From Candidatus Sulfotelmatobacter sp. (GTDB lineage Bacteria; Verrucomicrobiota; Verrucomicrobiia; Limisphaerales; UBA11358): a stretch of 64,000 bases of DNA. The DNA is taken from positions 65,383 to 129,382 of the forward strand of contig DATJTK010000170.1 in assembly GCA_035503455.1 (NCBI GenBank), in the 5' to 3' direction. A program made the translations under genes and the position numbers. The notes below the pieces were generated by a model. The model saw only the letters and a list, made by a program, of their open reading frames with translations. It did not search any database and was not told the origin of the DNA. Positions 1 through 64,000 of this stretch are shown here, piece by piece (within the stretch, counting starts at the first letter, position 1; every line of letters starts with the position of its first letter).

Positions 1-1748
1 AGAGGGTTTACCTTGACCCGAGCCAGCCTGTCGACGCCCGCGTCTCGGACCTCCTTTCGCGAATGACGCTGGACGAGAAGATCGGCCAAATGGTCCAGGC
101 TGACCTGGACTGTGTCACCAATCTTTCGGACATTCAAACCTATGGTTTCGGGTCCATGTTGAGCGGCGGCGATTCCAAGCCTGCCGGTCCCAATAATCCG
201 GAGACCTGGTTCAACACTGTCAATCAGCTTCAATCCTGGGCGCTCAAAACCAGGTTGAAGATTCCATTGATTTACGGCATTGACGCCGTTCACGGCCACA
301 ATGACGTCATTGGTACGACGCTTTTCCCGCATCACATCGGCATGGGCGCCACGCATGATCCGGCGCTCGTTCAACAGGCCGACCGCGTGACAGCCATGGA
401 AATGGCCGGCACGGGCATCCGATGGGCCTTTGCTCCGTGTATCGCCGTGGTCCAGGACGAACGCTGGGGACGCACCTACGAAAGCTACAGCCAGGACCCG
501 GCCCTGGTTTCCGAATTGGGCGCGGCGTCGATCAGAGGTTTCCAGGGCGATGAACTCTCGACTAACTGCTGGTCGATACTGGCCTGCGCAAAACATTTCA
601 TCGGCGACGGCGGAACGCAGGATGGACACGACCAGGGCAACACGGTCTGCGATGAAGCCACCCTGGACCGGCTATTTCTGCCGCCGTATCAGGCGGCCGT
701 GCAGGCCGGGGTCGGTTCCATCATGGTTTCGTACAGCAGTTGGAACGGCGTCAAAATGCACGCGCAGAAACATCTCCTGACGGACGTGCTCAAAGGCGAA
801 CTGGGTTTTAAAGGATTTCTCGTTTCCGATTGGGCGGCCATTGACGAAATCTCGCCGGACTACAAAACCGACGTCGAGACATCCATCAATGCGGGCCTGG
901 ATATGATCATGATTCCATACGGACCCGGTAAAACGAACAATTACATCGAGTTCATCAACGACTTGAAGGAACTGGTGGCCGAAGGAAAGGTCTCGCAGGC
1001 GCGGATTGACGACGCGGTGTCGCGCATTTTGCGAATCAAGTTTCAAATGGGGTTGTTTGAAAATCCCTGGACTGACCCAAGGCTCACAATCGAAATTGGT
1101 TCTCCCGAACATCGCGGGGTCGCCCGCCAATGTGTGCGGGAATCGCTCGTGCTTCTCAAAAACAGGCGTCATACGCTTCCATTGTCGAAAAGCCTGAAAC
1201 ATATTTTCGTTGTGGGCGAGGCCGCCAATGATCTGGGCGTCCAATGCGGCGGTTGGACGGTTTCCTGGCAGGGGACAGGCCAATTGACGCGGGGCACGAC
1301 GATTTTCCAGGCAATCCGCGATGCCGCCGCCCCGGCGGCGCAAGTGACCTTTTCTCCGGATGGAAATGACATCCATGACGCCGATGCTGTCGTCGTAGTC
1401 GTTGGTGAAAAACCGTATGCCGAGGGACTCGGCGATCGGACGAACCTGGATTTGTCCGAGGGCGACGCGGCGCTGATTGCCAGGGCCAAAGCCTCCGGCG
1501 CTCCTGTGACGACGATTTTGCTCTCCGGGCGCCCGTTAATTCTGGGCAAGTCGCTGAAAGCCAGCGATGCGTTCATCGCCGCGTGGCTGCCGGGCACCGA
1601 AGGCGAAGGCGTAGCGGACGTTTTGTTTGGCGATTTCGCGCCGACGGGCAAATTGCCGCGCGAATGGCCGAAGAACGACCGTCAATTTGCCGCCGACCAT
1701 ATGCACGGCAGGCCGCTGTTCCCATTGGGATATGGATTGACGTATTGA
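1..1748 (+). CDS. Glycoside hydrolase family 3 beta-glucosidase, 5' end cut by window edge
   Basis: ORF track gives 63..1748, but the frame stays open back to nt 3 (RVYLDPSQPVDARVSDLLSRMTLDEKIGQM, the canonical GH3 N-terminal segment). The true start is therefore upstream of the window. GH3 nucleophile motif GFLVSDW is present. Confidence 0.9.
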   Translation, partial: RVYLDPSQPVDARVSDLLSRMTLDEKIGQMVQADLDCVTNLSDIQTYGFGSMLSGGDSKPAGPNNPETWFNTVNQLQSWALKTRLKIPLIYGIDAVHGHNDVIGTTLFPHHIGMGATHDPALVQQADRVTAMEMAGTGIRWAFAPCIAVVQDERWGRTYESYSQDPALVSELGAASIRGFQGDELSTNCWSILACAKHFIGDGGTQDGHDQGNTVCDEATLDRLFLPPYQAAVQAGVGSIMVSYSSWNGVKMHAQKHLLTDVLKGELGFKGFLVSDWAAIDEISPDYKTDVETSINAGLDMIMIPYGPGKTNNYIEFINDLKELVAEGKVSQARIDDAVSRILRIKFQMGLFENPWTDPRLTIEIGSPEHRGVARQCVRESLVLLKNRRHTLPLSKSLKHIFVVGEAANDLGVQCGGWTVSWQGTGQLTRGTTIFQAIRDAAAPAAQVTFSPDGNDIHDADAVVVVVGEKPYAEGLGDRTNLDLSEGDAALIARAKASGAPVTTILLSGRPLILGKSLKASDAFIAAWLPGTEGEGVADVLFGDFAPTGKLPREWPKNDRQFAADHMHGRPLFPLGYGLTY

Positions 1749-1862
1749 TTCATTGTTGTTCTATTGCCACAGGACGCAACGCACTTATTCTGTCTTTGTC
1801 CGCCCGTCGGCGGGCTTTGACTGCGGTCCTAAAACTGAACCTTAAAAAGAAAGGAACTGTTT

Positions 1863-2693
1863 ATGGGTAAAATCTTTCGGACATGGTCGTTAATGTCAGA
1901 TAGCTGGCAGGTGCTCAAGCTGGACAAGAGCCTCGTGGTGCTTCCCCTTATTTCCGGTGTCTGCTGTTTGCTATTGCTGGCGTCGTTTGCCATACCCATT
2001 GTCGCAACCGGCGCATGGCGCCCGCCCGGCCACGACTCTGAAACCGTGCGGCAGGTAATTTATTACGGCACGATATTCGCCTTTTATGCTGCCAATTACT
2101 TTATCGTGGTGTTTTTCAATGCGGCCATCGTGGCGTGCGCCGCAACCCGGATGGGAGGCGGAAACCCCACGATTGGCGATGGTATCCGCGCCGCGGCCTC
2201 GCGCCTGCCGGTCATCGCCGGCTGGGCTTTGGTTTCGGCCACAGTCGGGCTGATTCTCCAGATCATTGAAGATCGTTCGGATAAAATCGGACAAATTGTC
2301 GCCGGCCTGTTGGGAATGGCATGGACGGTTGTGACATTTCTCGTCGTGCCCATTTTAGTCATAGAAAACAAAAATCCGATTGCCGCCCTGCAGGAATCCA
2401 CCGCGTTGCTGAAAAGGACGTGGGGCGAACAGTTGATCAGCAATTTTAGTTTTAGCGGAATATTCTTCCTGCTTGCCCTGCCGGCCCTTGGCCTGATTGC
2501 TTTGGGGTTCGTGCTGGGAAGCGCCGTGGCCGTGTTTGCGTGCGTGGGATTGGGGGTTGTCTATTTGATTTTGCTTTCACTGATCCAATCGGCGTTGCAG
2601 GCGATTTTTCAAACGGCTCTCTACCTCTACGCGCGCGACGGCATCGTCCCGCAGGGATTTCATGAGGAAGTGCTCGGGTCGGCGTTGCGATAA
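1863..2693 (+). CDS. Polytopic membrane protein of unknown function (DUF6159-like pattern)
   Basis: 276 aa with about 6 hydrophobic helices. The N-terminal 'RTWSLMSDSWQVLKLDKSLVVLPLISG' resembles the DUF6159 family from memory. No catalytic motif recognised. Confidence 0.6.
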   Translation: MGKIFRTWSLMSDSWQVLKLDKSLVVLPLISGVCCLLLLASFAIPIVATGAWRPPGHDSETVRQVIYYGTIFAFYAANYFIVVFFNAAIVACAATRMGGGNPTIGDGIRAAASRLPVIAGWALVSATVGLILQIIEDRSDKIGQIVAGLLGMAWTVVTFLVVPILVIENKNPIAALQESTALLKRTWGEQLISNFSFSGIFFLLALPALGLIALGFVLGSAVAVFACVGLGVVYLILLSLIQSALQAIFQTALYLYARDGIVPQGFHEEVLGSALR

Positions 2694-2992
2694 GAACGTG
2701 GGACGAGGGCGTTAGATGTTCTAAATTCGAAACATCGAACGTCGAACGTCCAACGCTGAACATCGAATGCCGAGACGAACGACTTCGACGCGTCAATTGC
2801 CGTTTGAGGATCCAGCGACCTCCGAAAGCAGTGTCGCGCGGACTTGCCACCGCACTCCAAGACGGCAAGCGAGTTCTCACGATTTTTTGGTCCTGGACGG
2901 TCTATGGGAATGGGTTCATACCGTGAGGAATCGTGCCGCTGCCGGTCTAATCATTGATTTAATTGTTATCTGCAATAAACGAAAGAGTTCCT

Positions 2993-4330
2993 ATGAAAGG
3001 CATTTACGGACTGATATTCATAGCCATTCTGTACATGCTCGCGGACCAGGTGGCGGCGGCCTCTGATTTGCCGAGGTACAAATTTGCGCCTGATGAGGAA
3101 CTGGTTTATTCCGGTTCGTCGGGATTTGATTTCGGAAATGGGACGGTGAAGTACTCGGACACGACGCGTTTTTGGGTAACGGGTCAAAACCCGGATGGAA
3201 GCTGGCATCTCATCTTCATCGGCCAAAACAAAGAGATTCTGACCGGCGATTATGCTCCGGCACATGGAATCATCACCAACGCCACAATTTCTTTTGGCCA
3301 TATGAATTTGTTGGCTGACGGGCGAAGAGTGGATAAACCGGCTACACTCCTTACAGCCATTTATCCCGCGTTCTTTCCTCTCCCTGCCGATGCGAATCAG
3401 GCGCGATCCGGCTGGTCATTTGCGAAAAGCTTTGATGTAGAGGCCACAAATCACGTCACGCAGACGGATCCCTGGATCATTGAATCCATCGAGCGAGGAA
3501 TCGCTTACGATATCAAACAAATCGGCGCGTCCAACACGATTTATTTTAATGACGAGCTGGGCCTTGTTGAGAAAATCCAGGTTGAAAAACAACGAGCCAA
3601 GTGGTTTGGCGCCGGTACGGTGGAGTTGGAATCTCACGCCGTGCGAAACCGGGACTGGATGCACCAATTCATTTCGGATGCCGATGCTGTTGACCAGGCG
3701 GAGGCGGCAACCGAAGCGGCATATAAATCCGTTGAGACCGGCGCCGCCGAACCGGAAATTGCCCGGGCGGCCGCACAGCAGGTCCTGGAATCCGCGCTGG
3801 CCCATGTTCAATACGGTTTGCTCCGGGACAAACTCAATTCCGACCTGGGAAATCTCGATGAGCAGTTTCGCGTTGCCCGGGACGAGAGAGAAGGCGTTGA
3901 CCTGGTCCTGAACAAACCCTCGCCGGCGTGGGCCACGACGGATCTCGATGGGCAAAAACATGCGCTTGAGGACTACCGGGGCAAGGTAGTGGCGCTGGAT
4001 TTTTGGGAACGCGATTGCGCTCCATGCATGGTGGCGATGCCGCAGATTAAAGCCCTGGCGGACCAATTTCGCGGCCAGCCGGTTGTTTTTCTCGGAATGA
4101 ACGGTGACCGAAGGGATGAAGACGCAAGGTTTGTGGTGAACAAGATGCAGCTCAATTTTCTTACTCTTCATGGAGCCGACATTGTGGAAAAATACGGCGT
4201 GGATGATTTTCCCACGTTCATCGTGATTGACCAAAAAGGCATCGTGCGGGTCCGGCACGAAGGATGCCAGCCCACGTTGCGCGAGGATATGGCCGAATCA
4301 ATCTCGAACCTCCTTTCCGGCAATCCATGA
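2993..4330 (+). CDS. Secreted TlpA/redoxin-family thiol:disulfide oxidoreductase with large N-terminal domain
   Basis: Signal-like MKGIYGLIFIAILYMLADQVAAA. C-terminal thioredoxin fold with CxxC (FWERDCAPCMVAMP) and FPTFIVID. ATG 2993 preferred over ORF-track start 2963. Confidence 0.8.
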   Translation: MKGIYGLIFIAILYMLADQVAAASDLPRYKFAPDEELVYSGSSGFDFGNGTVKYSDTTRFWVTGQNPDGSWHLIFIGQNKEILTGDYAPAHGIITNATISFGHMNLLADGRRVDKPATLLTAIYPAFFPLPADANQARSGWSFAKSFDVEATNHVTQTDPWIIESIERGIAYDIKQIGASNTIYFNDELGLVEKIQVEKQRAKWFGAGTVELESHAVRNRDWMHQFISDADAVDQAEAATEAAYKSVETGAAEPEIARAAAQQVLESALAHVQYGLLRDKLNSDLGNLDEQFRVARDEREGVDLVLNKPSPAWATTDLDGQKHALEDYRGKVVALDFWERDCAPCMVAMPQIKALADQFRGQPVVFLGMNGDRRDEDARFVVNKMQLNFLTLHGADIVEKYGVDDFPTFIVIDQKGIVRVRHEGCQPTLREDMAESISNLLSGNP

Positions 4331-4382
4331 TTGGCCTGGACTTTTCTCTTTTGCTTTTCCGGTTTTGATTTAGTTTTGGTTC

Positions 4383-5159
4383 ATGCAGTTTTCACTGAAG
4401 GAAAAATGGGTTTTAATCACAGGCGCTTCATCCGGTTTTGGGGCGGCGGCGGCATGCGCGTTTGGCGCCTGCGGCGCGCGATTGCTTCTGGGTGCGCGGC
4501 GCATGGACCGTTTGGAACGAAGCGCGGCAGAAGCCAAAAAGGCCGGGGCTGCTGAAGCACATATCCATTCTCTGGATGTCGAAAAAACGGAAAGCGTGCA
4601 GTCGTTTATGGATTGGGCGAAGGAAAAGATTGATGGCCTGCATGTCCTGATCAATAACGCCGGCGGCGCTCATGGCCTGGATACGATTGCGAAAGGAAAG
4701 GATGCCGATTGGGAGGCGATGTTCCAATCGAATGTGCTGGGCATATTGCGGATGACGCGCGCCGCGTTGCCCTTGATACCGCGGGACGCAGGCGCAACCA
4801 TTATCAATATCGGCTCGGTTGCCGGACATACGGCCTATGAAGGGGGCGGCGCTTATTGCGCCGCCAAAGCCGCCGAACTGCAAATTACCAGGACACTCCG
4901 TCTCGAATTGTTCGGCTCAGGCATTCGTGTGAGCACTGTGGACCCGGGCCTGGCGGAAACCGAATTTTCCCTGGTCCGGTTCAAGGGCGACGCTGCCGCC
5001 GCCAAAAAGGTCTATGAAGGCACGAATCCGCTGACGGCTGTGGATATTGCCGAGACCCTGGTTTGGGTCGCCACGCGCCCGGCGCATGTGAACATTGATG
5101 AAATGATCATTAAACCGGTGGATCAGGCGGCGGTGGGGAAGGTATTTAAGAGAGCTTAG
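4383..5159 (+). CDS. Short-chain dehydrogenase/reductase (SDR, YdfG-like)
   Basis: TGASSGFG Rossmann motif, NNAG, catalytic YCAAKAA (YxxxK). Confidence 0.9.
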   Translation: MQFSLKEKWVLITGASSGFGAAAACAFGACGARLLLGARRMDRLERSAAEAKKAGAAEAHIHSLDVEKTESVQSFMDWAKEKIDGLHVLINNAGGAHGLDTIAKGKDADWEAMFQSNVLGILRMTRAALPLIPRDAGATIINIGSVAGHTAYEGGGAYCAAKAAELQITRTLRLELFGSGIRVSTVDPGLAETEFSLVRFKGDAAAAKKVYEGTNPLTAVDIAETLVWVATRPAHVNIDEMIIKPVDQAAVGKVFKRA

Positions 5160-5323
5160 AGTTGCCGTCGCCTGAAGCTTGAGGGGACGTATAGGTCGTA
5201 TAGGACCTATACGACCTATTCCGTCGGCTTGAGGACCCGCCATCGCCAAAGCTACGGCGCGGCAAGTGACGATTCTTTAAGCTCAAATTTGCGCAGCAGG
5301 CGTGATTGTGCAAAGTTACGCTA

Positions 5324-7126
5324 ATGGAGGAGTATCAGCCGATTGAAAATTACGGAATTATTGGGGATTTGACGACCACGGCGCTGGTCAGCATGTCCGG
5401 GTCCATTGATTTCATGTGCTTCCCGCGGTTCGATTCGCCGACCATTTTTGCCGCGCTCCTCGATGCCAAACGCGGCGGCAGTTTCCGTATCGCGCCTGTT
5501 CGAGGAGAATTCAGGCACCGACAGCGTTACTTTCCGGACACGAACATTCTCCTCACGCGTTTTTTGGGAGATGACGGGATCGCGGAAATCTCGGATTTCA
5601 TGGCGATGCAGCACCTGGGCCATCGCCACAACCTGGTGCGCCGTGTCAAGGTGGTCCGGGGCGAAATGGAATTTAAATTGGTTTGCGCGCCTAAATTCGA
5701 TTACGGGCGCGCACACCACAAGGTCGAAAGAAAACCAAATCAGGTCATTTTCATTCCGGACAAAAAAAGCGTGCCGCCGCTGTTGCTGCGGGCCAGCGTG
5801 CCGCTCGAGGAAGTGAATGGCGAGGCGGTCGCCCGCTTCAAGTTAAAGACGGGTGAAACCGATTATTTTATCCTGGAGGAAGCCCAATCGGGGGAATCAC
5901 CCTCCGCAGATTGCGATTACGTCTCTGACGCGTTCAAGGAGACCATGAATTACTGGCTGTCATGGATTGGGCGCTCTCGTTATCGCGGTCGCTGGCGCGA
6001 AATGGTCAATCGCTCGGCCCTGACGCTGAAATTGCTGACGTCACGGCCGCACGGTTCCATCGTGGCGGCGCCGACGTTTTCGCTGCCCGAACGGATAGGC
6101 GGCGGGCGCAACTGGGACTATCGCTTTACTTGGATCCGGGATGCTTCGTTTACGCTCTATGCCCTGATGCGGTTGGGTTATTCCGAAGAGGCGCGGGCGT
6201 TTATGTTATGGACGGCAGATCGCTGTGGCGAATCAAAGCCGGGGCGTCCGTTGCAGATCATGTACGGTATTGATGGGCGGCATGAGTTGCCGGAAGAAAG
6301 CCTGAAAATCTTCGAAGGCTACAAAAAATCAGGGCCGGTCCGCGTGGGAAATGCGGCATCCAAACAGTTGCAACTGGACATTTACGGTGAACTGATGGAT
6401 TCGGTTTATCTTTATGACCGGCATAGCGAACCCATTTCCTACGATTTTTGGCTGGATCTCGTGCGGTTGGTCGAGTGGGTCTGTAAAAACTGGAAGCGGC
6501 CGGACAGCGGCATCTGGGAGGTGCGGGGCGGAGCGCGGCCGTTTTTGTATTCGCGCGCGATGTGCTGGCTGGCGGTGGATAGGGCGCTGAAAATCGCCAT
6601 GGCGCGCTCATATCCGGCGCCGACCGTGCGCTGGCTGCGTACGCGGAACGAAATTTACATGAGCGTTTACAAGGATTTCTGGAACCCGAAATTGAAGTCC
6701 TTTGTCCAATACAAGGGCGCCTCGAATCTGGATGCCGCATGCCTGTTGCTGCCGATGGTCAAATTCATCAGTCCTAACGACCCGCGCTGGATGTCTACGC
6801 TTGAAGCGATTACGGGCGCCCTGGTTGAAGATTCCCTGGTTTATCGCTATTTGCCGGGGAAAGCCGCGCCGGACGGTATGACGGGCACCGAAGGGACGTT
6901 TTCAATGTGCTCATTTTGGTATGTTGAGTGCCTTTCCCGCGCGAACGATTTGCACCAGGCGCGTTTCATTTTTGAAAAGGCGCTTGGATACGCGAATCAC
7001 CTGGGCCTGTACGCCGAGCAATTGGGGCCGGCCGGCGAGCATCTCGGAAATTTTCCCCAGGCGCTGACGCACATCGCGCTCATCAGCGCCGCGTTCAACT
7101 TAAACGACCGATTGGATCGAGTATGA
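5324..7126 (+). CDS. Glycoside hydrolase family 15 (glucoamylase/trehalase-type)
   Basis: IENYGIIGDLTTTALVSMSGSIDFMCFPRFDSP and NWDYRFTWIRDASFT are conserved GH15 segments. ATG 5324 preferred over TTG 5306. Confidence 0.85.
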   Translation: MEEYQPIENYGIIGDLTTTALVSMSGSIDFMCFPRFDSPTIFAALLDAKRGGSFRIAPVRGEFRHRQRYFPDTNILLTRFLGDDGIAEISDFMAMQHLGHRHNLVRRVKVVRGEMEFKLVCAPKFDYGRAHHKVERKPNQVIFIPDKKSVPPLLLRASVPLEEVNGEAVARFKLKTGETDYFILEEAQSGESPSADCDYVSDAFKETMNYWLSWIGRSRYRGRWREMVNRSALTLKLLTSRPHGSIVAAPTFSLPERIGGGRNWDYRFTWIRDASFTLYALMRLGYSEEARAFMLWTADRCGESKPGRPLQIMYGIDGRHELPEESLKIFEGYKKSGPVRVGNAASKQLQLDIYGELMDSVYLYDRHSEPISYDFWLDLVRLVEWVCKNWKRPDSGIWEVRGGARPFLYSRAMCWLAVDRALKIAMARSYPAPTVRWLRTRNEIYMSVYKDFWNPKLKSFVQYKGASNLDAACLLLPMVKFISPNDPRWMSTLEAITGALVEDSLVYRYLPGKAAPDGMTGTEGTFSMCSFWYVECLSRANDLHQARFIFEKALGYANHLGLYAEQLGPAGEHLGNFPQALTHIALISAAFNLNDRLDRV

Positions 7127-8799
7127 AACTAAAACTGCCCACCATACACTTGAAGCGATACCGGGAAATCGCCGCGCTCCTTTGGAAATACGGGCGTTCG
7201 GACCTCGTCCGCCAAATGGGCGTGGACGATTTGCTGGCGCCCGAGCAAGTGGTAAAGCCCAGTGGGCCGGCCCCGGAAGAATTGGCCAATGACTTGGAAG
7301 CGATGGGGCCGACATTCATCAAAATCGGGCAATTGCTCTCAAGCCGGTCGGATTTAATCCCCGATGTGTATCTGAAACCACTCTCTCGCCTTCAGGACAG
7401 CGTCAAACCGTTTTCTTTCGAGGAAGTCGAACGCATCATTCTCGCGGAACTGGGCGTGAGGATTTCCAAAGCGTTTTCGGATTTTAATCCCCGGCCAATC
7501 GCCGCCGCGTCGCTGGGGCAGGTCCATTTCGCCGCCCTGCGTGACGGCCGGCAGGTCATCGTTAAAATCCAGCGCCCGGACATTCGCAAACAAATTGCCG
7601 AAGACTTCGAAGTGCTCACCCAAATCGCCGAGTTTTTGGACGCCTACACGGAATTTGGGCGGCGCTATCGTTTCCTGACGGTTCTCGAAGAATTCCGGGT
7701 GACGATTCAAAGGGAATTGAATTATGAGCGCGAGGCGCAAAATCTCATCACCCTCGGCTCCAATCTCAAGGATTTTCATCATATCCAGGTGCCTCAGCCG
7801 GTGGATGACTACACGACGCGCTCGGTCCTGACGATGGATTTTGTGCAGGGCCGAAAAATCACGTCGCTTTCGCCCCTGGCGCGGCTGGACCTCAACGGCA
7901 GTCCGCTGGCGGAGGAATTATTCAGGGCCTATTTGAAACAAATTATGGTGGACGGCATGTTCCACGCTGATCCGCATCCGGGAAACGTGTTTCTGACGGA
8001 TGATGGCCATATCGCCCTGATTGACCTTGGCATGGTCGGGCACGTTGCGCCCACGCTCCAGGAAAACCTGCTCAAGCTCCTTATCGCCGTGAGCGAAGGG
8101 GACAATGAGCAGGCCAGCGACATCATCCTCGGCATCAGCCGCACCAACGAAGATTTCAACGAAGTGCAATTCGGCCGCCGCATGTGCCAAATTATCAACG
8201 CGGCCCAAAACCAGAGCCTGGAACAACTCAACGTCGGCAAATCGCTCCTGGACATGAGCAAGACGGCCATTGACAACGGCCTATTTGTGCCCAGCGAGCT
8301 GACGCTGCTCGGCAAGACACTGCTGCAACTGGACGAGATTGGAAAAATCATTTATCCCAAATTTGATCCCTACGCTGCGGTACGGCGCAATATTCCGTCG
8401 CTGCTGGCGCAACGTCTCAGGAAGCACGCCAGCCAGGGGACAGTCATCAACTCGCTGCTCGAGTTCAAAAATATGTTCACACACCTGCCGTCGCGGATTA
8501 ATCGCATCCTGGATGCGACGGCAAATTCCGACCTCGAAGTGAGAATCAAGACCGTGGACACGCAAATGCTTGTGGAAGGTTTTCAAAAAGTGGCTAACCG
8601 AATTACGGCCGGCGTCATCCTGGCTTCCCTGATCCTGGGCGCGTCACTGCTGATGCGGGTCCAGACCCGGTTCACGATATTCGGCTATCCCGGCCTGGCC
8701 ATTGTGTGTTTTTTGGGGGCCGCAGCCGGGGGGTTGTGGCTGCTATTCACTATTTTCTTTCAGGACGAGAGGATCAAGAAACGGAAGAAGATGATGTGA
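7123..8799 (+). CDS. ABC1/UbiB-family atypical protein kinase
   Basis: ASLGQVHFAALRDGRQVIVKIQRPD, HADPHPGNVF and IALIDLGMVG kinase-like motifs. Two C-terminal TM helices. The start overlaps the GH15 stop (ATGA). Confidence 0.9.
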   Translation: MKLKLPTIHLKRYREIAALLWKYGRSDLVRQMGVDDLLAPEQVVKPSGPAPEELANDLEAMGPTFIKIGQLLSSRSDLIPDVYLKPLSRLQDSVKPFSFEEVERIILAELGVRISKAFSDFNPRPIAAASLGQVHFAALRDGRQVIVKIQRPDIRKQIAEDFEVLTQIAEFLDAYTEFGRRYRFLTVLEEFRVTIQRELNYEREAQNLITLGSNLKDFHHIQVPQPVDDYTTRSVLTMDFVQGRKITSLSPLARLDLNGSPLAEELFRAYLKQIMVDGMFHADPHPGNVFLTDDGHIALIDLGMVGHVAPTLQENLLKLLIAVSEGDNEQASDIILGISRTNEDFNEVQFGRRMCQIINAAQNQSLEQLNVGKSLLDMSKTAIDNGLFVPSELTLLGKTLLQLDEIGKIIYPKFDPYAAVRRNIPSLLAQRLRKHASQGTVINSLLEFKNMFTHLPSRINRILDATANSDLEVRIKTVDTQMLVEGFQKVANRITAGVILASLILGASLLMRVQTRFTIFGYPGLAIVCFLGAAAGGLWLLFTIFFQDERIKKRKKMM

Positions 8800-9164
8800 C
8801 CCGCCGTCGCTGAAGAGGCTGTGTGTAAAGCCCATTTTTTGGACCGTCGAATATCATCGGCATTTCGCCAAAAAACGCTCCACAAGCTATGACGCGGCAA
8901 GCGTTAATGATTTTCTATGCAATATCGCCTGCCCGCGAGCGTATAGGTCAATGAAGCCGCCGTTACAAAACGGGGCAGAGTTTCGTAAAATGCTAATTAT
9001 AAGAAATTTACAGTGTTGCATTAACGTTAATGGCGCGGTGTGTCGTTGCCGATGGCATTTTGGCCATTGCTTGCTCCATGCCGTTCATTTCGGATTGCGG
9101 TTTACGCGCTGTAACCTATACTCTGGGCCTGCGTCTGAAATTCCTTTAGATTAGTTGAGCAAAT

Positions 9165-9494
9165 ATGAAAAAATCATTGATAAAAACATCGTTATTGGTT
9201 GCCGTTAGCTTGCCGTTGCTGGCCGGCTGCGTGGTTTATACACGTCCGGCTCCCCCTCCCCCAGCCCCTGCGTATGACAATCCTCCGGCGCCGCAATATG
9301 AAGTGGTCACGGCTGCGCCTGGTCCGCTCGACGTCTGGTTTTGGATTCCGGGCCAGTGGGAATGGCGCGGCGGCGGCTGGGTATGGATTCATGGCCGTTG
9401 GGCGGCGCGGCCGCATCCGGGCGCGGTTTGGGTCCGCTCCGGTTGGCAATGGCGCGGTCATCATCGCGTGTGGGTTCGTGGCTACTGGCAGTGA
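9165..9494 (+). CDS. Small lipoprotein with WxxGxW repeats
   Basis: Lipobox LPLLAGC after a signal peptide, a proline-rich linker, then repeated W-x2-G-x-W units (GQWEWRGGGWVWIHGRW..SGWQWRG..VWVRGYW). Confidence 0.75.
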   Translation: MKKSLIKTSLLVAVSLPLLAGCVVYTRPAPPPPAPAYDNPPAPQYEVVTAAPGPLDVWFWIPGQWEWRGGGWVWIHGRWAARPHPGAVWVRSGWQWRGHHRVWVRGYWQ

Positions 9495-9531
9495 CGTTTA
9501 CGTTGAAACGTTGAATTGTTAAAACGTTGAA

Positions 9532-9560
9532 GCGGATCGGGAAACCGGTCCGCTTTTTTT
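9532..9560 (+). terminator. Rho-independent terminator of the lipoprotein gene
   Basis: GCGGATCGG-gaaa-CCGGTCCGC stem-loop (one G:U pair) followed by T7. Confidence 0.7.
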
Positions 9561-9563
9561 GTT

Positions 9564-9780
9564 GTAGCGCAGGTTTCCAAACCTGCCGTATCGCGGGTTT
9601 CTAAACCCGCTGGCCGTGCGACGTTGTTGGGCGCCGGGGCCTGGAAAAGCCGCAATTTGTCACTCGTCGTGCGGCAGGTCGCGCCAATTCAGCGAGTACC
9701 GCGAATTAGCCGGGGCGCGACTTCGTAAGATCAGCGGGTTTAGAAACCCGCGATACAGCAGACTTAGAAGTCTGCGCTAC
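9564..9780. repeat. 217-bp MITE-like element with ~49-bp terminal inverted repeats
   Basis: Left arm 9564-9612 is GTAGCGCAGGTTTCCAAACCTGCCGTATCGCGGGTTTCTAAACCCGCTG. The reverse complement of the right arm 9732-9780 is GTAGCGCAGACTTCTAAGTCTGCTGTATCGCGGGTTTCTAAACCCGCTG. Each arm itself contains two short hairpins. Confidence 0.7.
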
Positions 9781-9782
9781 GG

Positions 9783-10766
9783 CTACCAATACTGGTGAAC
9801 GAGCGGCTTGATATCCGCTTCATAAAGGGCGCGGATTTTTTTCATGATGTCAGGTGACAGCGGCGGGAGTTTTGAGGCGGCCGCATTTTCAGCAACCTGT
9901 TCCGGACGCTTTGCGCCGGGGATTGCGCACGTGACGGCCGGGAAATCCAGAATCCACCGCAACGCCAGTTGGGTCAGGGTGGCATCATCGGGAACCAGTT
10001 TCTTGAGTTCTTCAGTGGCGCCCAGGCCCACTTTGAAGTCCACGCCGCTGAAGGTTTCGCCGCGGTCGAATGCCTCGCCCCGGCGGTTGAACGAGCGATG
10101 GTCATCCTTCGCAAATTTGGTTTCGCGCGTGATTTTGCCGGTCAACATTCCGGACGCCAGCGGCACGCGCGCCAGGATGCCTGCCTTGTGTTTGCGGGCG
10201 AGTTCGAAAAGCAGGTCCGCGGGGCGCTGTCGGAAAATGTTGAAAATGATTTGCACCGATTGAACGTTTCGAAATTCGATGGCCTTGATGGCTTCTTCGA
10301 CTTTTTCCACGCTGACGCCGTAATGCCGGAGTTTGCCGGCCTTGACGAGGTCGTCCAAAATCTCAAAAACCTCGGGCATGTAATAGACCTGGGTGGGCGG
10401 GCAATGGAGTTGGAGCAGGTCCAGGGTTTCGGCTTCGAGGTTGCGCAAACTGCGCTCGATGAACGTCGTCAGGTTTTCGCGGCTGTAGCCTTCGGCGGTT
10501 TGTTCACGCAGACGCCGGCCGGCTTTGGTGGCGATAAAGAATTGTTCCTTTCTTTCCTTTTTCAACTTGGCCAGCAAACGTTCGCTCCGGCCATCCCCAT
10601 AAACGTCGGCGGTGTCAAAAAAATTCACACCCGCGTCGAGGGCCGCATGAAGGGCGGCAAGCGAGTCCTTGTCCTCCACAGAGCCCCAGGCGCCGCCGAT
10701 TGCCCAGGCGCCGAAACTGATTTCAGAAATTTTCCAGCCGGTGCGGCCAAGTTCCCGGTAATTCAT
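9783..10766 (-). CDS. Aldo/keto reductase
   Basis: MNYRELGRTGWKISEISFGAWAIGG..FFDTADVYGDGRSE is the AKR N-terminus. ATG 10766 preferred. The 60-codon ORF-track extension to 10946 runs through REP DNA. Confidence 0.9.
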   Translation of the reverse strand: MNYRELGRTGWKISEISFGAWAIGGAWGSVEDKDSLAALHAALDAGVNFFDTADVYGDGRSERLLAKLKKERKEQFFIATKAGRRLREQTAEGYSRENLTTFIERSLRNLEAETLDLLQLHCPPTQVYYMPEVFEILDDLVKAGKLRHYGVSVEKVEEAIKAIEFRNVQSVQIIFNIFRQRPADLLFELARKHKAGILARVPLASGMLTGKITRETKFAKDDHRSFNRRGEAFDRGETFSGVDFKVGLGATEELKKLVPDDATLTQLALRWILDFPAVTCAIPGAKRPEQVAENAAASKLPPLSPDIMKKIRALYEADIKPLVHQYW

Positions 10767-10829
10767 AGGTTTCAAAGCGAACGCCGCCAATGATGCAGGC
10801 AAATGTGGGTCGGTGCAAGGATGTTGACT

Positions 10830-11000
10830 CGTTGAAATGTTAAAACGTTGAAGCAGGCTGCTATCGCGCCGTGGCAGCCGGCGTGAGGAGGCTCTAACTG
10901 TTTCGCGGTTTACCCGCACTTTGGTCAACTTTAGTCGGTTTTCCAACGACCGACGCGGATGGAACCCCTTTCAACGCTTCAACATTTTAACGTTTCAACG
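10830..11000. repeat. Foldback repeat made of two inverted ~25-bp units
   Basis: The reverse complement of 10830-10854 (CGTTGAAATGTTAAAACGTTGAAGC) matches 10976-11000 (GCTTCAACATTTTAACGTTTCAACG) at 23/25 positions by hand count. A third copy lies at 9509-9533. Confidence 0.6.
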
Positions 11001-11007
11001 TTTTAAG

Positions 11008-11035
11008 CTTTTTCCTTTTTCCTTTTTCCTTTTTC
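11008..11035 (+). repeat. Four perfect tandem copies of the heptamer CTTTTTC, 12 nt upstream of the glmS ATG
   Basis: Read directly: CTTTTTC at 11008, 11015, 11022 and 11029, followed by the partial unit cttg. Confidence 0.9.
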
Positions 11036-11047
11036 CTTGTACGAACC

Positions 11048-12904
11048 ATGTGCGGCATCATCGGATACATCGGGAAAAAACCGGCGTCGCCCATCCTTCT
11101 GGAAGGATTGCGGCGGCTGGAATACCGCGGATACGACAGCGCCGGCGTGGCCGTGCTTCAGGAAGCCGAGCTTCTCGTTCGCAAAAAGAAGGGCAAAATC
11201 GAAACCGGGCTGGCAACGTTCCTCGAAGCAAACCCGGTTTCGGGAAGCCTCGGCATCGGCCACACGCGCTGGGCGACCCACGGCGTGCCATCCGACAGAA
11301 ATTGTCACCCGCACGTGGACGCATCCGGACACATTGCCGTGGTGCATAACGGCGTCATCGAAAATTATGAGGCGCTCAGAACGCGGCTGATGCGCGAGGG
11401 ACATCAATTCAAATCCGATACCGATACCGAAGTCCTGGCGCATTTGATCGGGGATTATTATGCAAAAGGAAAAAAACGCGGCGCGCGGAACAATGTTCTG
11501 GCTGATGCGGTTTGCCGGGCATTGCGGGAGGTGATTGGGACCTACGGAATCGCTGTGGTTTGTGCCGATGAACCGGACAAGATCATCGCCGCGCGGCGCG
11601 GTTCGCCGCTCATCATCGGCATTGGCAGAGGCGAACATTTTCTGGCCAGCGACACCAACGCCATCGTAGCGCATACAAAGAAGGTCGTTTACCTCAACGA
11701 TTATGACGTGGCTGCGGTGACGGCGGACGGCTTCGAAGTTTCAAATCTCGGCGCGGACACGGCCAAAACGCAAATAACTCGCCTTGAGTTCAGCCACGAG
11801 GACGCCGCCCGGGGTGAGCACCCGCATTTTATGCTCAAGGAAATCTTTGAGCAGCCGCGCACGATTGAGAATGCGTTGCGCGGACGGATGGATTTTAAGG
11901 GCGCCACGGCGAAATTTGGCGGCTTGAACCTGAGCGACGACGAATTGCGCTCGATAGGCCGCATCGTCATTGCCGCCAGTGGCACAAGCTGGCACGCGGC
12001 GCTGGCCGGCGAATATCTCATCGAGGAATTTGCGGACATTCCCGTGGAAGTGGAATTCGCGCACGAATTTTGCTATCGCAATGCGCCGCTGGAGGCGAAT
12101 ACGGTGTTGCTCGCGCTGTCGCAATCGGGCGAAACGGCGGACACGCTGGCGGCATTGCGCGAGGCGAAACGGCGCGGACGCAAAGCGCTGGCCATCGTGA
12201 ATGTGGTCGGCAGCGCGATTGCGCGCGAAGTGGACGGCGGCATCTACATGCACGCCGGGCCGGAAATCGCCGTGGCTTCGACGAAAGCGTTTGTTTCCAC
12301 ACTCGTCGTTTTGGCGTTGCTCGCCGTTTACCTGGGCCGCATGCGAGGCCTGCCGGCGACTACCGCGATGCAAATTCTTCGCGCGCTGGAATCATTGCCC
12401 GGACAGGTGGAACATATCCTCGCCCAAACGGCGGCGTTGAAAAAACTCGCGCGCAAATACGCCAAAGCCGGCGATTTCTTTTTTCTGGGACGCGGGCGCA
12501 TGTTTCCCATCGCGCTCGAAGGCGCATTGAAGTTGAAGGAAATTTCCTATGTACACGCGGAAGGCTATTCCGCCGCCGAAATGAAGCATGGACCGATTGC
12601 GCTGATCGACCGAAAAACGCCAACCGTTTTTCTCGCGCCCCGGGACGCGATGTATGAAAAGACTATTGCAAACCTGGCAATGATTCGCGCGCGCAAAGGC
12701 CCGGTCATCGCGGTGGCAACTGAAGGCGACAAGCAAATCAGGAAAATGGCGGATGACGTGATTTATTTGCCGCAAACGGCAGAACAGCTTTACCCGGTGC
12801 TGGCCGTCGTGCCGCTGCAATTGCTGGCGTATTACATCGCCATGGAACGCGGGTGCGATGTGGATAAGCCGCGGAATTTGGCAAAGAGCGTTACAGTGGA
12901 GTGA
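11048..12904 (+). CDS. glmS: Glutamine--fructose-6-phosphate aminotransferase
   Basis: MCGIIGYIG N-terminal nucleophile Cys, two SIS domains, C-terminal ...DKPRNLAKSVTVE. Confidence 0.98.
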   Translation: MCGIIGYIGKKPASPILLEGLRRLEYRGYDSAGVAVLQEAELLVRKKKGKIETGLATFLEANPVSGSLGIGHTRWATHGVPSDRNCHPHVDASGHIAVVHNGVIENYEALRTRLMREGHQFKSDTDTEVLAHLIGDYYAKGKKRGARNNVLADAVCRALREVIGTYGIAVVCADEPDKIIAARRGSPLIIGIGRGEHFLASDTNAIVAHTKKVVYLNDYDVAAVTADGFEVSNLGADTAKTQITRLEFSHEDAARGEHPHFMLKEIFEQPRTIENALRGRMDFKGATAKFGGLNLSDDELRSIGRIVIAASGTSWHAALAGEYLIEEFADIPVEVEFAHEFCYRNAPLEANTVLLALSQSGETADTLAALREAKRRGRKALAIVNVVGSAIAREVDGGIYMHAGPEIAVASTKAFVSTLVVLALLAVYLGRMRGLPATTAMQILRALESLPGQVEHILAQTAALKKLARKYAKAGDFFFLGRGRMFPIALEGALKLKEISYVHAEGYSAAEMKHGPIALIDRKTPTVFLAPRDAMYEKTIANLAMIRARKGPVIAVATEGDKQIRKMADDVIYLPQTAEQLYPVLAVVPLQLLAYYIAMERGCDVDKPRNLAKSVTVE

Positions 12905-12905
12905 T

Positions 12906-13286
12906 TTAAAATCCAAAATCGGTCTGCTCTGGTGGCGAGGCCGTGACTTTTAACGGTAATGAATCGGGTGGGTGTGGCTTGCCTTGTTCGTCATAACGGA
13001 TGAATTGCAACGACGCCATTACTTGGAGAGCCTCGCTGTCAGAATAGCCAGCTCGGTCCAAAACTGACGGTGATGAAATGCCGAGAAGATCAATTAGCTC
13101 TTCATGCGAAGATCCCTCTTGATCTCCACGCTCGAAGTATCGACAACAAGCTTTGAGTTGTTCAAACAAGTCGCCGTGGCAGGATTTTAAATCTGCCACC
13201 GCTTCACGACAGACCCGCTCAATGCGCTCGGCATAATCTGGCGGGAAATCATCGTCTGTGGGACTCATTTCAACACAAAAGGTCAC
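12906..13286 (-). CDS. Hypothetical small acidic protein (126 aa)
   Basis: ORF only. Translationally coupled (ATGA overlap 13283-13286) to the upstream 126-aa ORF. No motif recognised. More AT-rich than flanking genes by eye. Confidence 0.55.
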   Translation of the reverse strand: MTFCVEMSPTDDDFPPDYAERIERVCREAVADLKSCHGDLFEQLKACCRYFERGDQEGSSHEELIDLLGISSPSVLDRAGYSDSEALQVMASLQFIRYDEQGKPHPPDSLPLKVTASPPEQTDFGF

Positions 13287-13663
13287 GGTATAACCGATAA
13301 CCTGACCCGCTTCCCTTTGGATTCACAGTCGCCCGCGACTCGAATCGCCTCGTCAAGATCATGCAGGACGTCGGATCTGCGAGCCTTCCCCCCAAAAGTA
13401 AATGGCATCCCGCTGTTCGCCACTACATCACGAACCTTTGTCAGTGATGCAAGCAACCCTGACGCATTCGAAAAGGTCGGTTCCATCTCTTCGTCAAATT
13501 CGGACGCTGACACCGAATAATCGTGAAATGTTGTTAGCCTTGGAACCCCAACCTCATCGCAAATCTTGTCAAGCTCCTCGCTGAATCGGTAAAGCGCCCA
13601 CAAGTCTGAATTGGATTTGCCTCCCTCCAGACCTTCCTCAATTATCCAAAGTACGTTGCCCAT
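13283..13663 (-). CDS. Hypothetical small acidic protein (126 aa)
   Basis: ORF only. First gene of a two-gene minus-strand unit divergent from the MerR gene. No motif recognised. Confidence 0.6.
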   Translation of the reverse strand: MGNVLWIIEEGLEGGKSNSDLWALYRFSEELDKICDEVGVPRLTTFHDYSVSASEFDEEMEPTFSNASGLLASLTKVRDVVANSGMPFTFGGKARRSDVLHDLDEAIRVAGDCESKGKRVRLSVIP

Positions 13664-13731
13664 ACGCTAAAGATTATTTCGTAAGGTTGCGCTTGGTCAA
13701 GCGCGGTTGCGGTCCAGCGGCGCAAATGGGC

Positions 13732-13969
13732 GCATCTCAGTCCTTATGCACAGAATACATCGCCCCTAATGGGGCTGGGATTTTAATGATCATTTTAACT
13801 ACAAATACACCAGCCCTACGGGCTTTAAGCAGACGCCAAAGTAGCGAATCGGTCATTGCTGCTAAGCCCGTAGGGCTGGCGTATTTGTAGAGAACCGACC
13901 GAAAAAAAATTTACAAGCCCCGTTAGGGGCGGCGTATTCTGGCAAATACGTTCACAAAAACTGAGATGC
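13732..13969. repeat. 238-bp nested foldback (MITE-like) element
   Basis: Outer inverted repeat: GCATCTCAG (13732) / CTGAGATGC (13961). Middle: CAGAATACATCGCCCCTAATGGGG / CCCCGTTAGGGGCGGCGTATTCTG. Inner: CTACAAATACACCAGCCCTACGGGCTTTAAGC (13799-13830) / GCTAAGCCCGTAGGGCTGGCGTATTTGTAG (13861-13890). Confidence 0.7.
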
Positions 13970-14026
13970 AATTCCCGTGTGCATTTAAGAGAACCGTTCC
14001 CTGAGGCAAAGAATTAATATTCACAG

Positions 14027-14055
14027 TTGACAGTAACACTGTTAAGTGTTAGCAT
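14027..14055 (+). promoter_or_regulatory. Sigma70-type promoter with a MerR-style operator palindrome in the spacer; near-leaderless
   Basis: TTGACA (14027-14032), a 17-nt spacer, then TAGCAT (14050-14055). The perfect palindrome TAACACT-gtta-AGTGTTA (14034-14051) fills the spacer. Only 6 nt separate the -10 from ATG 14062. Confidence 0.6.
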
Positions 14056-14061
14056 GCCTCC

Positions 14062-14580
14062 ATGAACAGTGAGTTTTCCCTGGAAGAATTGGCAGTAGAG
14101 GTTCAGGCCTGGACCGAAAAACACCAGGTATTTCCCGCCAACGGCCAGGCTGCCGAGGAGATCACGGAACGAACCATCCGCTACTACCGAACCCTCGGCT
14201 TGCTGGACGCCCCCATCGGCAATTACGCAAAAACGTTTTCCAAAAAGCATAAATTGCAGCTCATTGCCATTCGGTTCTACCAGTCTCTCGGACTGCCGTT
14301 ACGCAAGATTCGTGATGAACTGTATGGGAAGAGCGAGCAAGATCTTGCTGCGCTGGAGCGGCAGATTGTGAAGCAGGGAGGAAAAGCAGCCGCGCTCGCC
14401 ATGCCGCTGGTCCCGCCGGTTGCCAGCGAATCGTGGTCGGCTATTCCTCTGGCCGGAAATTATCTGCTCATTTCACGAGACAACCAAAAACTGCCGCGAA
14501 CCATCGTGGACAAAATTAACCAACTGCTATTGTCTGTCGCGCCAGCGACGGACGACGCGGCAGCATCAGGAAGGAATTGA
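14062..14580 (+). CDS. MerR-family transcriptional regulator
   Basis: N-terminal winged HTH (FSLEELAVEV...ITERTIRYYRTLGLLDAP..HKLQLIAIRFYQSLGLPLRKIRDEL) with an insert in the HTH. Uncharacterised C-terminal ~70 aa. The stop lies 3 nt before the next gene. Confidence 0.8.
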   Translation: MNSEFSLEELAVEVQAWTEKHQVFPANGQAAEEITERTIRYYRTLGLLDAPIGNYAKTFSKKHKLQLIAIRFYQSLGLPLRKIRDELYGKSEQDLAALERQIVKQGGKAAALAMPLVPPVASESWSAIPLAGNYLLISRDNQKLPRTIVDKINQLLLSVAPATDDAAASGRN

Positions 14581-14583
14581 ATT

Positions 14584-16968
14584 ATGAATACGTCACGCAT
14601 ATTGCCGGTAACTCCGAAGCATTTCGGATTGTTTGCAATCATCGAATCCAAACGAGTTGTGCTCCCGCTTAAGGGGGTGGAGTGCGAATTTTTCGTCCAG
14701 GGTGGGGTCGTCGAAGTTTCAATGAGCCAGGTGTTTCGGCAGGAAAATCCGAATCCGCTCGATTGCCAGTACCAGTTTCCGTTGCCGGCGGATGCGTCGG
14801 TTTATTTCTGTGAGGCGGACATCAATGGACGACTTATTACGGCGCAGGTCAAGGAACGTGATGAAGCCCGGAAGATTGCCGACGAAAAAAAGGCTGAGGG
14901 GTTCCGCACCGCGCTCGTGGAATCAGAGAGGGACAATTTCTTCAGTCTGGAATTGGGCAACGTACAGCCTGATGACCTAATCATCGTGCGGTTGAAATAT
15001 TTCCAAACGTTGCGCGCGATTGCCGAAACCAAATCCATCGAAATCCCATTTTGTCCGGGCATTCGCTACATTCCTGGAAAGCCTCTGCTTCGCAGCAACT
15101 CCGGCAAAGGCGTGGTGGACGACACGAATGAAGTTCCCGACGCATCGCGCATCAGCCCGGTGAGAATCGATGCCGGTCACCCGGACGCTGCCTATGTGGA
15201 TGTTCGCGGGCACATGGACGCGGAGTTTCTGAATATGGCCAGTCTGGTTTCACCCAGCCACATCATTGATGTTTGCTCGCGAGAGGGTCAGGCGCAGGTC
15301 ACTCTCTCAAGCAAGGGCGAAGTGCCGGATCGTGATTTTGTCTTGAGATGGGAAGATCGTAATGCGGAATCGGTTGCGCCGCGCGCCTGGCTGCGGCAAA
15401 AAGGGAACGAAAATTATGCATTGATGGAAGTTCGCGCGCCGCGTCAAAATTCGGCCACGGAAACGGCGCTGGACTTCTATTTTCTCGTGGACCGATCGGG
15501 GAGCATGAGTGGTTTGAAATGGGAAAAGGCCGTGGAAGCTTTGCAAAGCTGCGTTGGTGTGCTCGGTCCCAATGACCGGGTCATGGTCACGATATTTGAA
15601 TCGAATTTCTGTGATTTCGCCGAACGGCCATTGCCGGTAAAAAAGATGCTTGCGGATCAGCAGTTCCAAAATTTAAAAGAGTTGCGGGCTGGCGGGGGAA
15701 CAGAGATGGCTCCTGCCCTGAAACACGTTCTTGACGTTGCTGCCAGGAACTCCGCGGGTCGTGACAAAAACCTTATTCTGATAACGGACGCGCAAATCGG
15801 AAATGAGTCCACGATCCTGGACCTGATGCGCGCAGCGCCGGACATGCCGGTCCATTGTTTTGGAATAGACATCGCTCTAAACGATGCGCTCCTGTTGGCC
15901 CTTGCCCGCCAGCAGGGTGGCGCCTTCCATTCGCTGAATCCGAACGACGATATTGCCAGCCTCGTGACTAAGCTCGGGAATACGCTGAGACAACCCGAAC
16001 TCCTGGACCTGCATTTGTCCGAGGGATGGGAAGTTGCGGATGCCAGAATTGCCAATCTATATTCCGGTCAGGTGGTTTACCTCAGCGCCAGGGCTGCGGG
16101 GGCGCTGCCCCTGGAATTAACTGCGCGGACGCCATCGGGCGAAGCCGTTTCATTTAAATTCAAAACGCAGACGCTGCCGCATGACGCGCCCTTTTTGCAT
16201 TGGCACAAAACTCGAATCCAGCGTTTGCTGGCTGAAAATCAAAACGCCGAGGCAATTCAACTGTCGGTCGCCGGCAATTTATTGTGTCGCCTGACTTCGT
16301 TTGTTGCCTGGGATGAATCGGAGAAAGTTGCCGTGTCGCAGCATGATTTGGTACAACCGGCTCTGCTGTATGCGCCTCCGGCAGGAGCAGGCGGGCTTTT
16401 TGCTGAAAGAACTCGGTCTCGTGGGGTTCCTGACGATATTCGTTTCTGCATGGAGAAATTGAGCACGGACGCCAAAGAATCCATTTGTGACTTTGAGTTG
16501 GGATCCCGTCCCCTTCGAAAAGATGCTTCCGTACGAACTCAGTGGGGCCAATTCGTCGCGGTTTGCTTGAGACTGTCAGGAGACGACTGGAACACTCCAT
16601 TTCAAGCCATTTTTCTATGGCACGAAAACGCCTCGCCGGCAGAAATCAAAGGAATTGAGATAACGCTGCTGAAATTAACCCGGCAACTCAAGCTATGCGC
16701 GGATTTGATCCAAATACTCGACACCAGCGGGGGTGGCTTAATTCATCAGCTTCGCCAGTGGCGGCTTCAATTCCGAATCATGTTGCAACGTCAGAGGTCA
16801 AATGGTGAGTGGCAGGATTTCGAATCGATCTGCCGGGCAGTCGGAAGCGTTGACTCATCAACGCCACCGGAGCGGCTGGCTGAATTGAAATCTGAAGTCC
16901 AGAAGAAGGCCGTGGAATTGCTCAAACAATTCGCCGGGAGCTTGCCGCTTGCAAGGGCCTCAACGTGA
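14584..16968 (+). CDS. Cytoplasmic VIT-domain + von Willebrand A (vWA) protein with unassigned ~300-aa C-terminal region
   Basis: VIT-like N-terminus (LPLKGVECEFFVQGGVVEVSMSQVF...YQFPLPADASVYFCEADINGRLITAQVKERDEARKIADEKKAEG). vWA MIDAS motif DFYFLVDRSGSMSG...GGGTEMAPAL...LITDAQ. No signal peptide or TM segment. Confidence 0.85.
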   Translation: MNTSRILPVTPKHFGLFAIIESKRVVLPLKGVECEFFVQGGVVEVSMSQVFRQENPNPLDCQYQFPLPADASVYFCEADINGRLITAQVKERDEARKIADEKKAEGFRTALVESERDNFFSLELGNVQPDDLIIVRLKYFQTLRAIAETKSIEIPFCPGIRYIPGKPLLRSNSGKGVVDDTNEVPDASRISPVRIDAGHPDAAYVDVRGHMDAEFLNMASLVSPSHIIDVCSREGQAQVTLSSKGEVPDRDFVLRWEDRNAESVAPRAWLRQKGNENYALMEVRAPRQNSATETALDFYFLVDRSGSMSGLKWEKAVEALQSCVGVLGPNDRVMVTIFESNFCDFAERPLPVKKMLADQQFQNLKELRAGGGTEMAPALKHVLDVAARNSAGRDKNLILITDAQIGNESTILDLMRAAPDMPVHCFGIDIALNDALLLALARQQGGAFHSLNPNDDIASLVTKLGNTLRQPELLDLHLSEGWEVADARIANLYSGQVVYLSARAAGALPLELTARTPSGEAVSFKFKTQTLPHDAPFLHWHKTRIQRLLAENQNAEAIQLSVAGNLLCRLTSFVAWDESEKVAVSQHDLVQPALLYAPPAGAGGLFAERTRSRGVPDDIRFCMEKLSTDAKESICDFELGSRPLRKDASVRTQWGQFVAVCLRLSGDDWNTPFQAIFLWHENASPAEIKGIEITLLKLTRQLKLCADLIQILDTSGGGLIHQLRQWRLQFRIMLQRQRSNGEWQDFESICRAVGSVDSSTPPERLAELKSEVQKKAVELLKQFAGSLPLARAST

Positions 16969-16981
16969 CAGCGCGCGCCCC

Positions 16982-17032
16982 CGCGACGTCAACGATCCGC
17001 GGAATCTGGCTAAGAGCGTGACGGTCGAATAA
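16982..17032 (+). pseudogene. Orphan fragment encoding the last ~17 codons of a glmS gene
   Basis: Translates in frame to RDVNDPRNLAKSVTVE*. The resident glmS ends CDVDKPRNLAKSVTVE* at 12854-12904. 37/51 nt are identical by hand alignment, with differences mostly at synonymous positions. Confidence 0.7.
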
Positions 17033-17240
17033 ACTGAAGCAGCATTAGCGCAGTCGCCAGGGATAAGACCTTAAGCTTTGCGGCATAATTCGGAGTGTCC
17101 GCCAGCGACCGCCCTTCGTAGCATACGCGCCATGTACCAGCACGGCGCGGTTTTTTCACCGCACGCGGAGCGCCGTGGCTGCGGCTGCGATGGTCGGCGT
17201 ACTGGGAAAAATCGTTTAAAAAAAGCTTGCGTAGTGCACG

Positions 17241-17268
17241 TATATGCAGCTATATGCAAGTATATGCA
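17241..17268 (+). promoter_or_regulatory. Three perfect TATATGCA direct repeats at exactly 10-bp spacing overlapping the methyltransferase start
   Basis: TATATGCA at 17241, 17251 and 17261. Possible -35 TTGCGT (17227-17232) and -10 TATATG (17251-17256). ATG 17264 lies inside the third repeat. Confidence 0.5.
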
Positions 17269-18688
17269 TTCGGCGCCCGCTAAAACTTTATTCTCATCTG
17301 CGCAAGTTGCCGAACGCGCCGGTATCCATAAGGATACGCTGCTGCGATGGCTACGCCAGGGCGTTGTACAGGAACCAAAGCGCGATAGGCATGGTTGGCG
17401 GATATTCACGCCGGAAGAAGCGGCCCGAATCGAGGCAATTGCGAAATCCGAACAACCACCGTCTGACTCACCGTTCGAGCTTCGCGACGCTCCGGGGCCA
17501 CCTGCTGCCATGGAGAGGCTGGGGAGAATCGACTGGGATTTTCGAGAGGCCAAAACAAGCTATCTGACGCATGGCCTGCATCCCTACCCGGCCAAATTCA
17601 TACCCCAAATTCCTAACGCCTTGATCCAAGAATTGTCCGACGTTGGAAGCACGGTAGGTGACATTTTCTGCGGCAGCGGCACAACACTTGTCGAAGGGAT
17701 GCTTCTGAAGCGTAATGTGGTGGGCGTTGACGCTAACCCATTGGCGTGCCTAATCTCCGCAGCGAAGACCGCCCGTCTGCAGGACGGTGACAAGGATTTG
17801 CTTATGCAGCTGGCGCAACGTTCCGGCCACCTTGCCGACGAATTTGCCACCGATGTCACCCAAACACTCTTTCCTGTTGCGAAATTTGTCTCAAAGGCTC
17901 CCCGCCCTGCCGGAAAGGCTATCGATTTCTGGTTTGAACCATTTATAACAGAAGAATTGGCCGAAATACTTTCCTGGTGTCGAAAATTGCCAACTGAATC
18001 AGCTCGGAATATAGCCCTCGCCTCGTTTTCAGCGATCGTCGTAAATGTTTCCCGTCAAGACTCAGACACTCGGTACGTCCGCCGCGCAAAGAAGCTTTGC
18101 CCTGGCGATGCGTTCCGGCGATTCGCACAGGTTTTGTCTGAAAATGCAAACGCATCCGAAAGATTTACAGACATTTTGGAGCCAAACATTTCGTGCAAAA
18201 TATTCCACGCGGACCTGCTTTCTTCGCCTGAAATTCCAATGCTCGACTTGGTTGTGTGCTCGCCGCCATACCCAAATGCATTCAGTTACCACCTATACCA
18301 CATGACTCGAATGGTGTGGCTCGGCATGAATCAGCCGGAGTTCAAAAAAAGGGAGATTGGCAGCCACCGGAAGTTCAGCAGCAAGGGAAGGAATGGCGCG
18401 ACCATCGAGACATTTCAGAACGAAATGGTTTCAATCTTTGGCTGGCTAAAAAAAATGATTCGCCAGGGTGGCCATGCTTGCTTTGTGGTCGGTAATTCAA
18501 TCATTAGAGGCCAGGCATACGACAATGCAATGGTCCTGACGAACGCGGCAAGCGTGAACGGTTTTACCCAGATTGCGGCGCTTACGCGGAATCTCAAAGA
18601 CACAGCCAAGGCGTTTAATCCAAAGATTGGCAAAATAAAAACGGAAAAAGTTCTTATTTACCAAAATTCAAGCACAAGCTACCTATGA
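17264..18688 (+). CDS. DNA methyltransferase M1 (alpha-class, SPPY motif IV; N4-C or N6-A) with N-terminal MerR/Xis-type HTH
   Basis: HTH: LFSSAQVAERAGIHKDTLLRWLRQGVV..GWRIFTPEE. Motif X/I: HPYPAKFIPQ...GDIFCGSGTTLVEG. Motif IV: DLVVCSPPYPNAF, about 200 aa later. ATG 17264 preferred over TTG 17078. Confidence 0.85.
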   Translation: MHSAPAKTLFSSAQVAERAGIHKDTLLRWLRQGVVQEPKRDRHGWRIFTPEEAARIEAIAKSEQPPSDSPFELRDAPGPPAAMERLGRIDWDFREAKTSYLTHGLHPYPAKFIPQIPNALIQELSDVGSTVGDIFCGSGTTLVEGMLLKRNVVGVDANPLACLISAAKTARLQDGDKDLLMQLAQRSGHLADEFATDVTQTLFPVAKFVSKAPRPAGKAIDFWFEPFITEELAEILSWCRKLPTESARNIALASFSAIVVNVSRQDSDTRYVRRAKKLCPGDAFRRFAQVLSENANASERFTDILEPNISCKIFHADLLSSPEIPMLDLVVCSPPYPNAFSYHLYHMTRMVWLGMNQPEFKKREIGSHRKFSSKGRNGATIETFQNEMVSIFGWLKKMIRQGGHACFVVGNSIIRGQAYDNAMVLTNAASVNGFTQIAALTRNLKDTAKAFNPKIGKIKTEKVLIYQNSSTSYL

Positions 18689-20289
18689 ACAAACTAATCA
18701 CATGCAGGATGAAACCATATATCCAGCCGTTCGAACGAACGTTGGCACTTCAAGAATTAGAAGTTTTGGCCCGCGCCACGCCACAACCGACGATGGCCAT
18801 TGATGAGGAACCTGAATGTTTTCAAGTCAGATCAAATAAACCAGGGCAGGCTCTCGCGCGGGAACTAGCCTTTTGGGAAGCGGTTTGTGATGGCAGGACG
18901 ATTCACACAACTCAATCTTTGCGCGAATCTACTGTCAACGTCGTAAGGAATGGCATTCCGCTTGATGACCTCATGGCCCAGCTGCCATTCAAAAATGAAA
19001 TATCGTTGCCCAATCGCCGCTGTCTTCGGTACGGGACGCACGGCCTTCATGAATATCGCGGAAAATTTTTCCCGCAGCTGGTCCGTTCTTTCATAAACAT
19101 CGCAAAAATCCCAATCGGCGGCTTAGTCGCCGACCCATTTTGCGGCAGTGGCACAACCGGAGTGGAAGCGATCTTAGCCAATCGCCGAACCATTGGCATG
19201 GATTTGAATCCGCTTTCTGTGTTTATGGCAAGAACCAAGTGTCAACTACTCGGTGTCAAATACAGTGACATGGAAGAAGCCTATCTGCAGGTTCGAACTC
19301 AACTATTGGCGCCGCGCAATAAGACCCGAGGCGACTATTGGGTCTCAAAATTGTCACAGGTTGATCAAGATTATCTAAAAATCTGGTTCGACGCTGCAAT
19401 CTTGGATGAACTAGACTTGATCGCAACTTGTATCAGCGAAAGAACAAAGGGGGCAATACACGATTTTATGCTCCTTTGCTTGAGCAATGTCTTACGGCAA
19501 GTGTCGTGGCAGAAAGTGGACGACCTAAGAGTTAGACGAGAGTTGAAAGCAGTGGACGAAATTGACCCGATTAAAGAGTTTCTGGAAGAGCTCGGCCGTT
19601 CCGTCCGCCTTGTGCTTGCATTTTTGCGCCAAGAGGGCCGGGTCGCCTCTGTCAATGCCGAGATATCCGAAGGCGACAGCAGACAAATTTCAAAGCGGTG
19701 GGAAAAGTGGGCGGGAAAGATCGACGCTGCTATTACATCCCCACCTTATGCAACCGCTTTACCTTATTTGGACACAGACCGGTTAAGCCTCTGCTTCCTC
19801 GGGCTGTTGCCACGCGATAAACATCGCGCGCTTGACCACGAGATGATCGGCAATCGTGAAATTGCCGATGCGGTCAGAAAACGTTACTGGCAAGAATTTT
19901 CAGCAAAAAACCACGACTTGCCGTCTTCGGTTTGTGATTTAATCTCAAAAATTCAGCGGCTTAATTTGAAAGCAAACGTTGGCTTTCGACGGCGCAATTT
20001 ACCCTCTCTCCTTTTTAAATATTTCTACGACATGAAAAAGGTGTTTGCTGAGTTGGACGCAGTGCTTAAACCGGGGGCAAGTGCATTTTTTGTGGTTGGG
20101 AACAATCACACTATCGCTGGCGGCCAGCGGGTCGACATTGAAACGGTCGAGCTGCTTCAAGATGTGGCTAAAAGCGTGGGATTGGAAATTGTTGAGACAA
20201 TCGCAATGGACATGTTGATTTCAAGAGACATTTTTCGGAAAAATGCGATCGACTCTGAAAGTATCCTTCATTTTCGGAGACGCAGTTAA
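18685..20289 (+). CDS. DNA methyltransferase M2 (alpha-class, SPPY motif IV)
   Basis: Motif I: VADPFCGSGTTGVEAIL..IGMDLNPL. Motif IV: DAAITSPPYATALPY. ATGA overlap with M1. Confidence 0.85.
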   Translation: MNKLITCRMKPYIQPFERTLALQELEVLARATPQPTMAIDEEPECFQVRSNKPGQALARELAFWEAVCDGRTIHTTQSLRESTVNVVRNGIPLDDLMAQLPFKNEISLPNRRCLRYGTHGLHEYRGKFFPQLVRSFINIAKIPIGGLVADPFCGSGTTGVEAILANRRTIGMDLNPLSVFMARTKCQLLGVKYSDMEEAYLQVRTQLLAPRNKTRGDYWVSKLSQVDQDYLKIWFDAAILDELDLIATCISERTKGAIHDFMLLCLSNVLRQVSWQKVDDLRVRRELKAVDEIDPIKEFLEELGRSVRLVLAFLRQEGRVASVNAEISEGDSRQISKRWEKWAGKIDAAITSPPYATALPYLDTDRLSLCFLGLLPRDKHRALDHEMIGNREIADAVRKRYWQEFSAKNHDLPSSVCDLISKIQRLNLKANVGFRRRNLPSLLFKYFYDMKKVFAELDAVLKPGASAFFVVGNNHTIAGGQRVDIETVELLQDVAKSVGLEIVETIAMDMLISRDIFRKNAIDSESILHFRRRS

Positions 20290-21497
20290 TAGTAGCCCCA
20301 TTGCTTTTTTGAGTTCCGCACGCGGTTTGTGCACAAAGCCTGATAACGCGCGAAGTCTGTACTGCCGGCCGGGACAATCTCCACATAGTAATCATAACCG
20401 GCCTTGCCGTCTGCGAGTTCGATCCTCAAAATATCGCCGACCGCGCCTGCGTCGCGCAACGCCGCACTACGTAGCCGGAAATCACTCTTGTCCGGCCAGG
20501 TCATCATGTTAACCGGTGCAATTTGTCCGCCCAACCGGATCTGGACTGCATGCCGGTCCCATTTTCCTGGCTTGCCAGGGTCTTGCGTGAAAAGTTTCCG
20601 CCAGCCCCAAAATGCCGGATTCGCGTCGCGGGCGGCCAACGGGATAAATATTTCTGGCGAACGCTTGGAAGCTCCTAAAGTCACTTGGCCGGTGCCCGCA
20701 TCAGTCTGTTGTAAAGTCATAACAAACCCACATAATCCTTTTCCTTCTGGCTGGAGTATCTTAAGTGCCAGCTTTTCCTCGATGGGTTCGGCTCGGGCAG
20801 CTGGTTTGACGCGCGTAGCTCCGAAAAGCTTCTTGACTCCCCTTTTTATTGCCGATGTCTGCTGGATGACCTTCACAGCTTCGTTCGTTCGCTGAATTTC
20901 TGCTTCGGTCGGGACATAACCGTTTTCGTGCAACTCCTTAATCAATTCCGTCGTTAACGGCTTTACCGTCTCGTGTTTCGGATTTGTCCATTCATCCAAA
21001 AGCGCTTCTAGGGCAAGAAAGAATTTTTCGTCGTCCGGATTTTTCCTGTCCAGTTGGACGTGAACGAAAGCTTCGTAATTTGTGAACAGTCCACCCTCGG
21101 TGAGATTCCCGGAACCAACAAAGCATTCTGCTGCATTTTCATTCGAAAAAAGGAATATCTTCGGATGAAAAGTCGGCCTTTGGGCGGTTTCGTTGTGCAA
21201 AACCCAAACCCCTCCACTCGACCCAACCGCCACCAATAAATCTGCCAAACCTTCCGCACTGGTCACGCCATGATCAATTCCGACCGAAATCTTGGTTGTC
21301 CCGTGTGTGATGAATGACCCTAACGGCTTGGCCAGATGCTTCACGCCTGAGCGTTTAACGAACGCCACCGCAGCGCGAAATACCTTCCAACTTGGTTTTT
21401 TCAGATTTTCGGCAAGAAAATCGCCAAGCCTTTGCTCACCCTCAGGATGATGAATCAGCTGAATCATTTTGAGGGACCGCGATTCAATGTGCGCCAT
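20286..21497 (-). CDS. PLD-superfamily restriction endonuclease with C-terminal B3-like DNA-binding domain (BfiI/NgoFVII-like)
   Basis: Single HKD-type motif TFHPKIFLFSNENAAECFVGSGNLTEGG in the N-terminal half. The C-terminal half (..SDFRLRSAALRDAGAVGDILRIEL..) resembles the B3/EcoRII-N-like recognition fold of BfiI. Convergent with M2, with stop codons sharing TTAA (20286-20289). Confidence 0.75.
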   Translation of the reverse strand: MAHIESRSLKMIQLIHHPEGEQRLGDFLAENLKKPSWKVFRAAVAFVKRSGVKHLAKPLGSFITHGTTKISVGIDHGVTSAEGLADLLVAVGSSGGVWVLHNETAQRPTFHPKIFLFSNENAAECFVGSGNLTEGGLFTNYEAFVHVQLDRKNPDDEKFFLALEALLDEWTNPKHETVKPLTTELIKELHENGYVPTEAEIQRTNEAVKVIQQTSAIKRGVKKLFGATRVKPAARAEPIEEKLALKILQPEGKGLCGFVMTLQQTDAGTGQVTLGASKRSPEIFIPLAARDANPAFWGWRKLFTQDPGKPGKWDRHAVQIRLGGQIAPVNMMTWPDKSDFRLRSAALRDAGAVGDILRIELADGKAGYDYYVEIVPAGSTDFARYQALCTNRVRNSKKQWGYY

Positions 21498-21860
21498 GAC
21501 AGGATTCGCAAGTTACGTAATTTTCGCCGAACGTACAACTATTGATTTATTCAAGCCCATGTCCAGGATTTCAATAGGTCATAAAAGGGGCAGAGATTAA
21601 GCGGGAAAAAGTGGGAAATCCGAATGTTGTGCCCACAGCTAAAGCGGCGTAAAAACTGTTTCAGTGAAATTGAAGCAGGCAATTGCAAAATTTCTTCTGA
21701 CGTATTGTAGTATTTGTGTCAGCGAGCGGTCAAAAACCAGCCAAGGTGTTACGGATTTTTTTGGCGTCAAAGTTTTGGCCGTGGGCAAAGAGGCGGCTGC
21801 GAGCGCGAGGAACAATGCGACATTCCACGATAACGATAATGTAGCTTTTGTTGCTTTTCC

Positions 21861-21920
21861 TGTTGCCGAAATGTTGCCGACTAAATCATTGACAATCAAC
21901 AATGTTGCCGATGTTGCCGA
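21861..21920. repeat. Four copies of TGTTGCCGA in two adjacent pairs
   Basis: TGTTGCCGA at 21861, 21872, 21903 and 21912, read directly. Confidence 0.8.
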
Positions 21921-22110
21921 TTTCCAGAGCATCATCAAACCATAACCACTAGAGGGTCGCCTCGCCATGGTCGCCACGAAGTGTCCTTCAATCTCCACTT
22001 CGCGGCCTTCGCGTCCTTTGCGTGAGAATTATTCATTTCCGAAAATCACGGGTGCGGTTTCTGTACGCTGTTCCATCTTCCATCCTGCCTAAGCCCGCGA
22101 ATCCCCCTTC

Positions 22111-22310
22111 CGAAATTAAATCACCCCTTAATTTCGCCTTCATCAGATTGAGCTTTTTTCCCGAAAAACCGCTCGTCGTAAATTAAGCAGAATCTTCAAA
22201 TTTCCAAACAAAACCGCATCATTTTACCCCCTTAACATTGAAATTAAGCATTTCGTTTACCCAAATTAAGCCCGCAAAACCATAGCATACCCATTTTTAC
22301 TTAATTTGGG
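22111..22310. repeat. Cluster of AAATTAAG(C) motifs and inverted repeats built from them
   Basis: CGAAATTAA-N8-TTAATTTCG (22111-22136). AAATTAAGC at 22180, 22241 and 22263. CCCAAATTAAG (22260-22270) pairs with CTTAATTTGGG (22300-22310). Confidence 0.7.
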
Positions 22311-22999
22311 CCAGGGGGAGGGGGAATCGTTCTCGCTTGCCGCGCCGTAGTCAGACGAAGGCGGGTCCTCGCCTGCCCACCGTAGCTTATGAACCCATTT
22401 GGCGAGATGCAGATATTGATTTGATATCCGAAAATGATTTTTCACACGGGCTCTTTAGCAAAGGCGGGTCCTCGTCCTCGAAAATTACGGTTCGGCATGT
22501 TCGAGGTTCAATGTTCGATGTTGTTCAGATGTCTAAAAAAACTTCCGCGTATTTAGTGCTTCCAAAAAACGAAATAAAAAAATTTCTGTTCCTAAATCCC
22601 CCCGCCAACATTGAACCTTTTTGGGGTTCCAAATGTAGTTCTTGTACTGCGCCCTGCATCTGAGAAATTCGAATTGTATCAAAGTCATGAACGAACCAGG
22701 AACGAGTGAAACTTCCCATGTAGGGCAGGCATCCTGCCTGCCGGTTAACACGGCTTCCAGCCGCGTGTTCCCAACAATCCAAAAATCCACTTATCCATTT
22801 ATCCAACCACCCGAATTGTCCCCACGTTCCGCCTTGATGGGGGGACAATTAGCCCTGACCCTCTCAAGAACCCTGATTTTCCGCACATCTTTTACGCCGA
22901 TGGCGTTTGCCGGGCCGTCTTTTTCAGTGATTCGAAGCGCTTTTGGCGAAAAAACCGTGTTTAAAACCCGTTTTTTTGATCATCGGAAGGGACAATTCC

Positions 23000-23527
23000 C
23001 TATTGAACCACGCTCAACTGCCCGGTGCCGGCCACCATCCGAAAGAGCATCACCAGCAGCGGAAACACCGCCGCCGAGCAAATGTTTCCAAGCAGTGACG
23101 CCAGCAAACTGCGAGACAGAGACGGCGCCGCCAGCGGCGATTTGCGAGATGAAATAAAACGACAAATGAGGTAAATCAGCGATCCTTCGAGCAACACGAT
23201 CAAACCTTCGCCCGCCACGGCCATCACCGTTGGTTGCATTCCGTAGGTGAGCCAAAGCCAGCCCAAAAAAATAGGATACGTCAGCAGGTGCATGCCCATC
23301 AGCCAAAGAATAAACAGGCGCGGACGCCGCCACCGCCGAAGTATCAAACTGATGCAAACCGCTTCCAACAAAATGGCTAGAACCACGGCAGTGATAACAA
23401 AAGGAGATGGACCGGGTTCCACGACCGATACCGGAATGGGATCGGCCTTCACGCAGGCCGTTGAAAACAACAACGCCGCCACCCATCCGGTATGGCGCAC
23501 ACCATTGTTGCGAATGGCGCCGGTCAT
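23000..23527 (-). CDS. Hypothetical integral membrane protein
   Basis: 175 aa with 4-5 hydrophobic helices. Divergent from the HEAT-repeat gene. No motif recognised. Confidence 0.6.
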   Translation of the reverse strand: MTGAIRNNGVRHTGWVAALLFSTACVKADPIPVSVVEPGPSPFVITAVVLAILLEAVCISLILRRWRRPRLFILWLMGMHLLTYPIFLGWLWLTYGMQPTVMAVAGEGLIVLLEGSLIYLICRFISSRKSPLAAPSLSRSLLASLLGNICSAAVFPLLVMLFRMVAGTGQLSVVQ

Positions 23528-23641
23528 GGTAAAAACCCTGATTCTTTGCCGCTCGCATGTAAAGCGAAAATTCTAAAAAAACTTGCCAATCCCTTGCAAA
23601 GAGAGCAAAAGTTGGAACCACAACAATCGCGAACGCCGCCC

Positions 23642-26600
23642 ATGAAGAAACCCTGGGTCACTCTGTCCTGGCTCATCCTGGCGCTGGTTGCAGGCGGGGC
23701 ATTCCTTTATGCCATCCTCCCGTCCGAACCGTTCGCTACGGGCGAATCGTCCGTGGTTAAAACGCGGCAGGCCCTTCGTCAGCAGGGGTTCAAGACCGAT
23801 GTCACTAACTTTGATTTTTCCACGTCGCCGGATATGCGCGCCCGCGAGGCGGCCATAAAGGCCACGAGCCCGAGCCGCAATAACCCGTCTTTTCTCGTTG
23901 AGCCGGACCTCATGGAAGTCGCAACTCCACATTCTGCGGTGGTCGTATGGCAACAGTCCGCGCTGAAGGTCCCGGATCCAGAGGAATCGGGCAAAAGTGA
24001 TATGATTCCCTGGGATGACTTCCGACAGTTTGTCGGCGCCCAGCGGACGCGAGCGGACGCAGCCTGCCAGGCAATATTGTCAGGACCCATCGCCTTCAAC
24101 CTTGACGCACGAGCGGGAGATTTCATGTTGCTTCCTCATCTCGCCGTGCTGAGGAATCTGGCCTTTCTGCTCTGCGGCAGGACGATTTTGGCGCTCCATG
24201 ATGGCGACCATGCCGACGCCTGGACAAATCTACTGGCCGCCACGCGCCTGGTCACCGCCTGGCAACCGGAACCCGCTAAAGTCTCGCACAGCACCCGGTT
24301 CGACATCATGCATCTGGTTTACGATCTGACCTGGCAGGCTCTTCAAACCAACGATTGGTCCGATAACGAACTTGCCCAATTGCAAGCCGAATGGGAGTCC
24401 GCAAATTTCCTGACCAATTTGTCGGAAGTCCAGGCATTCATGGGCGCCAGCGATGTGAAGATGTTTGAGCATGACGAACTATCCTCTCAAAGGCCGCGCG
24501 CGCGATTCAACCAAATGCCGCCCCCGTCATTCAACGAATTTCTGAATCAGGCGCTGCGCGATCCATTTTCCCTGTGGCAACAGATGCATTCCCGCTGGAG
24601 CCAGCGCGCCTATTTTCACGGCGGCATGTATGAGGACGAGCGGCGCCTCTTGCTTTTTTATCGCGACCGGCAGGTGGAATATCGCAACGCCATTCAGGCG
24701 TCCACCTGGATGCAAATGCGCCAAATGCCGGGTGTGACCACTGAAGTTTTTTTTCAGCCCAACTATCCTGGTTGGGGACTTTTCGAAAATGCTCTCAACA
24801 TGCGCAGGATGAATACGCGCTTCCAGGGGCAAGGCGCCAGTTTTCTCGGGCGCGCCGCCGAAGCCGAAACTGAGCGCCGAATCATCGTCACCGCTCTCGC
24901 GCTTGAACGCTATCGCGAAAAAAACGGCGCATATCCGGATTCCTTGCAATCCCTCGCTCCAGAGTTCCTGCAGGCCGTGCCGGTGGACTTCATGAACGGC
25001 CAGCCCCTGCACTACCAAGCGAGTAACGGCGGCCATTTTCTCCTTTATTCCGTGGGCCTGGATTGCGTGGACAATGGCGGGAATCTCCAAACAAATGCCA
25101 ACAATATCGATTTCTACTACTCTGGCCGCCGGGAACAACCGTCTCCAGGCTATGATATCGTTTGGCCCTATCCCGCATCCGCCGATCAAGTTGCAGCGGC
25201 CCGAAAGAAAGAATCCGAAGCGTGGGCGGAAGAGATGGCAAAGGTCCAGGCAAACGGGCAAGCCCAGGAGCAGCGCGCTCAGCAGGATGCGGAAGAAATG
25301 AGACAAGCGGCCATGAAAAAGCTCCTCGCCGAGAAACCGTCGCTTGGACAGGAACCGGTCTATCAGGGTGTACCGCTCAGCGCCTGGGTGATCAAAGCCG
25401 GCCAATTCGATTACAATGGCGCCCCGGAAGATGCGGTTGCCGCCATCCGCGCGATCGGTCCAAAAGCTGTCCCGTTTTTGCTGGAATGGATGCCGCGTCC
25501 CGGGGCCGAACAACCGGTGGACGGCGCTCCCGGCTGGGACGGCGTCGAAATCGCTTGGTGGGCATTGGGCAGCCAGGGCAAGTCTGCAATTCTCGCTCTC
25601 GCTCACCTGCTCAGTTTGCCACAGAAAACCATGGATGATTACTCTGTTTGGACGGAAAGCGCCAAGGCAATCTCCTATTTGGGACCCGACGCCATAACTC
25701 CCATGTTGACGGTCGCCACCAATATGGAAGGACAACACTTTATGTGGGAATTGCTTGCCAATTTTCAAAACCTGGGGACCAACGGCGCCCCAGCCGTTCC
25801 TGCGATCGTTCACTGGGCCAATGATTCGGATTATTGGGTTCGCGAGGGCGTTGTCACCGCATTGGGAGGCATCGGAGAACGGCCTGATTTGGCCGTGCCG
25901 GTTTTGACAAACATCCTGGAGCACGATTCCAACGGGATGGTGCGCCGCGACGCCGCGGGTGCCCTGGGCTCTTTTGCGAACGATTCGGATGCCGTATTGC
26001 CTCTCTTAAGCAAGACGCTTAAATATCCCGATTGGCAGGCCCGCGAGGGAGCGCTATCCGGTCTTGGTAAGATACAGAATAAGCCGGGTGTGGTGGTTCC
26101 TCTCATTGCTCCATTTTTATACGCCGACAACAATGTCATTCAACGAAGCGCAGCCTACGCATTGCGTGACCTGGGCAATCCCGCCGGCTATCGCGTGTTA
26201 TTGAACGCCCGCAATGCTCCCAGTGGGTGGCCTGGTATCGGCGACATCATTTATCAGGTCCAGCAGGAAATTGAGACGACGAACTGGGAACAGTCGCCGT
26301 TACGAGAGGCTCGCGTCCCGGGAATCCTGGCTGCCAAATGGTCCTGGGATACAAACACCGCGCCGGACGAGGAAAAAATGGTCGAATATTTGGCCAACAC
26401 CAATGTCACCGGCGCAGGCTCGCGGACGATGGCGGATTTGTTGATGCCAAAGCAAGTCATTACCGGCAACGAACCCGAAGAGCTTACCTATGAATTTCCC
26501 GTGAGCTATGATCGGACAACCAACAATGGATTCTGTCTATTATTGGACGCCGACACCAATCCGGCGAGCCTGTATGCCCCTGACAGCGGGGCCGCTATCC

Positions 26601-27043
26601 AGGACAGCCTCCGCGCCACCAACGGCGATACTCTCCTGGTCTGGCACACCATTTACGATCCGCCCGGCAAACATGCGCTGCAAGTGGAATGGACCTACGT
26701 TGACACAAACGGCGCCGAGTATTATGGCAGGGGTCCGGCGATTGCCGTTACCACCAGCAATTTCTGCCAATTCAGCCAGGATTGTGTGACGTACGACGTC
26801 GATCGCGGCGCCACTTTCCACGCGCGCCTGCCCGAAAAAAACGGAATCTACACCATCGAATGCGTCACCACCAACGGCCAACATCTGAAGACCCTCAGTG
26901 GCAGCACCACCAATGGCGAATTCAACGTGCTTTGGAACCTGGTGGACGACAACAGCAATCGGTTGACCGGCGAGTGGTTTAACTCCATCGTTCACGTCAG
27001 CCTTCCCGATTCCGGCCGCTTCCAAACAATGCGCGGGCCATGA
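23642..27043 (+). CDS. Membrane-anchored HEAT-repeat protein (1,133 aa)
   Basis: N-terminal anchor MKKPWVTLSWLILALVAGGAFLY. Central coiled-coil (EAWAEEMAKVQANGQAQEQRAQQDAEEMRQ). HEAT/PBS-lyase-type repeats (VREGVVTALGGIG..VRRDAAGALGSF..AREGALSGLGKI..IQRSAAYALRDLG). ATG 23642 preferred because start 23492 would overlap the divergent gene. Confidence 0.8.
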   Translation: MKKPWVTLSWLILALVAGGAFLYAILPSEPFATGESSVVKTRQALRQQGFKTDVTNFDFSTSPDMRAREAAIKATSPSRNNPSFLVEPDLMEVATPHSAVVVWQQSALKVPDPEESGKSDMIPWDDFRQFVGAQRTRADAACQAILSGPIAFNLDARAGDFMLLPHLAVLRNLAFLLCGRTILALHDGDHADAWTNLLAATRLVTAWQPEPAKVSHSTRFDIMHLVYDLTWQALQTNDWSDNELAQLQAEWESANFLTNLSEVQAFMGASDVKMFEHDELSSQRPRARFNQMPPPSFNEFLNQALRDPFSLWQQMHSRWSQRAYFHGGMYEDERRLLLFYRDRQVEYRNAIQASTWMQMRQMPGVTTEVFFQPNYPGWGLFENALNMRRMNTRFQGQGASFLGRAAEAETERRIIVTALALERYREKNGAYPDSLQSLAPEFLQAVPVDFMNGQPLHYQASNGGHFLLYSVGLDCVDNGGNLQTNANNIDFYYSGRREQPSPGYDIVWPYPASADQVAAARKKESEAWAEEMAKVQANGQAQEQRAQQDAEEMRQAAMKKLLAEKPSLGQEPVYQGVPLSAWVIKAGQFDYNGAPEDAVAAIRAIGPKAVPFLLEWMPRPGAEQPVDGAPGWDGVEIAWWALGSQGKSAILALAHLLSLPQKTMDDYSVWTESAKAISYLGPDAITPMLTVATNMEGQHFMWELLANFQNLGTNGAPAVPAIVHWANDSDYWVREGVVTALGGIGERPDLAVPVLTNILEHDSNGMVRRDAAGALGSFANDSDAVLPLLSKTLKYPDWQAREGALSGLGKIQNKPGVVVPLIAPFLYADNNVIQRSAAYALRDLGNPAGYRVLLNARNAPSGWPGIGDIIYQVQQEIETTNWEQSPLREARVPGILAAKWSWDTNTAPDEEKMVEYLANTNVTGAGSRTMADLLMPKQVITGNEPEELTYEFPVSYDRTTNNGFCLLLDADTNPASLYAPDSGAAIQDSLRATNGDTLLVWHTIYDPPGKHALQVEWTYVDTNGAEYYGRGPAIAVTTSNFCQFSQDCVTYDVDRGATFHARLPEKNGIYTIECVTTNGQHLKTLSGSTTNGEFNVLWNLVDDNSNRLTGEWFNSIVHVSLPDSGRFQTMRGP

Positions 27044-27056
27044 TCACGTGAGCAAC

Positions 27057-27719
27057 TCAACGATCAAATGGCGGCCTGCGAAGAAATTTTCGGATGGAGA
27101 TGAAAACACGCGGAAGCATCGTATAGATTTCTACAGTCAATTTATCACCATCAAGCGCGTCGAACGGACGACCAAAGAACCTTTTACAAATGTTGAACGC
27201 CAACGCTTCGCCATGCGTCACGAGGTCCTTATTGCCGGATTTGTTGAGCACCTCCGATTCCTCCTCCAAAAGTGTGCCTTCGTTTAGAACCACGCCGCGC
27301 TCGGCGTCGCCAAAGGCTTTGCGCCGCAAGACTGACTTTTCGTACAACGCGTATGCGAAATAATTTGTGCTGCTCTCCAGATCAAACGCAAATACATCCC
27401 CCGAGGGAAACAACGACACAAAGCGCTGAATCAATTCGTTGTTTTCGTGTTCGACCGTCCCGATGAGATCGGGGAGCCCGGCAATAATAGCCGCCCCTGG
27501 CTTGGTTGGATCTTCCCCATAGGCGCCGATGCAAAAACTTCGCCTTCGATCAATTGCGTCGAGTCCGCTTTCGAGAAAGACATACGAAGTACTCCAAGTC
27601 ACCAGGATTCGCATCTTGTCGAGGATCGCTCTGCCCGCTGTCTCGTCATGCTTCATCTCCGTGCCGAGATAGCCGGGCTGGCGCTCATTGGCAATGATGC
27701 AACAGATCTTCCATCCCAT
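27057..27719 (-). CDS. Hypothetical protein (220 aa)
   Basis: ORF with coding-like composition. No motif recognised. Confidence 0.6.
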   Translation of the reverse strand: MGWKICCIIANERQPGYLGTEMKHDETAGRAILDKMRILVTWSTSYVFLESGLDAIDRRRSFCIGAYGEDPTKPGAAIIAGLPDLIGTVEHENNELIQRFVSLFPSGDVFAFDLESSTNYFAYALYEKSVLRRKAFGDAERGVVLNEGTLLEEESEVLNKSGNKDLVTHGEALAFNICKRFFGRPFDALDGDKLTVEIYTMLPRVFISIRKFLRRPPFDR

Positions 27720-27851
27720 ACGTAATCCTAGTGATTCATGGCGTTTTGCCAGGGTATGCTCGCCCGAATCGTAACCTATTGAACCGTGCGGATCAATTCG
27801 TTATATCCTGGAAACGGGTGGAACGCCAGATGCTATCCATCCTGATTACTT

Positions 27852-28271
27852 ATGGCAGATGATCCATTCACAGTTGCTGGAAACGTAAGTCTTGATGATC
27901 GCCGGGACCGGCGGATTGACGGGAATTTGGTTCGGTGTCTGATTTGTCTGGCGGTGGTCGTCGGCGGCCTTTGCTGGACGTTCAGAAAGGACTTCAGCCG
28001 GAAACCGGCCGTTCCGGCCCAGGCCGATAATCAAACGCATCAAACGAAAGCGCTCCAGGACGCCGCTCCGTCGGTCCAGCCGGAACCCGCCCGTCGTTAC
28101 GGCGTGAAAGTTGGCGATACTGTGGAAATCTCCGCGCTGAAACCGCCCGTCGCTGCCCACGGCGCTCTGATTACCGGGATGAATGACGACCAACTGACGA
28201 TTCGCGTCGGCAGCGATACATTCGCCATTCGCTGGGAAAATATTGATCGCCTTAAGGCAGAGGGCAAATAA
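27852..28271 (+). CDS. Hypothetical single-pass membrane protein
   Basis: TM segment LVRCLICLAVVVGGLCWTF followed by a small beta-rich C-terminal domain. The overlapping minus-strand ORF 27846..28280 looks like antisense noise. Confidence 0.55.
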   Translation: MADDPFTVAGNVSLDDRRDRRIDGNLVRCLICLAVVVGGLCWTFRKDFSRKPAVPAQADNQTHQTKALQDAAPSVQPEPARRYGVKVGDTVEISALKPPVAAHGALITGMNDDQLTIRVGSDTFAIRWENIDRLKAEGK

Positions 28272-28336
28272 ACTCGACACCGGACCCTTGGTGGAGAATT
28301 TTTCTACCCCGCCTGTGTTTTATTCGATCGAACATA

Positions 28337-29545
28337 TCACGACCTGAAAATCACTCCTTCGCGATGGAACATCCACACCGTTGCCCCCAGCGCAATGGCC
28401 GCATAAACACAGGCCGATCCAAAAATTAGCAGAATGTAGTTCCAGTGCCAGATGCCTTCCAGCATTTCGCGGCAAGTCAGGCTGACGTTCATCAACGGCA
28501 CCAGGGCGAGTTTGGGGGTCAGCTCCATTCCCGGCAGAATTGCCGGGATCACCGGCAGGATCAGCAGGACCATTAATGGCCCCGCATAACTTTGGGCTTC
28601 GCGGAAACTTTTTGAAAATAAGCCGATCATCAGCATGAGCGCCGACAGCATGATGGCCACCGGCAATAACAGCACGAACACTCCCGACAATCCCGCGACA
28701 TCAATCGTGGAAACGCTCTCTATCAATCGTGGCGGCAACGACTGCGCCATGACCCGCCTGGCCACTTCGAACGTCCCGCACATACTTGACAACGCAAGGA
28801 TGACCGTGGCAATGGAGATGGTGAAAACCGCCAGAAACTTTCCCAACGCCAGGTTGATCCGCGCTACCGGGCAACGCAGGATGGTTTCCATCGTTCCGCG
28901 CTCTTTTTCTCCGACAGTGACATCAATCGCCGGATACATGGCGCCCATAAAGCACATGACGATGATTAAATACGGAAGTAATCCGCCGAGCAGGCTGCCG
29001 GCAACCATCGCCGGTGGCGCGACATTCTCCTGCTGAATTGCGAAAGGCTTCAGGATTTCCACCGGAATATTTCGGTTTTTCAGGCGTTCCCGCACGGTCG
29101 TATCGCTCAGCCGTCTGAAGAAGGCATCCAGTCTTTGCGCCGCGAACTGGGAAGCGACATCTGTTTGATACACGTAGATACTCACCTCGGCCTTATCTCC
29201 GCGCATGACCCTCGCGTCAAAATCCGGCGGCAGCCTGACCGCGGCCCGCACTTGTTTCTGGACAATCTGGTTCGTAAAGTCGTCCGTTGCCGGAACGATC
29301 TTGAAGTCCCCGGTCGCGCGCAATGCCGAAAGCACGTTCGACGAAGCGCCACCACCGATGATCATCACTCGCGGGATTTCAGCCTGCGCTTTGGTCATGG
29401 TCTTCACCATCATTGCGCCAACGCCGAACATCAACAACGGCATTGCCAATGTCGGAATCACAATCATGGAAATGAGGGTGCGATAATCCCGCAGGGAGTC
29501 GCGCATTTCCTTGCCATAAACGGTCCCAATCGCGCGCCAGTTCAT
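28337..29545 (-). CDS. ABC-2 family transporter permease (NatB-like)
   Basis: 402 aa: one N-terminal TM, a large periplasmic loop, then a C-terminal bundle of 5 TM helices. Overlaps the upstream ATPase stop by 4 nt. Confidence 0.8.
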   Translation of the reverse strand: MNWRAIGTVYGKEMRDSLRDYRTLISMIVIPTLAMPLLMFGVGAMMVKTMTKAQAEIPRVMIIGGGASSNVLSALRATGDFKIVPATDDFTNQIVQKQVRAAVRLPPDFDARVMRGDKAEVSIYVYQTDVASQFAAQRLDAFFRRLSDTTVRERLKNRNIPVEILKPFAIQQENVAPPAMVAGSLLGGLLPYLIIVMCFMGAMYPAIDVTVGEKERGTMETILRCPVARINLALGKFLAVFTISIATVILALSSMCGTFEVARRVMAQSLPPRLIESVSTIDVAGLSGVFVLLLPVAIMLSALMLMIGLFSKSFREAQSYAGPLMVLLILPVIPAILPGMELTPKLALVPLMNVSLTCREMLEGIWHWNYILLIFGSACVYAAIALGATVWMFHREGVIFRS

Positions 29546-30278
29546 GCGTTCACCTCCACGGACCGGATAAAAACCTCTTCCAAATCCGTTGCTTGAAATT
29601 GCGCCCGCAGTTGCTCCAGCGTGCCTTCCGCCCGCAAACGGCCGCTATGAATGATGCCGATCCGGTCGCACAGTTTTTCCGCCTCGCTCATAACGTGCGT
29701 CGAAAAAATGACCGTCTTGCCGTTCTGCCGGCAGTCCCGGATAAATTGGACGATGGTGCGCGCGGTCATCACGTCCAATCCGAGTGTGGGCTCGTCAAAA
29801 ATCATGACTTGCGGATCGTGAACCAGGGTTCGGACGATGGATACCTTCTGTTTCATCCCGGTGGAAAGCTTGTCGCAACGGCGGTTTTCAAATCCGCCCA
29901 TTTCGAGCCTGGAAAATAGTTCCTGAATACGCGCCGCAGCGCGTCTTCGTCTACCCCATAAAGCCGTCCGAAGTACTCGGCCGTTTCCCGCGCGGTCAAC
30001 CTGCCGTACAACGCTGTGCCGCTCGAAATGAATCCGACTCGGGCGCGAACGCTATCGGGTTCACGGACAATGTCATAGCCCGCGACGGATGCCGTTCCCG
30101 AACTGGGCCTGAGCAGCGTGGCCAGCATCCGCAATGTGGTCGTCTTGCCCGCCCCGTTGGCGCCCAATAACCCGTAAATCTCTCCCGGCTCGCAGTGAAA
30201 TTCAACGCCGTCAACCGCGCGCACAGAGCCTAGCTTCCGGTCGCGGTATAGTTTTGTCAGTTGGCGGGCTTCAATCAT
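29542..30278 (-). pseudogene. ABC transporter ATP-binding protein (NatA-like) interrupted by a 1-nt frameshift
   Basis: Walker A (GLLGANGAGKTTTL) is in ORF 29853..30359, with real start MIEARQL at 30278. The signature and Walker B (LSTGMKQKVSIVRTLVHDPQVMIFDEPTLGLD) are in ORF 29542..29901. The frames switch near 29925-29935, between ...YGVDEDALRR and IQELFSRLEMGG. Confidence 0.8.
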
Positions 30279-30377
30279 AGGAAATAGACCAGACGAACGG
30301 CCTGGGCTCACGGTCTCTGCCCATTGAATTGTCGAAATTCGACTGACAAACGCAGGCAAGACCCTGTCCTCCAGGAA

Positions 30378-30815
30378 TCACGGCGCGGACAGTTTAGCTA
30401 CTGCATCCGGTGGGGCAAAGGCCTGAAAATGTTTAAGGTTCAAGGTGTAGATTACTTCCACGCCCGCCTTTATTGCCGCTTTAAGCAAGAGTGCATCGTA
30501 AATGGTCCCTCCCCGCAGTCCGGCTCCCGCTGCTTCTCGCAGCAGCGCGGCGTATTCGCCTCCGGCCAGGCCGACAATTTTGAAATGTTTTAAAATGTTT
30601 TCCTCGATGCTTAAGAGAGCCTGTTCGGGCGTATGACGATAGAGCGGAGGCAGCTTAGTCAGGACTGCGTACGTTTCCGCAAGGCTGTGAGCGGATATTA
30701 CCCCCTCATCCTTTTTGTTCTGGACTCGTTCCAGAACTGCGAATGCCCGTTCGTGGGCTGTGTGCTGTTTTATGACTGCGGAGACAAGAACGCTGGTGTC
30801 TGCAAAGACGTTCAT
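30378..30815 (-). CDS. vapC: PIN-domain toxin
   Basis: MNVFADTSVLV (first acidic residue of the PIN fold), 145 aa. ATGA overlap with the upstream antitoxin. Confidence 0.85.
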   Translation of the reverse strand: MNVFADTSVLVSAVIKQHTAHERAFAVLERVQNKKDEGVISAHSLAETYAVLTKLPPLYRHTPEQALLSIEENILKHFKIVGLAGGEYAALLREAAGAGLRGGTIYDALLLKAAIKAGVEVIYTLNLKHFQAFAPPDAVAKLSAP

Positions 30816-31111
30816 TTCCGCCCTTTTTGCGAAAGTCCCTTGGTCAGGTTTTTCAAGAGATTTCCGCCCTCGTCCGCTCGAACGCTTTCGACCGTCTCAT
30901 TGTCCAGGAAGTCCCCCTCAGCGGCGGAAAACACCAAAGCGTGGCCCCGCCTGATGAATCCAGACGCTTCCCTGGTTGGACGGAGCGTGACCTCGCTGCC
31001 GTGTATTGAGATTTTTAACAGGTCGCCAGGATTGATGGCGAGTTCTTCTCGAACCTGCTTCGGCAGTACGACTCGCCCGGCCTTGTCGATTGGAACCAAA
31101 ATATCATTCAT
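30812..31111 (-). CDS. vapB: AbrB/SpoVT-type antitoxin
   Basis: IDKAGRVVLPKQVREELAINPGDLLKI swapped-hairpin AbrB motif, 99 aa. Confidence 0.85.
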   Translation of the reverse strand: MNDILVPIDKAGRVVLPKQVREELAINPGDLLKISIHGSEVTLRPTREASGFIRRGHALVFSAAEGDFLDNETVESVRADEGGNLLKNLTKGLSQKGRK

Positions 31112-31119
31112 ACCATTTC

Positions 31120-31148
31120 AAAATACCATTGCCATGTTAAAATGGCAA
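31120..31148 (-). promoter_or_regulatory. vapBC promoter with overlapping operator palindrome
   Basis: On the minus strand: TTGCCA (31148-31143), a 17-nt spacer, then TATTTT (31125-31120), 8 nt before ATG 31111. The palindrome TTGCCAT-N6-ATGGCAA (31129-31148) covers the -35 and spacer. Confidence 0.55.
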
Positions 31149-31171
31149 CAAGCGTTACCTTCCCCGCCAGT

Positions 31172-31364
31172 TTCGTTCACAAACCGGTGAACGAACACAA
31201 AACAAAGAATGCATTTTTGGCCTGGAACCTCGTTTTTTCGTTCACCAAAAACTCCCGAGATTTGCCAACGAAAAGCCCGTATTTTGAGCGCCCTAATAAT
31301 TCGTTCACACTTTCGTGCACTTCGTTTACCCTGAAAACACCCACACTCGCGATTTGGTGAACGA
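31172..31364. promoter_or_regulatory. Array of seven TTCGTTCAC-like motifs
   Basis: TTCGTTCAC at 31172, 31237 and 31300. Variants TTCGTGCAC (31312) and TTCGTTTAC (31321). Inverted copies GTGAACGAA (31187) and GTGAACGA (31357). The first pair forms the palindrome TTCGTTCAC-N6-GTGAACGAA. Confidence 0.5.
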
Positions 31365-31414
31365 GTCTCCAATGGGCAGTTTGCGGCTTAGCCGGCGGCC
31401 TGGAATCGCGGCCC

Positions 31415-31462
31415 AAAATTTTTTAAAAAACCACTTGCAAACGCTTTTGACTCTGATAGTTT
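31415..31462 (+). promoter_or_regulatory. Candidate rplB-operon promoter with A/T-rich UP-like element
   Basis: AAAATTTTTTAAAAAA (31415-31430), TTGCAA (31435-31440), a 16-nt spacer, TAGTTT (31457-31462). This leaves a ~135-nt leader before ATG 31599. Confidence 0.4.
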
Positions 31463-31598
31463 ATGCGCTCCGTTTCCCCTGAAAGGAATGGACAGCATGT
31501 TTGCAGACCGATAACCGAATGCTCCACCAGGAGCCGGGATTGATGGCCTGCCAACTTCAAAGTTGCTGATGAAACTTTTACGCTCAATGCGTTGATTT

Positions 31599-32453
31599 AT
31601 GCCAGTTAAAACATTTAGACCGCTAACGCCGTCCACGCGATACATTACTATCGCGGACTATAGCGACATTACAAAGACAAAGCCGGAAAAATCCCTTGTC
31701 GAAATTCGCAAGAAGACAGGCGGACGCAATCATTACGGTCGTGTCACCGCTCGCGGTATCGGCGGCGGCCATAAACAGAAAATCCGCATCGTGGATTTCA
31801 AACGCAATAAGCACGGCGTCGAAGCCACTGTGGCTGCGATTGAATATGACCCGATGCGTTCGGCGCGCCTGGCCTTGCTCCAATATACCGACGGCGAAAA
31901 GCGTTATATTATCGCTCCTACGGGCATCCAGGTAGGCAAAAAGATTTCCAGCGGCCCGGCGGCTCCTCCTGAAATTGGCAACGCGTTGCCGCTCAAGTTG
32001 ATCCCGGTCGGGCATGCCATTCATAATATCGAATTGGCGCCCGGACGCGGCGGCCAAATGGTGCGTTCGGCGGGTGGCGCGGCTACATTGATGTCGCGCG
32101 ATGCGGGCTATGCTCAAATCCGTTTGCCCTCGGGCGAAATTCGCCGGGTCAATGAAGAGTGTTACGCGACGATCGGCCAGGTTGGAAACGCGGAGCATGA
32201 AAATGTCATTTTAGGCAAAGCGGGACGTTCGCGGCATCGTGGCATTCGCCCCATCAACCGTGGTGTTACCCGCAACCCTGTCGACCATCCGAACGGTGGT
32301 GGCGCAGGTAAATCAAAGTCCGGCGGTGGCTGGCAACAGTTGACTTCGCCGTGGGGCAAGATTGCCAAAGGCGGCAAAACCCGCGCGAAGTACAAATACT
32401 CGAACCGCTTCATCGTTGTGCGCCGCAACGGGCTGCCAATTAAGATTAAATAG
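31599..32453 (+). CDS. rplB: 50S ribosomal protein L2
   Basis: [14 protein letters not shown]..., [16 protein letters not shown]. Confidence 0.98.
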
Positions 32454-32455
32454 TT

Positions 32456-32737
32456 ATGGGACGCTCAATTAAAAAAGGTCCGTTTGTCGATTTCCACCTT
32501 CAGGACAAAATCCAGAAGGCCAGGGACGCCAAGTCCAAGTCGCCCATCAAAACGTGGTCCCGCCGCTCGATGATTACGCCGGACTTTGTAGGGCTGACGT
32601 TTAACGTTCACAACGGCAAGATTTTCAACCCGGTCTTCGTGACCGAAAACATGGTGGGTCATCGGCTGGGGGAATTTGCGCTCACGCGCACCTTCAAGAA
32701 ACACGGAGCGCACACAGCCAAGGCGGAGGCGAAGTAA
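32456..32737 (+). CDS. rpsS: 30S ribosomal protein S19
   Basis: [12 protein letters not shown]...TFNVHNGK...GHRLGEF. Confidence 0.98.
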
Positions 32738-32741
32738 TCTT

Positions 32742-33074
32742 ATGGAAGTATTCGCAATTACCAAAAATATCCCGATGTCCGCGCAGAAGATGCGCGAAGT
32801 CGTGCGGCAAATCCAGGGGTTGCCCGCGCTGCAGGCGCAGGCGGTGCTGGCCGTGGTGCCGCGGAAGGGCGCGCGCGTTGTCTCCAAGACGTTGAAGTCC
32901 GCCATCGCCAACGCCGAAAATAATAACAAGCTCAGGCCGGAAAATTTGCGGATCAAGGAAGCGGTAGCGGGAACGGCGATGAGCATCAAACGGTTTACTC
33001 CCAAGGCGCGCGGTTCGGCGGGTCCCATCATCAAGCGCCGTTGCCACGTAAAAATCACTTTGTCTGACGAATAA
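32742..33074 (+). CDS. rplV: 50S ribosomal protein L22
   Basis: [26 protein letters not shown]... Internal ATG 32742 of ORF 32676..33074 fits the S19 stop. Confidence 0.95.
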
Positions 33075-33076
33075 TT

Positions 33077-33757
33077 ATGGGCCAAAAAACAAATCCAATC
33101 GGTCTGCGCGTCGCCGTCAACAAAGACTGGCGCTCCAAATGGTTTGCCGGGAAAAAAGATTTCGGCCAATTGCTCAATGAAGACCGCGAGATCCGCGAGT
33201 TGCTCAAGAAGAAACTGGAAACGGCCTCAGTGCCGAAAATTTTGATCGAACGCGCCACCAACCGCTGCCGCGTCACCATTTTGACCGCCCGCCCCGGCGT
33301 AGTCATTGGCCGCAAAGGAGCGGAAATTGACAAGCTCAAGGAAGAGCTCAGCCGCAAAACCGGCAAGGAAGTCTACGTGGACATCGTGGAAGTCAAAACT
33401 CCGGAATTGGATGCCCAGCTTGTGGCGGAAAACATTGCGCTCCAATTGGAGCGCCGCGTTTCGTTCCGCCGGGCGATGAAGAAGGCATTGCAAACGGCCA
33501 AGGATTTTGGCGCTGAAGGCATCAAAGTGCGCGCGGCGGGGCGCCTGGGTGGCGCTGAACTGGCGCGTGTGGAACAATATCACTGGGGCCGTGTGCCGTT
33601 GCACACCCTCCGTGCGAACATCGATTACGGGTTCGCCGAGGCGTTCACGGTTTACGGCAAACTCGGAATTAAATGCTGGATTTGCCGCGGCGAAAACAAA
33701 CCGCAAAAGAAACAGGAACCCCGTCCGGCGGATGCGCCGATTCCGGCGTCAGCTTGA
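33077..33757 (+). CDS. rpsC: 30S ribosomal protein S3
   Basis: [12 protein letters not shown]..., KH domain, [10 protein letters not shown]. Confidence 0.98.
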
Positions 33758-33776
33758 TTTGATTTTTTAAGATTTT

Positions 33777-34193
33777 ATGCCATTACAACCGGCACGAGTT
33801 AAGTATCGCAAAATGCATCGAGGCAGCCGCGCGGGCACCGCGCGCAGCGGCAACACCGTGGCTTTCGGCGAATATGGATTGATGGCCCTGGAACGCTGCT
33901 GGATGGACACCAAGCAGATCGAGGCTGCGCGCGTAGCCATTGCGCGCAACATGAAACGGCACGGGAAAATGTGGATCCGGATTTTCCCGCAAAAATCGTT
34001 TACCAAGAAGCCGTTGGAAACGCGTATGGGCAAGGGCAAGGCGCCCCTCGAATCGTGGGTTGCTGTTATTCGTCCCGCGAACGTGCTTTTTGAAGTGGAC
34101 GGCGTGACGGAAGCCGTTGCGCGCGAATCCCTTCGCCTGGCGGCCACCAAGCTGCCCATTAAGACGCGGTTCATTTCGCGGCATAGTCACTGA
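33777..34193 (+). CDS. rplP: 50S ribosomal protein L16
   Basis: [16 protein letters not shown]...RMGKGKG. Confidence 0.98.
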
Positions 34194-34211
34194 TTAAACG
34201 GCCCAAAATTT

Positions 34212-34415
34212 ATGAAGTATTCGGACTCGAAAATTAAAGATGCGACGCTGGTGGAATTGTCAGCGTTGGGCCGCGATCTGCGCCACGAGATGTTTAATCT
34301 GCGCTTGCAGCAGGCCAGCGCCCAGTTGGAAAAGCCGGCGCGCCTGCGTACTCTTCGCAAAGACATCGCCCGCGTTGAAACACGGATTTCCGAATTGCGG
34401 AACAAAGCAAAATGA
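34212..34415 (+). CDS. rpmC: 50S ribosomal protein L29
   Basis: 67 aa, L..E...LR.EMFNLRLQ pattern, correct position in the operon. Confidence 0.95.
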   Translation: MKYSDSKIKDATLVELSALGRDLRHEMFNLRLQQASAQLEKPARLRTLRKDIARVETRISELRNKAK

Positions 34416-34458
34416 AGAATCGGATTAATCCATCCATCCACCAATCCAAATTTTAAAC

Positions 34459-34773
34459 ATGGCTGAAGAAACACAGAATGCTCAAACCGCTCCCGCCCCG
34501 AAGGGCGGCAACCGCAAGGAACGCGTTGGCGAGGTCGTCTCCAACAAAATGACCAAGACGATCATTGTCCGCGTTGAACGCCGTTTTCCACACCCGCAGT
34601 TCAAGAAAATTGTGACTGCCTATAAGAAATTTTACGCGCACGATGAAAAGGCCGAGGCGAAGCTCGGCGACACGGTGCGCATCCAGGAAACGCGCCCAAT
34701 GTCCAGGCTGAAACGCTGGAAACTCGTTGAGGTAGTGGAGCGCAATGCGCGGGAGACGGCCACGGCCGCTTGA
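34459..34773 (+). CDS. rpsQ: 30S ribosomal protein S17
   Basis: [29 protein letters not shown]...YAHDE...[13 protein letters not shown]. Confidence 0.97.
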
Positions 34774-34781
34774 TTTGATTT

Positions 34782-35147
34782 ATGTTGCAAGTTCGTTCCA
34801 GTTTGGATGTTGCCGACAATACCGGCGCCAAGATTGCCTGGGCCATCGGCGTGCTCGGCCGCAACCAGCGTTACGCCGGCATCGGCGACGTCATCAAGGT
34901 CCATATCAAAGACGCCGCGCCGGACGGCACTGTGAAGAAGGGCGAAGTTCATGACGCCGTGATCGTGCGGACCAGGCAGGTCATTCGCCGCACGGACGGT
35001 TCGTATCTGCGGTTCGACCGCAACGCCTGCGTCATCATCGACAAAGAATTGAATCCGAAAGGCACGCGTATTTTCGGGCCGGTGGCGCGCGAGTTGCGCG
35101 AGAAGAAATTCATGAAAATTATTTCGCTCGCGCCCGAAGTCATTTGA
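34782..35147 (+). CDS. rplN: 50S ribosomal protein L14
   Basis: [17 protein letters not shown]...GPVARELR. Confidence 0.98.
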
Positions 35148-35184
35148 AGAAATTCAATACTCAAAATTCAAAATTTAAAATTCA

Positions 35185-35442
35185 ATGAAGTGTCACGTAA
35201 AAAAAGGCGATCAGGTGGTCGTGCTGGCCGGCAAGGAAAAGGGCAAGCGCGGCAAAATCATCGCCGTGTTTCCGAAGAAGGAACGGGCGATTGTTGAGGG
35301 CCTGCAAATGATCAAGCGCCACACCCGCAAAAGCCAGCAGCACCCCAACGGCGCGATCATCGAGCGCGAAGGGACCATCCATATTTCAAACTTGATGAAG
35401 GCCGAACACGTCCAGGAACCGGCCCACGCCGAAAACGAATAG
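35185..35442 (+). CDS. rplX: 50S ribosomal protein L24
   Basis: VKKGDQVVVLAGKEKGKRGKI KOW motif. Confidence 0.95.
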   Translation: MKCHVKKGDQVVVLAGKEKGKRGKIIAVFPKKERAIVEGLQMIKRHTRKSQQHPNGAIIEREGTIHISNLMKAEHVQEPAHAENE

Positions 35443-35458
35443 TTGTAAACTTTCTAAC

Positions 35459-35491
35459 GACGGCGCGAATGAAAATTCGCGCCGTTTTTTG
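35459..35491 (+). terminator. Rho-independent terminator ending the ribosomal-protein block after rplX
   Basis: ACGGCGCGAAT-gaaa-ATTCGCGCCGT perfect stem followed by TTTTT. Confidence 0.8.
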
Positions 35492-35614
35492 TTGGCAACT
35501 GGTGGCGGACGGCGCGCTGCGCCGTCCAGTGCCGCGTGCCGCGGCACAACAAACGCGTTCATCTATGCGAAGGCCGCGAGAAGGCGCGAAGTTTTGCGGT
35601 AAAAAGAGATTTGC

Positions 35615-35947
35615 TCAGCATCTTGGGACAAAGACAAGCACTTCATCTTCAGTATAAGTGGTTAGTGCCTTGCGCACATTATGTCCCGGCGGAACGAAAA
35701 GGACCCTGTCACGGCGGTTCTCATCGGGTGGCTTTTGGATAACACGCAAATAGTTGCCTTCAAAAATGATATCCGCATCGGCCCCGCGCAAATCTGCGAG
35801 TTTGAACTTGAATATAATGCCGTCCTCTCGTCTGACAATATCAACGTTGATCTCCCTGGGCATGTGGATGGTATCGATCAAATCTTTACAGCCCTCAGGC
35901 AAGAGATAATGGCGGTGGCTGTAACTGTAATCCATGGTTTGCAACAA
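35615..35947 (-). CDS. Hypothetical protein (weak Hsp20/alpha-crystallin-like pattern)
   Basis: The 110-aa ORF has ...INVDIVRREDGIIFKFKLADLRGADADIIFEGNYLRV...EDEVLVFVPR, which loosely follows the ACD beta-sandwich pattern. Assignment is tentative. Confidence 0.45.
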   Translation of the reverse strand: MLQTMDYSYSHRHYLLPEGCKDLIDTIHMPREINVDIVRREDGIIFKFKLADLRGADADIIFEGNYLRVIQKPPDENRRDRVLFVPPGHNVRKALTTYTEDEVLVFVPRC

Positions 35948-36080
35948 TAGTCCTCGAATGCTGACCTGTCAAAGGGGCTTGATTTTTGCCGGGCCCACAA
36001 ACAGTTTTTAGCAGCCGTAAAGAACGCAGCCGTTTATGCCGAATTCCAACCTGTTCCTCGCGCAGCCGACTTTTTCCTTT

Positions 36081-37046
36081 TTAATTTTTAATTTCCCCAG
36101 CCACCTGATCTCCCAACTGTACCGCCTCCGCTACAGGCCCCTTGAGTTCGGCGCGCTTCGCCGTTCCATCGCGGAATGAAACTGCGCGTATGACAATTTG
36201 ATTGCCCGTCACCTCCGCGTGGGCGGCCACAGGGCTTTGGCAGCCGCCGCCCATGGCGCTCAAAAAGGCGCGTTCGGCGGAAGTGGATTGAAATGTATTG
36301 TAATCGTTCAGGCGCTCGCAGATTTGGGCCAACCGCTTATCGCCCGATCGGATTTCAATTCCAATGGCGCCCTGGCCCACGCACGGGAGCATCACGTCCA
36401 AATCCAAAACGGTTGCCAATAGACCGTCCGGTACGGTGTTGCCGGTCAGGGCTCCGTTCGATTGAATTTTGAAATTGAGCCGCGATAAACCGGCGAGGGC
36501 CACGACCGTGGCGTCCAGTTCCGGACGCTCTGCCACCTTTTGCAATCGCGTGGGAACATTCCCTCGAATTTCGACAATTTTGAAATCGGGCCGCGCGCCA
36601 AGAAGCTGCATTTTGCGGCGCGTGCTGCTGGTCGCGATAGTTGAGCCGTCTGGAAAATCCTTGAGCGACGTGCCGGATTTAAAGCCGCGAATCTTCTTTT
36701 GGCCGGCCGGCCGATACACCAAAACGTCCCGCACGTCCTCGCGTTTTGGGGTCGCCGCCAGCGTGAGCCCATCCGGGATATCCGTCGGCAAATCTTTGAG
36801 GCTATGGACCGCCATATCTGCCTTGCCCTTTATCAGCGCCACTTCCAATTCCTTTGTAAAAAGACCTTTGGGAAGGCCGCCTTCAACCAGCGACGATTTC
36901 TGCATTTTGTCGCCGGTCGTTTTGATGATCTTTAGCTCAAAACGAAGCCGCGGAAAAATTTCCCGGCATTGCCCGGCGATGAGATTTGCCTGAGCCAGAG
37001 CCAGTGCGCTGCCGCGCGTGGCGATCACGATGGGAGAGTCGTGCAT
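36081..37046 (-). CDS. hemC: Hydroxymethylbilane synthase (porphobilinogen deaminase)
   Basis: IVIATRGSALALAQA...KTTGDK...; cofactor Cys in GGCQSPVAAHA. ATG 37046 preferred over 37103. Confidence 0.95.
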   Translation of the reverse strand: MHDSPIVIATRGSALALAQANLIAGQCREIFPRLRFELKIIKTTGDKMQKSSLVEGGLPKGLFTKELEVALIKGKADMAVHSLKDLPTDIPDGLTLAATPKREDVRDVLVYRPAGQKKIRGFKSGTSLKDFPDGSTIATSSTRRKMQLLGARPDFKIVEIRGNVPTRLQKVAERPELDATVVALAGLSRLNFKIQSNGALTGNTVPDGLLATVLDLDVMLPCVGQGAIGIEIRSGDKRLAQICERLNDYNTFQSTSAERAFLSAMGGGCQSPVAAHAEVTGNQIVIRAVSFRDGTAKRAELKGPVAEAVQLGDQVAGEIKN

Positions 37047-37051
37047 GCGTG

Positions 37052-38113
37052 TTACGTGGCGCGTGGCACACCTTGAGGGGTTGATCCAATCCGCATTCCG
37101 CATTCCGCATTCCGCAATTGGCTCACCTTCTGATCAATAATCCCTTCGCAAACCCGAATCTCCTCCTTGCGCTGTTTTAAGTAGTCGTCAGCAATGGCCT
37201 GAAGGTCGTCAATGTTATACAGATAAACGTTATCGAGAAAGTTGACCGCAGGGTCGATGTCACGGGGAACAGCGATGTCGATGAGCAGCAACGGACGGTG
37301 TTTGCGCAGCTTCATCAGCGGCTCCAGTTTGGCGCGATCCAGAATGTATCCCGGCGCCGACGTGCTGCTGATGGCGATATCAATATTTCCAAATTCGCCC
37401 GCCCAATCTTCAAATCGAACGGCGCGCCCGCTAAATTCCTCTGCCAGCAGTTCGGCGCGTTCGAGGGAACGTCCGGCAATGACGATCTTTTTGACGCCGC
37501 GCGAAACCAGGGCGCGTGCCACTTTTTCACTCATTTCACCCGAGCCAATGACCAGCACTTGGCGTTCAGCCAGCGAACTGAAAATCTTTTGCGCCAGTTC
37601 CACGGCCACCGACGCCACAGAAACGCTGCCGCGCTGAATGTTGGTGTGGGTGCGAATGTGTTTGGCCACGTTAAAGGCCCGCTGAAACGCTTTGTTCAAA
37701 CGCGCGCCGGTATGCTTGTGGCTATGGGCGAGCGTGTAGGCGTCCTTGAGCTGGCCGAGAATCTCGGTTTCTCCCAACACCATGGAATCCAGGCCGCACG
37801 CGACTTTGAACAGATGCCGCAGGCTGTGCGGCTCGGCCAGTGTGTAAATGGCTTTCGGCCCCGGAGCAAAGCCGGCGCCAACGGCCCGGACCAAAAAATG
37901 CGTCAACTCGGAAAACGCTTTCGCCGGCAGAAGCGCCGTGGCTGCGTAAATCTCCACACGGTTGCACGTCGAAAGGATGACGCTTTCCGAAGCGAGACCC
38001 GAATCCCGCAATTGATTCAGGGCGGCCGGAATTTTAGATTCGGCAAAGGCGAACCGTTCCCGCAATTCCACGGGCGATGTGTGGTGGCTCAGGCCGATGA
38101 CGACGACATTCAT
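37052..38113 (-). CDS. hemA: Glutamyl-tRNA reductase
   Basis: MNVVVIGLSHHTSPVELRERFAF...LSTCNRVEIY (active-site Cys)...VLVIGSGEMS NADPH motif. ATG 38113 overlaps the upstream stop (ATGA). The 3' end runs through a 7-bp tandem repeat. Confidence 0.93.
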   Translation of the reverse strand: MNVVVIGLSHHTSPVELRERFAFAESKIPAALNQLRDSGLASESVILSTCNRVEIYAATALLPAKAFSELTHFLVRAVGAGFAPGPKAIYTLAEPHSLRHLFKVACGLDSMVLGETEILGQLKDAYTLAHSHKHTGARLNKAFQRAFNVAKHIRTHTNIQRGSVSVASVAVELAQKIFSSLAERQVLVIGSGEMSEKVARALVSRGVKKIVIAGRSLERAELLAEEFSGRAVRFEDWAGEFGNIDIAISSTSAPGYILDRAKLEPLMKLRKHRPLLLIDIAVPRDIDPAVNFLDNVYLYNIDDLQAIADDYLKQRKEEIRVCEGIIDQKVSQLRNAECGMRIGSTPQGVPRAT

Positions 38114-38934
38114 GGATGATGGACTTGCGAGAGCAATAGAAATCCCCAAAACGTGAGCATGATAAAGGCGAAACTGGCGGCCGTACTCCACGCGAACCGC
38201 CGGCCGCCCTGCCCGAATTTCCAGCGCGAAATCAAAAGCCCAAGGTAAAACAGCCAGATGAAAATGGAATAATCCAGCAACGGATCATTTTTAAACCAGA
38301 CACCGTATTTTTGCCTGACCAGAAACGGGCTGATAGCCAGGCCGGCCGTAAACAAAAACACGCCGCAGACGAGAAGGCTGTTCATGACCCGTTCGAGACG
38401 TTGAATGGGGGGCAGCAGGGAGAAAGCGGCACGAAGCTTATGGACCTTTAGATCATGTTCCTCCGTCAAAAACATAAGGGCAGCAACCGCGCTCAGGCCA
38501 AAGGCGCCGATGGCCAGGAGGATGAGCGCTGCGTGAAGACTGATAAGCGTGCCCGAAAAATCCGGCGTGGAACTGCGGGGGGGATCCAGCGCGGGCATCA
38601 GCGCAAAAACACCCATAAAAAACAGCAGGTGCGACGCAAATACTCCCAGGAACCGGAGCCTGTGAAAGAGGCCAAAAATCAGGTACGATGCGGCAATCGT
38701 CCAGGCAATGAACAATGTGGCTTCAAACAGGTTGTTGACGGGACAGGCGCTAATCGAAAAACCGCGTTCAATCATGGCCGTGGTGTGCAGGGCAAACGCC
38801 GCCAGAATGAGAAAATAATTTGCGCGGTCATCCTTGCGAAAGCCCTTTCGCCAGAGGAAAACCGAATACATGGAACTCAAACCGTAAACGATCACGGCGA
38901 GCAGAAAGAAATGACGGTCGGTGAACCAAGTCAC
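38110..38934 (-). CDS. CcsA/HemX-like cytochrome c assembly family membrane protein
   Basis: About 8 TM helices, in the position immediately upstream of hemA as in hemAX-type operons. GTG 38934 (MTWFTDRHFFLL) begins 1 nt after the sulfotransferase stop. The ORF-track start 39198 would overlap that gene. Confidence 0.65.
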   Translation of the reverse strand: MTWFTDRHFFLLAVIVYGLSSMYSVFLWRKGFRKDDRANYFLILAAFALHTTAMIERGFSISACPVNNLFEATLFIAWTIAASYLIFGLFHRLRFLGVFASHLLFFMGVFALMPALDPPRSSTPDFSGTLISLHAALILLAIGAFGLSAVAALMFLTEEHDLKVHKLRAAFSLLPPIQRLERVMNSLLVCGVFLFTAGLAISPFLVRQKYGVWFKNDPLLDYSIFIWLFYLGLLISRWKFGQGGRRFAWSTAASFAFIMLTFWGFLLLSQVHHP

Positions 38935-38935
38935 C

Positions 38936-39841
38936 CTAACAGGGTAATTGAGAAAGATGCCCCTGCAAGCGGCAATTCTCGGCAGAGGGACGGGCCACGT
39001 TGCGGCCGGGATTGTTGAACAGGGCGCTCCAATGGCAGTCGCAATAGGGCTTCTTCCGGAATATTTGCAAATAACGCTCCGGCATCCGCTCCAGGACAAA
39101 CTTCGATTCGCTGTCCGTTCCGGCAGGCGCCATGAAATAGCCGATACTCCTGTTTTTGCGGCCGCCAACCATGATTTCCTGTTGTTTGGTCTGCACACCG
39201 AGAAAGTCGAACATGCCGCGGATTTTTGCCTTGTCGTTCAGATCATGAGGGGAATGCAGCGTAAAACAACGGTCGCGCAGGCCGTTTGCCTCCAGGAAAT
39301 CCATGGCCCGGTTTTCAATTTCCACCCATTGGATCAAATACCATTGGAACAACGTCAATGGTTCACCGGCAAAATGTTGGAAAATCTGTTCATTGCCCGT
39401 CAGTGCCCAGGCGAAATGCCGTTTGCCGTCGTCGCCCCGATAAAAATGGAACGGCGCGTGAACCCGGCGCCGCCAGAATTCGCGGTACGCCTCGCTGGCA
39501 GCCACTTTGAGTGGGTCGCGGACAAGATGAACCAGCCGCAGGTCTGGAAAGAAATCCAACGCCGCGACCCGGCTCGATTTCAAAAATGCGTGGCTCGACT
39601 CAATATAGGTCGAGGCGGCGAGTTTTTGAATATAGCGGCGTTTTTTCTCCAGGCGCGCGCGGATTTTTCCGAAACGCCCGGCGAAAGCGTCGTAAATGGC
39701 CGGGCCGAACATCGTAGGATTGCCGATGTCGAAAAACGTTTCGTGCCGGCAATCGCAATCTACGGCGTTCAGGCGGAAGAGATTGCGGAGATAAAGCGTT
39801 CCAGAGCGGGCTTCGGCGAGCGTGAAAATGACTTTTTTCAT
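38936..39841 (-). CDS. Sulfotransferase-family protein
   Basis: PAPS 5'-phosphosulfate loop-like EARSGTLYL and 3'-phosphate motif-like LVHLVRDPLKVAAS. ATG 39841 (MKKVIFTL) overlaps the GNAT stop. Confidence 0.65.
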   Translation of the reverse strand: MKKVIFTLAEARSGTLYLRNLFRLNAVDCDCRHETFFDIGNPTMFGPAIYDAFAGRFGKIRARLEKKRRYIQKLAASTYIESSHAFLKSSRVAALDFFPDLRLVHLVRDPLKVAASEAYREFWRRRVHAPFHFYRGDDGKRHFAWALTGNEQIFQHFAGEPLTLFQWYLIQWVEIENRAMDFLEANGLRDRCFTLHSPHDLNDKAKIRGMFDFLGVQTKQQEIMVGGRKNRSIGYFMAPAGTDSESKFVLERMPERYLQIFRKKPYCDCHWSALFNNPGRNVARPSAENCRLQGHLSQLPC

Positions 39842-40698
39842 GCCACTTTTCTGTGCACACACACGATTTCAACCGGTTCACTGATTTCAGGTTGGAAAAT
39901 CGTGGTCGCCTTCCGGTCGAAAACAGAAAAGCCCAATTTAGAATAAACAGCTTCCGGCCGCCGCCTGGGGCGGGAGAAAAATGCGCCGTAACAGGTCCGG
40001 ATGCCTGATGTTTCCAATTGTTGCTCAAAGGCTTGCCACAGCCGAAGGCCCAGCCCGCGGCCGCGGTGCGATTTCTCGACATTCAAGTGCAGATGGGCAG
40101 CGTTTTCAGGATGCTTGGGCTGTTCGCGGTAGCCACTGGTCAGGAGCCAGCGAATGAAATGGCGGCTGCGCGGATGGCCCGCGTAGCAGCCGGTTGCCGC
40201 GCGCTTGATCATCTTCACCGTCGTTTGAAACCCCGAATACATGAGGGTGTAATTGAACGAAGCGGAAATCGAGCCGAGCAAATATCCGACGACTTTCCCC
40301 CCATCTTCAGCCACCCACGCCCAGTTCGGGCCATAGTCCAGATACGGATTAGTGAACAAATCCGCGAAAATCTCGCGATCGCTGAAAATCGTTTCTATCG
40401 GGTTGCCCAAAAAACCGGTGTCGCAGCAGATTTGGCGTATGGCTTCGCGGTCCTCGGGCTTGTAGTGACGGACAACGACATGATCCCGGTCGTGACTGGC
40501 TCCGTTGCCGTTGGCGTGGACGGCTCCATTGCCGTTGATGGGATGAGCGCCGTTCCCATTTATGTGGACGCCGCCGCCATTGACGGCGTGCGCATCATTT
40601 CCGTTGATGCGCGTTGCGCCGTTGCCGTTAAGAAAGTTTTCCTTGAACATTTGTTCATTTTGTCCGTCATGTCCTTCAACCACAAGCAAACTGGTCAT
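39838..40698 (-). CDS. GNAT-family N-acetyltransferase with N-terminal Asn/Gly/His-rich repeat region
   Basis: C-terminal GNAT core (VAEDGGKVVGYLLG...HLHLNVEKSHRGRGLGLRLWQAFE...). N-terminal NGNGATRINGNDAHAVNGGGVHINGNGAHPINGNGAVHANGNGASHD. Confidence 0.8.
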   Translation of the reverse strand: MTSLLVVEGHDGQNEQMFKENFLNGNGATRINGNDAHAVNGGGVHINGNGAHPINGNGAVHANGNGASHDRDHVVVRHYKPEDREAIRQICCDTGFLGNPIETIFSDREIFADLFTNPYLDYGPNWAWVAEDGGKVVGYLLGSISASFNYTLMYSGFQTTVKMIKRAATGCYAGHPRSRHFIRWLLTSGYREQPKHPENAAHLHLNVEKSHRGRGLGLRLWQAFEQQLETSGIRTCYGAFFSRPRRRPEAVYSKLGFSVFDRKATTIFQPEISEPVEIVCVHRKVA

Positions 40699-40868
40699 CG
40701 TTCCTCCATTTTCAGTTGAGCCAAAGCCGGCTGTGATAATGAAACATCGCCTATTTCCGGATTTACGCCAGTGACAATGTTATAAAATTTCTTATTTTGG
40801 CGGACCTGTCGGTTTTTTGAAAAGGGCGTGACATCCCGCTTCGTCCTGCTATATTTAGAATTTCTGAC

Positions 40869-40943
40869 GACCCTATCGTCTAGCGGTTAGGACACCACCC
40901 TTTCACGGTGGCGGCCCGGGTTCAAGTCCCGGTAGGGTCGCCA
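40869..40943 (+). tRNA. tRNA-Glu (anticodon UUC)
   Basis: Cloverleaf read by hand: acceptor GACCCTA/TAGGGTC, anticodon loop CTTTCAC, T-arm CCGGG-TTCAAGT-CCCGG, encoded CCA. Close to E. coli tRNA-Glu in the D and anticodon arms. Confidence 0.95.
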
Positions 40944-41290
40944 ATTTTATGACTGCTGGTTATTTACGATCCAGGTTGCGTAACCTATCGCCGAATTTCC
41001 TTTATAGAATAGAAAATGATCAATCTTGTAAATTTTATGACAACCGCTGGTTCGTTAACCGCAGCTATTGTCCGACCTAATTTGTATTGAAACCATTTCC
41101 AATTCATATAGGTATGGTCACGGCGTCGTTTTTTGCGCAATTCATCGTGATTCGTGGAGCCAGGATCCCTGAATTGAAAATCGTAAATTGAAATGAATTA
41201 TACCGTTATTTTTATTAAGGCAAAAGCGATTTTGTTGTATTTACGCTCGCTTTTTGAAAACGCTTGTGTAATAATGACCAGAACAGTAAA

Positions 41291-44200
41291 ATGAGGCGCA
41301 CGTTCATATGGTTTATTGTCCTGCTTATCGCGGCAGGCGTGGTTTTTTTCGTGCGCCAGGACCATAATTCAAAAAACCCTGCCAGTACTCAATCCGCCGT
41401 TCGTTCCCAATCTTCGGCCAATGCCACGGCATCAGCCGCCGCTGCAAAATCGGCAGCGGCTTCGGCCATTACCAATAAGGCTGGCAATAAGTTTGCCTGG
41501 CGTTTGAAGAACACGGACAAACCGCTGAGCCAGCTCATTGATGATCCTCGGGCGATTCTGCTGGAAAATGCGTTTATTGAAACCGGCTCGAAATTAAATC
41601 TGGCGATACCGAAGAACCTGCAATCACCGGGCGACCCTGGAGCGTATGTGGTGCAGGCGCGTGGGCCAATCAGCGCGGCGTTTCGGTCGGTTTTGGCTGG
41701 GGCGGGGGCAACCATCGTCTCTTACATACCCAACAACGCGTATCTGGTTCGAGCCTCGGAAGGGGTGGCTGATGCGCTGGCTGCCAATCCGCTGGTGCAG
41801 GCGGTGATACCGTACGAGCCGTATTATAAAGTGCAGGAGCAGCTATTGGCGCAGGCGCAGCAACCGTTGCCCGCGGACGTTCAGTTAAACCTGGGGCTTT
41901 TCGCCGATGATGCAGCCGACACGGTCCAACAAATCCAGAAAATGGGGGGGATCATTTTGTCGGAAGAAAACTCCGCGGCGGGATATCCGATTGTTAAGGT
42001 CGAGCCGCCGGCAGATTGGACGGCCATTGCGGGGCTGCCCGGGGTGCATATAGTTGAGCCCTATTATCGGCGGACCCTGGCCAACGACCTTGCGCGAGCG
42101 CAAATGCAAATATCGGCTGACGGGATAACGACAACCAACTATGACAATCTGTACGGTTCAAACGTGATCGTCGAGGTCGATGACACGGGCATAGACACCA
42201 ACCATCCGGATTTCAGCAACAATCACGCTAAATATCGGGTTTTTTATACGGACCCGAACATGGGGACCGATACCAATGGGCATGGGACGCACGTGGCGGG
42301 CATCATCGCCGGGGACGGATTTGAATCAACCACCGTGACCAATGCGTACGGCTCGCCGATGCCAGGAAGTCCGCAGCAATTTCGGGGGAAAGCGCCGATG
42401 GCGGAGATGCTGTCGATGAACTATCTGGATGCGGACCAGGACCTGCAGGCTGCGGCGGCCCAAACCAACGCGCTGATCTCCAACAACAGTTGGGTCAACG
42501 GCGACGCCGATTACGATCTTGAGGCAGCCAGCTACGATGCAGCGACGCGAGATGCGTTGCCGTTTGTGACTGGGTCGCAGCCGGTGCTGTTTGTTTTTCC
42601 ATCGGGCGACAGCGGGAGCGTGGCCGACAGCATCCAATCGCCTGGGACAGCCAAGGACGTGATCACCGTAGGCGCGTTGGAGGAGGGCCGATACATCACC
42701 AATTTAGTGACCGATGCCAGCAGCAATGTAACTGAAGAGTGGTTTCCGGAAACGGATGATTCCAACGCGGTGTGGAATACGTCGCCGTTCGAAAACGTGG
42801 CATCGGGGGACGGCAATGTGGGGATCGGGACTGAAGGCACGTATGGCCGGTTCAAGCCGGACCTTGTGGCCCCCGGCACGTTTGTGATTTCGTGCCGATC
42901 GGAACAATGGGACACCAATGCATATTACAATCCCACCAACAATGACATTCACGTATTTGCGGATTTAATCCCCACCAATTCGGTCAGCACCTCGCCGTTC
43001 CAGTTTCTTGTGCCCGGCAATGCCGTTGAGGTTATTTTCTCTGTGGCAACCAATGCCAGTTCGCCGGCGGTGCTGCCGGTGATGCCCATCTATCTTGAGA
43101 CCAATTCGGCGGGATATGGCCTTATTGGAAGCAATAATGCCGTCGTTGGACCCACTCCTCCGGTGCTCAACGAAGACTGGTCGGTGGTGGTGAGCAATAC
43201 GACCGCGTCTCCGCTGGCCTATGATTTGATTGTGGACGTGCAAACGACCAATAATTACGGGAACTATTACACGGTGCTGCAGAACATGAACGACAGCCTG
43301 GGACCCCCCATAAATTACTACCGCTACGAGACCGGCACGAGCATGTCAGCGCCGGCGGTTTCTGGATTTCTTGCGCTGTTGCAGGATTATTTTACCAATC
43401 AATATACGCCAGCGTTAATCCCGAGCCCGGCGTTGCTGAAAGGGTTGGCCATCAACGGCGCGCTGACAACCGAACCGCAATATTATCCGCAGATCAACGG
43501 CTCGATCAATTACGAAGGGTGGGGTCTGCCCACGCTTCCCAACACGATAGTCCCGGGCATCACCAACGTGCTGAACGTTCCCTGCTCGACGTTTTTCCGG
43601 GACCAAAGCCTCTCCAACGCGCTGGCCACGGGCGAGAGCGAAACATTTATCGTGAACATGAACTCCAATGACTTTGGCAACTATTTGCCATTGCATGTGA
43701 CGCTGGCATGGACGGACCCGCCGGGCGATCCGGCGGCGGCGATTAAACTGGTCAACAGCCTGGAACTGGTGGTGACGGACCTGGACAACCCGGGCATCGT
43801 GTATTACGGAAACGACATTGGGGCCGGCGGCTTTAACAACGTCGAGAGCGCCACCAACCCGCCGATCATCGATGCGATCAACAACGTCCAAAACATCAAT
43901 ATCAATCCCTACCCGCCGCGCGGGACGCCCGACTCGGATTATTCCATCACCGTTATTGGCAATCGTGTGAACGCCAATGCGGTGAGCGAGCAGACAAACG
44001 ATATCGTCCAGGATTACGCGCTGGTGGTTTCGGCCGGCAACATCGACGTGGGCCAAATGAGCAATGCCATCGAGAATGTGAGCGATGAGGGCGTCGTTGC
44101 CAATCCTACCGGCGACCAATTAATCACCCAGGCACAGACCAACACGATATTGCTCAACCAGACCGTTGGCGCCAACACACCGCTGATGGGGACCAATACC

Positions 44201-47200
44201 GTTGGCTTTACAACCAACACGGTGGATTACGGCGCCAACGGCCAGTTCTACGTGGGGATGACCAACCAATGGCATTTCTACGTGGTGACCAATACCACCC
44301 TCTTTACCAATGCGGCATTCATCACTTTTGGCGCCAACACACTATCGATCCCGCGCATGGGAGTGTTTGCCAATTCCATCGACAATGCGACGACACCGGG
44401 GGCGGACTTGGACCTGCTGGTGACTCGAAGCGGCACCGATGGCAACGCGGCCAATCTGTTGAACCTGGACCCGGTTGAAATCTCCAACTGCCTCAACGGA
44501 GCCAGCGGCGATGGCGCCTCGCTGGTATCGGGCGGCACGGACTTCGTCGCCTACAGCAACGCGCTGCCCAATGAAGTCTATTACATCGGCGTGAAATCAG
44601 AAAGCCAGATGGGAGTGCAATACAGTTTCATTCCGATATTCACCGATACACCGTTTGGCGGCCTGGACCAGAACGGCAATGAATATGTCAACGCGCTCAA
44701 TGCGCCATCGCTCATTCCCGATGGCACGGCGTCGCATCCGGGCTACTCGATAGTTTTTGGGCTGGCGCTGTATCCGATCACCATTCAAAACGTCATCATC
44801 ACCAACACGATTTACGACCAGAACTTTGGTGACCTGGTCGGTTCGGTCACGCACAGTGGTGTTTCGGTGGGGCTAAACAGCCATGATTCGTTCGGGCCGG
44901 GGGAGTACTCCCTGATATACGACGGCTTCGGAACCAACGATACTGCCGGCGCGCGTCCGGTCGATGGTCCGGGCAGCCTGCAGAACTACGTTGGCGCCTC
45001 CGGCCAGGGTGTCTGGCAATTTACCGAGGAAAACAACTCGCTGGGTCAAACCGGTGAAGTCCTCAACACCCAAATGTTCCTGCAAAAATACCAGAACCCG
45101 CGCAATGGCATCTACGTGACCGTCCAGCCGATGTCATGGTTTTATACGTATATTACCATTCCGGCCGGCTACACGAATATGGAGCTTTTTGGCATCAATA
45201 CCAATTTGTCGCCGGCGACGCCGCCGATCCAGATGTATTTGAATACCGGCGGCGACCCGACGATGACGAGTTATCTTTTTGAAGCCGATCTCACCAATGC
45301 CGAGTTTGCGCCGCTTCCACCCCCATTTGTTGAGGTGCCGGGAGTGTGGAACGAGATTTCGGATGGACCTCCGCTTGCGCCTGGAACTTATTACATCGGT
45401 CTTTATAATCCGAGTTCGACCGCCGAAGGGGTCTATCTGCTGGCGGTGCTCAATGGCCAGTCAACCGTGGTTCAACCCTCGCTCTTCACCGATACCAACA
45501 CCGTGCCGGTGATTAATGACGCGGTGACCTCTTCGACCAATACGATCATTGCGATCAGCAACACACCAGCCATCATATCGTCCCTGAATGTCGGCTTCGT
45601 CGTTCAATACCCGCGAATATCGGATTTGGCGTTCACGCTCATTAGCCCGCAGGGCCAGCGCATCCTGCTGATGGAAAATCGCGGCGGTCCCACGACCACC
45701 AACGCCGGAGGTGTATTCTATATTACCAATTCGATAGGCACGACGACGGCCAACGGCAGTTTTGAGGCGCAAACCAACACCTACAACGTCCAGAACAACG
45801 CCGGTTCACTGTCTGTGTCCTTCAACGCGTACACGATACCTGATCAATTGACGATCTATTACGGGAATGATCCATCCACGTTTAATACCAACGGGGCAAA
45901 TTCGACTCTGCTGTTCAACTCAGGCATGATTGGGGCCGAGCTTGGCGGCAATGGAATAACCAATTTCACCGTCAATTTCGGGCCGGGCACATCCACCTAT
46001 GTGACATTTATCGTCAACCAGTTCGGCAATACCAACGGCACCGGTGGCGACGCATGGACGTATACGATTAATGGGACGTTCCCCAGTTATAATTACCTGA
46101 CGTTCACCGACGACACCAACCTCACTGACACGGCCATTAAATTTGCCATCCCGCCCTTCGACCTGCGCGATCTTGGCACCAATTATACGTTTGGCAATTT
46201 AGACCTGTCCAGCAATGGCGATTATTTCGGGCTGACAAACATCTATGATGCGTATGGCGGCTGGACCGTTCCCAGCAACCAGGTCATCCAGGTGACCAAC
46301 GGCGTTGTTTACACCAACAACTACAATGAAGTCAGCGTCATCTCAGATCCCGGCGTTGCGTTCCAAAGCAATACCAACAGCAGCAATTTCCTGGCGCTGG
46401 GTTACGGCACCATTATACGCACCAATCTCCTGACGCCTTACCGGCTGGTGACCGTTTCCTATCAGTATCGCGGCCCGGGCATCGCCGGCTGGTGGCGTGG
46501 TGAAGGTGACGCGCACGACAGTTCCGACGCCGAACAGCATGGACAAAACGGTTCGCTCATCGGCCGGTTTACCTTCCCCGCCGGAGAGGTGAGCCAGGCC
46601 TTTGCCATGGAGAACAACGGCCTGGCGTATGATTTTGCCGGCACCAACAGCTACGTTCAAATCCGTCAACAGCCCTTCTACGAGCAGGTCATAACCAACA
46701 GCGGCACCAACCTCGAAAACACCGGGCCGATAACCATTCAATCGTCCTACCTTGACGTCGGGACTGGCCCCGGGTTGACCGTGGAAGGCTGGATTAATCC
46801 GACGAACCTGGCGTATCAGCAGCCGCTGGTGGAATGGCTGGCCCGCGTTCCCACCAACGGGTCCGATACCAATCTGACCATTCGCGCCGGGCCCTTCCTG
46901 GACCGCGCCACCAGCCATTATTATTATATGCTGGGGCCGACCAATTGGACCACGTCGGAAACCTGGGCCGAACAAATCGGCGGTCATCTGGTCACGATCG
47001 ATTCGGCGAACGAGCAAAACTGGGTGTATGACACATTCGCCAGTTACGGCGGCAGGAACCGCAATTTGTGGATCGGCCTGACCAACGCCGGAGTCACTTT
47101 TGCGTACTCCAGCGGTCTGACAAACATCGCCTATACGAATTGGCTGTTTACGCAGCCCACCAACTGCGGCGACCCGGCCCGAAAGTATACGTTCATGTTC

Positions 47201-50200
47201 GGGCCGACCAATGAGTACGCCGGAAACTGGGCGCTGGCGGACAATGAGGGGATCATGTGCGGCCCAGTGACGAACATCATGTATGGGGTGGTGGAAGTGA
47301 CCAATATCCAGACCAACGGCGTCCAGTTCTGGATCTCGATAACCAATGTTCCGGGCACAACCAATCTGATTACGACCAATACCGGCTGCCTGTTTGCCAA
47401 CCTGGTGGACATCACCAACGGGTCGCACTGGATTTATTCGGCGCCGGGCCTGATCCAGAGCAACCTCTTCCAGCATGTGGCCCTGACGTACGACACCAAT
47501 TCGGGCATCGCATCGCTGTTCTACGACGGCACCAATGTCGCCACGACCAATTGGGGTTTCAATATTGTGCCCAAGACCACCGGCGACGTTTTGCTGGGCA
47601 AGGACATGAGCCTGGAAACCAACAACTACTACAGCGGTCTCATGGATGAAATGAGCATCTACAACCGCGCGTTGTCGGATGCGGAAATCCAGGCGATATA
47701 TTCGGTATCGGCTTACACGACCAATCGCCTGATCGGCAAATTTGATCCGACGATCACACCGCCGCTGAGCCTTGCCGAAGCGCAGGTTGTCCTGGGCAAC
47801 ATGACCAACACCCTTTTGGGACAAAACAATACATGGCAGCAGGGCAGTTTCACGTTCATACCGCAAACCAATGTGTTCCCGATGCAGGTCCGGGGCATCC
47901 AACCGGGCATGTTGATGGATTCGTTTGCCGTGAGCGAAGCGCCGCTGGGCAATTTGTACTATTTGCCTGAGCAGTCGCTGGAGGAACTCAACGGGCAAAG
48001 TCCCAACGGCAATTGGACTCTGGAAATCTGGGACACGCGCAACAATGCCCTGGCCACCAACGCGAACCTGCTGAGCTGGCAATTGCAGATGATATTGCAG
48101 AGCAATACGCCCCCGCCGATCACCGTGGGCACGCAGGAGCCAATCGATGTGACCATCCTGCCGGGTGAGATCGTCACGCTGGCCGTCCCGGTTCCCGCCT
48201 GGGCCCAGGAAGCCACAAACATCCTGGTCTCATCCACTGAGCCCTTGAACGTGTTCTATAACCCAACCAACGCGCCGACGGGATCGGTGCCGCCGGATTA
48301 TATCCTGCAGCAGCCGCCGGCCACGCCGGTCCAAACCGGCAGTTGGACCTTGACCACAAACACACCGCTTCCGGACATTGTCCAGGGCGGGACCTATTAC
48401 ATCGGTCTCCAAAATACCGGGCCGCACGCCGCGTCGGCGGTCTTCCAGGTGGATTTCAACATCATGGCCCTGACCAACGATGCGCCCTACAGCGACACAG
48501 TCACAAATGATGCCGTGCGGTATTTCAGCTTTAATGTGACGTCCACCAACGCTTACGAAGCCACCTTCCAGCTATTGCACATGAACGGCAACGCGGACCT
48601 GGTCGTGAGCAAAGGCACGCCCCTGCCCACTCTGACCAGTTCCGATTACGGCAGCTTCAACAGCGGCAACGCCGACGAAAATATCTATGTGCTGACCAAT
48701 TCAGAGCCGGTGCCGCTCTCGGTTGGCACATGGTATATCGGCGTCTTCAATCGCGATACCCATCCAGTGACTTATGATGTGGTGGCGCAGGAACTGGATT
48801 TAAATCCGGTATCGAACACCAATCTGACCATCATCCCGCTGACCAACGGCGTGCCGTTGGATTATACCGCCGGACCGGGCGCCGCCTTGACCAATTTCTT
48901 CTCCTTCGTGGTGACAAACACGGTCACCAACACGGCTTCCGGGCTCATCACCAATTACGTCGGCTCCATCCATTTCGAACTGTATAACCTGACCGGCAAC
49001 GGCGACTTGACCGTGCAAACCGACGCGCCGCCGTTTGCGCCGCCGTTCTTCCAAAGCAGCGATGAACCCAGTACGGCCCCTGAATTTATCCAAATCCGAA
49101 CCAATAGCGCCCTGACAAACCTGACCGCGACGTGGTATCTGGGCGTGCCGAACGATACGACGAATTTAATACACTTCACTATCATCGCCGTTATTGATAC
49201 GAACAACGTCTTCCCCGCCTTCCCCGGGGCGGAAGGCGCGGGCGCGGGCGCGCTGGGCGGACGAGGAGGCGATGTTTATCATGTCATTAACCTGAGCGAC
49301 TCAGGGCCCGGCTCGCTCCGCTACGGCATTACGAACTTCTTTGGGACTGGTGCGACCAATACTCCTGGAACAGGGACCACGAATTTGCCCAACGGCAGTA
49401 TTACCAACGTCTCAGGGGCCCGAACCATCGTATTTGATGTGTCCGGCATCATACATTTGCTATCACCGCTTGTGATCTCCAATTCGTATATCACAATTGC
49501 CGGTCAGACTGCTCCCTGCGGTGGCGTCACAGTGTACGGCCAAATGACTACCGTCCAGTCCGCTCATGACGTTGTTATCCGCGACGTGCGTTTTCGCCGT
49601 GGTTCGGCCGATGATTCATTGCAGTTTACAAACGCGACCGAGGCCATCGCCGACCACGTCTCCGCCGAATGGACATCGGACAACCAGTTGTCTGTATTAA
49701 ACTCCTCAAACGTCACCGTGCAGTGGTCCATGCTCTCGGACGGCTTGTACAGCCCAACCAATAATCCACCCCCGATCGGCGCGCTGGTGCGATACGGCAG
49801 CGGCGCCGTCAGCCTGCATCACAATCTCTTTGCGGATGACTATACTGGCAGCCCCCGCCTCGGCGACAACGTCAGCCTGGATTTCGTCAATAACGTCATT
49901 TACAACTGGGTGACAAACGCCGGATATTCGTCGTCCAATGACATTGAGGACAACCCGAATGGATTTACAAATTATCTCAATTACATTTGCAATTATCTCA
50001 TCGCTGGCCCGAATACGATAACGACCAACATGGCTTTCTGGAGCGGCAATACCAATACATGGCTCTTCCAAACCAATAACTTCATAGACAGCGACGATGA
50101 CGGTGTGCTGAACGGCGCGAATACCGAGTGGGACATGTTCACCAATTGGAACGGCTCGACAAACTACTATACTGTGACCAATCAATTCCGTCTGCCGCCT

Positions 50201-53200
50201 GTTTCAATCGATGAAGCCTATCTCGCATATGAAAAGGTCCTGGATTTCGCCGGCGTGGATTTGTGCAAGCGCGACCCGATCGACACAAACATCGTCGAGC
50301 ACGTTCGCAACAATCAGGGCGCACTTGAGTCCCTCCCGCCATTGTCAGGCATGGTCGCCTGGTGGAAGGCCGAAGGCAACATGCTCGATAGTTGGGGAAC
50401 GAATAATGGAATATTGACCAATGGAACGTTCGCTTACGCTCCGGGAGAGGTCGGAATGGGCTTCAGTTTTAATTATAGCCCCGTACAGATTATCGTGCCG
50501 GATGCGCCGTCTCTGAACTTCGGTCCTGGGCAGGACTTTTCACTTGAAGGATGGATCCGGGCGTTTCCAACGAACTATTACAGGGATGTGATGTCAATTA
50601 TAGACAAGCGTCTTGCCAATGGCGGCAATTGCGTGGGCTATGATGTCAATCTGACTGGTGGGACTCTGAATTTTCAAATGTCAGATAATTACAACAGCGG
50701 CACCAGCCTTGTACAGGCCGGGACGTTTTTGGCTGACGGCAAATTGCATCATATTGCGGTCACTGTGCAGCGTCTGTCGACAACCGGGGGCCGCATATAC
50801 GAGGATGGCGTATTGGTGAATACATTTGATCCGACCGGTCAATCCGGAGACTTAACGTCGACCCAGCCATTGCGCATCGGCAACCATGCCGACCCGACTT
50901 ATAGTGGAAATCCCGGTGCATACTTCAACGGACAAATTGACGACTGGGCGATTTACAAACGCGCTCTCACTTCCGACGAAGTCACCGCCATCTACCAACT
51001 CGGTCCCGAAGGCAAGTTCGCATGGCGCCCGAAATTCCTTGAAAGGAACTTTTTGGATACGGATCGCGATGGCATTCCAGATTTCTGGGAGAGCACATTT
51101 GGCCAAAGCCTGACCAATGCCAATAACAACATTCTTTCGACCAACGCGAATAACATCGGATACAGCGACCTCGAGGAATTTGACAACTGGCTTGCCGGGC
51201 CGCATGCGGTGACAACCACCAATACGCCGGTGAACGTGAACTTGTATCAACTTTGCGGTGATACGGGCAATTTGCGATTCTTCCTTACCAATGCCGTCAA
51301 CGGTTCCGTTTATCTGACAAATGAGGTCAACACGAACGGAATCATCGTCACGGAAGGAACGGAACTCATGACCAATACGATTGCCGTATTTACGCCCTCA
51401 AATGGTATCACCGGTTACGCTTCATTTGGGTTCTACGTGACCAATACCGATACTTACGGATATTTCGGCCCTGTCACCGTGAGCGTCGTTGTAAGCCCGG
51501 TGCCGGTCACTTACACGGCCAGGGCCGGTTTCCTGCCGCAAAACCAGCCGCTGACGAATACTGTATGCGCCAATACCATCGAATGGTACAAGATCAGCGT
51601 GCCGACCAATGCGGTACAGGCAACAAACACCCTGATTTTTGCCGGCGCGCCAGTAAACTTCTGGTATAGCTCCAACGATCCGCCTTCAACAGTCAATTCC
51701 AGCGACTTTGAGTTGCTGAAAGATTCGACCAACGGCTCTGCCATCATCAACATCAGCGGTGCGCCGCTCCCGCCCGTCCTTGCCCCCGGCGGCACATATT
51801 TCCTCGGCATCCAAAACACGAACAATTTTGCCACGAATTATGCCGTCCAGGTGAACTTTCAGACCATTACCCCTCCACCCGGCGGCATTATCATTATCAA
51901 CCCTGGCCAGCCGGTGACCAATATCATGCCACCCTCCGCCAGCAGTCCTGGCAGCGCGAGCGGAGGCGGTTCCGCTAATCCTGTTTACATCCCAATCTTC
52001 GTGCCGCCCAATGCCATTTCGGCGACCAACACGCTGCTCTTTTCCACCGGCGGCGCGACAAGCCTGTGGTTCAACCAGACGACCTGGCCCGGCTTTGGCG
52101 CGACACCGGGCGATGTTGAGTTGATCGCGAACTACGCGGGCACTACGCCTACCAATTACATTTTAACTTCAAATAGCATTCCACCCCTGATGCCGGGCCA
52201 AACCTATTACCTTGCTATCGATAACACTTCGTCCGCCACTGTTACGAACGCCTTCGAATATACCTTTGACTTGTATTATACGCCGCCCATCCTGCCGCCG
52301 GTGACCAACATCGATATCGTCGCGGGAAATACGTTGAACGTGAATGATGAGGCGACCGATACCAACGCGGGCACATTGGTTTATTACCTGACGACCATGC
52401 CGGATGTCACCAATGCCACTATCTCAACGACCGGCCAGATCACCTGGACGGTGCCCACCAATACGCCCGGTGAAAACGTCTTGTTCACGACGGTCGTCAG
52501 CAATTCGTTCACAACGATGACCGCGACGAATGAATTTACCGTCACGGTTCTGCCCCTGGTGTCGCCGGTCCTGCCGCAAACCAATTCGGTTGCGTCCAAC
52601 TCCGTCAACTGGCTGGCTGTGCCGGTGCCGGTGGATGCCAATCACGCAACGAACATCCTGCTCTTTGCCACAAATCTGCCGGTGAACGTCCTGTTTACGA
52701 CCAATTTCCAACCTGCGGTTGCCGGCGCCTACACATTGATGTCCAACCAAATGAGTGGCGTCAGCATTTTAGGGACGGGCACTGTGCCCACGAATATCGT
52801 CCCTGGCTCGGTCTATTATCTTGGCATCCAAAACACCAATAGCCTCGCGGTCGGCTACGCTCTCCAGGTGAATTTCGGCTATTACCCGGCGCCTGTACTG
52901 CCGGCCATTTCAAATCTGGTCATCACTGCCGGCCAGACACTGACGGTCACCAACTCGGCGACGGACAGCAGCGGTGTCGGCATATTGTACTACGCGCTCA
53001 CGACGTCGCCGTCAGTCAATGCCACAATTTCGCTAACCAACGGCGTCATTACCTGGGCCACTGCAGCCAGCCAGGCACTTGGGAATTACGTTTTCACCAC
53101 CATCGTGACGAATTCGGCCACTACTCTGAGCGCCACAAATACGTTCAAGGTGACGGTCATCCCTGCGCCAGAGTTTGTGCGCGTGAGCATTATCTATACA

Positions 53201-53944
53201 AACATCAGCGGCACAAACGGCTTCCTCCTGACATGGTTTGCGGCGACCAATGACTACTTCAAGGTCCAGGAAACCCCGGCTCTGGTCCCGCCGGTCTGGA
53301 ACTCGTTCACAAATATTATTGCCTATGCCGGACCGGTGACGGCAACCAACGGGTTATTCAGCTTCTTTGATAACGGCTCGCAATATCCGTTTGGTGTCTC
53401 GCGGTTCTACCGTCTGTTGTTGTTGGAGGCCAACGGCCTGACGTTGCCTGTTCTGAGCAATTATGTTTTGAGCGTTTCCGAGCCATTGAGCGTTACTAAT
53501 ACCGCTATAGATTCAGATCCCGCGGCGATTTTGGATTACAACCTGACGGGATTCCCTGATCCGGCCACAAATGCCTTGATAAGCACCAACGGTGTTATCA
53601 CCTGGATACCGGGGCCTGGCGATGCGGGGAGTGCCTTCACGTTTACGACCACCGTGAGCGATAATGGCCTGCCCCCGGCAAAAGCGACCAACGCCTTTAC
53701 GGTCTTCGTGTTGCCGGCCCCGGTCATTACGGCTTCGGCGGCCACGCCTTCGGGAGTGACCTTCCAATGGACTGCCTCGACCAACGACCTGTTCCAGGTG
53801 GAGTGGACAACCAATCTGATTTCTGGAAATTGGACGCTGCTGCCGCAAGTTATCAGTTCTTCAACGGGTTCATTCACCTTTACAGATAACGATCCATCCG
53901 CCGTCATGAAATTCTACCGGCTCGTCTGGCTCCCGCCGTTGTAG
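41291..53944 (+). CDS. Giant (4,217-aa) secreted multidomain protein: S8 subtilase + P-domains + LamG/C-type lectin + PL1-like pectate lyase + repeated jelly-roll and Ig-like modules
   Basis: N-terminal anchor/signal MRRTFIWFIVLLIAAGVVFFV. S8 triad: VDDTGID (~42180), HGTHVAGII (~42280), GTSMSAPAVSG (~43335). Proprotein-convertase P-domain: YPRISDLAFTLISPQGQRILLMENRGG (~45600). C-type lectin: WTTSETWAEQIGGHLVTIDSANEQNWV (~46950). LamG tails: MDEMSIYNRALSDAEIQAIY and IDDWAIYKRALTSDEVTAIY. Pectate lyase: FPGAEGAGAGALGGRGGDVYHVINLSDSGPGSLRYG...ITIAGQTAP...FVNNVIYNW (~49200-49920). Confidence 0.9.
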   Translation: MRRTFIWFIVLLIAAGVVFFVRQDHNSKNPASTQSAVRSQSSANATASAAAAKSAAASAITNKAGNKFAWRLKNTDKPLSQLIDDPRAILLENAFIETGSKLNLAIPKNLQSPGDPGAYVVQARGPISAAFRSVLAGAGATIVSYIPNNAYLVRASEGVADALAANPLVQAVIPYEPYYKVQEQLLAQAQQPLPADVQLNLGLFADDAADTVQQIQKMGGIILSEENSAAGYPIVKVEPPADWTAIAGLPGVHIVEPYYRRTLANDLARAQMQISADGITTTNYDNLYGSNVIVEVDDTGIDTNHPDFSNNHAKYRVFYTDPNMGTDTNGHGTHVAGIIAGDGFESTTVTNAYGSPMPGSPQQFRGKAPMAEMLSMNYLDADQDLQAAAAQTNALISNNSWVNGDADYDLEAASYDAATRDALPFVTGSQPVLFVFPSGDSGSVADSIQSPGTAKDVITVGALEEGRYITNLVTDASSNVTEEWFPETDDSNAVWNTSPFENVASGDGNVGIGTEGTYGRFKPDLVAPGTFVISCRSEQWDTNAYYNPTNNDIHVFADLIPTNSVSTSPFQFLVPGNAVEVIFSVATNASSPAVLPVMPIYLETNSAGYGLIGSNNAVVGPTPPVLNEDWSVVVSNTTASPLAYDLIVDVQTTNNYGNYYTVLQNMNDSLGPPINYYRYETGTSMSAPAVSGFLALLQDYFTNQYTPALIPSPALLKGLAINGALTTEPQYYPQINGSINYEGWGLPTLPNTIVPGITNVLNVPCSTFFRDQSLSNALATGESETFIVNMNSNDFGNYLPLHVTLAWTDPPGDPAAAIKLVNSLELVVTDLDNPGIVYYGNDIGAGGFNNVESATNPPIIDAINNVQNININPYPPRGTPDSDYSITVIGNRVNANAVSEQTNDIVQDYALVVSAGNIDVGQMSNAIENVSDEGVVANPTGDQLITQAQTNTILLNQTVGANTPLMGTNTVGFTTNTVDYGANGQFYVGMTNQWHFYVVTNTTLFTNAAFITFGANTLSIPRMGVFANSIDNATTPGADLDLLVTRSGTDGNAANLLNLDPVEISNCLNGASGDGASLVSGGTDFVAYSNALPNEVYYIGVKSESQMGVQYSFIPIFTDTPFGGLDQNGNEYVNALNAPSLIPDGTASHPGYSIVFGLALYPITIQNVIITNTIYDQNFGDLVGSVTHSGVSVGLNSHDSFGPGEYSLIYDGFGTNDTAGARPVDGPGSLQNYVGASGQGVWQFTEENNSLGQTGEVLNTQMFLQKYQNPRNGIYVTVQPMSWFYTYITIPAGYTNMELFGINTNLSPATPPIQMYLNTGGDPTMTSYLFEADLTNAEFAPLPPPFVEVPGVWNEISDGPPLAPGTYYIGLYNPSSTAEGVYLLAVLNGQSTVVQPSLFTDTNTVPVINDAVTSSTNTIIAISNTPAIISSLNVGFVVQYPRISDLAFTLISPQGQRILLMENRGGPTTTNAGGVFYITNSIGTTTANGSFEAQTNTYNVQNNAGSLSVSFNAYTIPDQLTIYYGNDPSTFNTNGANSTLLFNSGMIGAELGGNGITNFTVNFGPGTSTYVTFIVNQFGNTNGTGGDAWTYTINGTFPSYNYLTFTDDTNLTDTAIKFAIPPFDLRDLGTNYTFGNLDLSSNGDYFGLTNIYDAYGGWTVPSNQVIQVTNGVVYTNNYNEVSVISDPGVAFQSNTNSSNFLALGYGTIIRTNLLTPYRLVTVSYQYRGPGIAGWWRGEGDAHDSSDAEQHGQNGSLIGRFTFPAGEVSQAFAMENNGLAYDFAGTNSYVQIRQQPFYEQVITNSGTNLENTGPITIQSSYLDVGTGPGLTVEGWINPTNLAYQQPLVEWLARVPTNGSDTNLTIRAGPFLDRATSHYYYMLGPTNWTTSETWAEQIGGHLVTIDSANEQNWVYDTFASYGGRNRNLWIGLTNAGVTFAYSSGLTNIAYTNWLFTQPTNCGDPARKYTFMFGPTNEYAGNWALADNEGIMCGPVTNIMYGVVEVTNIQTNGVQFWISITNVPGTTNLITTNTGCLFANLVDITNGSHWIYSAPGLIQSNLFQHVALTYDTNSGIASLFYDGTNVATTNWGFNIVPKTTGDVLLGKDMSLETNNYYSGLMDEMSIYNRALSDAEIQAIYSVSAYTTNRLIGKFDPTITPPLSLAEAQVVLGNMTNTLLGQNNTWQQGSFTFIPQTNVFPMQVRGIQPGMLMDSFAVSEAPLGNLYYLPEQSLEELNGQSPNGNWTLEIWDTRNNALATNANLLSWQLQMILQSNTPPPITVGTQEPIDVTILPGEIVTLAVPVPAWAQEATNILVSSTEPLNVFYNPTNAPTGSVPPDYILQQPPATPVQTGSWTLTTNTPLPDIVQGGTYYIGLQNTGPHAASAVFQVDFNIMALTNDAPYSDTVTNDAVRYFSFNVTSTNAYEATFQLLHMNGNADLVVSKGTPLPTLTSSDYGSFNSGNADENIYVLTNSEPVPLSVGTWYIGVFNRDTHPVTYDVVAQELDLNPVSNTNLTIIPLTNGVPLDYTAGPGAALTNFFSFVVTNTVTNTASGLITNYVGSIHFELYNLTGNGDLTVQTDAPPFAPPFFQSSDEPSTAPEFIQIRTNSALTNLTATWYLGVPNDTTNLIHFTIIAVIDTNNVFPAFPGAEGAGAGALGGRGGDVYHVINLSDSGPGSLRYGITNFFGTGATNTPGTGTTNLPNGSITNVSGARTIVFDVSGIIHLLSPLVISNSYITIAGQTAPCGGVTVYGQMTTVQSAHDVVIRDVRFRRGSADDSLQFTNATEAIADHVSAEWTSDNQLSVLNSSNVTVQWSMLSDGLYSPTNNPPPIGALVRYGSGAVSLHHNLFADDYTGSPRLGDNVSLDFVNNVIYNWVTNAGYSSSNDIEDNPNGFTNYLNYICNYLIAGPNTITTNMAFWSGNTNTWLFQTNNFIDSDDDGVLNGANTEWDMFTNWNGSTNYYTVTNQFRLPPVSIDEAYLAYEKVLDFAGVDLCKRDPIDTNIVEHVRNNQGALESLPPLSGMVAWWKAEGNMLDSWGTNNGILTNGTFAYAPGEVGMGFSFNYSPVQIIVPDAPSLNFGPGQDFSLEGWIRAFPTNYYRDVMSIIDKRLANGGNCVGYDVNLTGGTLNFQMSDNYNSGTSLVQAGTFLADGKLHHIAVTVQRLSTTGGRIYEDGVLVNTFDPTGQSGDLTSTQPLRIGNHADPTYSGNPGAYFNGQIDDWAIYKRALTSDEVTAIYQLGPEGKFAWRPKFLERNFLDTDRDGIPDFWESTFGQSLTNANNNILSTNANNIGYSDLEEFDNWLAGPHAVTTTNTPVNVNLYQLCGDTGNLRFFLTNAVNGSVYLTNEVNTNGIIVTEGTELMTNTIAVFTPSNGITGYASFGFYVTNTDTYGYFGPVTVSVVVSPVPVTYTARAGFLPQNQPLTNTVCANTIEWYKISVPTNAVQATNTLIFAGAPVNFWYSSNDPPSTVNSSDFELLKDSTNGSAIINISGAPLPPVLAPGGTYFLGIQNTNNFATNYAVQVNFQTITPPPGGIIIINPGQPVTNIMPPSASSPGSASGGGSANPVYIPIFVPPNAISATNTLLFSTGGATSLWFNQTTWPGFGATPGDVELIANYAGTTPTNYILTSNSIPPLMPGQTYYLAIDNTSSATVTNAFEYTFDLYYTPPILPPVTNIDIVAGNTLNVNDEATDTNAGTLVYYLTTMPDVTNATISTTGQITWTVPTNTPGENVLFTTVVSNSFTTMTATNEFTVTVLPLVSPVLPQTNSVASNSVNWLAVPVPVDANHATNILLFATNLPVNVLFTTNFQPAVAGAYTLMSNQMSGVSILGTGTVPTNIVPGSVYYLGIQNTNSLAVGYALQVNFGYYPAPVLPAISNLVITAGQTLTVTNSATDSSGVGILYYALTTSPSVNATISLTNGVITWATAASQALGNYVFTTIVTNSATTLSATNTFKVTVIPAPEFVRVSIIYTNISGTNGFLLTWFAATNDYFKVQETPALVPPVWNSFTNIIAYAGPVTATNGLFSFFDNGSQYPFGVSRFYRLLLLEANGLTLPVLSNYVLSVSEPLSVTNTAIDSDPAAILDYNLTGFPDPATNALISTNGVITWIPGPGDAGSAFTFTTTVSDNGLPPAKATNAFTVFVLPAPVITASAATPSGVTFQWTASTNDLFQVEWTTNLISGNWTLLPQVISSSTGSFTFTDNDPSAVMKFYRLVWLPPL

Positions 53945-54010
53945 CTGTTGGACCTGGACCATTGACATTCCAAAATTTTCTTGTAGGGCCAAATATTTGC
54001 TGTTAACTGG

Positions 54011-54754
54011 GTGGAAATGGCGAATCCACTAAAATCTTTTGTTGCGCGACAGAGGCACCTTGGTATCGAACGATGCAATTCCTGGATTGGAAATAGGGTC
54101 GTTGAATTGAATCCAGACAGCCTGGTGGACATCGGCTGCGGTAACGGGGAACTATTGTTCCGATATCTTAAGAAGATTCCGAAAGAATTCTACGGAGTTG
54201 AAGGGGCTCCTCCACTGAGAGAACAGGCCGAAAAGCGTGGAATAAAGGTATTTGATTATGATTTGAATGGCCGTTGGCCTTTTGAAGACCGTAAATTCGA
54301 TGTAGTGTTTAGTTCACAAGTGATTGAACACTTGCACAACACGCGGTTGTTTGTTCAGGAAGCTTACCGTGTTCTCAAGCCTGGAGGAAGGGCCATTATC
54401 GCGTCTGAAAACCTTTGCAGCTTATTGAATTGCATTGCGTTATGCCTGGGATATACACCATTTTCGCTGATGCAGGTTTGCGGTCGATTCCTTGGCAACC
54501 CGTTGGGATTGCATTATAACGAACCTATCCAGGAACCTTTGCCAATTGACCACCCGGCGTTTGCGGGGGTTTCCGGACATATTCGAGTGCTGACAGTGCG
54601 CCAGGCTGCCGAGATTTTTGCCATGGAAGGCTTTCAAGCCAATGCCTGGTCCATTGGCATTCTGCCTTTTCCAGACGCGGTTAGTCGTGCATTGGAAAAG
54701 CTTATTCGCAATCGGGGTCACTATCTGATCGTTGAAGCGGTAAAACCAGTTTGA
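54011..54754 (+). CDS. Class I SAM-dependent methyltransferase
   Basis: Motif I LVDIGCGNGELL, post-I YGVEG, FDVVFSSQVIEHL, LKPGGRAIIA. The start could be GTG 54011 or ATG 54017. Confidence 0.8.
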   Translation: MEMANPLKSFVARQRHLGIERCNSWIGNRVVELNPDSLVDIGCGNGELLFRYLKKIPKEFYGVEGAPPLREQAEKRGIKVFDYDLNGRWPFEDRKFDVVFSSQVIEHLHNTRLFVQEAYRVLKPGGRAIIASENLCSLLNCIALCLGYTPFSLMQVCGRFLGNPLGLHYNEPIQEPLPIDHPAFAGVSGHIRVLTVRQAAEIFAMEGFQANAWSIGILPFPDAVSRALEKLIRNRGHYLIVEAVKPV

Positions 54755-54836
54755 ATGTTGCCGCGATGACAGCCTGCCTGCGCCGCCGGTCGCATTTCCC
54801 ATTTTTCTTTTTCTGTTTTCATTTTACATTGGTCCC

Positions 54837-56051
54837 GTGAGTTTTGTCGCTGAATTCAATTCATTATCGCCGGAAAATTTTGTCCGCCGCTCGCTCGCCG
54901 CGACCCCGGCCGATGTTCGCAACAGCTTGTTAAAGGCCAAATTATCGCTGGACGAATTTGCTTCCCTCATTTCCCCTGCAGCCTCCGGCTTTTTGGGCGA
55001 GCTTTCCAGCCGCTCCCGCAAATTGACGCTCCAGCGGTTCGGCAAAGTCGTGCGTCTGTTCGCGCCACTCTACGTTTCCAATGAGTGCATCAATAATTGT
55101 TCCTATTGCGGTTTTTCCCGCGATAATCCGATCCTGCGCGTGACGCTATCCGTTGAGGAAGTGGTGCGCGAGGCTAGCGCCTTGCGTGAGCAAGGCTTTC
55201 GAAACATCCTTCTCGTGGCGGGCGAGCATCCGAAGTTCGTTTCAAATCATTATTTGCGCGATTGCGTGGCTGCGTTGCACGAGGAAGTCCCGTCCGTTTC
55301 ATTGGAAGTCGGTCCGATGGAAACCGAAGAGTATCGACCGCTTGTGACCGCCGGCGCGGATGGCCTGGTTGTCTATCAGGAAACCTATGATCACAACGTC
55401 TATTCCGAGGTCCATACTGCAGGACCCAAGAAAGACTTTGATTGGCGCCTGGAAACGCCTGAACGCGCCTATGCGGCTGGTTTTCGGCGGCTCGGCATCA
55501 GCGCGCTGTATGGCCTGGCCGATTGGCGCTATGAGGCGATTTGCGTCGCCGCTCACGCCGGCTATCTATTGCGTCACTGCTGGAAGGCGCAACTCACCAT
55601 TTCGTTGCCGCGTTTGCGGCCCTGTGCAGGCGAATTTCAGCCTCTGACGCGCATGACCGACCGCGACCTGGCGCAGCTCGTATGCGCGTTCCGGCTCATG
55701 TTTCCGGACGTGGGTCTGGTTCTGTCCACTCGCGAACCAGCCCGGTTGCGCGATGGCCTGATTCCACTGGGCGTTACGCTCATGAGCGCCGGCAGCCATA
55801 CCGAGCCGGGCGGTTATACCGGCGCGGGCCGCGAAAAACTGCATCAAACCGTGCGCGGAAGAATGGTCGGGCTTGCGCCCGCGCCGGGTATCAACGGCGA
55901 GGGCGCCAGCGAATGGGCCAATGGAAACCGTCAGGCAACGGGTCAATTTGAAGTTTCAGACGACCGTTCTCCGCAGGAAATCGCCAGTCTCCTTCAAAAG
56001 CTCGGCTATGAACCGGTTTGGAAAGACTGGGACGCCGCGCTCGCTTCGTAA
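54837..56051 (+). CDS. thiH: Radical-SAM 2-iminoacetate synthase (ThiH-like)
   Basis: CINNCSYCGF (CxxxCxxC) cluster motif, BioB/ThiH-type C-terminal domain, thiS nearby. GTG start. Confidence 0.75.
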   Translation: MSFVAEFNSLSPENFVRRSLAATPADVRNSLLKAKLSLDEFASLISPAASGFLGELSSRSRKLTLQRFGKVVRLFAPLYVSNECINNCSYCGFSRDNPILRVTLSVEEVVREASALREQGFRNILLVAGEHPKFVSNHYLRDCVAALHEEVPSVSLEVGPMETEEYRPLVTAGADGLVVYQETYDHNVYSEVHTAGPKKDFDWRLETPERAYAAGFRRLGISALYGLADWRYEAICVAAHAGYLLRHCWKAQLTISLPRLRPCAGEFQPLTRMTDRDLAQLVCAFRLMFPDVGLVLSTREPARLRDGLIPLGVTLMSAGSHTEPGGYTGAGREKLHQTVRGRMVGLAPAPGINGEGASEWANGNRQATGQFEVSDDRSPQEIASLLQKLGYEPVWKDWDAALAS

Positions 56052-56178
56052 TTACAGATCATCGGTCTCATTCTGCGGGCAAATCAGTTCGCCCGCCTGG
56101 CCGGAATAGGCGGGATTGGCTGTTGGGGGCGGGATTGGCTTGACAAATCATCATAACTCCGCACAAATGTTATGGTAA

Positions 56179-57015
56179 TTGGTCAATATGAAAACCCTCG
56201 AGACCTGGAAGAGAAGAGTCATAAAGGGTTTTACTTTAATCGAATTGCTCGTCGTCATTGCCATCATCGCCATCCTGGCAGCGATACTTTTGCCGGTCAT
56301 TTCAAAGTCAGAGGAACAAGCGCGTACCATCCAATGCATCAATAACATGAAACAATTGGCGTTGGCATGGATCACCTACGCCAATGACAATAACGATTTT
56401 CTGCCTCATAATTGGGCCCTCGGGAACAACCCGCCGCTCTCCTGGTGCTCCGGGAATGTCAATGTGCAATTCACTCCCGGGGACATTTTCGACATTACCA
56501 ACGGCACTCTTTTTCCATACGTTCTGGATATCCCGGTTTACCATTGTCCGGACGCGCAATTGAAGAATGGCCAGGTTGAAATACGGACCGTTTCAATGAT
56601 TGACCGTATGGCCGGAGCGGACGCCACCGATGCCGCTCAATATGGGGTATGGGATTCCGCCAATTCCGATTTCTCAAGCGATTTGGAAACCGAATTCCCC
56701 ATGTTCAAAAGGATGAACCGGATTAAGAGTCCGTCCCCAGCCGAAGCCATCGTCTTTGACGACGAAAGCCAGCTTACTATTGACGATGAAGTCCTGGGAA
56801 TGGATTGGAACGATTGGAAGAATGCCGTTTCGGCCCGGCACAACAAAGGCTGTGTTTTCTCGTTCGCGGACGGACACGCCGAGCGCTGGCAATGGCTGGG
56901 TTTGAGCACAGATGTAGGTGCCGGCTATGCGCCCGCTATGTCTGATACAGGGGGTTGGCACGATTTACGCAGAGTTGAGGCGGCTATTGTGGCAACGAAT
57001 CTGCCTCCAAATTGA
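56179..57015 (+). CDS. Prepilin-type N-terminal cleavage/methylation domain protein (pseudopilin, DUF1559/H-X9-DG-like)
   Basis: [24 protein letters not shown] class-III signal. C-terminal ...FADGHAERW as in PVC-group 'H-X9-DG' proteins. Confidence 0.85.
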
Positions 57016-57040
57016 ATCCGCGATTTGGTAATCTCTTCTC

Positions 57041-57250
57041 GTGAACTCCGATTCTGTAATCGCCAACGGGAAGCCCGTCGCAGCCGCTCTTCCCTGTTCC
57101 ATCGAGGAATTTTTGCTGGCCCAAAAATTATTGCCCCGCAGTGTCGTGGTCGAGCACAACGGCGACGCCGTCGCGCCGTCGGAATTTTCCTCGCGCCGGC
57201 TAAATGCGGGCGACAAATTGGAAATTGTAAAAATCGTCGCCGGTGGCTGA
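57041..57250 (+). CDS. thiS: Sulfur-carrier protein ThiS
   Basis: 69 aa, beta-grasp pattern ..ANGKPV....VVEHNGDAV......L..GDKLEIVKIVAGG, ending in Gly-Gly. GTG start. Confidence 0.75.
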   Translation: MNSDSVIANGKPVAAALPCSIEEFLLAQKLLPRSVVVEHNGDAVAPSEFSSRRLNAGDKLEIVKIVAGG

Positions 57251-57348
57251 ATCCAGGATTGAAGATGGAGGATAGAGGATGGCCACATCTGCCATCTCCC
57301 AATTTGGAAGTTTCATCCGTGGCGAAATTGCATTAAACTCAACCGATT

Positions 57349-57771
57349 ATGGACTGGCTGTCCCATTTTGTTTGGCACGACGTCATTTGGCACAATGGCA
57401 AATTCTTCGGCGTTGACTGGAGCGTTTGGAAAGTCATTGGCTGGATGGGTAACGCTACGTTCTCGTGCCGGTTCATTGTTCAATGGGTTGCCACGGAAAA
57501 GCATAAGAAGGTGGTTATCCCGGCGCTTTTCTGGTGGTTAAGCCTGATCGGCACTCTCCTGCTCCTGATTTATGCGTTCCACAAGGCCGATTCGGTTTAC
57601 ATCTATTCCTTCCTGTTCCCGTGGATCCCCTATACACGAAATTTAATCATTCACTATCGCCACCAAAAGGAGCATTTGGATTGCGGTCAATGCGGGCAAA
57701 AAGCCCCGCCTCAATCGAACTTCTGCCCGAATTGCGGCGCAAAACTGGAGGCTATGGCCCCGGTGCCATAG
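57349..57771 (+). CDS. Lipid-A-disaccharide synthase N-terminal (LAB_N) domain membrane protein fused to a zinc ribbon
   Basis: WKVIGWMGNATFSCRFIVQWVATEKHKKVVIPALFWWLSLIGTLLLLIYA matches the LAB_N pattern. C-terminal CGQCGQK...FCPNCGAKL. Confidence 0.7.
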   Translation: MDWLSHFVWHDVIWHNGKFFGVDWSVWKVIGWMGNATFSCRFIVQWVATEKHKKVVIPALFWWLSLIGTLLLLIYAFHKADSVYIYSFLFPWIPYTRNLIIHYRHQKEHLDCGQCGQKAPPQSNFCPNCGAKLEAMAPVP

Positions 57772-58090
57772 GAGCGTTCGGGTTTGGCATGAGTCCGTAT
57801 TTGATCAAGATCGGACGAAAGGAAGGGTGCGTCGTCCCATATTCAACCAATTGCTTCTCAAAGCTTTGGATCATCGTCGCGTTGTTTCGATATTGTTCAA
57901 TCAATTGCAGAGCCGATGGACGCATGGCGGCATATTCCTGGCTCTGGATGTGGCCCTGGTAATAAAAGTAAAATACGATGGTTGCCGTTACGACGACGAG
58001 CGATACCAATAACAAAAACACCTGGCGCTGCAATGCCGCAACCTGCTGCGCTAAATCGGAACCGCTCGTGGAAGATATGGGGTCGTTCAT
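57752..58090 (-). CDS. Hypothetical single-pass membrane protein
   Basis: TM segment VFLLLVSLVVVTATIVFYFYY. Tail ...YGTTHPSFRPILIKYG loosely parallels the neighbouring small ORF. Confidence 0.5.
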   Translation of the reverse strand: MNDPISSTSGSDLAQQVAALQRQVFLLLVSLVVVTATIVFYFYYQGHIQSQEYAAMRPSALQLIEQYRNNATMIQSFEKQLVEYGTTHPSFRPILIKYGLMPNPNAPMAPGP

Positions 58091-58096
58091 ATGTCC

Positions 58097-58357
58097 TTAA
58101 CGGCTGGTGGATTTGGGTTTCTGCACCATTTGAAGAATGCGTTCCAACTCAGGGCTGGGATATTTCTTATCGTACGCCTGCGCTTCACCGAAAACAGCCT
58201 CCGCGCGCGCCAAATTTATTTTGCTGTTGTTCGCTGTCGCCACTAACGCGCGGGTGTCGTGCGTCACAAACCACAGTTTCATAACAAAAACGACGCCGAG
58301 GATCACAAGGACCCCCAAAATAAAGGTCAAAATGCCATTCAATGTTTCAAATTTCAT
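58097..58357 (-). CDS. Hypothetical single-pass membrane protein (86 aa)
   Basis: MKFETLNGILTFILGVLVILGVVFVMKLW. Internal ATG 58357 preferred; the ORF-track extension to 58570 overlaps infA. Confidence 0.5.
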   Translation of the reverse strand: MKFETLNGILTFILGVLVILGVVFVMKLWFVTHDTRALVATANNSKINLARAEAVFGEAQAYDKKYPSPELERILQMVQKPKSTSR

Positions 58358-58465
58358 GGTGGGCGGCAATGTATCGAAAACACGCGGATTGTCCACTGGT
58401 TTTTTTCCTCGAAATGAATTGATTTTCCGGCCCGCTACCGCAACATTTAGAGGCTCAATTATTTT

Positions 58466-58684
58466 GTGCCTAAAGAAGAGCCAATCGAATTGACCGGAAA
58501 CGTCACGCAAGTGCTGCCCGGCACCATGTTTCGGGTGGCCTTGTCCAATGGACATGAAGTCCTCGCCCACATCTCCGGCAAAATGCGCAAAAATTTCATC
58601 CGCATTTCCGTCGGCGACAAGGTGAACGTTGAAATGTCTCCTTACGACTTAAACAAGGCGCGCATCATTTACCGCCATCCCTGA
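58466..58684 (+). CDS. infA: Translation initiation factor IF-1
   Basis: [68 protein letters not shown]; GTG start. Confidence 0.95.
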
Positions 58685-58766
58685 GCGCCGCGCGCCGCGT
58701 TACTGCCTGTAACAATCTTGCATGGAAATGTTTAACCCGACTCTCAAATCATAACATTATCGTCCT

Positions 58767-60161
58767 ATGCGAATCCATTTTTTGGGCGCGACGCGCACGA
58801 CCACCGGGTCCATGTATTTGTTCGAGGTCAACGGCAAAAAGTTGCTGCTCGAATGCGGCCTGTTTCAGGGCCATCGCGAAGAGGAAACGGCCCGCAATTC
58901 TACTTTCCCGTTTGACCCCAAACAAATTGACGCCGTTGTCCTGAGCCACGCCCACATGGACCACGCCGGCAATCTCCCGAACCTCCGCAGGCAGGGCTAT
59001 ACGGGCAACATTTACTGCACCTTCGCCACTCGCGACCTTGCCAGTATTATGCTTGTGGACTCGGCGCGGATCCAGGTGGACGACGCGGCGTTTGTCTCCA
59101 AACAACGCGCCAAACAACATCTCCCGCCCGTCGAGCCGCTCTATGCCGTCGCGGACGCGGAACATGTTCTGGAACAGTTTCTCTCCGTCAATTACGAGCG
59201 CCCGATCCAGGTTGTGGACGGCGTGACTGTGACGTTTCGGGATGCCGGACATATTCTCGGCTCGGCCCAGGTCATCCTGGACATTTCCGAAAATGGGAAA
59301 AAATTTCGCTGGCTGTTCAGCGGAGACGTTGGCCGAGGCAATGATGATATCCTGCGCGACCCTGCGCCGACAGATAGAGCGGATTATCTGCAAATTGAAT
59401 CCACCTACGGCGGACGCGAGCACGCCGCGCGCGACAATGCTGACGAAACCGTGTGCCGCCTGGTTTCCGAAACACTCAATCAAAAGGGCAAAGTCATCAT
59501 TCCCGCCTTCTCGGTTGGACGCACGCAACAAATTGTTTACGTGCTGCACCAGCTCGCTTTAGCGGGCAAACTGCCGCGCGCGCCAATCTTTGTGGACAGC
59601 CCCCTCAGCGTCAATGCCACGGAAGTTTACCGGCTGCACCCGGAATGTTTTAACGACTCCGTGAACAAATTCTTGCACGAAAAAGAAAATCCGTTCGGCA
59701 TGGCGAACCTGACCTATATCCGGGACGCCGAGCAATCCAAAAAGCTGAACAGCCTCAAAGAACCGGCCATTATTATCAGCGCCTCCGGCATGTGCGAAGC
59801 CGGGCGCATCCGGCACCATTTGAAGAATCACATTGGCTACGCCAACAACTTGATCCTCTTTATCGGCTACTGCGCCGAAAACACCCTGGGCGCCCAGATT
59901 CTGGCCGGCAAAAATCCCGTGAATATTTTCGGCGAACCCAATCAGGTCCGCGCAAAAATCGCCTCGATTGATTCCTACTCCGGACACGCTGACAAAAACG
60001 AGTTAAAACACTATGTGGAGCGCATTTCCGGAAACCTGAAAAAAATTGTCTGCATCCACGGCGAAGAGTCCCAATGCCTCGCCCACGCCGAAACCCTCCG
60101 CGCCATGAAACCAAATGCCGAAGTCCTTGTGCCCCATTACAAGGATGTTTTGGAAGTTTGA
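58767..60161 (+). CDS. MBL-fold beta-CASP family ribonuclease/hydrolase
   Basis: VVLSHAHMDHAGNLP (HxHxDH), beta-CASP segment, C-terminal ...SYSGHADKNEL...VCIHGE. Confidence 0.85.
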   Translation: MRIHFLGATRTTTGSMYLFEVNGKKLLLECGLFQGHREEETARNSTFPFDPKQIDAVVLSHAHMDHAGNLPNLRRQGYTGNIYCTFATRDLASIMLVDSARIQVDDAAFVSKQRAKQHLPPVEPLYAVADAEHVLEQFLSVNYERPIQVVDGVTVTFRDAGHILGSAQVILDISENGKKFRWLFSGDVGRGNDDILRDPAPTDRADYLQIESTYGGREHAARDNADETVCRLVSETLNQKGKVIIPAFSVGRTQQIVYVLHQLALAGKLPRAPIFVDSPLSVNATEVYRLHPECFNDSVNKFLHEKENPFGMANLTYIRDAEQSKKLNSLKEPAIIISASGMCEAGRIRHHLKNHIGYANNLILFIGYCAENTLGAQILAGKNPVNIFGEPNQVRAKIASIDSYSGHADKNELKHYVERISGNLKKIVCIHGEESQCLAHAETLRAMKPNAEVLVPHYKDVLEV

Positions 60162-60171
60162 AGGTAAAGGT

Positions 60172-60247
60172 TGGTGGGCCCGCTCGGACTTGAACCGAGA
60201 ACCAAAGGATTATGAGTCCTCTGCTCTAACCATTGAGCTACAGGCCC
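60172..60247 (-). tRNA. tRNA with CAU anticodon, most like tRNA-Ile2 (lysidine) rather than initiator
   Basis: Reverse complement is GGGCCTGTAGCTCAATGGTTAGAGCAGAGGACTCATAATCCTTTGGTTCTCGGTTCAAGTCCGAGCGGGCCCACCA. G1:C72 is paired and the anticodon stem lacks the GGG/CCC run, so it is not an initiator. Overall close to E. coli ileX, including C4:G69 and C5:G68. Confidence 0.85.
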
Positions 60248-60766
60248 GGAAAACTCCCGCATCATGATTGCGGAAACGGAGAAGAAACGCAATTTCATTC
60301 ACGCTTGGTGTCCACCCTTTAGGGTGTTCGTTTGGCCTCCACTGTGGAAAATGCGCGGTACAACTTCCGACCACTCGGTTTGCGTCACTAAACGCGGCGG
60401 CCCTGTCGAGAGCCGTTTTCGGCCCTGCCCGCGTCCGCTTAAAAATTTAATTCTTTTTTCGTCAAAAGTCATCTGGCAATGGTCTAAAAATTATGGAGAC
60501 GGTGAGGTGTGAGGGTAAGGGCACGCCGCACCGGCCAACTCAAATCTATTTGGCGGCGTCACGCGGTTTGCCAAAACGCGTGCCGGCATTGTCGCTGGAC
60601 CAGGTCAAAGGCAGCCTGACTTGACCTTCCATGCGCCCACGCCCCGGTTAATCAACACGCCGCCAAGGTTTATTAGCGGTTTCACCGTTATGCGCGACAA
60701 ATTTTTTTTTATTCAATGCTTGACGATTCTCCCCCTATCGCTTACAGACAATGCACGACAATTTAT

Positions 60767-61009
60767 ATGGCTGATAAACCAATTGACATACGTGTGCGGG
60801 ACATCATCGTCGAACAACTCGGCGTGAAGCCCGATCAAGTGACGCCCGAGGCCAAGTTCATCGAAGATCTGGGCGCCGATTCGCTCGATACGGTCGAGCT
60901 CATTATGGCCCTGGAAGAGGAGTTTGGAATCGAGGTTCCAGATGAACAGGCCGAAAAACTGCTCACTGTGGGCGACGTGGTCAAATACATCGAGGAACAT
61001 CAAAAATAG
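60767..61009 (+). CDS. acpP: Acyl carrier protein
   Basis: [20 protein letters not shown] phosphopantetheine-Ser motif. ATG 60767 preferred inside ORF 60716..61009. Confidence 0.95.
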
Positions 61010-61070
61010 TTGCGGCTTTTCCCGCTTCCGGGCAGTTTGATAGCCTAAGCTCAAACTGCCCTTTTTATTT

Positions 61071-62327
61071 ATGGCACTGAATTCAACCGACCGGCGGGTT
61101 GCCGTCACCGGCCTGGGCGTTGTTTCGCCCCTTGGCAATGACGTCCAAACCTTCTGGAAAAACCTCGTTTCCGGCAAATGCGGCATTGAGAAGATCACTT
61201 CCTTCGATGCTACGGCGTACGACACAAAAATCGCCGGCGAAGTGAGGGATTTTGACCCTATACCGGCCTTCCCATCGCCCAAAGAAGTGCGGCGGGCCGA
61301 CCGTTTTTCCCAATTTGCCGTTCATGCGGCGTGGCAGGCGCTCAAGGATTCGGGGCTGGACCTTCAAAAAGAAAATGGAGATGAGATCGGCGTTATTATT
61401 GGCTCAGGCATTGGCGGGCTTGAGACGACAGCCGAGCAGCATCAGGTGCTGCTCAACCGCGGTCCGGGCCGGTTATCACCGTTCATGATCCCGATGCTCA
61501 TCTCGAACATCGCGTCAGGGCTGGTTTCGATGTTTTTCAATCTGCGGGGCCCGAATTTCGCGACCTGCTCGGCGTGCGCCACGGCCAATCACGCGATTGG
61601 CGAGGCCTGGCGGGCTGTAAAAATGGGTGATGCCCAGGTGATGGTCGCAGGCGGCGCCGAGGCCACCGTCGTGCCCATTGGCATCGGCGGTTTTTGCGCG
61701 ATGAAAGCCATGAGCACCCGCAATGATGATCCGCAACATGCGTCGCGCCCCTTTGACAAGGAGCGCGATGGTTTTGTCATGGGCGAAGGTTCCGGGATTT
61801 TGGTGCTTGAAGAACTGGAACACGCCAAAAAGCGCGGTGCCCGGATTTATTGTGAGATTGTGGGTTATGGCAACACCGCCGACGCCTATCATTTGACCTC
61901 GCCATCGCCGGAGGGCGAGGGCGCCGCGCGTTGCATGAAAATGTCGTTGCGCAATGGCAGTTTGCGGCTTGAGGACGTCAATTATATCAACGCCCACGGC
62001 ACGTCAACGCCGCAGGGGGATGTTTGCGAGACGCAGGCCATTAAGACCGTCTTTGGCGGGCATTCGAAGAAGATTGCCGTGAGCTCGACGAAAGGCGCCA
62101 CGGGGCACATGCTGGGCGCGGCGGGGTCCGTGGAAATGAGTGTCTGCGCGCTGGCCCTGCATCATGGCATTGCCCCGCCGACGATTAATTACCAGGTGCC
62201 CGACCCCGAATGCGATTTGGATTACGTTCCAAACACGGCGCGGGAAATGAAAATCACGGCGGTAATCAACAATTCGTTCGGATTTGGCGGGCACAATGCA
62301 AGCATCGCCGCCAAACGGTTCGAGTGA
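61071..62327 (+). CDS. fabF: 3-oxoacyl-ACP synthase II
   Basis: Active-site Cys in TCSACATANHAIG; His residues in NAHGTSTP and KGATGHMLGAAG. C-terminal NSFGFGGHN. Confidence 0.95.
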   Translation: MALNSTDRRVAVTGLGVVSPLGNDVQTFWKNLVSGKCGIEKITSFDATAYDTKIAGEVRDFDPIPAFPSPKEVRRADRFSQFAVHAAWQALKDSGLDLQKENGDEIGVIIGSGIGGLETTAEQHQVLLNRGPGRLSPFMIPMLISNIASGLVSMFFNLRGPNFATCSACATANHAIGEAWRAVKMGDAQVMVAGGAEATVVPIGIGGFCAMKAMSTRNDDPQHASRPFDKERDGFVMGEGSGILVLEELEHAKKRGARIYCEIVGYGNTADAYHLTSPSPEGEGAARCMKMSLRNGSLRLEDVNYINAHGTSTPQGDVCETQAIKTVFGGHSKKIAVSSTKGATGHMLGAAGSVEMSVCALALHHGIAPPTINYQVPDPECDLDYVPNTAREMKITAVINNSFGFGGHNASIAAKRFE

Positions 62328-62335
62328 TTTTCTGA

Positions 62336-63265
62336 TCACTCGTTTCTCGCGGCGAGAAAGCGCTCGGCATCGATGGCGGCCGCGCAGCCCATTCCCGCAG
62401 CGGTAATTGCCTGTCGATAAACCGGGTCCGAACAATCGCCCGCCACGAATACGCCCGGGACGCTGGTCATCGAACCGTCCTTGCGAATGACGAAACCGTT
62501 GGAATCCATCTCAATCTGATCTTTAAAGACATTTGTATTGGGCGTATGCCCAATGGCGACGAATACCCCGGCGCAATTTAATACCGTCTCAGCGCCCGAT
62601 TTAACATTTTTGAGGCGCACACCGGTGACCGTGCTCTTTTCCACCCCCAGAACTTCCGTCACCACCGAGTCCCAAACCGGCTTGATAGTCTGGTGCGCAT
62701 GAACGCGGTCGGCCATGACTTTGGAGGCCCGCAACGTGTCGCGCCGATGGACCAGGAAAACTTCCGAGCCGAAACGGGTCAGATACAGCGCCTCTTCGCA
62801 CGCCGAGTCGCCACCCCCTACAACCACGAGCGGTTTTTTGCGGAAGATTGGCAGTGCGCCGTCGCAGGTTGCGCAATAGGTCACGCCTTTGGTTTCCAGG
62901 GTGTCTTCGCCGGGAACGCCCAGGTGTTTGTGACTGGCGCCGGTGGCGATAATCACGGTTTCAGCCTGAACGATTTCGCCATCCACAACCAATTCGAAAG
63001 GCGATTTCGAAAGATCAGCTTTTTCCAATGTCCCGTAACTGGTTTTTGCCCCGAATCGCTCCGCCTGCTTTTGCATGCGGGTCATTAATTCGCAGCCATC
63101 GATGCCTTCAGGAAAGCCGGGGAAATTTTCCACGATGCTGGTCGTGGTGAGCAGGCCGCCCGGCTGGCAGCCCATCAGGACCAGCGGTTGCAAATTGGCG
63201 CGCGCCGTGTACAACGCCGCCGTCCAACCCGCGCAACCAGAGCCAATGATAACAACTTTGTGCAT
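62336..63265 (-). CDS. trxB: Thioredoxin-disulfide reductase
   Basis: GSGCAGWTAA FAD motif, redox-active CATCDG, GGGDSACEEA NADPH motif. Confidence 0.95.
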   Translation of the reverse strand: MHKVVIIGSGCAGWTAALYTARANLQPLVLMGCQPGGLLTTTSIVENFPGFPEGIDGCELMTRMQKQAERFGAKTSYGTLEKADLSKSPFELVVDGEIVQAETVIIATGASHKHLGVPGEDTLETKGVTYCATCDGALPIFRKKPLVVVGGGDSACEEALYLTRFGSEVFLVHRRDTLRASKVMADRVHAHQTIKPVWDSVVTEVLGVEKSTVTGVRLKNVKSGAETVLNCAGVFVAIGHTPNTNVFKDQIEMDSNGFVIRKDGSMTSVPGVFVAGDCSDPVYRQAITAAGMGCAAAIDAERFLAARNE

Positions 63266-63311
63266 AAATAAGGACGGGAAGCATGCAGGGTTTAGGCGAC
63301 GGATTCAAGGC

Positions 63312-63453
63312 AACATCGAACATCAAACGCCGAAGATCGAATTCTTGAAACGCGAGCGGTGGCAGCGCCACTTGCCAACGTGGTGCTCGCCTGGCGGACG
63401 GGCACGTCCGCCCTGCCGGGTCCATCGATGCTGGGCGTTCGATTTTCGATGTT
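63312..63453. repeat. Foldback repeat (AACATCGAA-type arms)
   Basis: AACATCGAACATCAAACGCCGAAGATCGA (63312-63340) pairs imperfectly with TCGATGCTGGGCGTTCGATTTTCGATGTT (63425-63453). The centre contains the hairpin GGCGGACG-ggca-CGTCCGCC. Confidence 0.6.
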
Positions 63454-63483
63454 CAAATCCTAAGTCGGGTAGTGGCCTGGTTC

Positions 63484-63571
63484 GGTTTGGTGTCCACCCT
63501 TTAGGGTGCTCCGGGTTCGCCGTCCAGTCTCCAAGCTGCTCCGGAGCACGCTAAAGCGCGTACACCAAACC
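63484..63571. repeat. Foldback repeat (GGTGTCCACCCTTTAGGGTG-type arms)
   Basis: GGTTTGGTGTCCACCCTTTAGGGTGCTCCGG (63484-63514) pairs with CCGGAGCACGCTAAAGCGCGTACACCAAACC (63541-63571). A solo copy of the unit lies at 60305-60326. Confidence 0.65.
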
Positions 63572-63652
63572 AATTTAAGACACTATCCAAAGTCGCGTTA
63601 TTTTGCTTTTTCCCCTCCGCCTGTGTATCCTTATTTGAACCTAAAAGAGCAA

Positions 63653-64000
63653 ATGAAAATTCAAGCGCTTACCATCGGCATGTCGGTGCGGCATCCGCAG
63701 TACGGTATCGGAACTGTAAAAACGATTTCAGAGCAAACGGCCGAAGTCCGCTTTAGCGACACGCTCCGCACGGTTGATCCGGAACTCAGCGGCATCGTGC
63801 CGGCCGAGCCGGGCATGACCGTGTCCGGGCTCGACCAGCCGCTTAACCAATTTGTGGAATCCATCATCGAGCGGGTCGTCGAGAACCTCGGAATTGAAAA
63901 AGCGGACGTGTCGGACGTGGAATTGGGCGTTCGCTGGCAGAAGGGTAAAATGGTCCTGCATCCCTCGGACCCATCGCTCCAGACCAAGGAAGTGCCGCTG
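63653..64000 (+). CDS. Hypothetical protein, 3' end runs off the window (N-terminal Tudor/SH3-like 'G.SV.H..YG.GTV' segment)
   Basis: Open frame from ATG 63653 to the window end (MKIQALTIGMSVRHPQYGIGTVKTISEQTAEVRFSD...). Absent from the ORF track because no stop is reached. Confidence 0.5.
   Translation, partial: MKIQALTIGMSVRHPQYGIGTVKTISEQTAEVRFSDTLRTVDPELSGIVPAEPGMTVSGLDQPLNQFVESIIERVVENLGIEKADVSDVELGVRWQKGKMVLHPSDPSLQTKEVPL

Follow-up and report, generated by a model that had tools for sequence, protein, structure and literature searches.

An orphan glmS terminus in the hypervariable glmS-to-rplB interval of a soil verrucomicrobial genome

Elements associated with the ends of conserved genes

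Cis-mobilizable elements (CIMEs) are att-flanked, integrase-less remnants that can be moved by accretion with an incoming integrative element. Tn7 inserts at a fixed distance past the stop codon of glmS, without duplicating the end of the gene. The coding region of glmS is bound at its end by TnsD, attTn7 lies just downstream of glmS (PMC2918618), and degenerate, tns-less Tn7-like relics are common in A. baumannii (PMC11014353). Integrase-type islands and prophages interrupt their target gene and repair it with a copy of their own, and a regenerated target gene accompanied by a displaced fragment of that gene constitutes the Islander signature (PMC4383910).

Elements that combine a glmS end with a recombinase are found among the viral sequences of IMG/VR, where at least 119 contigs carry a glmS end. 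Large serine recombinases lie beside the glmS end in L239, L215, L194 and L197 and a tyrosine integrase in L293; elements of this kind at glmS termini are therefore already known, in agreement with the proposal of a first-pass annotation of the DNA studied here that the glmS terminus is an insertion site for elements bearing their own copy of the end. In three loci (L203, L267 and L241), the host glmS sequences are different, but from 12 nt before the end of the gene onward all three continue in the same element DNA, so that the glmS terminus comes from the element. Among the papers searched, no integrase that targets the coding end of glmS is described.

The 64-kb stretch of verrucomicrobial DNA analysed here, referred to as the window, contains an intact copy of the essential gene glmS and, 4128 nt downstream on the same strand, an orphan 51-nt glmS 3' end, an arrangement that corresponds to the target-plus-fragment signature of Islander-type islands (2-200 kb). 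The likeness extends to the target, which is the highly conserved glmS terminus, and to the orphan itself, whose constrained right and drifted left parts fit an attachment-site hybrid. Unlike such islands, however, the locus has no recombinase gene, the interval between the copies is not one unit (it is not present or absent as a whole in relatives, the arrangements of L176, L169 and L171-L174 being different), the fragment is ancient and in a relative lies on the far side of a linked module, and the two copies seem to share no block beyond generic glmS conservation. An integrase-less segment that adjoins putative att copies where a housekeeping gene ends, with several modules accreted at one site, also recalls CIMEs, but neither a resident nor an incoming element with a cognate integrase is known, no such integrase is encoded in the window, only one flanking copy is tied to the MerR-vWA genes described below, and there is no evidence of current mobility. 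As with Tn7 at attTn7, the glmS terminus is a landmark and the downstream hot spot gathers degraded cargo, but the locus lacks tnsA/B/C, TniQ/TnsD and end repeats by Pfam and repeat search (no terminal inverted repeats bracket any block), the variable DNA starts 1-3 nt after the stop codon, and the coding end is present a second time over 51 nt, a duplication that Tn7 transposition does not generate.

The absence of integrase, transposase and Tn7 tns genes reported at first pass was borne out across the 64 kb. Pfam detected none of these genes in any large ORF of the window and no tyrosine or serine recombinase in any ORF of the bracketed interval; no recombinase, transposase or excisionase-like mobility gene was found in the window or at the L169 locus of a relative, and a tblastn search of the window with the glmS-associated recombinases gave 0 matches.

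The working and orphan ends of glmS

Intact glmS occupies 11048-12904 on the plus strand (ORF and Pfam families) and ends CDVDKPRNLAKSVTVE, whereas the orphan, at 16982-17032 on the same strand, reads in frame RDVNDPRNLAKSVTVE. The first-pass annotation had placed this glmS end after the VIT-vWA stop, with 37/51 nt and the last 11 residues and stop codon in common with the working end, and alignment and tblastn confirmed each point; the 11 residues are consecutive and in register, and the common cores are CCGCGGAAT and AAGAGCGT. When the whole window was searched by tblastn with the glmS C-terminus, 16982-17032 was returned at E=5.7e-5 and everything else was noise, so the window holds exactly two glmS-end copies. 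The orphan is thus a genuine glmS terminus. A chance resemblance, or a piece of an unrelated gene, is suggested by short length alone and is scarcely conceivable, being ruled out by the six-frame E value, by the 11 identical residues and stop, by the ORF list of the window, in which no longer ORF covers 16982-17032, and by a homologous copy in L169; neither the enclosing ORF nor the chance match that had been raised as objections at first pass was found. The identity of 37/51 marks the sequence as a glmS end and not as one member of a specific repeat pair, because it is the background between unrelated glmS ends (n=161), whose mean identity is 37.5/51 with the working end and 36.1/51 with the orphan. 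Any orphan at all is present in only 1 of 165 other glmS loci.

Differences between the two ends are distributed asymmetrically. From CCG to the stop codon, the right 36 nt, all seven differences are synonymous (P=2e-5), and to the left of CCG three of the five orphan codons are nonsynonymous relative to the working end; the longest identical run is the 9 nt of CCGCGGAAT. Coding constraint has acted on the right part, CCG-CGG-AAT through the stop codon, but not on the five left codons. This asymmetry points to a crossover at or near CCGCGGAAT, and a constrained right with a drifted left part is the pattern expected of an attachment-site copy. An independent tandem orphan in L103 has an identical 14-nt core and six of six differences synonymous (P=1e-4), and in the window, in L169 and in the unrelated L103 alike the left boundary falls about 16-18 codons ahead of the stop.

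On balance, 16982-17032 is probably the glmS terminus preserved as a fossil attachment-site copy, which would have been left behind when a circular element with a spare glmS end recombined with the end of glmS in a Campbell-type, recombinase-mediated event. A site-specific recombinase, since lost or encoded elsewhere, would have generated the orphan, which presumably now has no function.

The working end, at 12854-12904, has the character of ordinary, vertically inherited sequence. Over the gene as a whole, nucleotide identity to the relatives L175, L176 and L177 is 82-84%, and the working end matches those of relatives Y, T and Z at 44-46/51 positions, a level at the 84th-94th percentile among 51-nt windows along glmS; comparison of such windows with the relatives revealed no mosaic junction in the working end. 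The motif TGATTT at and after the glmS stop is common to the working end, L177, L175 and the L169 orphan. From these comparisons the working end looks vertically inherited and the orphan appears to be the deviant copy. As to which of the two ends is foreign, comparison within the clade singles out the orphan, but wider lineages do not separate the two: when 161 glmS ends were asked which lineage each end resembles, both fell within the generic range, so that only the clade-level comparison is informative.

Composition of the interval downstream of glmS

The two small minus-strand ORFs, the foldback and the MerR/VIT-vWA pair listed at first pass between the two ends were all recovered by ORF, repeat and Pfam searches. 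The first ORF, o1 (12906-13286, minus strand, 126 aa), has its stop 1 nt from that of glmS, a GC3 of 0.45 and no function match in Pfam, PADLOC, NCBIfam or PHROG, and is an older resident of the variable region; its homolog in L169 (13398-13760; 85% nt, 79% aa) is placed on the far side of MerR-vWA, next to the downstream genes that in L176 come after o2. The second, o2 (13283-13663, minus strand, also 126 aa), overlaps o1 by 4 nt in an operon of o2 then o1, and its homolog in L176 (9536-9916; 86% nt, 83% aa) lies 425 nt downstream of L176 glmS, the same distance as in the window, in a locus without MerR-vWA and without the fragment. In relatives, homologs of both ORFs belong to the set of genes found after glmS in this clade. 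A nested foldback of four hairpin units of ~27 nt follows at 13732-13969 (inverted repeats I1, I2 and I10); its units are absent from the rest of the window and from every fetched locus, and neither it nor the orphan has an Rfam match.

The MerR-like gene (14062-14580) and the VIT-vWA gene (14584-16968, with its stop 13 nt before the orphan), both on the plus strand and identified by Pfam, constitute a two-gene module at 14015-16979, with a promoter-like site at 14027-14055 in a promoter scan. The module aligns colinearly with L169 9432-12390 at 83.4% nucleotide identity, the homology ending exactly at 14015 and at 16979, 2 nt before the orphan, and the pair is kept in L171-L174 with different neighbours; MerR-vWA is thus a discrete module, separate from the rest of the 4.1 kb.

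L169, which is 80-85% identical to the window at the nucleotide level, carries a homologous orphan at 9352-9404 that is identical at 29/30 positions over the 3' part and frameshifted by 2 nt. This copy sits 27 nt upstream of the MerR-vWA block, whereas the window orphan lies downstream of vWA. The link between the two orphans rests on about two shared synonymous sites and on adjacency to the same module; GTC GAA is common to both, and the native ends of L175, L176 and L177 do not have it. Since the L169 orphan is on the other side of the same module, the fragment is old, no younger than the divergence from the related species, and its physical linkage is to MerR/VIT-vWA (14015-16979), not to the whole 4.1 kb. 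Relatives that lack MerR-vWA yet retain the fragment, which the first-pass annotation had named as damaging to its reading, were not encountered, as L175, L176 and L177 have neither; the sequences of all three become divergent immediately past the stop codon of glmS.

The position of the orphan on opposite sides of the module in two species is not explained by a single simple integration. No second att copy could be demonstrated across MerR-vWA from the orphan in the window or in L169, every candidate lying within background: in the window, the sequence preceding MerR gave p of ~0.3-0.46 whether or not the foldback was included, the right arm of the foldback (13931-13951) scored 24, a value reached by 1.3% of background windows and not significant, and a site after vWA in L169 scored 22, reached by 4.6% of background and likewise not significant. 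A possible glmS-end relic beside o1 in L169 (GGAGCGTT vs GGAGTGAT, anchored at the o1 stop, p=0.0175) was rejected as too weak.

These comparisons bear on the proposal that all the DNA between the two ends arrived as one insert. In explicit form, 12905-16981 would be a single integrase-less, CIME-like island, with the working end as attL, composed of a host left and an island-borne surrogate right, and the orphan as attR, composed of an island left and the displaced native right. Gene end and fragment do bracket the interval in the same orientation, the junctions are tight at both ends, the left/right selection pattern of the orphan fits attR, and the comparison of the interval with its flanks suggested at first pass found a GC3 below that of core genes. 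Such an island is nonetheless unlikely, and the one-insert claim was not sustained, because o2 is equally far from glmS in L176 without MerR-vWA or the orphan, in L169 o1 comes after MerR-vWA beside the same downstream genes while the orphan is upstream of MerR, MerR-vWA occurs alone elsewhere, GC3 is uneven among the parts (0.45, 0.54, 0.61 and 0.585), the working end has no mosaic junction, the identity between the two ends is that of unrelated glmS genes, and there is no integrase. The bracketed 4.1 kb is a mosaic, not a single recently arrived island.

On a larger scale, the glmS-to-rplB interval is hypervariable in this verrucomicrobial clade and has been rebuilt differently in every relative examined. 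Lineage-specific DNA begins 1-3 nt past the glmS stop in five relatives, and the distance from glmS to rplB is 18.7 kb in the window versus 5.7 and 7.5 kb in relatives. Measured against the layout common to relatives, the genome-specific block extends over 13688-28098 (L176 homology stops at 13687 and L175 homology resumes at 28098) and holds the foldback, MerR-vWA, the orphan, restriction-modification (R-M) genes and AT-rich non-coding DNA, together with a 175-aa ORF, a HEAT-repeat protein and DUF6928. Neither an empty site, with glmS joined to ~17033, nor a closer relative was retrieved from the species collection or the JGI metagenomes: the one-genome-per-species collection holds relatives at 75-77% glmS identity only, without synteny, the closest metagenome relative is at 80%, an exact search of the JGI metagenomes with the orphan 36-mer gave 0 matches, and look-ups by exact protein sequence yielded nothing beyond the source contig and fragments identical to it. 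In P0206, a 78%-identical species represented by 21 contigs, two representative places downstream of glmS have the same housekeeping context, and the rest are similar.

A rearrangement that is not site-specific, such as a tandem duplication with deletions or a second glmS copy since lost, would suit an interval rebuilt in every relative, and tandem duplication plus deletion could also yield the permuted orders orphan-MerR-vWA and MerR-vWA-orphan. That the orphan is debris of this sort is very unlikely, since the synonymous-only divergence of its right part is incompatible with a local duplicate that decayed neutrally (P=2e-5), its left boundary recurs in L169 and the unrelated L103, and orphans are so rare among other glmS loci (1/165).

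The restriction-modification block and the origin of the orphan

To the right of the orphan lies a restriction-modification block (17132-21497; Pfam, PADLOC) that encodes an HTH-fused type II methyltransferase, a second methyltransferase and, on the minus strand, a PLD-family nuclease, with GC3 of 0.50-0.54; an independent Logan contig, L168, has the same vWA-orphan-R-M order. The block is followed at 21498-22999 by an AT-rich stretch (GC 0.46) that contains no convincing gene by ORF and Pfam checks and in which Pfam matched no integrase pseudogene at 21.5-23 kb. Two independent contigs end in this stretch, L168 at ~21828 and L083 at 22956; strain variation was considered and set aside, as L168 keeps the vWA-orphan-R-M order and thus shows no variant.

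The orphan could also be the leading edge of the R-M block, either as that block's own surrogate end in a process of serial accretion, or as a piece of a donor glmS that came in together with the R-M genes lying downstream of it in the donor, through homology-assisted or illegitimate recombination. Colinear L169 homology stops just before the orphan, which places the orphan outside the shared MerR-vWA block, the composition of the R-M block is foreign, and by the logic of att sites serial integration would put the right half of the orphan with the right-hand element (PMC4383910). An origin with the R-M block is improbable all the same, given that the homologous orphan of L169 adjoins MerR-vWA with no R-M genes nearby, that the exact orphan 36-mer found no donor glmS in the JGI metagenomes, and that the R-M proteins have no relatives in IMG/VR and are downstream of glmS in no fetched glmS locus.

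With the orphan read as a fossil attachment-site copy, the current interval would be a mosaic of separately acquired parts, namely o1-o2, the foldback, MerR-vWA and the R-M block. A bolder extension, for which expectations are low, regards glmS-end copies as portable, reusable att sites and the glmS-to-rplB interval as an integron-style accretion platform. Integrase-less MerR-vWA, o1-o2, SUKH and R-M modules, and even the NRPS cluster of L169, might then be inserted, excised and re-ordered in trans at the working end or at any orphan copy, which would account for an orphan upstream of MerR-vWA in one species and downstream of it in the other.

A fragment of a gene end can persist after the element that produced it has gone and lead calls of island boundaries astray, and a bracket of target plus fragment is insufficient without comparative evidence. 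If the orphan is still a usable att site, it is a possible landing pad for engineering these uncultured bacteria, and the recombinases found beside glmS ends in IMG/VR offer candidate tools for inserting DNA at a site that is almost universal. For the organisms themselves, the glmS terminus emerges as a recombination hot spot in a poorly studied clade of soil Verrucomicrobia.

The orphan glmS terminus

The glmS gene of the window (11048-12904, plus strand), which lies on a 66.9-kb contig of a Verrucomicrobiota MAG (ENA ERZ27256462), ends in CDVDKPRNLAKSVTVE and a stop codon, and the first-pass annotation had described an orphan copy of this terminus farther downstream, a description that stands. 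The orphan (copy B, 16982-17032) begins fourteen bases past the stop of the VIT-vWA gene (16968), reads RDVNDPRNLAKSVTVE followed by a stop, and is identical at 37/51 ungapped DNA positions to the working end (copy A, 12854-12904), with CCGCGGAAT and AAGAGCGT as common cores. When all six frames of the window were searched with the C-terminus of glmS, B (E=5.7e-5) was the sole match besides glmS itself; thus, the glmS end is present in exactly two copies in the window, where no longer ORF covers B.

Terminal 51-nt segments taken from 161 glmS genes of diverse phyla had a mean identity of 37.5/51 to A and 36.1/51 to B. Because this average approximates the A-B identity, A and B resemble each other only as much as glmS ends do in general; the 37/51 match proves that B is a glmS terminus, and does not show A and B to be a recent repeat pair. 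A lineage resemblance, looked for in each end, was found for A, which is clade-like, and not in the 161-gene averages. A matches its closest relatives found (contigs L176, L177 and L175; 82-84% nt identity over glmS) at 44-46/51, the 84th-94th percentile among 51-nt windows along glmS, so a foreign patch in A is not indicated; B matches L177 at 39/51 (hand count on the alignment). The deviant copy is thus B, not A, and the idea that a foreign patch in one end dates the event is unsupported.

Counted from the CCG proline codon (11 codons ahead of the stop) through the stop itself, all seven A-B differences are synonymous (P=2e-5 for seven random substitutions all being silent), whereas the five codons left of CCG hold three nonsynonymous differences, some at nearly invariant glmS positions. 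The right part thus accumulated its changes as coding sequence of a functional glmS end and the left part did not, which places a junction in B at or near CCGCGGAAT. Non-specific rearrangement, as the source of a glmS end with this contrast, is very unlikely.

An orphan of the same build lies in tandem past the working glmS end of an unrelated metagenome locus (L103, 7135-7259; Ga0156418_106), at a distance given as 71 nt and also as about 20 nt. Its 14-nt core is identical, the differences right of the core are all synonymous (6/6, P=1e-4), its left part has drifted, and on the left it reaches 16-18 codons back from the stop, much as B does. Nothing lies between the two glmS ends at this locus, and its surroundings hold housekeeping genes downstream and no integrase; the L103 orphan looks like an att scar remaining after loss of an element. 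Orphan glmS ends are rare, with one among 165 other glmS loci.

Composition of the glmS-rplB interval

No close relative of the window was found in the species-level genome set or in JGI metagenomes, and four related genomes (about 80-90% nt identity) were found via protein-based look-ups. L176 keeps the left flank (GH15, UbiB, AKR, glmS), with a homolog of o2 (86% nt) 425 nt past glmS and, farther on, other genes and the rplB operon; L175 has glmS, a 102-aa ORF, a fatty-acid hydroxylase, an LRR protein, an ABC transporter and rplB; and L177 shares the left flank, with unrelated DNA directly past glmS. Divergence starts 1-3 nt past the glmS stop in all five sequences compared, and the glmS-to-rplB distance is 18.7 kb in the window versus 5.7 kb in L176 and 7.5 kb in L175; the interval is a hypervariable hot spot. 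Such variability was not seen in 21 contigs of a more distant species, P0206 (78% glmS identity), for which two representative places had identical housekeeping context and the remaining contigs were grouped as similar. Measured against the layout that the relatives have in common, DNA specific to this genome extends from 13688 to about 28098, and B falls within this block.

Between A and B lie two small overlapping minus-strand ORFs without family match, o1 (12906-13286, GC3 0.45) and o2 (13283-13663, GC3 0.54), a nested foldback (13732-13969), and a MerR-like gene (14062-14580, GC3 0.61) paired with the VIT-vWA gene (14584-16968, GC3 0.585). The foldback, 238 bp between a promoter-like site of o2 and the MerR-vWA module, comprises four units of about 27 nt, each with a small GC hairpin (GCCCC-TAAT-GGGGC or AGCCC-TAC-GGGCT); the units occur nowhere else in the window or in any fetched locus and have no Rfam match. 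As first reported, no integrase, transposase or tns gene is present among the sizeable ORFs of the 64 kb.

All of this had been proposed to have arrived as one insert, which was not borne out. The window is colinear with L169 over 14015-16979 at 83.4%, the homology ending 2 nt short of B, and in L169 it begins 27 nt past that genome's orphan, so that MerR-vWA is a discrete unit; at four other loci (L171-L174) the pair has unrelated neighbours, once adjoining a DDE transposase, with no orphan, o1 or o2 beside it. Homologs of o1 and o2 are also found in relatives, in the gene set that this clade has downstream of glmS: the o2-glmS distance in L176, which is without o1, MerR-vWA, orphan and restriction-modification (R-M) block, equals that in the window, and o1 of L169 adjoins genes that come after o2 in L176. 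The interval lies below the GC3 of core genes (0.68-0.70), unevenly among its parts (0.45-0.61, a range that includes the R-M block). Together with the genome-specific block, these observations indicate that the 4.1 kb is a mosaic. Module-free relatives are also without the orphan, as the proposal had it; a single island bracketed by A and B is nonetheless unlikely, given the o2 position in L176, the other neighbours of MerR-vWA and the unequal GC3.

The pair itself (MerR-like, 172-200 aa; VIT-vWA, about 790 aa) is strongly conserved in Verrucomicrobiota in unrelated neighbourhoods, with 5595 homologs at E<=1e-10. It has no defence, phage or NCBIfam assignment, only a below-cut-off 'sortase target' match.

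Downstream of B, the R-M block (GC3 0.50-0.54) encodes a PLD-family nuclease and a pair of type II methyltransferases, of which the first carries a MerR-type HTH. Three tandem 10-bp repeats, TGCAnnTATA (family D4, 17235-17268), end at an in-frame ATG (17264), the probable start codon of the HTH-fused methyltransferase, and are a candidate operator for R-M autoregulation. A gene-free, AT-rich stretch of 1.5 kb follows the block (21498-22999, GC 0.46), and contigs of two other assemblies terminate inside it, one at about 21828 and one at 22956; many repeats or low coverage at the block's edge may account for this. Farther on, an ABC-transporter ATPase gene (29545-30377, minus strand) is broken up into a pair of ORFs that overlap (141-168 aa and 119 aa), likewise in L083 and L084, independent contigs of the same species, and is a single gene of 245-303 aa in relatives, likely reflecting a frameshift pseudogene or programmed frameshift. 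A single ORF of 4226 aa, which begins with a subtilase (Peptidase_S8) domain at its N-terminus, occupies 41264-53944.

The orphan of L169 and the MerR-vWA module

L169 reads NRPS, PPTase, orphan glmS end (9352-9404, with a 2-nt frameshift), 27-nt spacer, MerR, vWA (79% aa, the closest VIT-vWA found), SUKH gene, o1 homolog, genes common to L176, and an ABC transporter common to the window. In the 3' part, 29/30 positions of its orphan are identical to B, and both carry GTC GAA where A and the native ends of L175, L176 and L177 have GTG GAG; in the left part, CDADK of L169 looks clade-native and RDVND of B drifted. Both orphans lie less than 30 nt from the module, yet on opposite sides of it. 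These comparisons indicate that B is old and associated with MerR-vWA; a link of B to the R-M block, which it also adjoins, is improbable. A search for a decayed second copy across the module in the window and L169, as an att-element-att arrangement would leave, gave no candidate above background, and the L169 o1 flank has only a short similarity to a glmS end (p=0.0175). An att-flanked module may have been left with only one of its copies, not the same one in both lineages, or integration into the orphan copy or a circular intermediate may have been involved.

The NRPS/P450/PPTase cluster of L169 (1-9404, ena:ERZ1758402 JX_forest_Scaff03385215) stops 28 nt before the orphan, and the contig continues 24 kb leftward beyond the sequence read; in that lineage, the glmS terminus may have received a large biosynthetic island.

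Recombinases at glmS termini

When IMG/VR was scanned for back-translated PRNLAKSVTVE-stop, at least 119 viral contigs carried a glmS end, in about 40 of them at the contig edge. By Pfam and tblastn, large serine recombinases adjoin the glmS end in L239, L215, L194, L197 and the L203/L267/L262 family, and a tyrosine integrase does so in L293, L183 and L283; L211 has an orphan of roughly 31 codons. Three differing host glmS sequences (L203, L267, L241) turn identical from ACAGTGGAATAA on, implying that the element provides the last glmS codons. Thus, recombinases repeatedly drive insertion into the glmS terminus by elements that bring their own gene end. The roughly 10-kb element family of L203, L267, L241, L262 and L239 has related large serine recombinases (47-67% identity), sits in the glmS terminus of different hosts and provides at most the 12 last nt of glmS; in L239, the recombinase gene runs on the other strand, and its 3' end overlaps that of glmS.

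A gene end with a displaced copy is also the general signature on which Islander relies, with tRNA genes as targets (PMC4383910). Tn7 uses the glmS terminus as a landmark and inserts downstream; as far as these accounts go (PMC2918618; PMC11014353), it leaves no copy of the gene end, unlike the 51-nt B, and no Tn7 features were found in the window.

The favoured reading, of moderate confidence, is that B is a fossil attachment-site copy linked to MerR-vWA: recombinase-mediated integration at the glmS terminus would have produced it, and the hot spot around it would have been rebuilt later. The first-pass annotation was right in its general principle of an element inserting at a gene 3' end; its specifics, the single island and the dating, are not supported. 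The type of insertion is already known, and B is a further, degraded instance; that two species carry the same orphan on different flanks of one module could be the sole unusual part.

Follow-up and report, generated by a model that had tools for sequence, protein, structure and literature searches.

Two genes on the + strand occupy the centre of the locus described here, which lies within the 64-kb stretch of DNA analysed (the window): a gene for a 172-residue MerR-like regulator (14062..14580; ORF list, Pfam MerR_1) and, after a gap of 3 nt, a gene for a 794-residue, cytoplasmic-type VIT-vWA protein resembling ITIH1 and VWA5A (14584..16968; ORF, Pfam and structure comparison). The two open reading frames are exactly those that an earlier note on this DNA had read. 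A Shine-Dalgarno-like GGAAGGA for the VIT-vWA gene, read directly from the sequence (14569..14575, +), sits in the final codons of the MerR gene, whose TGA stop codon (14578-14580) is followed by the VIT-vWA ATG at 14584. This position, inside the end of the upstream gene, indicates that the VIT-vWA gene is probably translationally coupled to the regulator gene.

Of 80 genome loci, 77 have a MerR homologue directly upstream of, and on the same strand as, the VIT-vWA gene, and two of the remaining three lie at contig edges; the gap between the two genes is mostly -4 to +12 nt. Such a pairing far exceeds what chance would give, and the two-gene cassette that had been proposed is real, conserved and self-contained, its genes being neighbours in other genomes as well. 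No third conserved partner gene was found near the pair: apart from the two genes themselves, which recur in 76-80 loci, the most frequent neighbour family occurs in 14 loci and every other family in at most 5. The 14-locus family was itself rejected as a partner, its example ORF (locus L007, 741-1286, minus strand) overlapping the MerR gene at 825-1343 and being read as an antisense shadow ORF. Likewise, apparent overlaps of -420 to -520 nt, which might have been taken for MerR-VIT fusions, were longest-ORF artefacts in different reading frames. The genome census relied on exact peptide patterns, and the prevalence and phyletic range reported here are lower bounds.

An apparent restriction of the operon to Verrucomicrobiota was an artefact of this exact-peptide pattern scanning and was ruled out by a copy in Nonomuraea (Actinomycetota), which encodes a homologous regulator (E=2e-13; hhalign 97%; Pfam MerR_1, 40.1 bits) and a collinear VIT-vWA core (E=4e-63). 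The MerR and VIT-vWA genes of this copy overlap at an ATGA; TGACAG half-sites are present, the 36 nt from the start of the -35 hexamer to the start codon conform to a leaderless geometry, and the most conserved loop of the VIT-vWA protein (see below) keeps the pattern RY.PG.P...DT..VPDASRISP. Its neighbours are a ferritin-like (Dps-type) gene, a trehalose phosphatase gene and PhoX. The pair, its gene order and its tight junction are kept in about 80 verrucomicrobial genomes and in this one actinomycete, cross-phylum conservation resting on a single actinobacterial genome. Nearest-neighbour taxonomy was concordant in 80% of cases versus 34% by chance, which suggests that the pair has been inherited mainly by vertical descent. 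Some MAGs harbor two copies of the pair, and synteny was absent even between copies 79-88% identical. In line with the earlier statement that no characterised MerR/VIT-vWA system was known, no description of one was found in the literature searched; queries combining VIT, vWA and MerR turned up only papers on Dictyostelium Vwa1 and PARP4. The MerR/VIT-vWA pair is a real, tightly conserved and as yet undescribed two-gene bacterial operon.

Immediately upstream of the regulator gene, a promoter scan identified a perfect-consensus TTGACA -35 hexamer (14027..14032, +), the first base of which is the position where the earlier note had set the start of its segment. The hexamer belongs to a promoter matching 10 of 12 consensus positions; its spacer measures 17 nt, and its extended -10 element (TG-n-TAGCAT, 14047..14055, +) ends 6 nt before the ATG. 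Overlapping the -35 hexamer and spacer is a 17-bp palindrome, TGACAGT-AAC-ACTGTTA (14028..14044, +), a putative operator to which the MerR-like protein is inferred to bind. Comparison of 149 unique operon promoters revealed a near-invariant element, TTGACAGTAACACTGTCA, in which a 7-N3-7 palindrome lies over the -35 hexamer (each position of which is at least 90% conserved), followed by the 17-nt spacer and the extended -10, with the start codon about 6 nt further on. The family consensus of the operator is TGACAGTAACACTGTCA (TGACAGT-N3-ACTGTCA), from which the site at 14028..14044 departs by one mismatch. In 124 of the 149 promoters, the -35 hexamer begins 34-36 nt ahead of the start codon. 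Because the extended -10 ends only 6 nt before the ATG, this geometry implies a leaderless mRNA for the MerR-like gene, with the transcription start site predicted at or next to the start codon. About half of the MerR start codons among these promoters are GTG; a GTG start on a leaderless mRNA is tolerated in some phyla and poorly in E. coli, which counts against the leaderless reading.

Allowing up to three mismatches, 14028..14044 is the sole operator in the window. With up to two mismatches, the operator was found upstream of the MerR gene in 61 of 79 protein-selected loci, against three other sites in 872 kb, and of 120 exact matches in metagenomes, 93 lie ahead of a MerR homologue, the remainder being low-GC intragenic chance 18-mers or contig-end truncations. 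A wider regulon for the MerR-like protein was considered and rejected, there being no second operator in the window and the metagenome off-targets being attributable to chance or truncation. The operator/promoter element thus seems essentially restricted to the MerR/VIT-vWA operon; at two loci (L066 and L075), a second copy of the operator lies in the gap between the MerR and VIT-vWA genes. Of the cassette of unknown function described in the earlier note, the pair itself stands; its strongest feature, the conserved operator and predicted leaderless promoter, had been missed. It is this feature that ties the regulator to autoregulation of its own operon, and the regulator appears to control its own promoter.

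The regulator carries a MerR-type winged helix-turn-helix (Pfam MerR_1, E=6.6e-6; 26.6 bits for a cutoff of 21.6) spanning residues ~7-87 and bearing a PANGQ insert (conservation profile, AF2). The AF2 model, of moderate quality (pLDDT 73), matched CueR, TipA-N, SkgA, NmlR and GlnR in Foldseek with probabilities of 0.96-0.99 but weak E-values (~0.02), and a profile search of the PDB returned marginal MerR-family matches (E 0.05-0.5) together with spurious ones to RNase A. Past the HTH, the model shows a single short helix of 18 residues (92-109), shorter than the dimerisation helix of CueR or MerR, and then a variable, disordered linker (108-123). The protein ends in a small conserved module made of a hairpin (126-138) and a helix (146-159) with the motif E.W..PL..fLLvSR, for which no family or structure match was found in NCBIfam, PDB profile or Foldseek searches. 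This module stays conserved regardless of the type of C-terminal module in the VIT-vWA partner. Neither a conserved cysteine nor a ligand pocket, such as would form a MerR effector-binding site, was apparent from the conservation profile and the AF2 model.

The VIT-vWA protein opens with a VIT beta-sandwich (residues 29-154; 14668..15045, +) supported by Pfam (E=3.5e-25 over residues 30-139) and by AF2 strands of pLDDT 74-93, whose best sequence match in the PDB is the VIT domain of PARP4 (E=1e-14). Next comes a signature loop (residues 155-203; 15046..15192, +), PFCPGIRYIPG...DDTNEVPDASRISP...HPDAAY, the most conserved block of the protein (85% mean identity, 35 of 49 columns at least 90% conserved); AF2 does not place it, residues 159-190 having a pLDDT of 31-43. 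The vWA domain (residues 296-468; 15469..15987, +; Pfam VWA, VWA_2 and VWA_3, the last with E=3.4e-16 over residues 299-449) has a complete MIDAS. As the earlier note had noticed, the motif is intact: DRSGSMSG occupies residues 303-310, and D303, S305, S307, T373 and D402 are invariant in 53 homologues. The ~300 residues that had been left unassigned could be parsed by structure prediction and Foldseek into three parts: a beta/helical stalk (residues 469-589; 15988..16350, +) that, from Foldseek and alignments, completes an ITIH1-like fold; a disordered, non-conserved linker (residues 590-650; 16351..16533, +; pLDDT 28-37, 16% identity); and a C-terminal alpha-helical bundle (residues 651-794; 16534..16965, +; AF2 helices within 653-786, pLDDT 84-95, 26% identity). 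The conserved core ends at about residue 592 (alignments A1 and A2 being conserved to P592), and the model aligned with ITIH1 (6fpy) over ~620 columns with E=2e-29.

The C-terminal bundle is family-specific and fast-evolving. It matched no housekeeping domain in Pfam or in a wide sequence search, consistent with the first reading of this region, and only 13 weak or related matches were found among 1.84e9 representatives. Short and long forms of the bundle share C..G..DW..KAI..W..ER, and rare relatives swap it for GTP_EFTU+EF-G_D2, IF2_N+EF-G_D2 or HATPase_c; Pfam detected one GTPase variant and nothing else among 72 C-termini from genome loci. The protein was confirmed, by hydropathy only, to be of cytoplasmic type with neither signal peptide nor TM helix, its highest KD19 value (1.61) falling on a core strand of the vWA domain. 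With a VIT domain, a vWA domain bearing a DxSxS...T...D MIDAS and an ITIH-type fold, it belongs to the VIT-vWA (ITIH-like) superfamily; the lack of a secretion signal (hydropathy), the core, the disordered loop and the alpha-helical CTD (AF2) give it the layout of the intracellular VWA5A/Vwa1 type.

We consider it on balance probable that the pair is an autoregulated, self-contained operon for a MIDAS-dependent cytoplasmic hub, in which the regulator is a repressor and partner titration is possible. The MerR-like protein would bind the palindrome as a dimer. It would act as a repressor rather than as a DNA-twisting activator of the MerR type, because the promoter spacing is already optimal and the site covers the -35 hexamer. 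The regulator would be translated from a leaderless mRNA and the VIT-vWA protein by coupling, via the Shine-Dalgarno sequence at the end of the regulator gene, so that both proteins would be made together. The VIT-vWA protein may then serve as a metal-dependent, protein-binding hub whose MIDAS captures an acidic residue of its ligand and whose output is gated or diversified by the C-terminal bundle, an arrangement already proposed for Vwa1 of Dictyostelium and for human VWA5A. More tentatively, the free VIT-vWA core could support repression and the engagement of a cellular ligand lift it, supply being matched to demand. Such partner titration is conceivable because the regulator is devoid of a ligand pocket, ends in a small, conserved, protein-like module and has the operon as its only detectable target. 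It does not explain the defence-rich hotspot of this window. An operon targeting only itself also needs an output still to be named, which counts against the explanation.

That hotspot brings up the idea, raised in the earlier note, of an anti-phage or stress-sensing module. The pair of this genome occupies a segment, bounded by glmS and rplB, that varies between strains, and accessory, defence-rich DNA does surround it: the pair adjoins an R-M system comprising two MTases and a PLD-type nuclease (17078-21497), and at the same site, sister genomes lack the pair and have Avs4/STAND-like, JetD-like and PhD/PIN cargo. That the segment is a glmS-bracketed insert, as had been claimed, was not confirmed; glmS is present once (11048-12904), neither a glmS duplication nor att-like direct repeats were found around the segment, and an Rfam search returned two tRNAs only. 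The identity of glmS to Verrucomicrobiae/Limisphaerales sequences (82-89%) led to rejection of the label 'Ca. Sulfotelmatobacter' for the MAG. We regard it as unlikely that the pair forms a novel anti-phage, abortive-infection or other conflict system in which the vWA/MIDAS would sense an invader protein, the repressor would silence the operon and the C-terminal module would be the effector or switch. The hotspot and its cargo, the lack of synteny between closely related copies, the duplicate copies in some MAGs, the fast-evolving C-terminus that can be a helical bundle, a GTPase or a GHKL ATPase, and tight autorepression of a strong promoter, a common trait of costly systems, all speak for it. 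Against it, neither protein matched a defence system in PADLOC-DB v2 at E<=0.01 (a library no newer than 2023) or any entry in PHROGs, and the pair is absent from viral contigs and plasmids. The common form is without a recognisable effector (nuclease, TIR, protease or pore), and the core, far from diversifying, is highly conserved, with the taxonomy concordance suggestive of mainly vertical descent. Moreover, the neighbourhood comparison did not bear out an association with defence genes: at 37 other loci, the flanking genes form a mixed set in which housekeeping functions predominate, no defence family accounting for more than 2 of the 148 flanking proteins, and the Nonomuraea copy lies among its ferritin-like, trehalose phosphatase and PhoX genes. 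A link to MoxR/NTPase-type modules was similarly not borne out, no MoxR, NTPase or other third partner being conserved. The evidence does not show that the pair is a phage-defence system, and anti-phage function as a general property of the family finds no backing. The defence-island context of this window is not a family property, a caution for guilt-by-association defence calls.

A broader version of this idea, which we hold to be distinctly unlikely, is a cross-phylum surveillance system whose VWA5A/PARP4-like MIDAS hub would capture a foreign or damaged macromolecule, free the repressor and set off a surge in its own production, with the output set by exchangeable C-terminal switch or effector modules (helical bundle, translation-type GTPase or GHKL ATPase). 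If true, it would represent a new class of conflict or stress system, and the pair a prokaryotic counterpart of, and genetic handle on, the eukaryotic intracellular VIT-vWA proteins (VWA5A/BCSC-1 and the vault PARP4 module).

It is improbable that the regulator is instead a classical small-molecule, metal or redox sensor activating, by promoter distortion, a VIT-vWA protein with a detoxifying or protective role. Its HTH is of the MerR family, and the -35/-10 region contains the palindrome, a location shared with merO and PcopA. Yet the dyad accompanies a near-consensus -35, an extended -10 and a 17-nt spacer, not the sub-optimal 19-20 nt needed for MerR-type activation; no conserved Cys pair or ligand pocket follows the HTH, only the short helix and variable disordered linker; and the weak MerR_1 HTH model of Pfam is the sole match, no MerR, CueR, ZntR or SoxR equivalog of NCBIfam being hit. 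It is highly improbable that the VIT-vWA protein is an adhesin, exported or at the cell surface (sortase-target or BatA-type), and its regulator incidental. In favour of this, residues 35-583 align with TIGR03788 ('marine proteobacterial sortase target'), and the closest plasmid-borne relatives carry a sortase-target annotation. Against it, the score is 271.5 bits for a cutoff of 551.65, hydropathy reveals neither a signal peptide or TM segment nor a sorting signal at the C-terminus, which AF2 models as a soluble helical bundle, and linkage to the regulator is near-absolute.

The proposed autoregulated operon for a cytoplasmic hub may finally be set against known systems. Its component families are known; their obligate MerR/VIT-vWA pairing and the near-invariant operator with its predicted leaderless promoter are apparently undescribed in the literature searched. 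Canonical MerR, CueR and SoxR share with the regulator the winged HTH fold and a dyad operator between -35 and -10, but act on 19-20-nt spacers rather than 17 nt and have metal- or drug-binding C-termini, whereas the present protein has a short putative dimerisation helix and is a predicted repressor; it illustrates how a MerR-family protein may break the family's defining promoter logic. HspR, controlled by DnaK, and TnrA and GlnR, controlled by glutamine synthetase, are small MerR-family repressors without a ligand pocket that act on palindromes at or over promoters and whose activity is governed by a partner protein; that of HspR is a product of the HspR operon itself. They are precedents for partner-titration logic, as a works-like analogy and not as a claim of membership (E 0.05-0.5). 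Among PDB entries, TnrA, GlnR and CueR rank close to the regulator in sequence and fold, and the operator shares its length of 17 bp with the TnrA box. Its half-sites, TGACAGT-N3-ACTGTCA, differ from TGTNA-N7-TNACA or the HAIR element, and the partner would here be the VIT-vWA protein, through a proposed interaction.

On the side of the VIT-vWA protein, vWA-MoxR ternary and TerY-type systems similarly combine a cytoplasmic vWA and a constant core with variable C-terminal domains (PMC7159879), but no MoxR, VMAP, iSTAND, FtsH, kinase or phosphatase partner is conserved with the present pair, and Kaur et al. (2020), in their account of these conflict systems, mention neither VIT nor MerR (PMC7159879). 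Archaeal ArnA/ArnB (PDB 8s05, 5a8j), the second-best class of fold matches (E~1e-14), exemplify a cytoplasmic prokaryotic vWA protein in a gene-regulatory complex, although one that is phosphorylation-controlled, has an FHA/Zn-ribbon partner and is devoid of VIT domain and MerR partner. ITIH1 (PDB 6fpy), the best structural match, has the VIT, vWA/MIDAS and stalk in common with the protein at 13% sequence identity; unlike it, ITIH1 is secreted, processed, esterified to chondroitin sulfate and without a helical CTD. The VIT-vWA part of PARP4 (vault PARP) is the best sequence match among solved structures and is likewise intracellular, but the BRCT, PARP catalytic and MVP-binding domains of PARP4 are absent here and the signature loop (residues 155-203) does not align with it. 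VWA5A/BCSC-1 and Dictyostelium Vwa1 are also without a signal peptide and have the same layout, consisting of VIT, hybrid and vWFA domains with an intact MIDAS, a helical/VITpt2 stalk, a long disordered loop and an alpha-helical bundle CTD that has been proposed to dock on the vWFA as an autoinhibitor; bacterial sequences have been placed in the same intracellular continuum, as clade B1 (PMC10539598). These proteins are eukaryotic, whereas the members of the present family are bacterial and share their operon with a MerR-like regulator, under an operator of its own; the CTDs are compared by layout only, and the F-box/SOCS-box E3 receptors that partner VWA5A/Vwa1 have no counterpart in the bacterial pair. 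With VWA5A/BCSC-1, the PARP4 vault module and Vwa1 still without a defined molecular function, this compact bacterial operon offers testable handles, namely its dedicated regulator and defined cis-element and, within the large protein, the invariant MIDAS and the ultra-conserved loop.

The earlier note had proposed a two-gene MerR/VIT-vWA cassette, and both open reading frames were found exactly as claimed: a MerR-like regulator gene (14062-14580, + strand, 172 aa) followed after a 3-nt gap by a VIT-vWA gene (14584-16968, + strand, 794 aa). A perfect TTGACA -35 hexamer begins at 14027, the start assigned to the cassette. The VIT-vWA protein has more than 5,600 relatives in databases. Three homologues on unrelated contigs differ in all other neighbours, but the gene of each is preceded, at a distance of 1-3 nt, by a MerR_1 gene encoding 171-172 aa. 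A genome scan with exact-peptide patterns yielded 80 loci and 108 relatives, the loci nearly all labelled Verrucomicrobiota (subdivision 3/Pedosphaera, Chthoniobacter(ales/aceae), Opitutaceae, Verrucomicrobiales and Methylacidiphilales). Of these 80, 77 have a MerR homologue directly upstream in the same orientation, two of the three exceptions being contig-edge cases, and upon clustering of all flanking ORFs the regulator and the VIT-vWA protein were the sole recurring families. Nearest-neighbour taxonomy was concordant in 80% of cases versus 34% by chance.

The glmS gene of the window is 82-89% identical to Verrucomicrobiae/Limisphaerales sequences, and the window is therefore verrucomicrobial despite its MAG label. 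'Candidatus Sulfotelmatobacter sp.' (Acidobacteriota), the label of the 131,921-bp source contig, was thus ruled out, both glmS and the operon being closest to Verrucomicrobiae/Limisphaerales; soil 'SMAG' labels among the matches (Pseudomonadales, Acidoferrum, Methylomirabilota) look equally unreliable. The interval from glmS to rplB (12905-31598, rplB starting at 31599) is a strain-variable hotspot ahead of the ribosomal-protein operon. In three sister genomes with glmS 88-89% identical, this interval lacks the pair and carries entirely different cargo, namely an Avs4/STAND-like giant protein (1789 aa) with PhD/PIN, JetD-like and NucS-like genes, and an LRR protein with an FA hydroxylase, respectively. 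Common genes (DUF6928, ABC-2 transporter, PIN, then rplB) return at ~27 kb, so that the strain-specific part spans 12.9-27 kb; besides the pair, it contains two orphan ORFs, a HEAT-repeat protein and an R-M system. The description of this insert as glmS-bracketed did not hold, there being neither a glmS duplication nor flanking repeats. The two orphans (12906-13663, - strand), which overlap each other and immediately follow glmS, each encode an acidic protein of 126 aa; they matched nothing in Pfam, NCBIfam, PADLOC or PHROGs and are possibly small immunity- or antitoxin-like genes. The R-M-like module (17078-21497) has the lowest GC of the region (0.47-0.51) and comprises two N6/N4 methyltransferases (17078-18688 and 18685-20289), the first bearing an N-terminal MerR/HTH_17-type HTH (residues ~71-122), together with a PLD-family nuclease in convergent orientation (20286-21497; NgoFVII/BfiI-like, weak). 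Beside the ABC-2 permease, the ABC-transporter ATPase, encoded by a single 245-aa gene in sister genome L209, is broken into two ORFs that overlap (29853-30359 and 29542-29901, - strand, together 29542-30359), likely reflecting a frameshift, pseudogene or assembly error. Further on, a single ORF of 4,226 aa occupies 12.7 kb (41264-53944, + strand).

The R-M system and the strain-variable hotspot bear out a defence-type setting in the window, as had been suggested for the pair, but not for the family at large: around 37 other loci, the 148 flanking genes formed a mixed, mostly housekeeping set, in which no defence model was matched by more than two of the 148 proteins. Viral contigs yielded no relatives, and there were no close plasmid matches. 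Neither protein matched PADLOC, NCBIfam equivalogs or PHROGs, and the absence of PADLOC and PHROGs matches likewise speaks against the pair being itself a defence system, a reading that we regard as possible, though rather unlikely, and do not favour.

MerR_1 (Pfam) matched regulator residues 33-87 (26.6 bits, cutoff 21.6). The regulator's MerR-type winged HTH contains a conserved 'PANGQ' insert and is followed by one helix of 18 residues; a variable, disordered linker then leads to a small hairpin-plus-helix module, which is again conserved. Fold and profile searches retrieved CueR, TipA-N, SkgA, NmlR, GlnR and TnrA, weakly, and found no match for the C-terminal module.

The sequence upstream of the regulator gene reads TTGACA-GTAACACTGTTAAGTGT-TAGCAT-GCCTCC-ATG, and alignment of the upstream regions of other loci revealed a near-invariant TTGACAGTAACACTGTCA, a 7-N3-7 palindrome (TGACAGT/ACTGTCA; 14028-14044 in the window, with one mismatch) overlapping the -35 hexamer. 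Across 149 unique operon promoters, each position of this 18-mer was at least 90% conserved and a 17-nt spacer led to a TG-extended -10; in 124 of them, 34-36 nt separate the -35 from the start codon. Allowing up to 3 mismatches, the 64-kb window contains a single copy of the putative operator. It precedes the regulator gene in 61 of 79 protein-selected loci (872 kb), and only three sites were found elsewhere in those 872 kb, two of them being additional copies where the MerR-VIT gap is unusually long. In metagenomes, 93 of 120 exact matches precede a MerR homologue, the remainder being chance matches inside low-GC genes or cases where the contig end is truncated. From this distribution, the operator looks dedicated to the MerR/VIT-vWA operon. 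The long gaps, of 174 and 217 nt, belong to loci L066 and L075, where the second copy (5831-5847 and ~5851-5867, respectively) is inverted and lies between the genes, which suggests that the VIT-vWA gene may be under separate operator control in some lineages. Upstream of the operon, the intergenic DNA also contains a REP-like inverted repeat (13799-13890; 27-nt arms, 96% complementary, CTACAAATACACCAGCCCTACGGGCTT / AAGCCCGTAGGGCTGGCGTATTTGTAG), a 26-mer of which has no other occurrence within the window, and related GC-hairpin+GCGTATT units at ~13760-13780 and ~13918-13950.

Canonical MerR activation is not expected from such a promoter, because the spacer is 17 nt and the consensus -35 is covered by the dyad; these features, together with the lack of conserved cysteines or a ligand pocket in the regulator, disfavour a classical MerR sensor-activator, which we consider improbable. 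The parsimonious reading of the sequence is that the regulator would act as a repressor. The -10 ends ~6 nt before the start codon, implying that the regulator mRNA may be leaderless, and the Shine-Dalgarno GGAAGGA of the VIT-vWA gene sits within the final codons of the regulator ORF.

In the VIT-vWA protein, Pfam recognized a VIT domain at residues 30-139 (E=3.5e-25) and a vWA domain at 297-449. The MIDAS is intact, as previously noted, with DRSGSMSG beginning at D303 and residues D303, S305, S307, T373 and D402 invariant in 53 homologues. Hydropathy indicated no signal peptide or TM segment, also in agreement with the earlier note, and an exported adhesin is thereby disfavoured to the point of being very improbable. 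The AF2 model (pLDDT 80) comprises a VIT sandwich (29-154), hybrid sheets, the vWA domain (296-468), a beta/helical stalk to ~residue 581, a disordered linker (590-650) and a confident helical bundle, the CTD (653-786). The core superposes on ITIH1 (~620 columns, E=2e-29), followed by ArnB-type vWA proteins; the closest solved relative by sequence is PARP4 VIT-vWA. Conservation is very uneven: identity reaches 85% in loop 155-203, left unplaced by AF2, where 35 of 49 columns are conserved to 90% or more, against 16% in the linker and 26% in the CTD. The CTD exists in homologous short and long forms; among 1.84 billion representatives, just 13 relatives of it could be detected. In rare relatives (1 of 72 genome loci) it is swapped for GTP_EFTU+EF-G_D2, IF2_N+EF-G_D2 or HATPase_c, with the regulator gene retained alongside. 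The regulator's own C-terminal module is conserved whatever C-terminus its partner bears, so that contact, if any, would be with the constant core. The translation-factor-type GTPase variants (P0106, P0108, P0115, P0117, P0119; L015; L208), one of them with IF2_N, offer a curious link to translation, as the operon's first gene appears leaderless; the lone HATPase_c of P0078 and P0085 is reminiscent of anti-sigma-type kinases.

A tblastn search of PLSDB returned a match on the 11.85-Mb replicon of Nonomuraea gerenzanensis. Its 814-aa VIT-vWA protein is collinear with residues 1-601 of the window protein (E=4e-63) and has the MIDAS and the loop motif 'DT..VPDASRISP' in common with it. Its gene overlaps, through an ATGA, the end of the preceding gene, which encodes a MerR_1 protein of 274 aa with homology to the window regulator (BLASTP E=2e-13, hhalign 97%). 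Upstream lies CTGTCAtTGACAGTGtaatagTGACAGTGTCAtcgtggtcctATG, with the same TTGACA, TGACAG half-sites in a different arrangement and 36 nt from -35 to ATG. A Verrucomicrobiota-only range was accordingly rejected as an artefact of exact-peptide scanning, the cross-phylum claim being based on this one genome. Ferritin-like (Dps-type), trehalose-phosphatase, PhoX and methyltransferase genes surround this copy. The ferritin-like gene (L212, 1580-2164) is divergent and only 81 bp from the MerR-like gene, so that the TGACAG-containing operator region is common to both promoters; co-regulation of this stress gene with the operon is possible in this single instance.

Collectively, these results firmly support a self-contained operon in which a dedicated MerR-family, predicted DNA-binding protein and a dedicated operator control a cytoplasmic ITIH/VWA5A-like MIDAS protein. 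The regulator would repress its own operon, and translation of the VIT-vWA gene would be coupled to that of a leaderless regulator mRNA. No paper treating MerR and VIT-vWA together was found in the searchable literature, and public annotations read merely 'MerR family regulator/HTH protein' and 'VIT and VWA domain-containing protein'. The value of the operon lies in an unusually well-defined cis-element and in a link to functionally obscure eukaryotic VIT-vWA proteins. The layout of the VIT-vWA protein is that described for intracellular VWA5A/BCSC-1 and Dictyostelium Vwa1 (PMC10539598), a study in which the helical CTD was predicted to dock on the vWFA domain and bacterial members were noted. 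More tentatively, and by analogy, the operon might be governed by a partner-titration loop like that of HspR-DnaK or TnrA/GlnR-glutamine synthetase.

Follow-up and report, generated by a model that had tools for sequence, protein, structure and literature searches.

A giant subtilase-lectin protein from one order of Verrucomicrobiota carries a predicted pseudo-lyase and may be associated with a type IV pilus-like machine

Results

A single reading frame encodes a 4,217-residue protein

The window, by which we mean the whole 64,000-nucleotide stretch of DNA analyzed, contains an uninterrupted plus-strand frame at 41264-53944. The ATG at 41291 opens a protein of 4,217 amino acids that begins MRRTFIWFIVLL, a beginning shared by its orthologues. 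A tRNA-Glu gene and a hem operon lie on one side of the gene, and a methyltransferase gene and thiH lie on the other. The leader shares 80% identity with the leader in a relative (L019) and contains a single weak sigma-70-like site at 41174-41201. The features of the locus are collected in Table 1.

Because the protein consists of repeated module types and its source genome is a 182-contig metagenome-type assembly, the frame could in principle be a pseudogene or a chimeric or collapsed-repeat artefact. However, internal DNA repeats in the gene do not exceed 43 nt, and the gene sits inside a contig of ~132 kb. Colinear orthologues of 4,215 and 4,239 aa are present in independent assemblies; the former (P0003) is 82% identical and aligns over residues 1-4216 in one HSP. 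Moreover, the frame is open in >100 orthologues of 3.4-5.5 kaa. We therefore regard an artefact as extremely improbable, and the frame proposed in a preliminary description of this DNA as genuine over its whole length.

Table 1. Features of the giant gene and its leader, in window coordinates
Feature	Residues	Nucleotides	Strand	Basis
AT-rich 347-bp leader		40944..41290	+	between tRNA-Glu (40869-40943) and start codon
Basic stretch and hydrophobic helix MRRTFIWFIVLLIAAGVVFFVRQ		41291..41356	+	read from sequence
Pre-catalytic region, two I9-propeptide-like beta-alpha-beta segments (AYVVQARGP...IVSYIPNNAYLVRA...VQAVIPYEPYYK)	76-270	41516..42100	+	conservation, motif
S8 subtilase catalytic domain	289-745	42155..43525	+	Pfam PF00082, 112.2 bits
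S8 triad	D298; H331; S684	42182-42184; 42281-42283; 43340-43342	+	
KP-43-type beta-barrel directly behind protease	760-925	43568..44065	+	second SubHal/KP-43 match stretch
Family-specific all-beta region, jelly-roll modules and P-domain 1	926-1729	44066..46477	+	Pfam, AF2, Foldseek
P-domain 1	1425-1515	45563-45835	+	P_proprotein
LamG/ConA-like module	1730-2140	46478..47710	+	LamG_3, 61 bits
Nested C-type lectin domain	~1875-1990	46913-47260	+	Lectin_C
Second, weak P-domain-like segment PNGNWTLEIWDTRNN		47738..48100	+	P_proprotein, below cut-off
Three PPC-like jelly rolls	2291-2400; 2406-2512; 2558-2640	48161..49210	+	self-built profile
PL1 subfamily-2-like parallel beta-helix	2641-3015	49211..50335	+	PfPL1 match
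Second LamG, optional slot	3022-3245	50354..51025	+	LamG_3, 79.5 bits
Thrombospondin-type-3-like acidic loop DTDRDGIPDFWE	3256	51056..51091	+	conservation
C-terminal stalk, alternating modules		51569..53926	+	self-profiles, AF2
Stalk PPC-like modules	3427-3530; 3561-3666; 3769-3869			self-profiles
Stalk Ig/cadherin-like modules	3655-3750; 3858-3953; 4044-4137			self-profiles
Stalk FYRL-ending beta-sandwiches	3941-4043; 4125-4212			self-profiles

The subtilase domain retains its catalytic triad

The hydrophobic helix (aa 5-21) near the N-terminus agrees with the signal or anchor suggested earlier. The N-terminus appears to lack an AxA-type cleavage site or lipobox, and the helix would be a signal-anchor or an uncleaved signal peptide. 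The basic-hydrophobic pattern is kept in ~50 of the 60 homologue N-termini compared, the remainder of which start further into the protein. Residues 101-150, within the pre-catalytic region, are among the most conserved blocks of the family, with 69% identity in 88 distant homologues. Because this region has no Pfam match and a PDB sequence search with residues 60-290 returned nothing usable, its reading as an I9-type propeptide is a suggestion made at the level of motifs.

The protease itself is well defined. Peptidase_S8 (PF00082) matches far above its cut-off of 21.8 bits, and the triad residues, in the order D298 (D-T-G), H331 (H-G-T-H), and S684 (G-T-S-M), are each invariant in 116 of 116 homologues. 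The spacing of 353 residues between His and Ser bears out the large insert described previously; residues 545-665 form a poorly conserved insert of ~120 aa (29-30% identity). A PDB sequence search places it closest to two solved enzymes of the S8A type, KP-43 (1wmd, E 7e-26) and SubHal (5fax, E 5e-25). The beta-barrel that follows contains a motif, LAWTDPPGDPAAAIKLVN, that is nearly invariant in the family. Kexin/furin-type (S8B) enzymes have a P-domain directly behind the catalytic domain, whereas here the domain in that place is of the KP-43 type and the Pfam P_proprotein match lies ~750 aa beyond the catalytic Ser. NCBIfam matches to mycosin, TafC, and Bdellovibrio MAT models were all below threshold and were disregarded.

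Is the subtilase likely to be active? The oxyanion-hole position, that of subtilisin N155, is occupied by Asp440 (P-S-G-D440) rather than Asn. Of the 116 homologues, 89 have Asn at this position, 25 have Asp, and 2 have Gly. Asp440 could lower protease activity, and it counts against the protease part of the role proposed below. Proprotein convertase 2 also has Asp at its oxyanion position, yet it is active. Judging from these residues, we consider the subtilase of the giant to be probably active.

Most of the chain consists of beta-sandwich and lectin-type modules

Between the barrel and the first LamG lies a region for which a PDB sequence search with residues 925-1730 gave nothing usable. 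The AF2 model of this segment has a mean pLDDT of 58, with values of 70-90 over residues ~1085-1390 and 1485-1595, all beta, and Foldseek matches it to CUB, collagen-binding, and furin/ASP P-domain jelly rolls. P_proprotein scores 25-39 bits at 1432-1507 against a cut-off of 21, in support of the proprotein-convertase-type P-domain of the preliminary description. For the second P-like segment proposed there, the motif PNGNWTLEIWDTRNN holds up, since it is conserved in the family consensus, but the P_proprotein score at ~2230-2266 is 17.8 bits and falls under the same cut-off.

The first LamG, together with its nested lectin, is the best-conserved block outside the protease (65-71% identity). 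Laminin_G_3 scores 61.2 bits at ~2011-2134 (cut-off 27.6), and Lectin_C matches residues 1884-1958, between LamG-type sequence, with 26.5 bits for the segment alone and 22.4 bits in the whole protein (cut-off 22.6), as expected of a LamG interrupted by a C-type lectin. C-type lectin domains (CTLDs) of the mannose receptor and langerin in the PDB match at E 2e-5 (mannose receptor, 1.9e-5). The assignment to the CTLD class rests on sequence similarity, and where the EPN/QPD...WND motifs would fall the giant has QPT...W.LADN. A self-built profile on the PPC-like jelly rolls that follow gives E values of 5e-43 and 6e-39 and a weak third match; Pfam PPC reaches 21.4 bits, under its cut-off. Self-built profiling recovered five strong and three weak matches, in line with the earlier count of at least eight jelly-roll modules.

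The second LamG also scores above the cut-off (Laminin_G_3, 79.5 bits at 3073-3231, cut-off 27.6), and it is the least conserved block of the protein (22-38% identity). Among 73 homologues, the slot that it occupies measures 50 aa in 25, ~256-284 aa in 45, and 423-503 aa in 3. The acidic loop behind it, previously read as being of a calcium-binding type, shows no variation at D, G, P, D, and W across 24 aligned homologues, and some homologues have a precomputed PF18884 match; by its sequence, the loop would bind calcium. The three Ig-like modules and two FYRL-ending terminal modules of the earlier reading were all found again by self-profile. The AF2 model of residues 3251-4217 has a mean pLDDT of 72, with the stalk at 70-94 and all beta; residues 3251-3415 are poorly modeled despite their conservation. 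Foldseek relates the stalk to tandem Ig, cadherin, and Fn3 arrays. Its top match is to the base of GhpA, the grappling-hook protein of Aureispira, but at a TM of ~0.12 this match is generic and no evidence of kinship.

The beta-helix has lost the catalytic residues of PL1 lyases

In PL1 enzymes, the catalytic Arg of an R-x-P motif (Arg218 in PelC) abstracts the C5 proton. The preliminary description proposed a PL1-like pectate lyase, and homology to PL1 subfamily 2 is clear. In a PDB sequence search, residues ~2710-2885 match PfPL1 (9buj), a parallel beta-helix, at E 4e-26 and VexL (6fi2) at E 8e-5, and the fold-signature motifs DH.S..W, QWS, HHNL.A, and DFVNNVIYNW are kept. We confirmed 570 relatives of the domain by tblastn, and its conservation is 59-67% identity. 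It was the PDB search alone that revealed the homology; a Pfam scan of the segment found no lyase model and nothing at E<=1.

The proton-abstracting catalytic base of PfPL1 is Arg220 (PMC11229556). The Arg235 named in the same paper fits no Arg in the published construct, and only Arg220 (R-T-P) can be mapped. In the giant, Gly2853 (nt 49847-49849) occupies this position. The column reads G in 68, A in 41, and D in 2 of 119 orthologues, with 8 unmatched, whereas among the 50+ homologues without colinearity to the giant, all keep the R-x-P Arg except one with His. The second Arg of R-x-P-R varies in the family (R 29, Q 10, others 14; n=53). The acidic pair behind DH.S..W (W-S-x-D-E) is changed as well: it is D2797-N2798 in the giant and DN, NN, TN, ND, or RQ in orthologues, but DE in most other homologues. 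Two candidates for a compensating Arg were rejected; R2856 lacks conservation, and R2834 also occurs in those homologues from Verrucomicrobiota and Pyrinomonadaceae whose catalytic Arg is intact. Thus, the alignments identify the beta-helix as a predicted pseudo-lyase without the catalytic Arg and the Asp-Glu pair. The preliminary description named missing catalytic residues in the lyase or the protease as grounds for refutation; they are in place in the protease and gone from the lyase, which refutes the lyase half.

These results bear on the suggestion that the protein is an autonomous surface enzyme in which an active protease, an active pectate lyase, and carbohydrate-binding modules together break down plant or algal walls. 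The beta-helix is a true PL1_2 homologue, lectin-type modules are present, and the variable C-terminus of five family members includes a further PL1 domain whose SRNPR motif is intact, so that pectin-like ligands are plausible for the family. However, the lyase residues are missing from the giant and its orthologues even though other homologues keep the Arg, no CAZyme or sugar-uptake genes neighbor the giant in the window, and an order-wide single-copy gene with pilus-operon synteny (see below) misfits an accessory polysaccharide-utilization enzyme. We consider a wall-degrading role quite improbable. What survives of the proposed machine is a secreted or anchored, probably active subtilase with lectin-type modules.

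The giant is a signature gene of one order and typically follows a pilus-like operon

Searching 1.84 billion proteins with the family-specific segment recovered at least 397 clusters at E<=1e-30. Within the order (Limisphaerales-type), 26 of the 27 genomes sampled contain the segment, against about 1 of 173 from the other orders of the class. A PilX-like partner has the same narrow distribution (27 of 27, and about 1 of 173 outside). The giant is single-copy in its source genome. We conclude that it is a signature gene of one Verrucomicrobiota order (subdivision 3, Limisphaerales/Pedosphaera type) and not a one-off mosaic; the preliminary description missed both the family and the operon context.

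In 24 of 26 genomes, spanning 19 families, the giant gene lies downstream of the partner gene in the same orientation, and less than ~900 nt separate it from the partner's end. The partner, a PilX-like protein of 1,250-1,550 aa, is the final gene before the giant, and the genes preceding it carry N_methyl prepilin motifs. In the source genome, PilB-like, PilT-like, PilB-like, and PilC genes lie upstream of the partner. As a whole, the operon comprises two PilB-like ATPases, PilT, PilC, major and minor prepilins, and the partner. Gene order across these genomes indicates, as far as sequence can tell, that the giant ancestrally closed a type IV pilus-like operon, in the slot where other bacteria encode the tip adhesin PilY1.

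Could the operon instead encode a type II secretion-style piston, in which a pseudopilus built from G, H, I, J, and a giant K-like subunit drives the processed protein out through a secretin, to be released as a free exoenzyme? The pilin set reads GspG-G-H-I-J-K by order and N-terminal motifs, and machines of the type IV pilus and type II secretion kind export subtilases in Dichelobacter nodosus. However, a PilT-like ATPase is what one expects of retractile pili rather than of type II secretion, and the operon contig of the source genome contains no secretin. We consider this reading unlikely; it is in any case a sub-variant of display on, or export by, a pilus machine, and the sequence does not separate it from tip display.

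Several observations count against a pilus role. The partner of the source genome scores 23.4 bits with PilX_N, just under the Pfam cut-off. One genome of the order (G111) lacks the giant, and its partner gene is directly followed by uvrA; the pilus can therefore exist without the giant. Nor does the giant have a Pfam match to the beta-propeller of PilY1/PilC.

In the source genome the gene is unlinked from the operon

The pilus operon of the source genome lies on another contig (G000:C2), where it ends at the partner and is followed by a convergent gene. The PilY1-type position directly behind the minor pilins is thus seen in the orthologues of 24 of 26 genomes and not in the source genome. 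A relative that is 83% identical (P0004) has the same tRNA-Glu/hem and methyltransferase/thiH context, and two others (P0010 and P0014) have the order recA-giant-uvrA. These arrangements indicate that the giant gene has moved to a separate locus in the source genome and its close relatives, and that the operon persists with an empty last slot. Because the GC content of the gene (0.52-0.56) is that of its neighbors and the tRNA-adjacent site is common to the 83% relative, this is an old rearrangement and not a recent island; on the same grounds we rejected horizontal transfer to the new locus. The unlinking also counts against a pilus role, as does the lack of a common upstream motif: no words of >=11 nt were found to be shared by the leader of the giant and the intergenic regions of the pilus operon.

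The relocation raises the possibility that the giant is a pilus-independent envelope protein, an anchored or S-layer-like adhesin-protease whose operon position is historical and which has its own promoter here. The gene is unlinked throughout a subclade, apparently without decay, and has its own conserved leader. The protein lacks a PilY1-type domain, and its Ig-like stalk resembles surface adhesins and S-layer proteins. Against this, the giant and its partner share one narrow phyletic distribution, their adjacency in 24 of 26 genomes goes far beyond chance linkage, and the operon is intact in the source genome. A role independent of the pilus deserves consideration, but we think it rather unlikely.

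Discussion

We found that the giant gene, first described as a mosaic, belongs to a family conserved across one bacterial order. The position of its orthologues as the last gene of the operon points to a pilus-associated role, and the explanation that we favor, with slightly better than even confidence, is that the giant is a pilus-associated protease-lectin, orthologous to genes in an ancestral PilY1 position. Rather than degrading plant cell walls, it probably acts as a binding protease in association with the pilus. No description of a comparable protein turned up in a literature search on the architecture, PilY1 in Verrucomicrobia, type IV pili in Limisphaerales, and minor pilins with subtilisin, in agreement with the earlier remark that no characterized protein is known to have this architecture.

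How might such a protein work? The N-terminal helix would carry the giant across the inner membrane or anchor it there, and the propeptide-like region would aid folding of the subtilase, which may then cut a mature chain of ~3,950 aa free of its anchor. The chain would be displayed on the pilus machine or exported by it. Outside the cell, some 25-30 beta-sandwich, lectin, and beta-helix modules would bind glycans or glycoproteins while the S8 domain cuts protein. The candidate binding modules are the LamG with its nested C-type lectin, the P-domains, the PPC-like jelly rolls, the dead PL1 beta-helix, and the Ig-like stalk.

A bolder version of the favored explanation, which we offer tentatively and regard as doubtful in its entirety, is an order-wide retractile pilus that holds a working protease of at least 4,000 aa, together with lectins, in its tip slot. 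Such a "fishing line with enzyme hook" would bind glycosylated particles, matrix, or cells and either digest protein at a distance or haul the target in. The dead lyase would serve as a polyuronate-binding module, and the hook gene would be independently regulated in the source lineage. Should the link to the pilus prove functional, the operon would encode the first machine of the type IV pilus-like kind with a giant enzyme, rather than an adhesin, at the tip position. Such a machine would be conserved across an abundant order of soil, peat, and freshwater bacteria that has barely been cultured, and would bear on how these bacteria attach themselves to polymeric organic matter and feed on it. 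Two natural experiments are at hand, one lineage in which the gene is unlinked from the operon and one genome, G111, from which it is absent.

The predicted pseudo-lyase is of interest in its own right as a natural case of a carbohydrate-active fold retained in ~110 orthologues after the catalytic base was lost. It also warns against calling such domains pectinolytic capacity in metagenome annotation.

How does the giant compare with known systems? PilY1/PilC tip adhesins are encoded behind type IVa minor pilins, as in fimU-pilVWXY1E of Pseudomonas and the minor-pilin/PilY1 clusters of Myxococcus. Like them, the giant is a large non-pilin that combines binding modules with a helix for export at its N-terminus, and in 24 of 26 genomes its gene comes after GspH/I/J-like genes and one of the PilX_N type, within an operon that also encodes PilB, PilT, and PilC. 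Unlike them, it has neither the C-terminal beta-propeller (PF05567, by whole-protein and segment Pfam scans) nor a vWA domain; its C-terminus is instead modeled as tandem beta-sandwiches. It is also three to four times larger, has an active-looking protease, and is encoded outside the operon here.

The closest enzymes, KP-43 and SubHal of Bacillus, share both the S8 domain and the beta-barrel that follows, which lies within the match. However, these are free exoenzymes of ~430 aa, whereas the giant has a 120-aa insert, an oxyanion Asp, and ~3,300 further residues. Finally, the pilin set of the operon has the gene order and N-terminal motifs of the type II secretion tip GspH-I-J-K, and Dichelobacter provides a precedent for a filament machine that exports S8 proteases. 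The operon differs from type II secretion systems in its K-like subunit, which is ~4 times as large, in the presence of a PilT-like ATPase, and in that it encodes its own cargo.

Results

The gene for the 4,217-aa protease-lectin, hereafter the giant, is real. A single, uninterrupted frame is open at 41264-53944 on the + strand of the window, and translation from the ATG at 41291, a start shared by orthologues, gives 4,217 aa beginning MRRTFIWFIVLL. The gene is interior to a ~132-kb contig (genome 5.9 Mb, 182 contigs, 92% complete), and its GC content equals that of its flanks. The preliminary description had raised collapsed repeats as a concern. The longest direct DNA repeat within the gene is 43 nt (72% identity), a 4,215-aa orthologue from an independent assembly aligns in one HSP over residues 1-4216 at 82% identity, and another orthologue is 4,239 aa long. 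Because the repeats are this short and the orthologues colinear, repeat collapse or chimerism is very unlikely and the ORF stands.

Pfam, PDB and profile matches bear out, in essence, the domains that had been read from the sequence, including a LamG interrupted by a C-type lectin domain (CTLD). Five of the reported "at least eight" repeated modules match strongly and three weakly, and the second P-like segment gives a weak match. The propeptide-like region had no Pfam or PDB match, and residues 101-150 within it are 69% identical among homologues. The LamG-CTLD unit is the best-conserved block outside the protease (65-71% identity), which suggests one conserved ligand. The C-terminal string of beta-sandwiches is confidently modelled.

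Predicted domain map of the giant
Feature	Residues	Basis
Hydrophobic helix, then Ala/Ser-rich linker	5-21 (helix)	Sequence, homologue N-termini
Highly conserved region, two I9-propeptide-like segments	76-270	Motif level only
S8 domain with poorly conserved insert	289-745	Pfam, 112 bits
KP-43-type beta-barrel	760-925	Match to solved subtilases
All-beta jelly rolls	926-1729	P-domain above Pfam significance at 1432-1507
LamG, CTLD nested at ~1875-1990	1730-2140	Pfam and PDB matches
Second P-like segment, weak	~2230-2266	Pfam scan
Three PPC-like modules	2291-2640	Module profile
PL1-like beta-helix	2641-3015	PDB sequence search
Second LamG	3022-3245	Pfam
Invariant loop DxDxDGxPDxWE	3256-3267	Homologue alignment
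Alternating PPC-like, Ig/cadherin-like and FYRL-ending beta-sandwiches	3427-4212	Profiles, structure model

The protease retains an intact triad, with D298, H331 and S684 invariant in 116 homologues in the family alignment. The His-Ser spacing is 353 aa, in agreement with the ~350 estimated earlier, and the nearest solved structures are the Bacillus subtilases KP-43 and SubHal. The oxyanion-hole position is Asp440 (window 42608-42610); it is Asn in 89/116 homologues and Asp in 25/116, the latter scattered across both operon-linked and unlinked members. Asp at this position is known from proprotein convertase 2. Asp440 is a caveat on the protease's predicted activity.

The beta-helix matches PfPL1, a PL1 subfamily 2 lyase (PDB 9buj), with an E-value of 4e-26. 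Proton abstraction in PfPL1 has been assigned to Arg220 (PMC11229556). This residue, the Arg of H-N-S-R-T-P-R in the published construct, aligns with Gly2853 of the giant (T-G-S-P-R), and the column holds Gly in 68, Ala in 41 and Asp in 2 of 119 orthologues, with 8 unmatched. The neighbouring Arg2856 is not conserved (R in 29/53). We fetched 80 loci encoding PL1-domain relatives (Bacteroidota, Bacillota, Planctomycetota, Pyrinomonadaceae and other Verrucomicrobiota proteins) and split them by colinearity of the upstream 640 aa with the giant. Among these, all non-colinear relatives keep R-x-P-[RK], except one with His, and most retain W-S-x-D-E; all colinear relatives have Gly at the catalytic position, and DE is replaced by DN, NN, TN, ND or RQ. 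The domain is thus predicted to be a pseudo-enzyme, catalytically dead family-wide. The fold-signature residues do not vary, and distant orthologues share 59-67% identity over the domain, which argues that the beta-helix is selected for something other than beta-elimination, most simply ligand binding. The earlier reading of the giant as a bifunctional cell-wall degrader, to which its protease, lyase-like fold and lectin modules had pointed, fails in its active-lyase half, and we regard it as improbable.

Five family members (P0029, P0030, P0031, P0033 and P0034) each carry two PL1-like domains, the conserved degenerate copy and a second copy in the variable C-terminus with an intact SRNPR motif. 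PL1_2-like domains of Pyrinomonadaceae (Acidobacteriota) MAGs (L046, L050, L057-L059, L066) are 42-46% identical to the giant's and keep the catalytic Arg; those of Bacteroidota and Bacillota are more distant (33-38%). The Pyrinomonadaceae likeness may stem from transfer between soil phyla.

By word-indexed search we recovered 257 proteins (2.3-5.6 kaa, 40-83% identical to the giant), mostly from Verrucomicrobiae MAGs; their annotations go no further than "S8 family peptidase", "LamG-like" or "subtilisin-like proprotein convertase family protein". We found no description of the family or of its operon in the literature. Residues 50-3000 are common to ~115/119 homologues. The family-specific segment (residues 925-1730) matched 397 clusters (50% identity, E<=1e-30) among 1.84 billion proteins, nearly always beginning at target residue ~940-1010. 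It occurs in 26/27 sampled genomes of the same order (19/20 families) and, in the other orders of this class, in ~1/173 genomes; related loci are attributed to Verrucomicrobia subdivision 3, Limisphaerales or Pedosphaera. The giant is single-copy in this genome.

Variation within the family is modular. Of 73 homologues, 25 have an empty second-LamG slot (50 aa), 45 have ~256-284 aa there and 3 have more. Beyond the acidic loop, the variable tail spans 133-2,173 aa, mostly >=431 aa, with RCC1, NHL, SGL or DUF642 modules, which suggests lineage-specific targets. In P0004 (83% identity), ~258 extra residues (2758-3016) interrupt the PL1-like domain immediately ahead of the ADDS strand, at a site equivalent to aa 2769-2771 of the giant (nt ~49595-49603). 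The LamG of the usual slot after that domain is missing, so the optional module seems to occupy another position.

In two relatives (L013, L014), four or five N_methyl prepilin genes are followed on one strand by a 1,340-1,360-aa protein without a Pfam match and then by the giant, with uvrA downstream. This PilX-like partner and the giant are adjacent in 24/26 genomes, with estimated gaps of < ~900 nt from compared coordinates; the two exceptions lie at contig ends. The partner is equally order-restricted (27/27 versus ~1/173). In this genome it has 1,442 aa, lies on contig C2, begins ERGIALVITLILLAVTL and scores 23.4 bits against PilX_N, below the cut-off of 25.5. Prepilins (N-termini GFSLVELL, AFTLIEML, GFTMMEI and GFTLVEIL) precede the partner, and upstream of these are encoded PilC and a PilT-like ATPase flanked by two PilB-like ATPases. 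Operon content and adjacency place the giant of the relatives in the PilY1 position of a predicted retractile type IV pilus-like operon.

An 866-aa ORF of this genome (L102, G000:C72:4990-7590) is 61% identical to partner residues 581-1363 and has no pilin-like N-terminus; the surrounding genes are unlike a pilus operon. Paralogues like this ORF, 820-870 aa long, occur elsewhere in the order (G159:C6, G129:C3, G098:C33).

In this genome the pilus operon terminates at the partner, followed by a convergent gene. The giant lies on a different contig, between tRNA-Glu and a hem operon on one side and a methyltransferase and thiH on the other. P0004 shares this context, and P0010 and P0014 have the order recA-giant-uvrA, which argues that the unlinking is old and common to a subclade. 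G111, the only sampled genome of the order without the giant, has a divergent partner gene (L101, G111:C24:10500-13654) and then uvrA 63 nt on, which shows that the giant is cleanly missing from the ancestral partner-giant-uvrA site. The giant might be a surface protein independent of the pilus, as its separate locus here would allow; given the co-distribution with the partner across the order, we consider this unlikely.

Window 40699-41290 (tRNA-Glu and an AT-rich leader) shares 80-88% identity with the corresponding upstream sequence in L019, the locus of an 83%-identical relative, so conservation of the untranslated leader comes close to that of the protein. A DUF1559/N_methyl pseudopilin gene lies between thiH and thiS (window 56179-57015). 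In L019 the pseudopilin gene is absent and thiH (20455-21741) is directly followed by thiS (21753-21959), so the gene is an insertion in this lineage.

Discussion

The evidence comprises an intact triad, a degenerate lyase, lectin modules, order-wide conservation, partner co-distribution and pilus-operon synteny. We lean towards a pilus-associated giant, by display or export. The N-terminal helix would direct Sec export or anchoring, the propeptide-like region would aid folding, and autocleavage may release the mature chain. The pilus machine would then display or export the giant, and the S8 domain would cut while the modules bind glycans or glycoproteins. The preliminary description was sound on the protein and its domains and only partly so in its interpretation.

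The nearest known systems are the GspH-I-J-K tip set, PilY1/PilC, PfPL1, and KP-43 and SubHal. PilY1/PilC, encoded after the minor pilins, occupies the same slot as the giant but has no domain in common with it. PfPL1 resembles the giant in its beta-helix, but the giant does not have the PfPL1 catalytic residues. KP-43 and SubHal are the counterpart of its protease unit.
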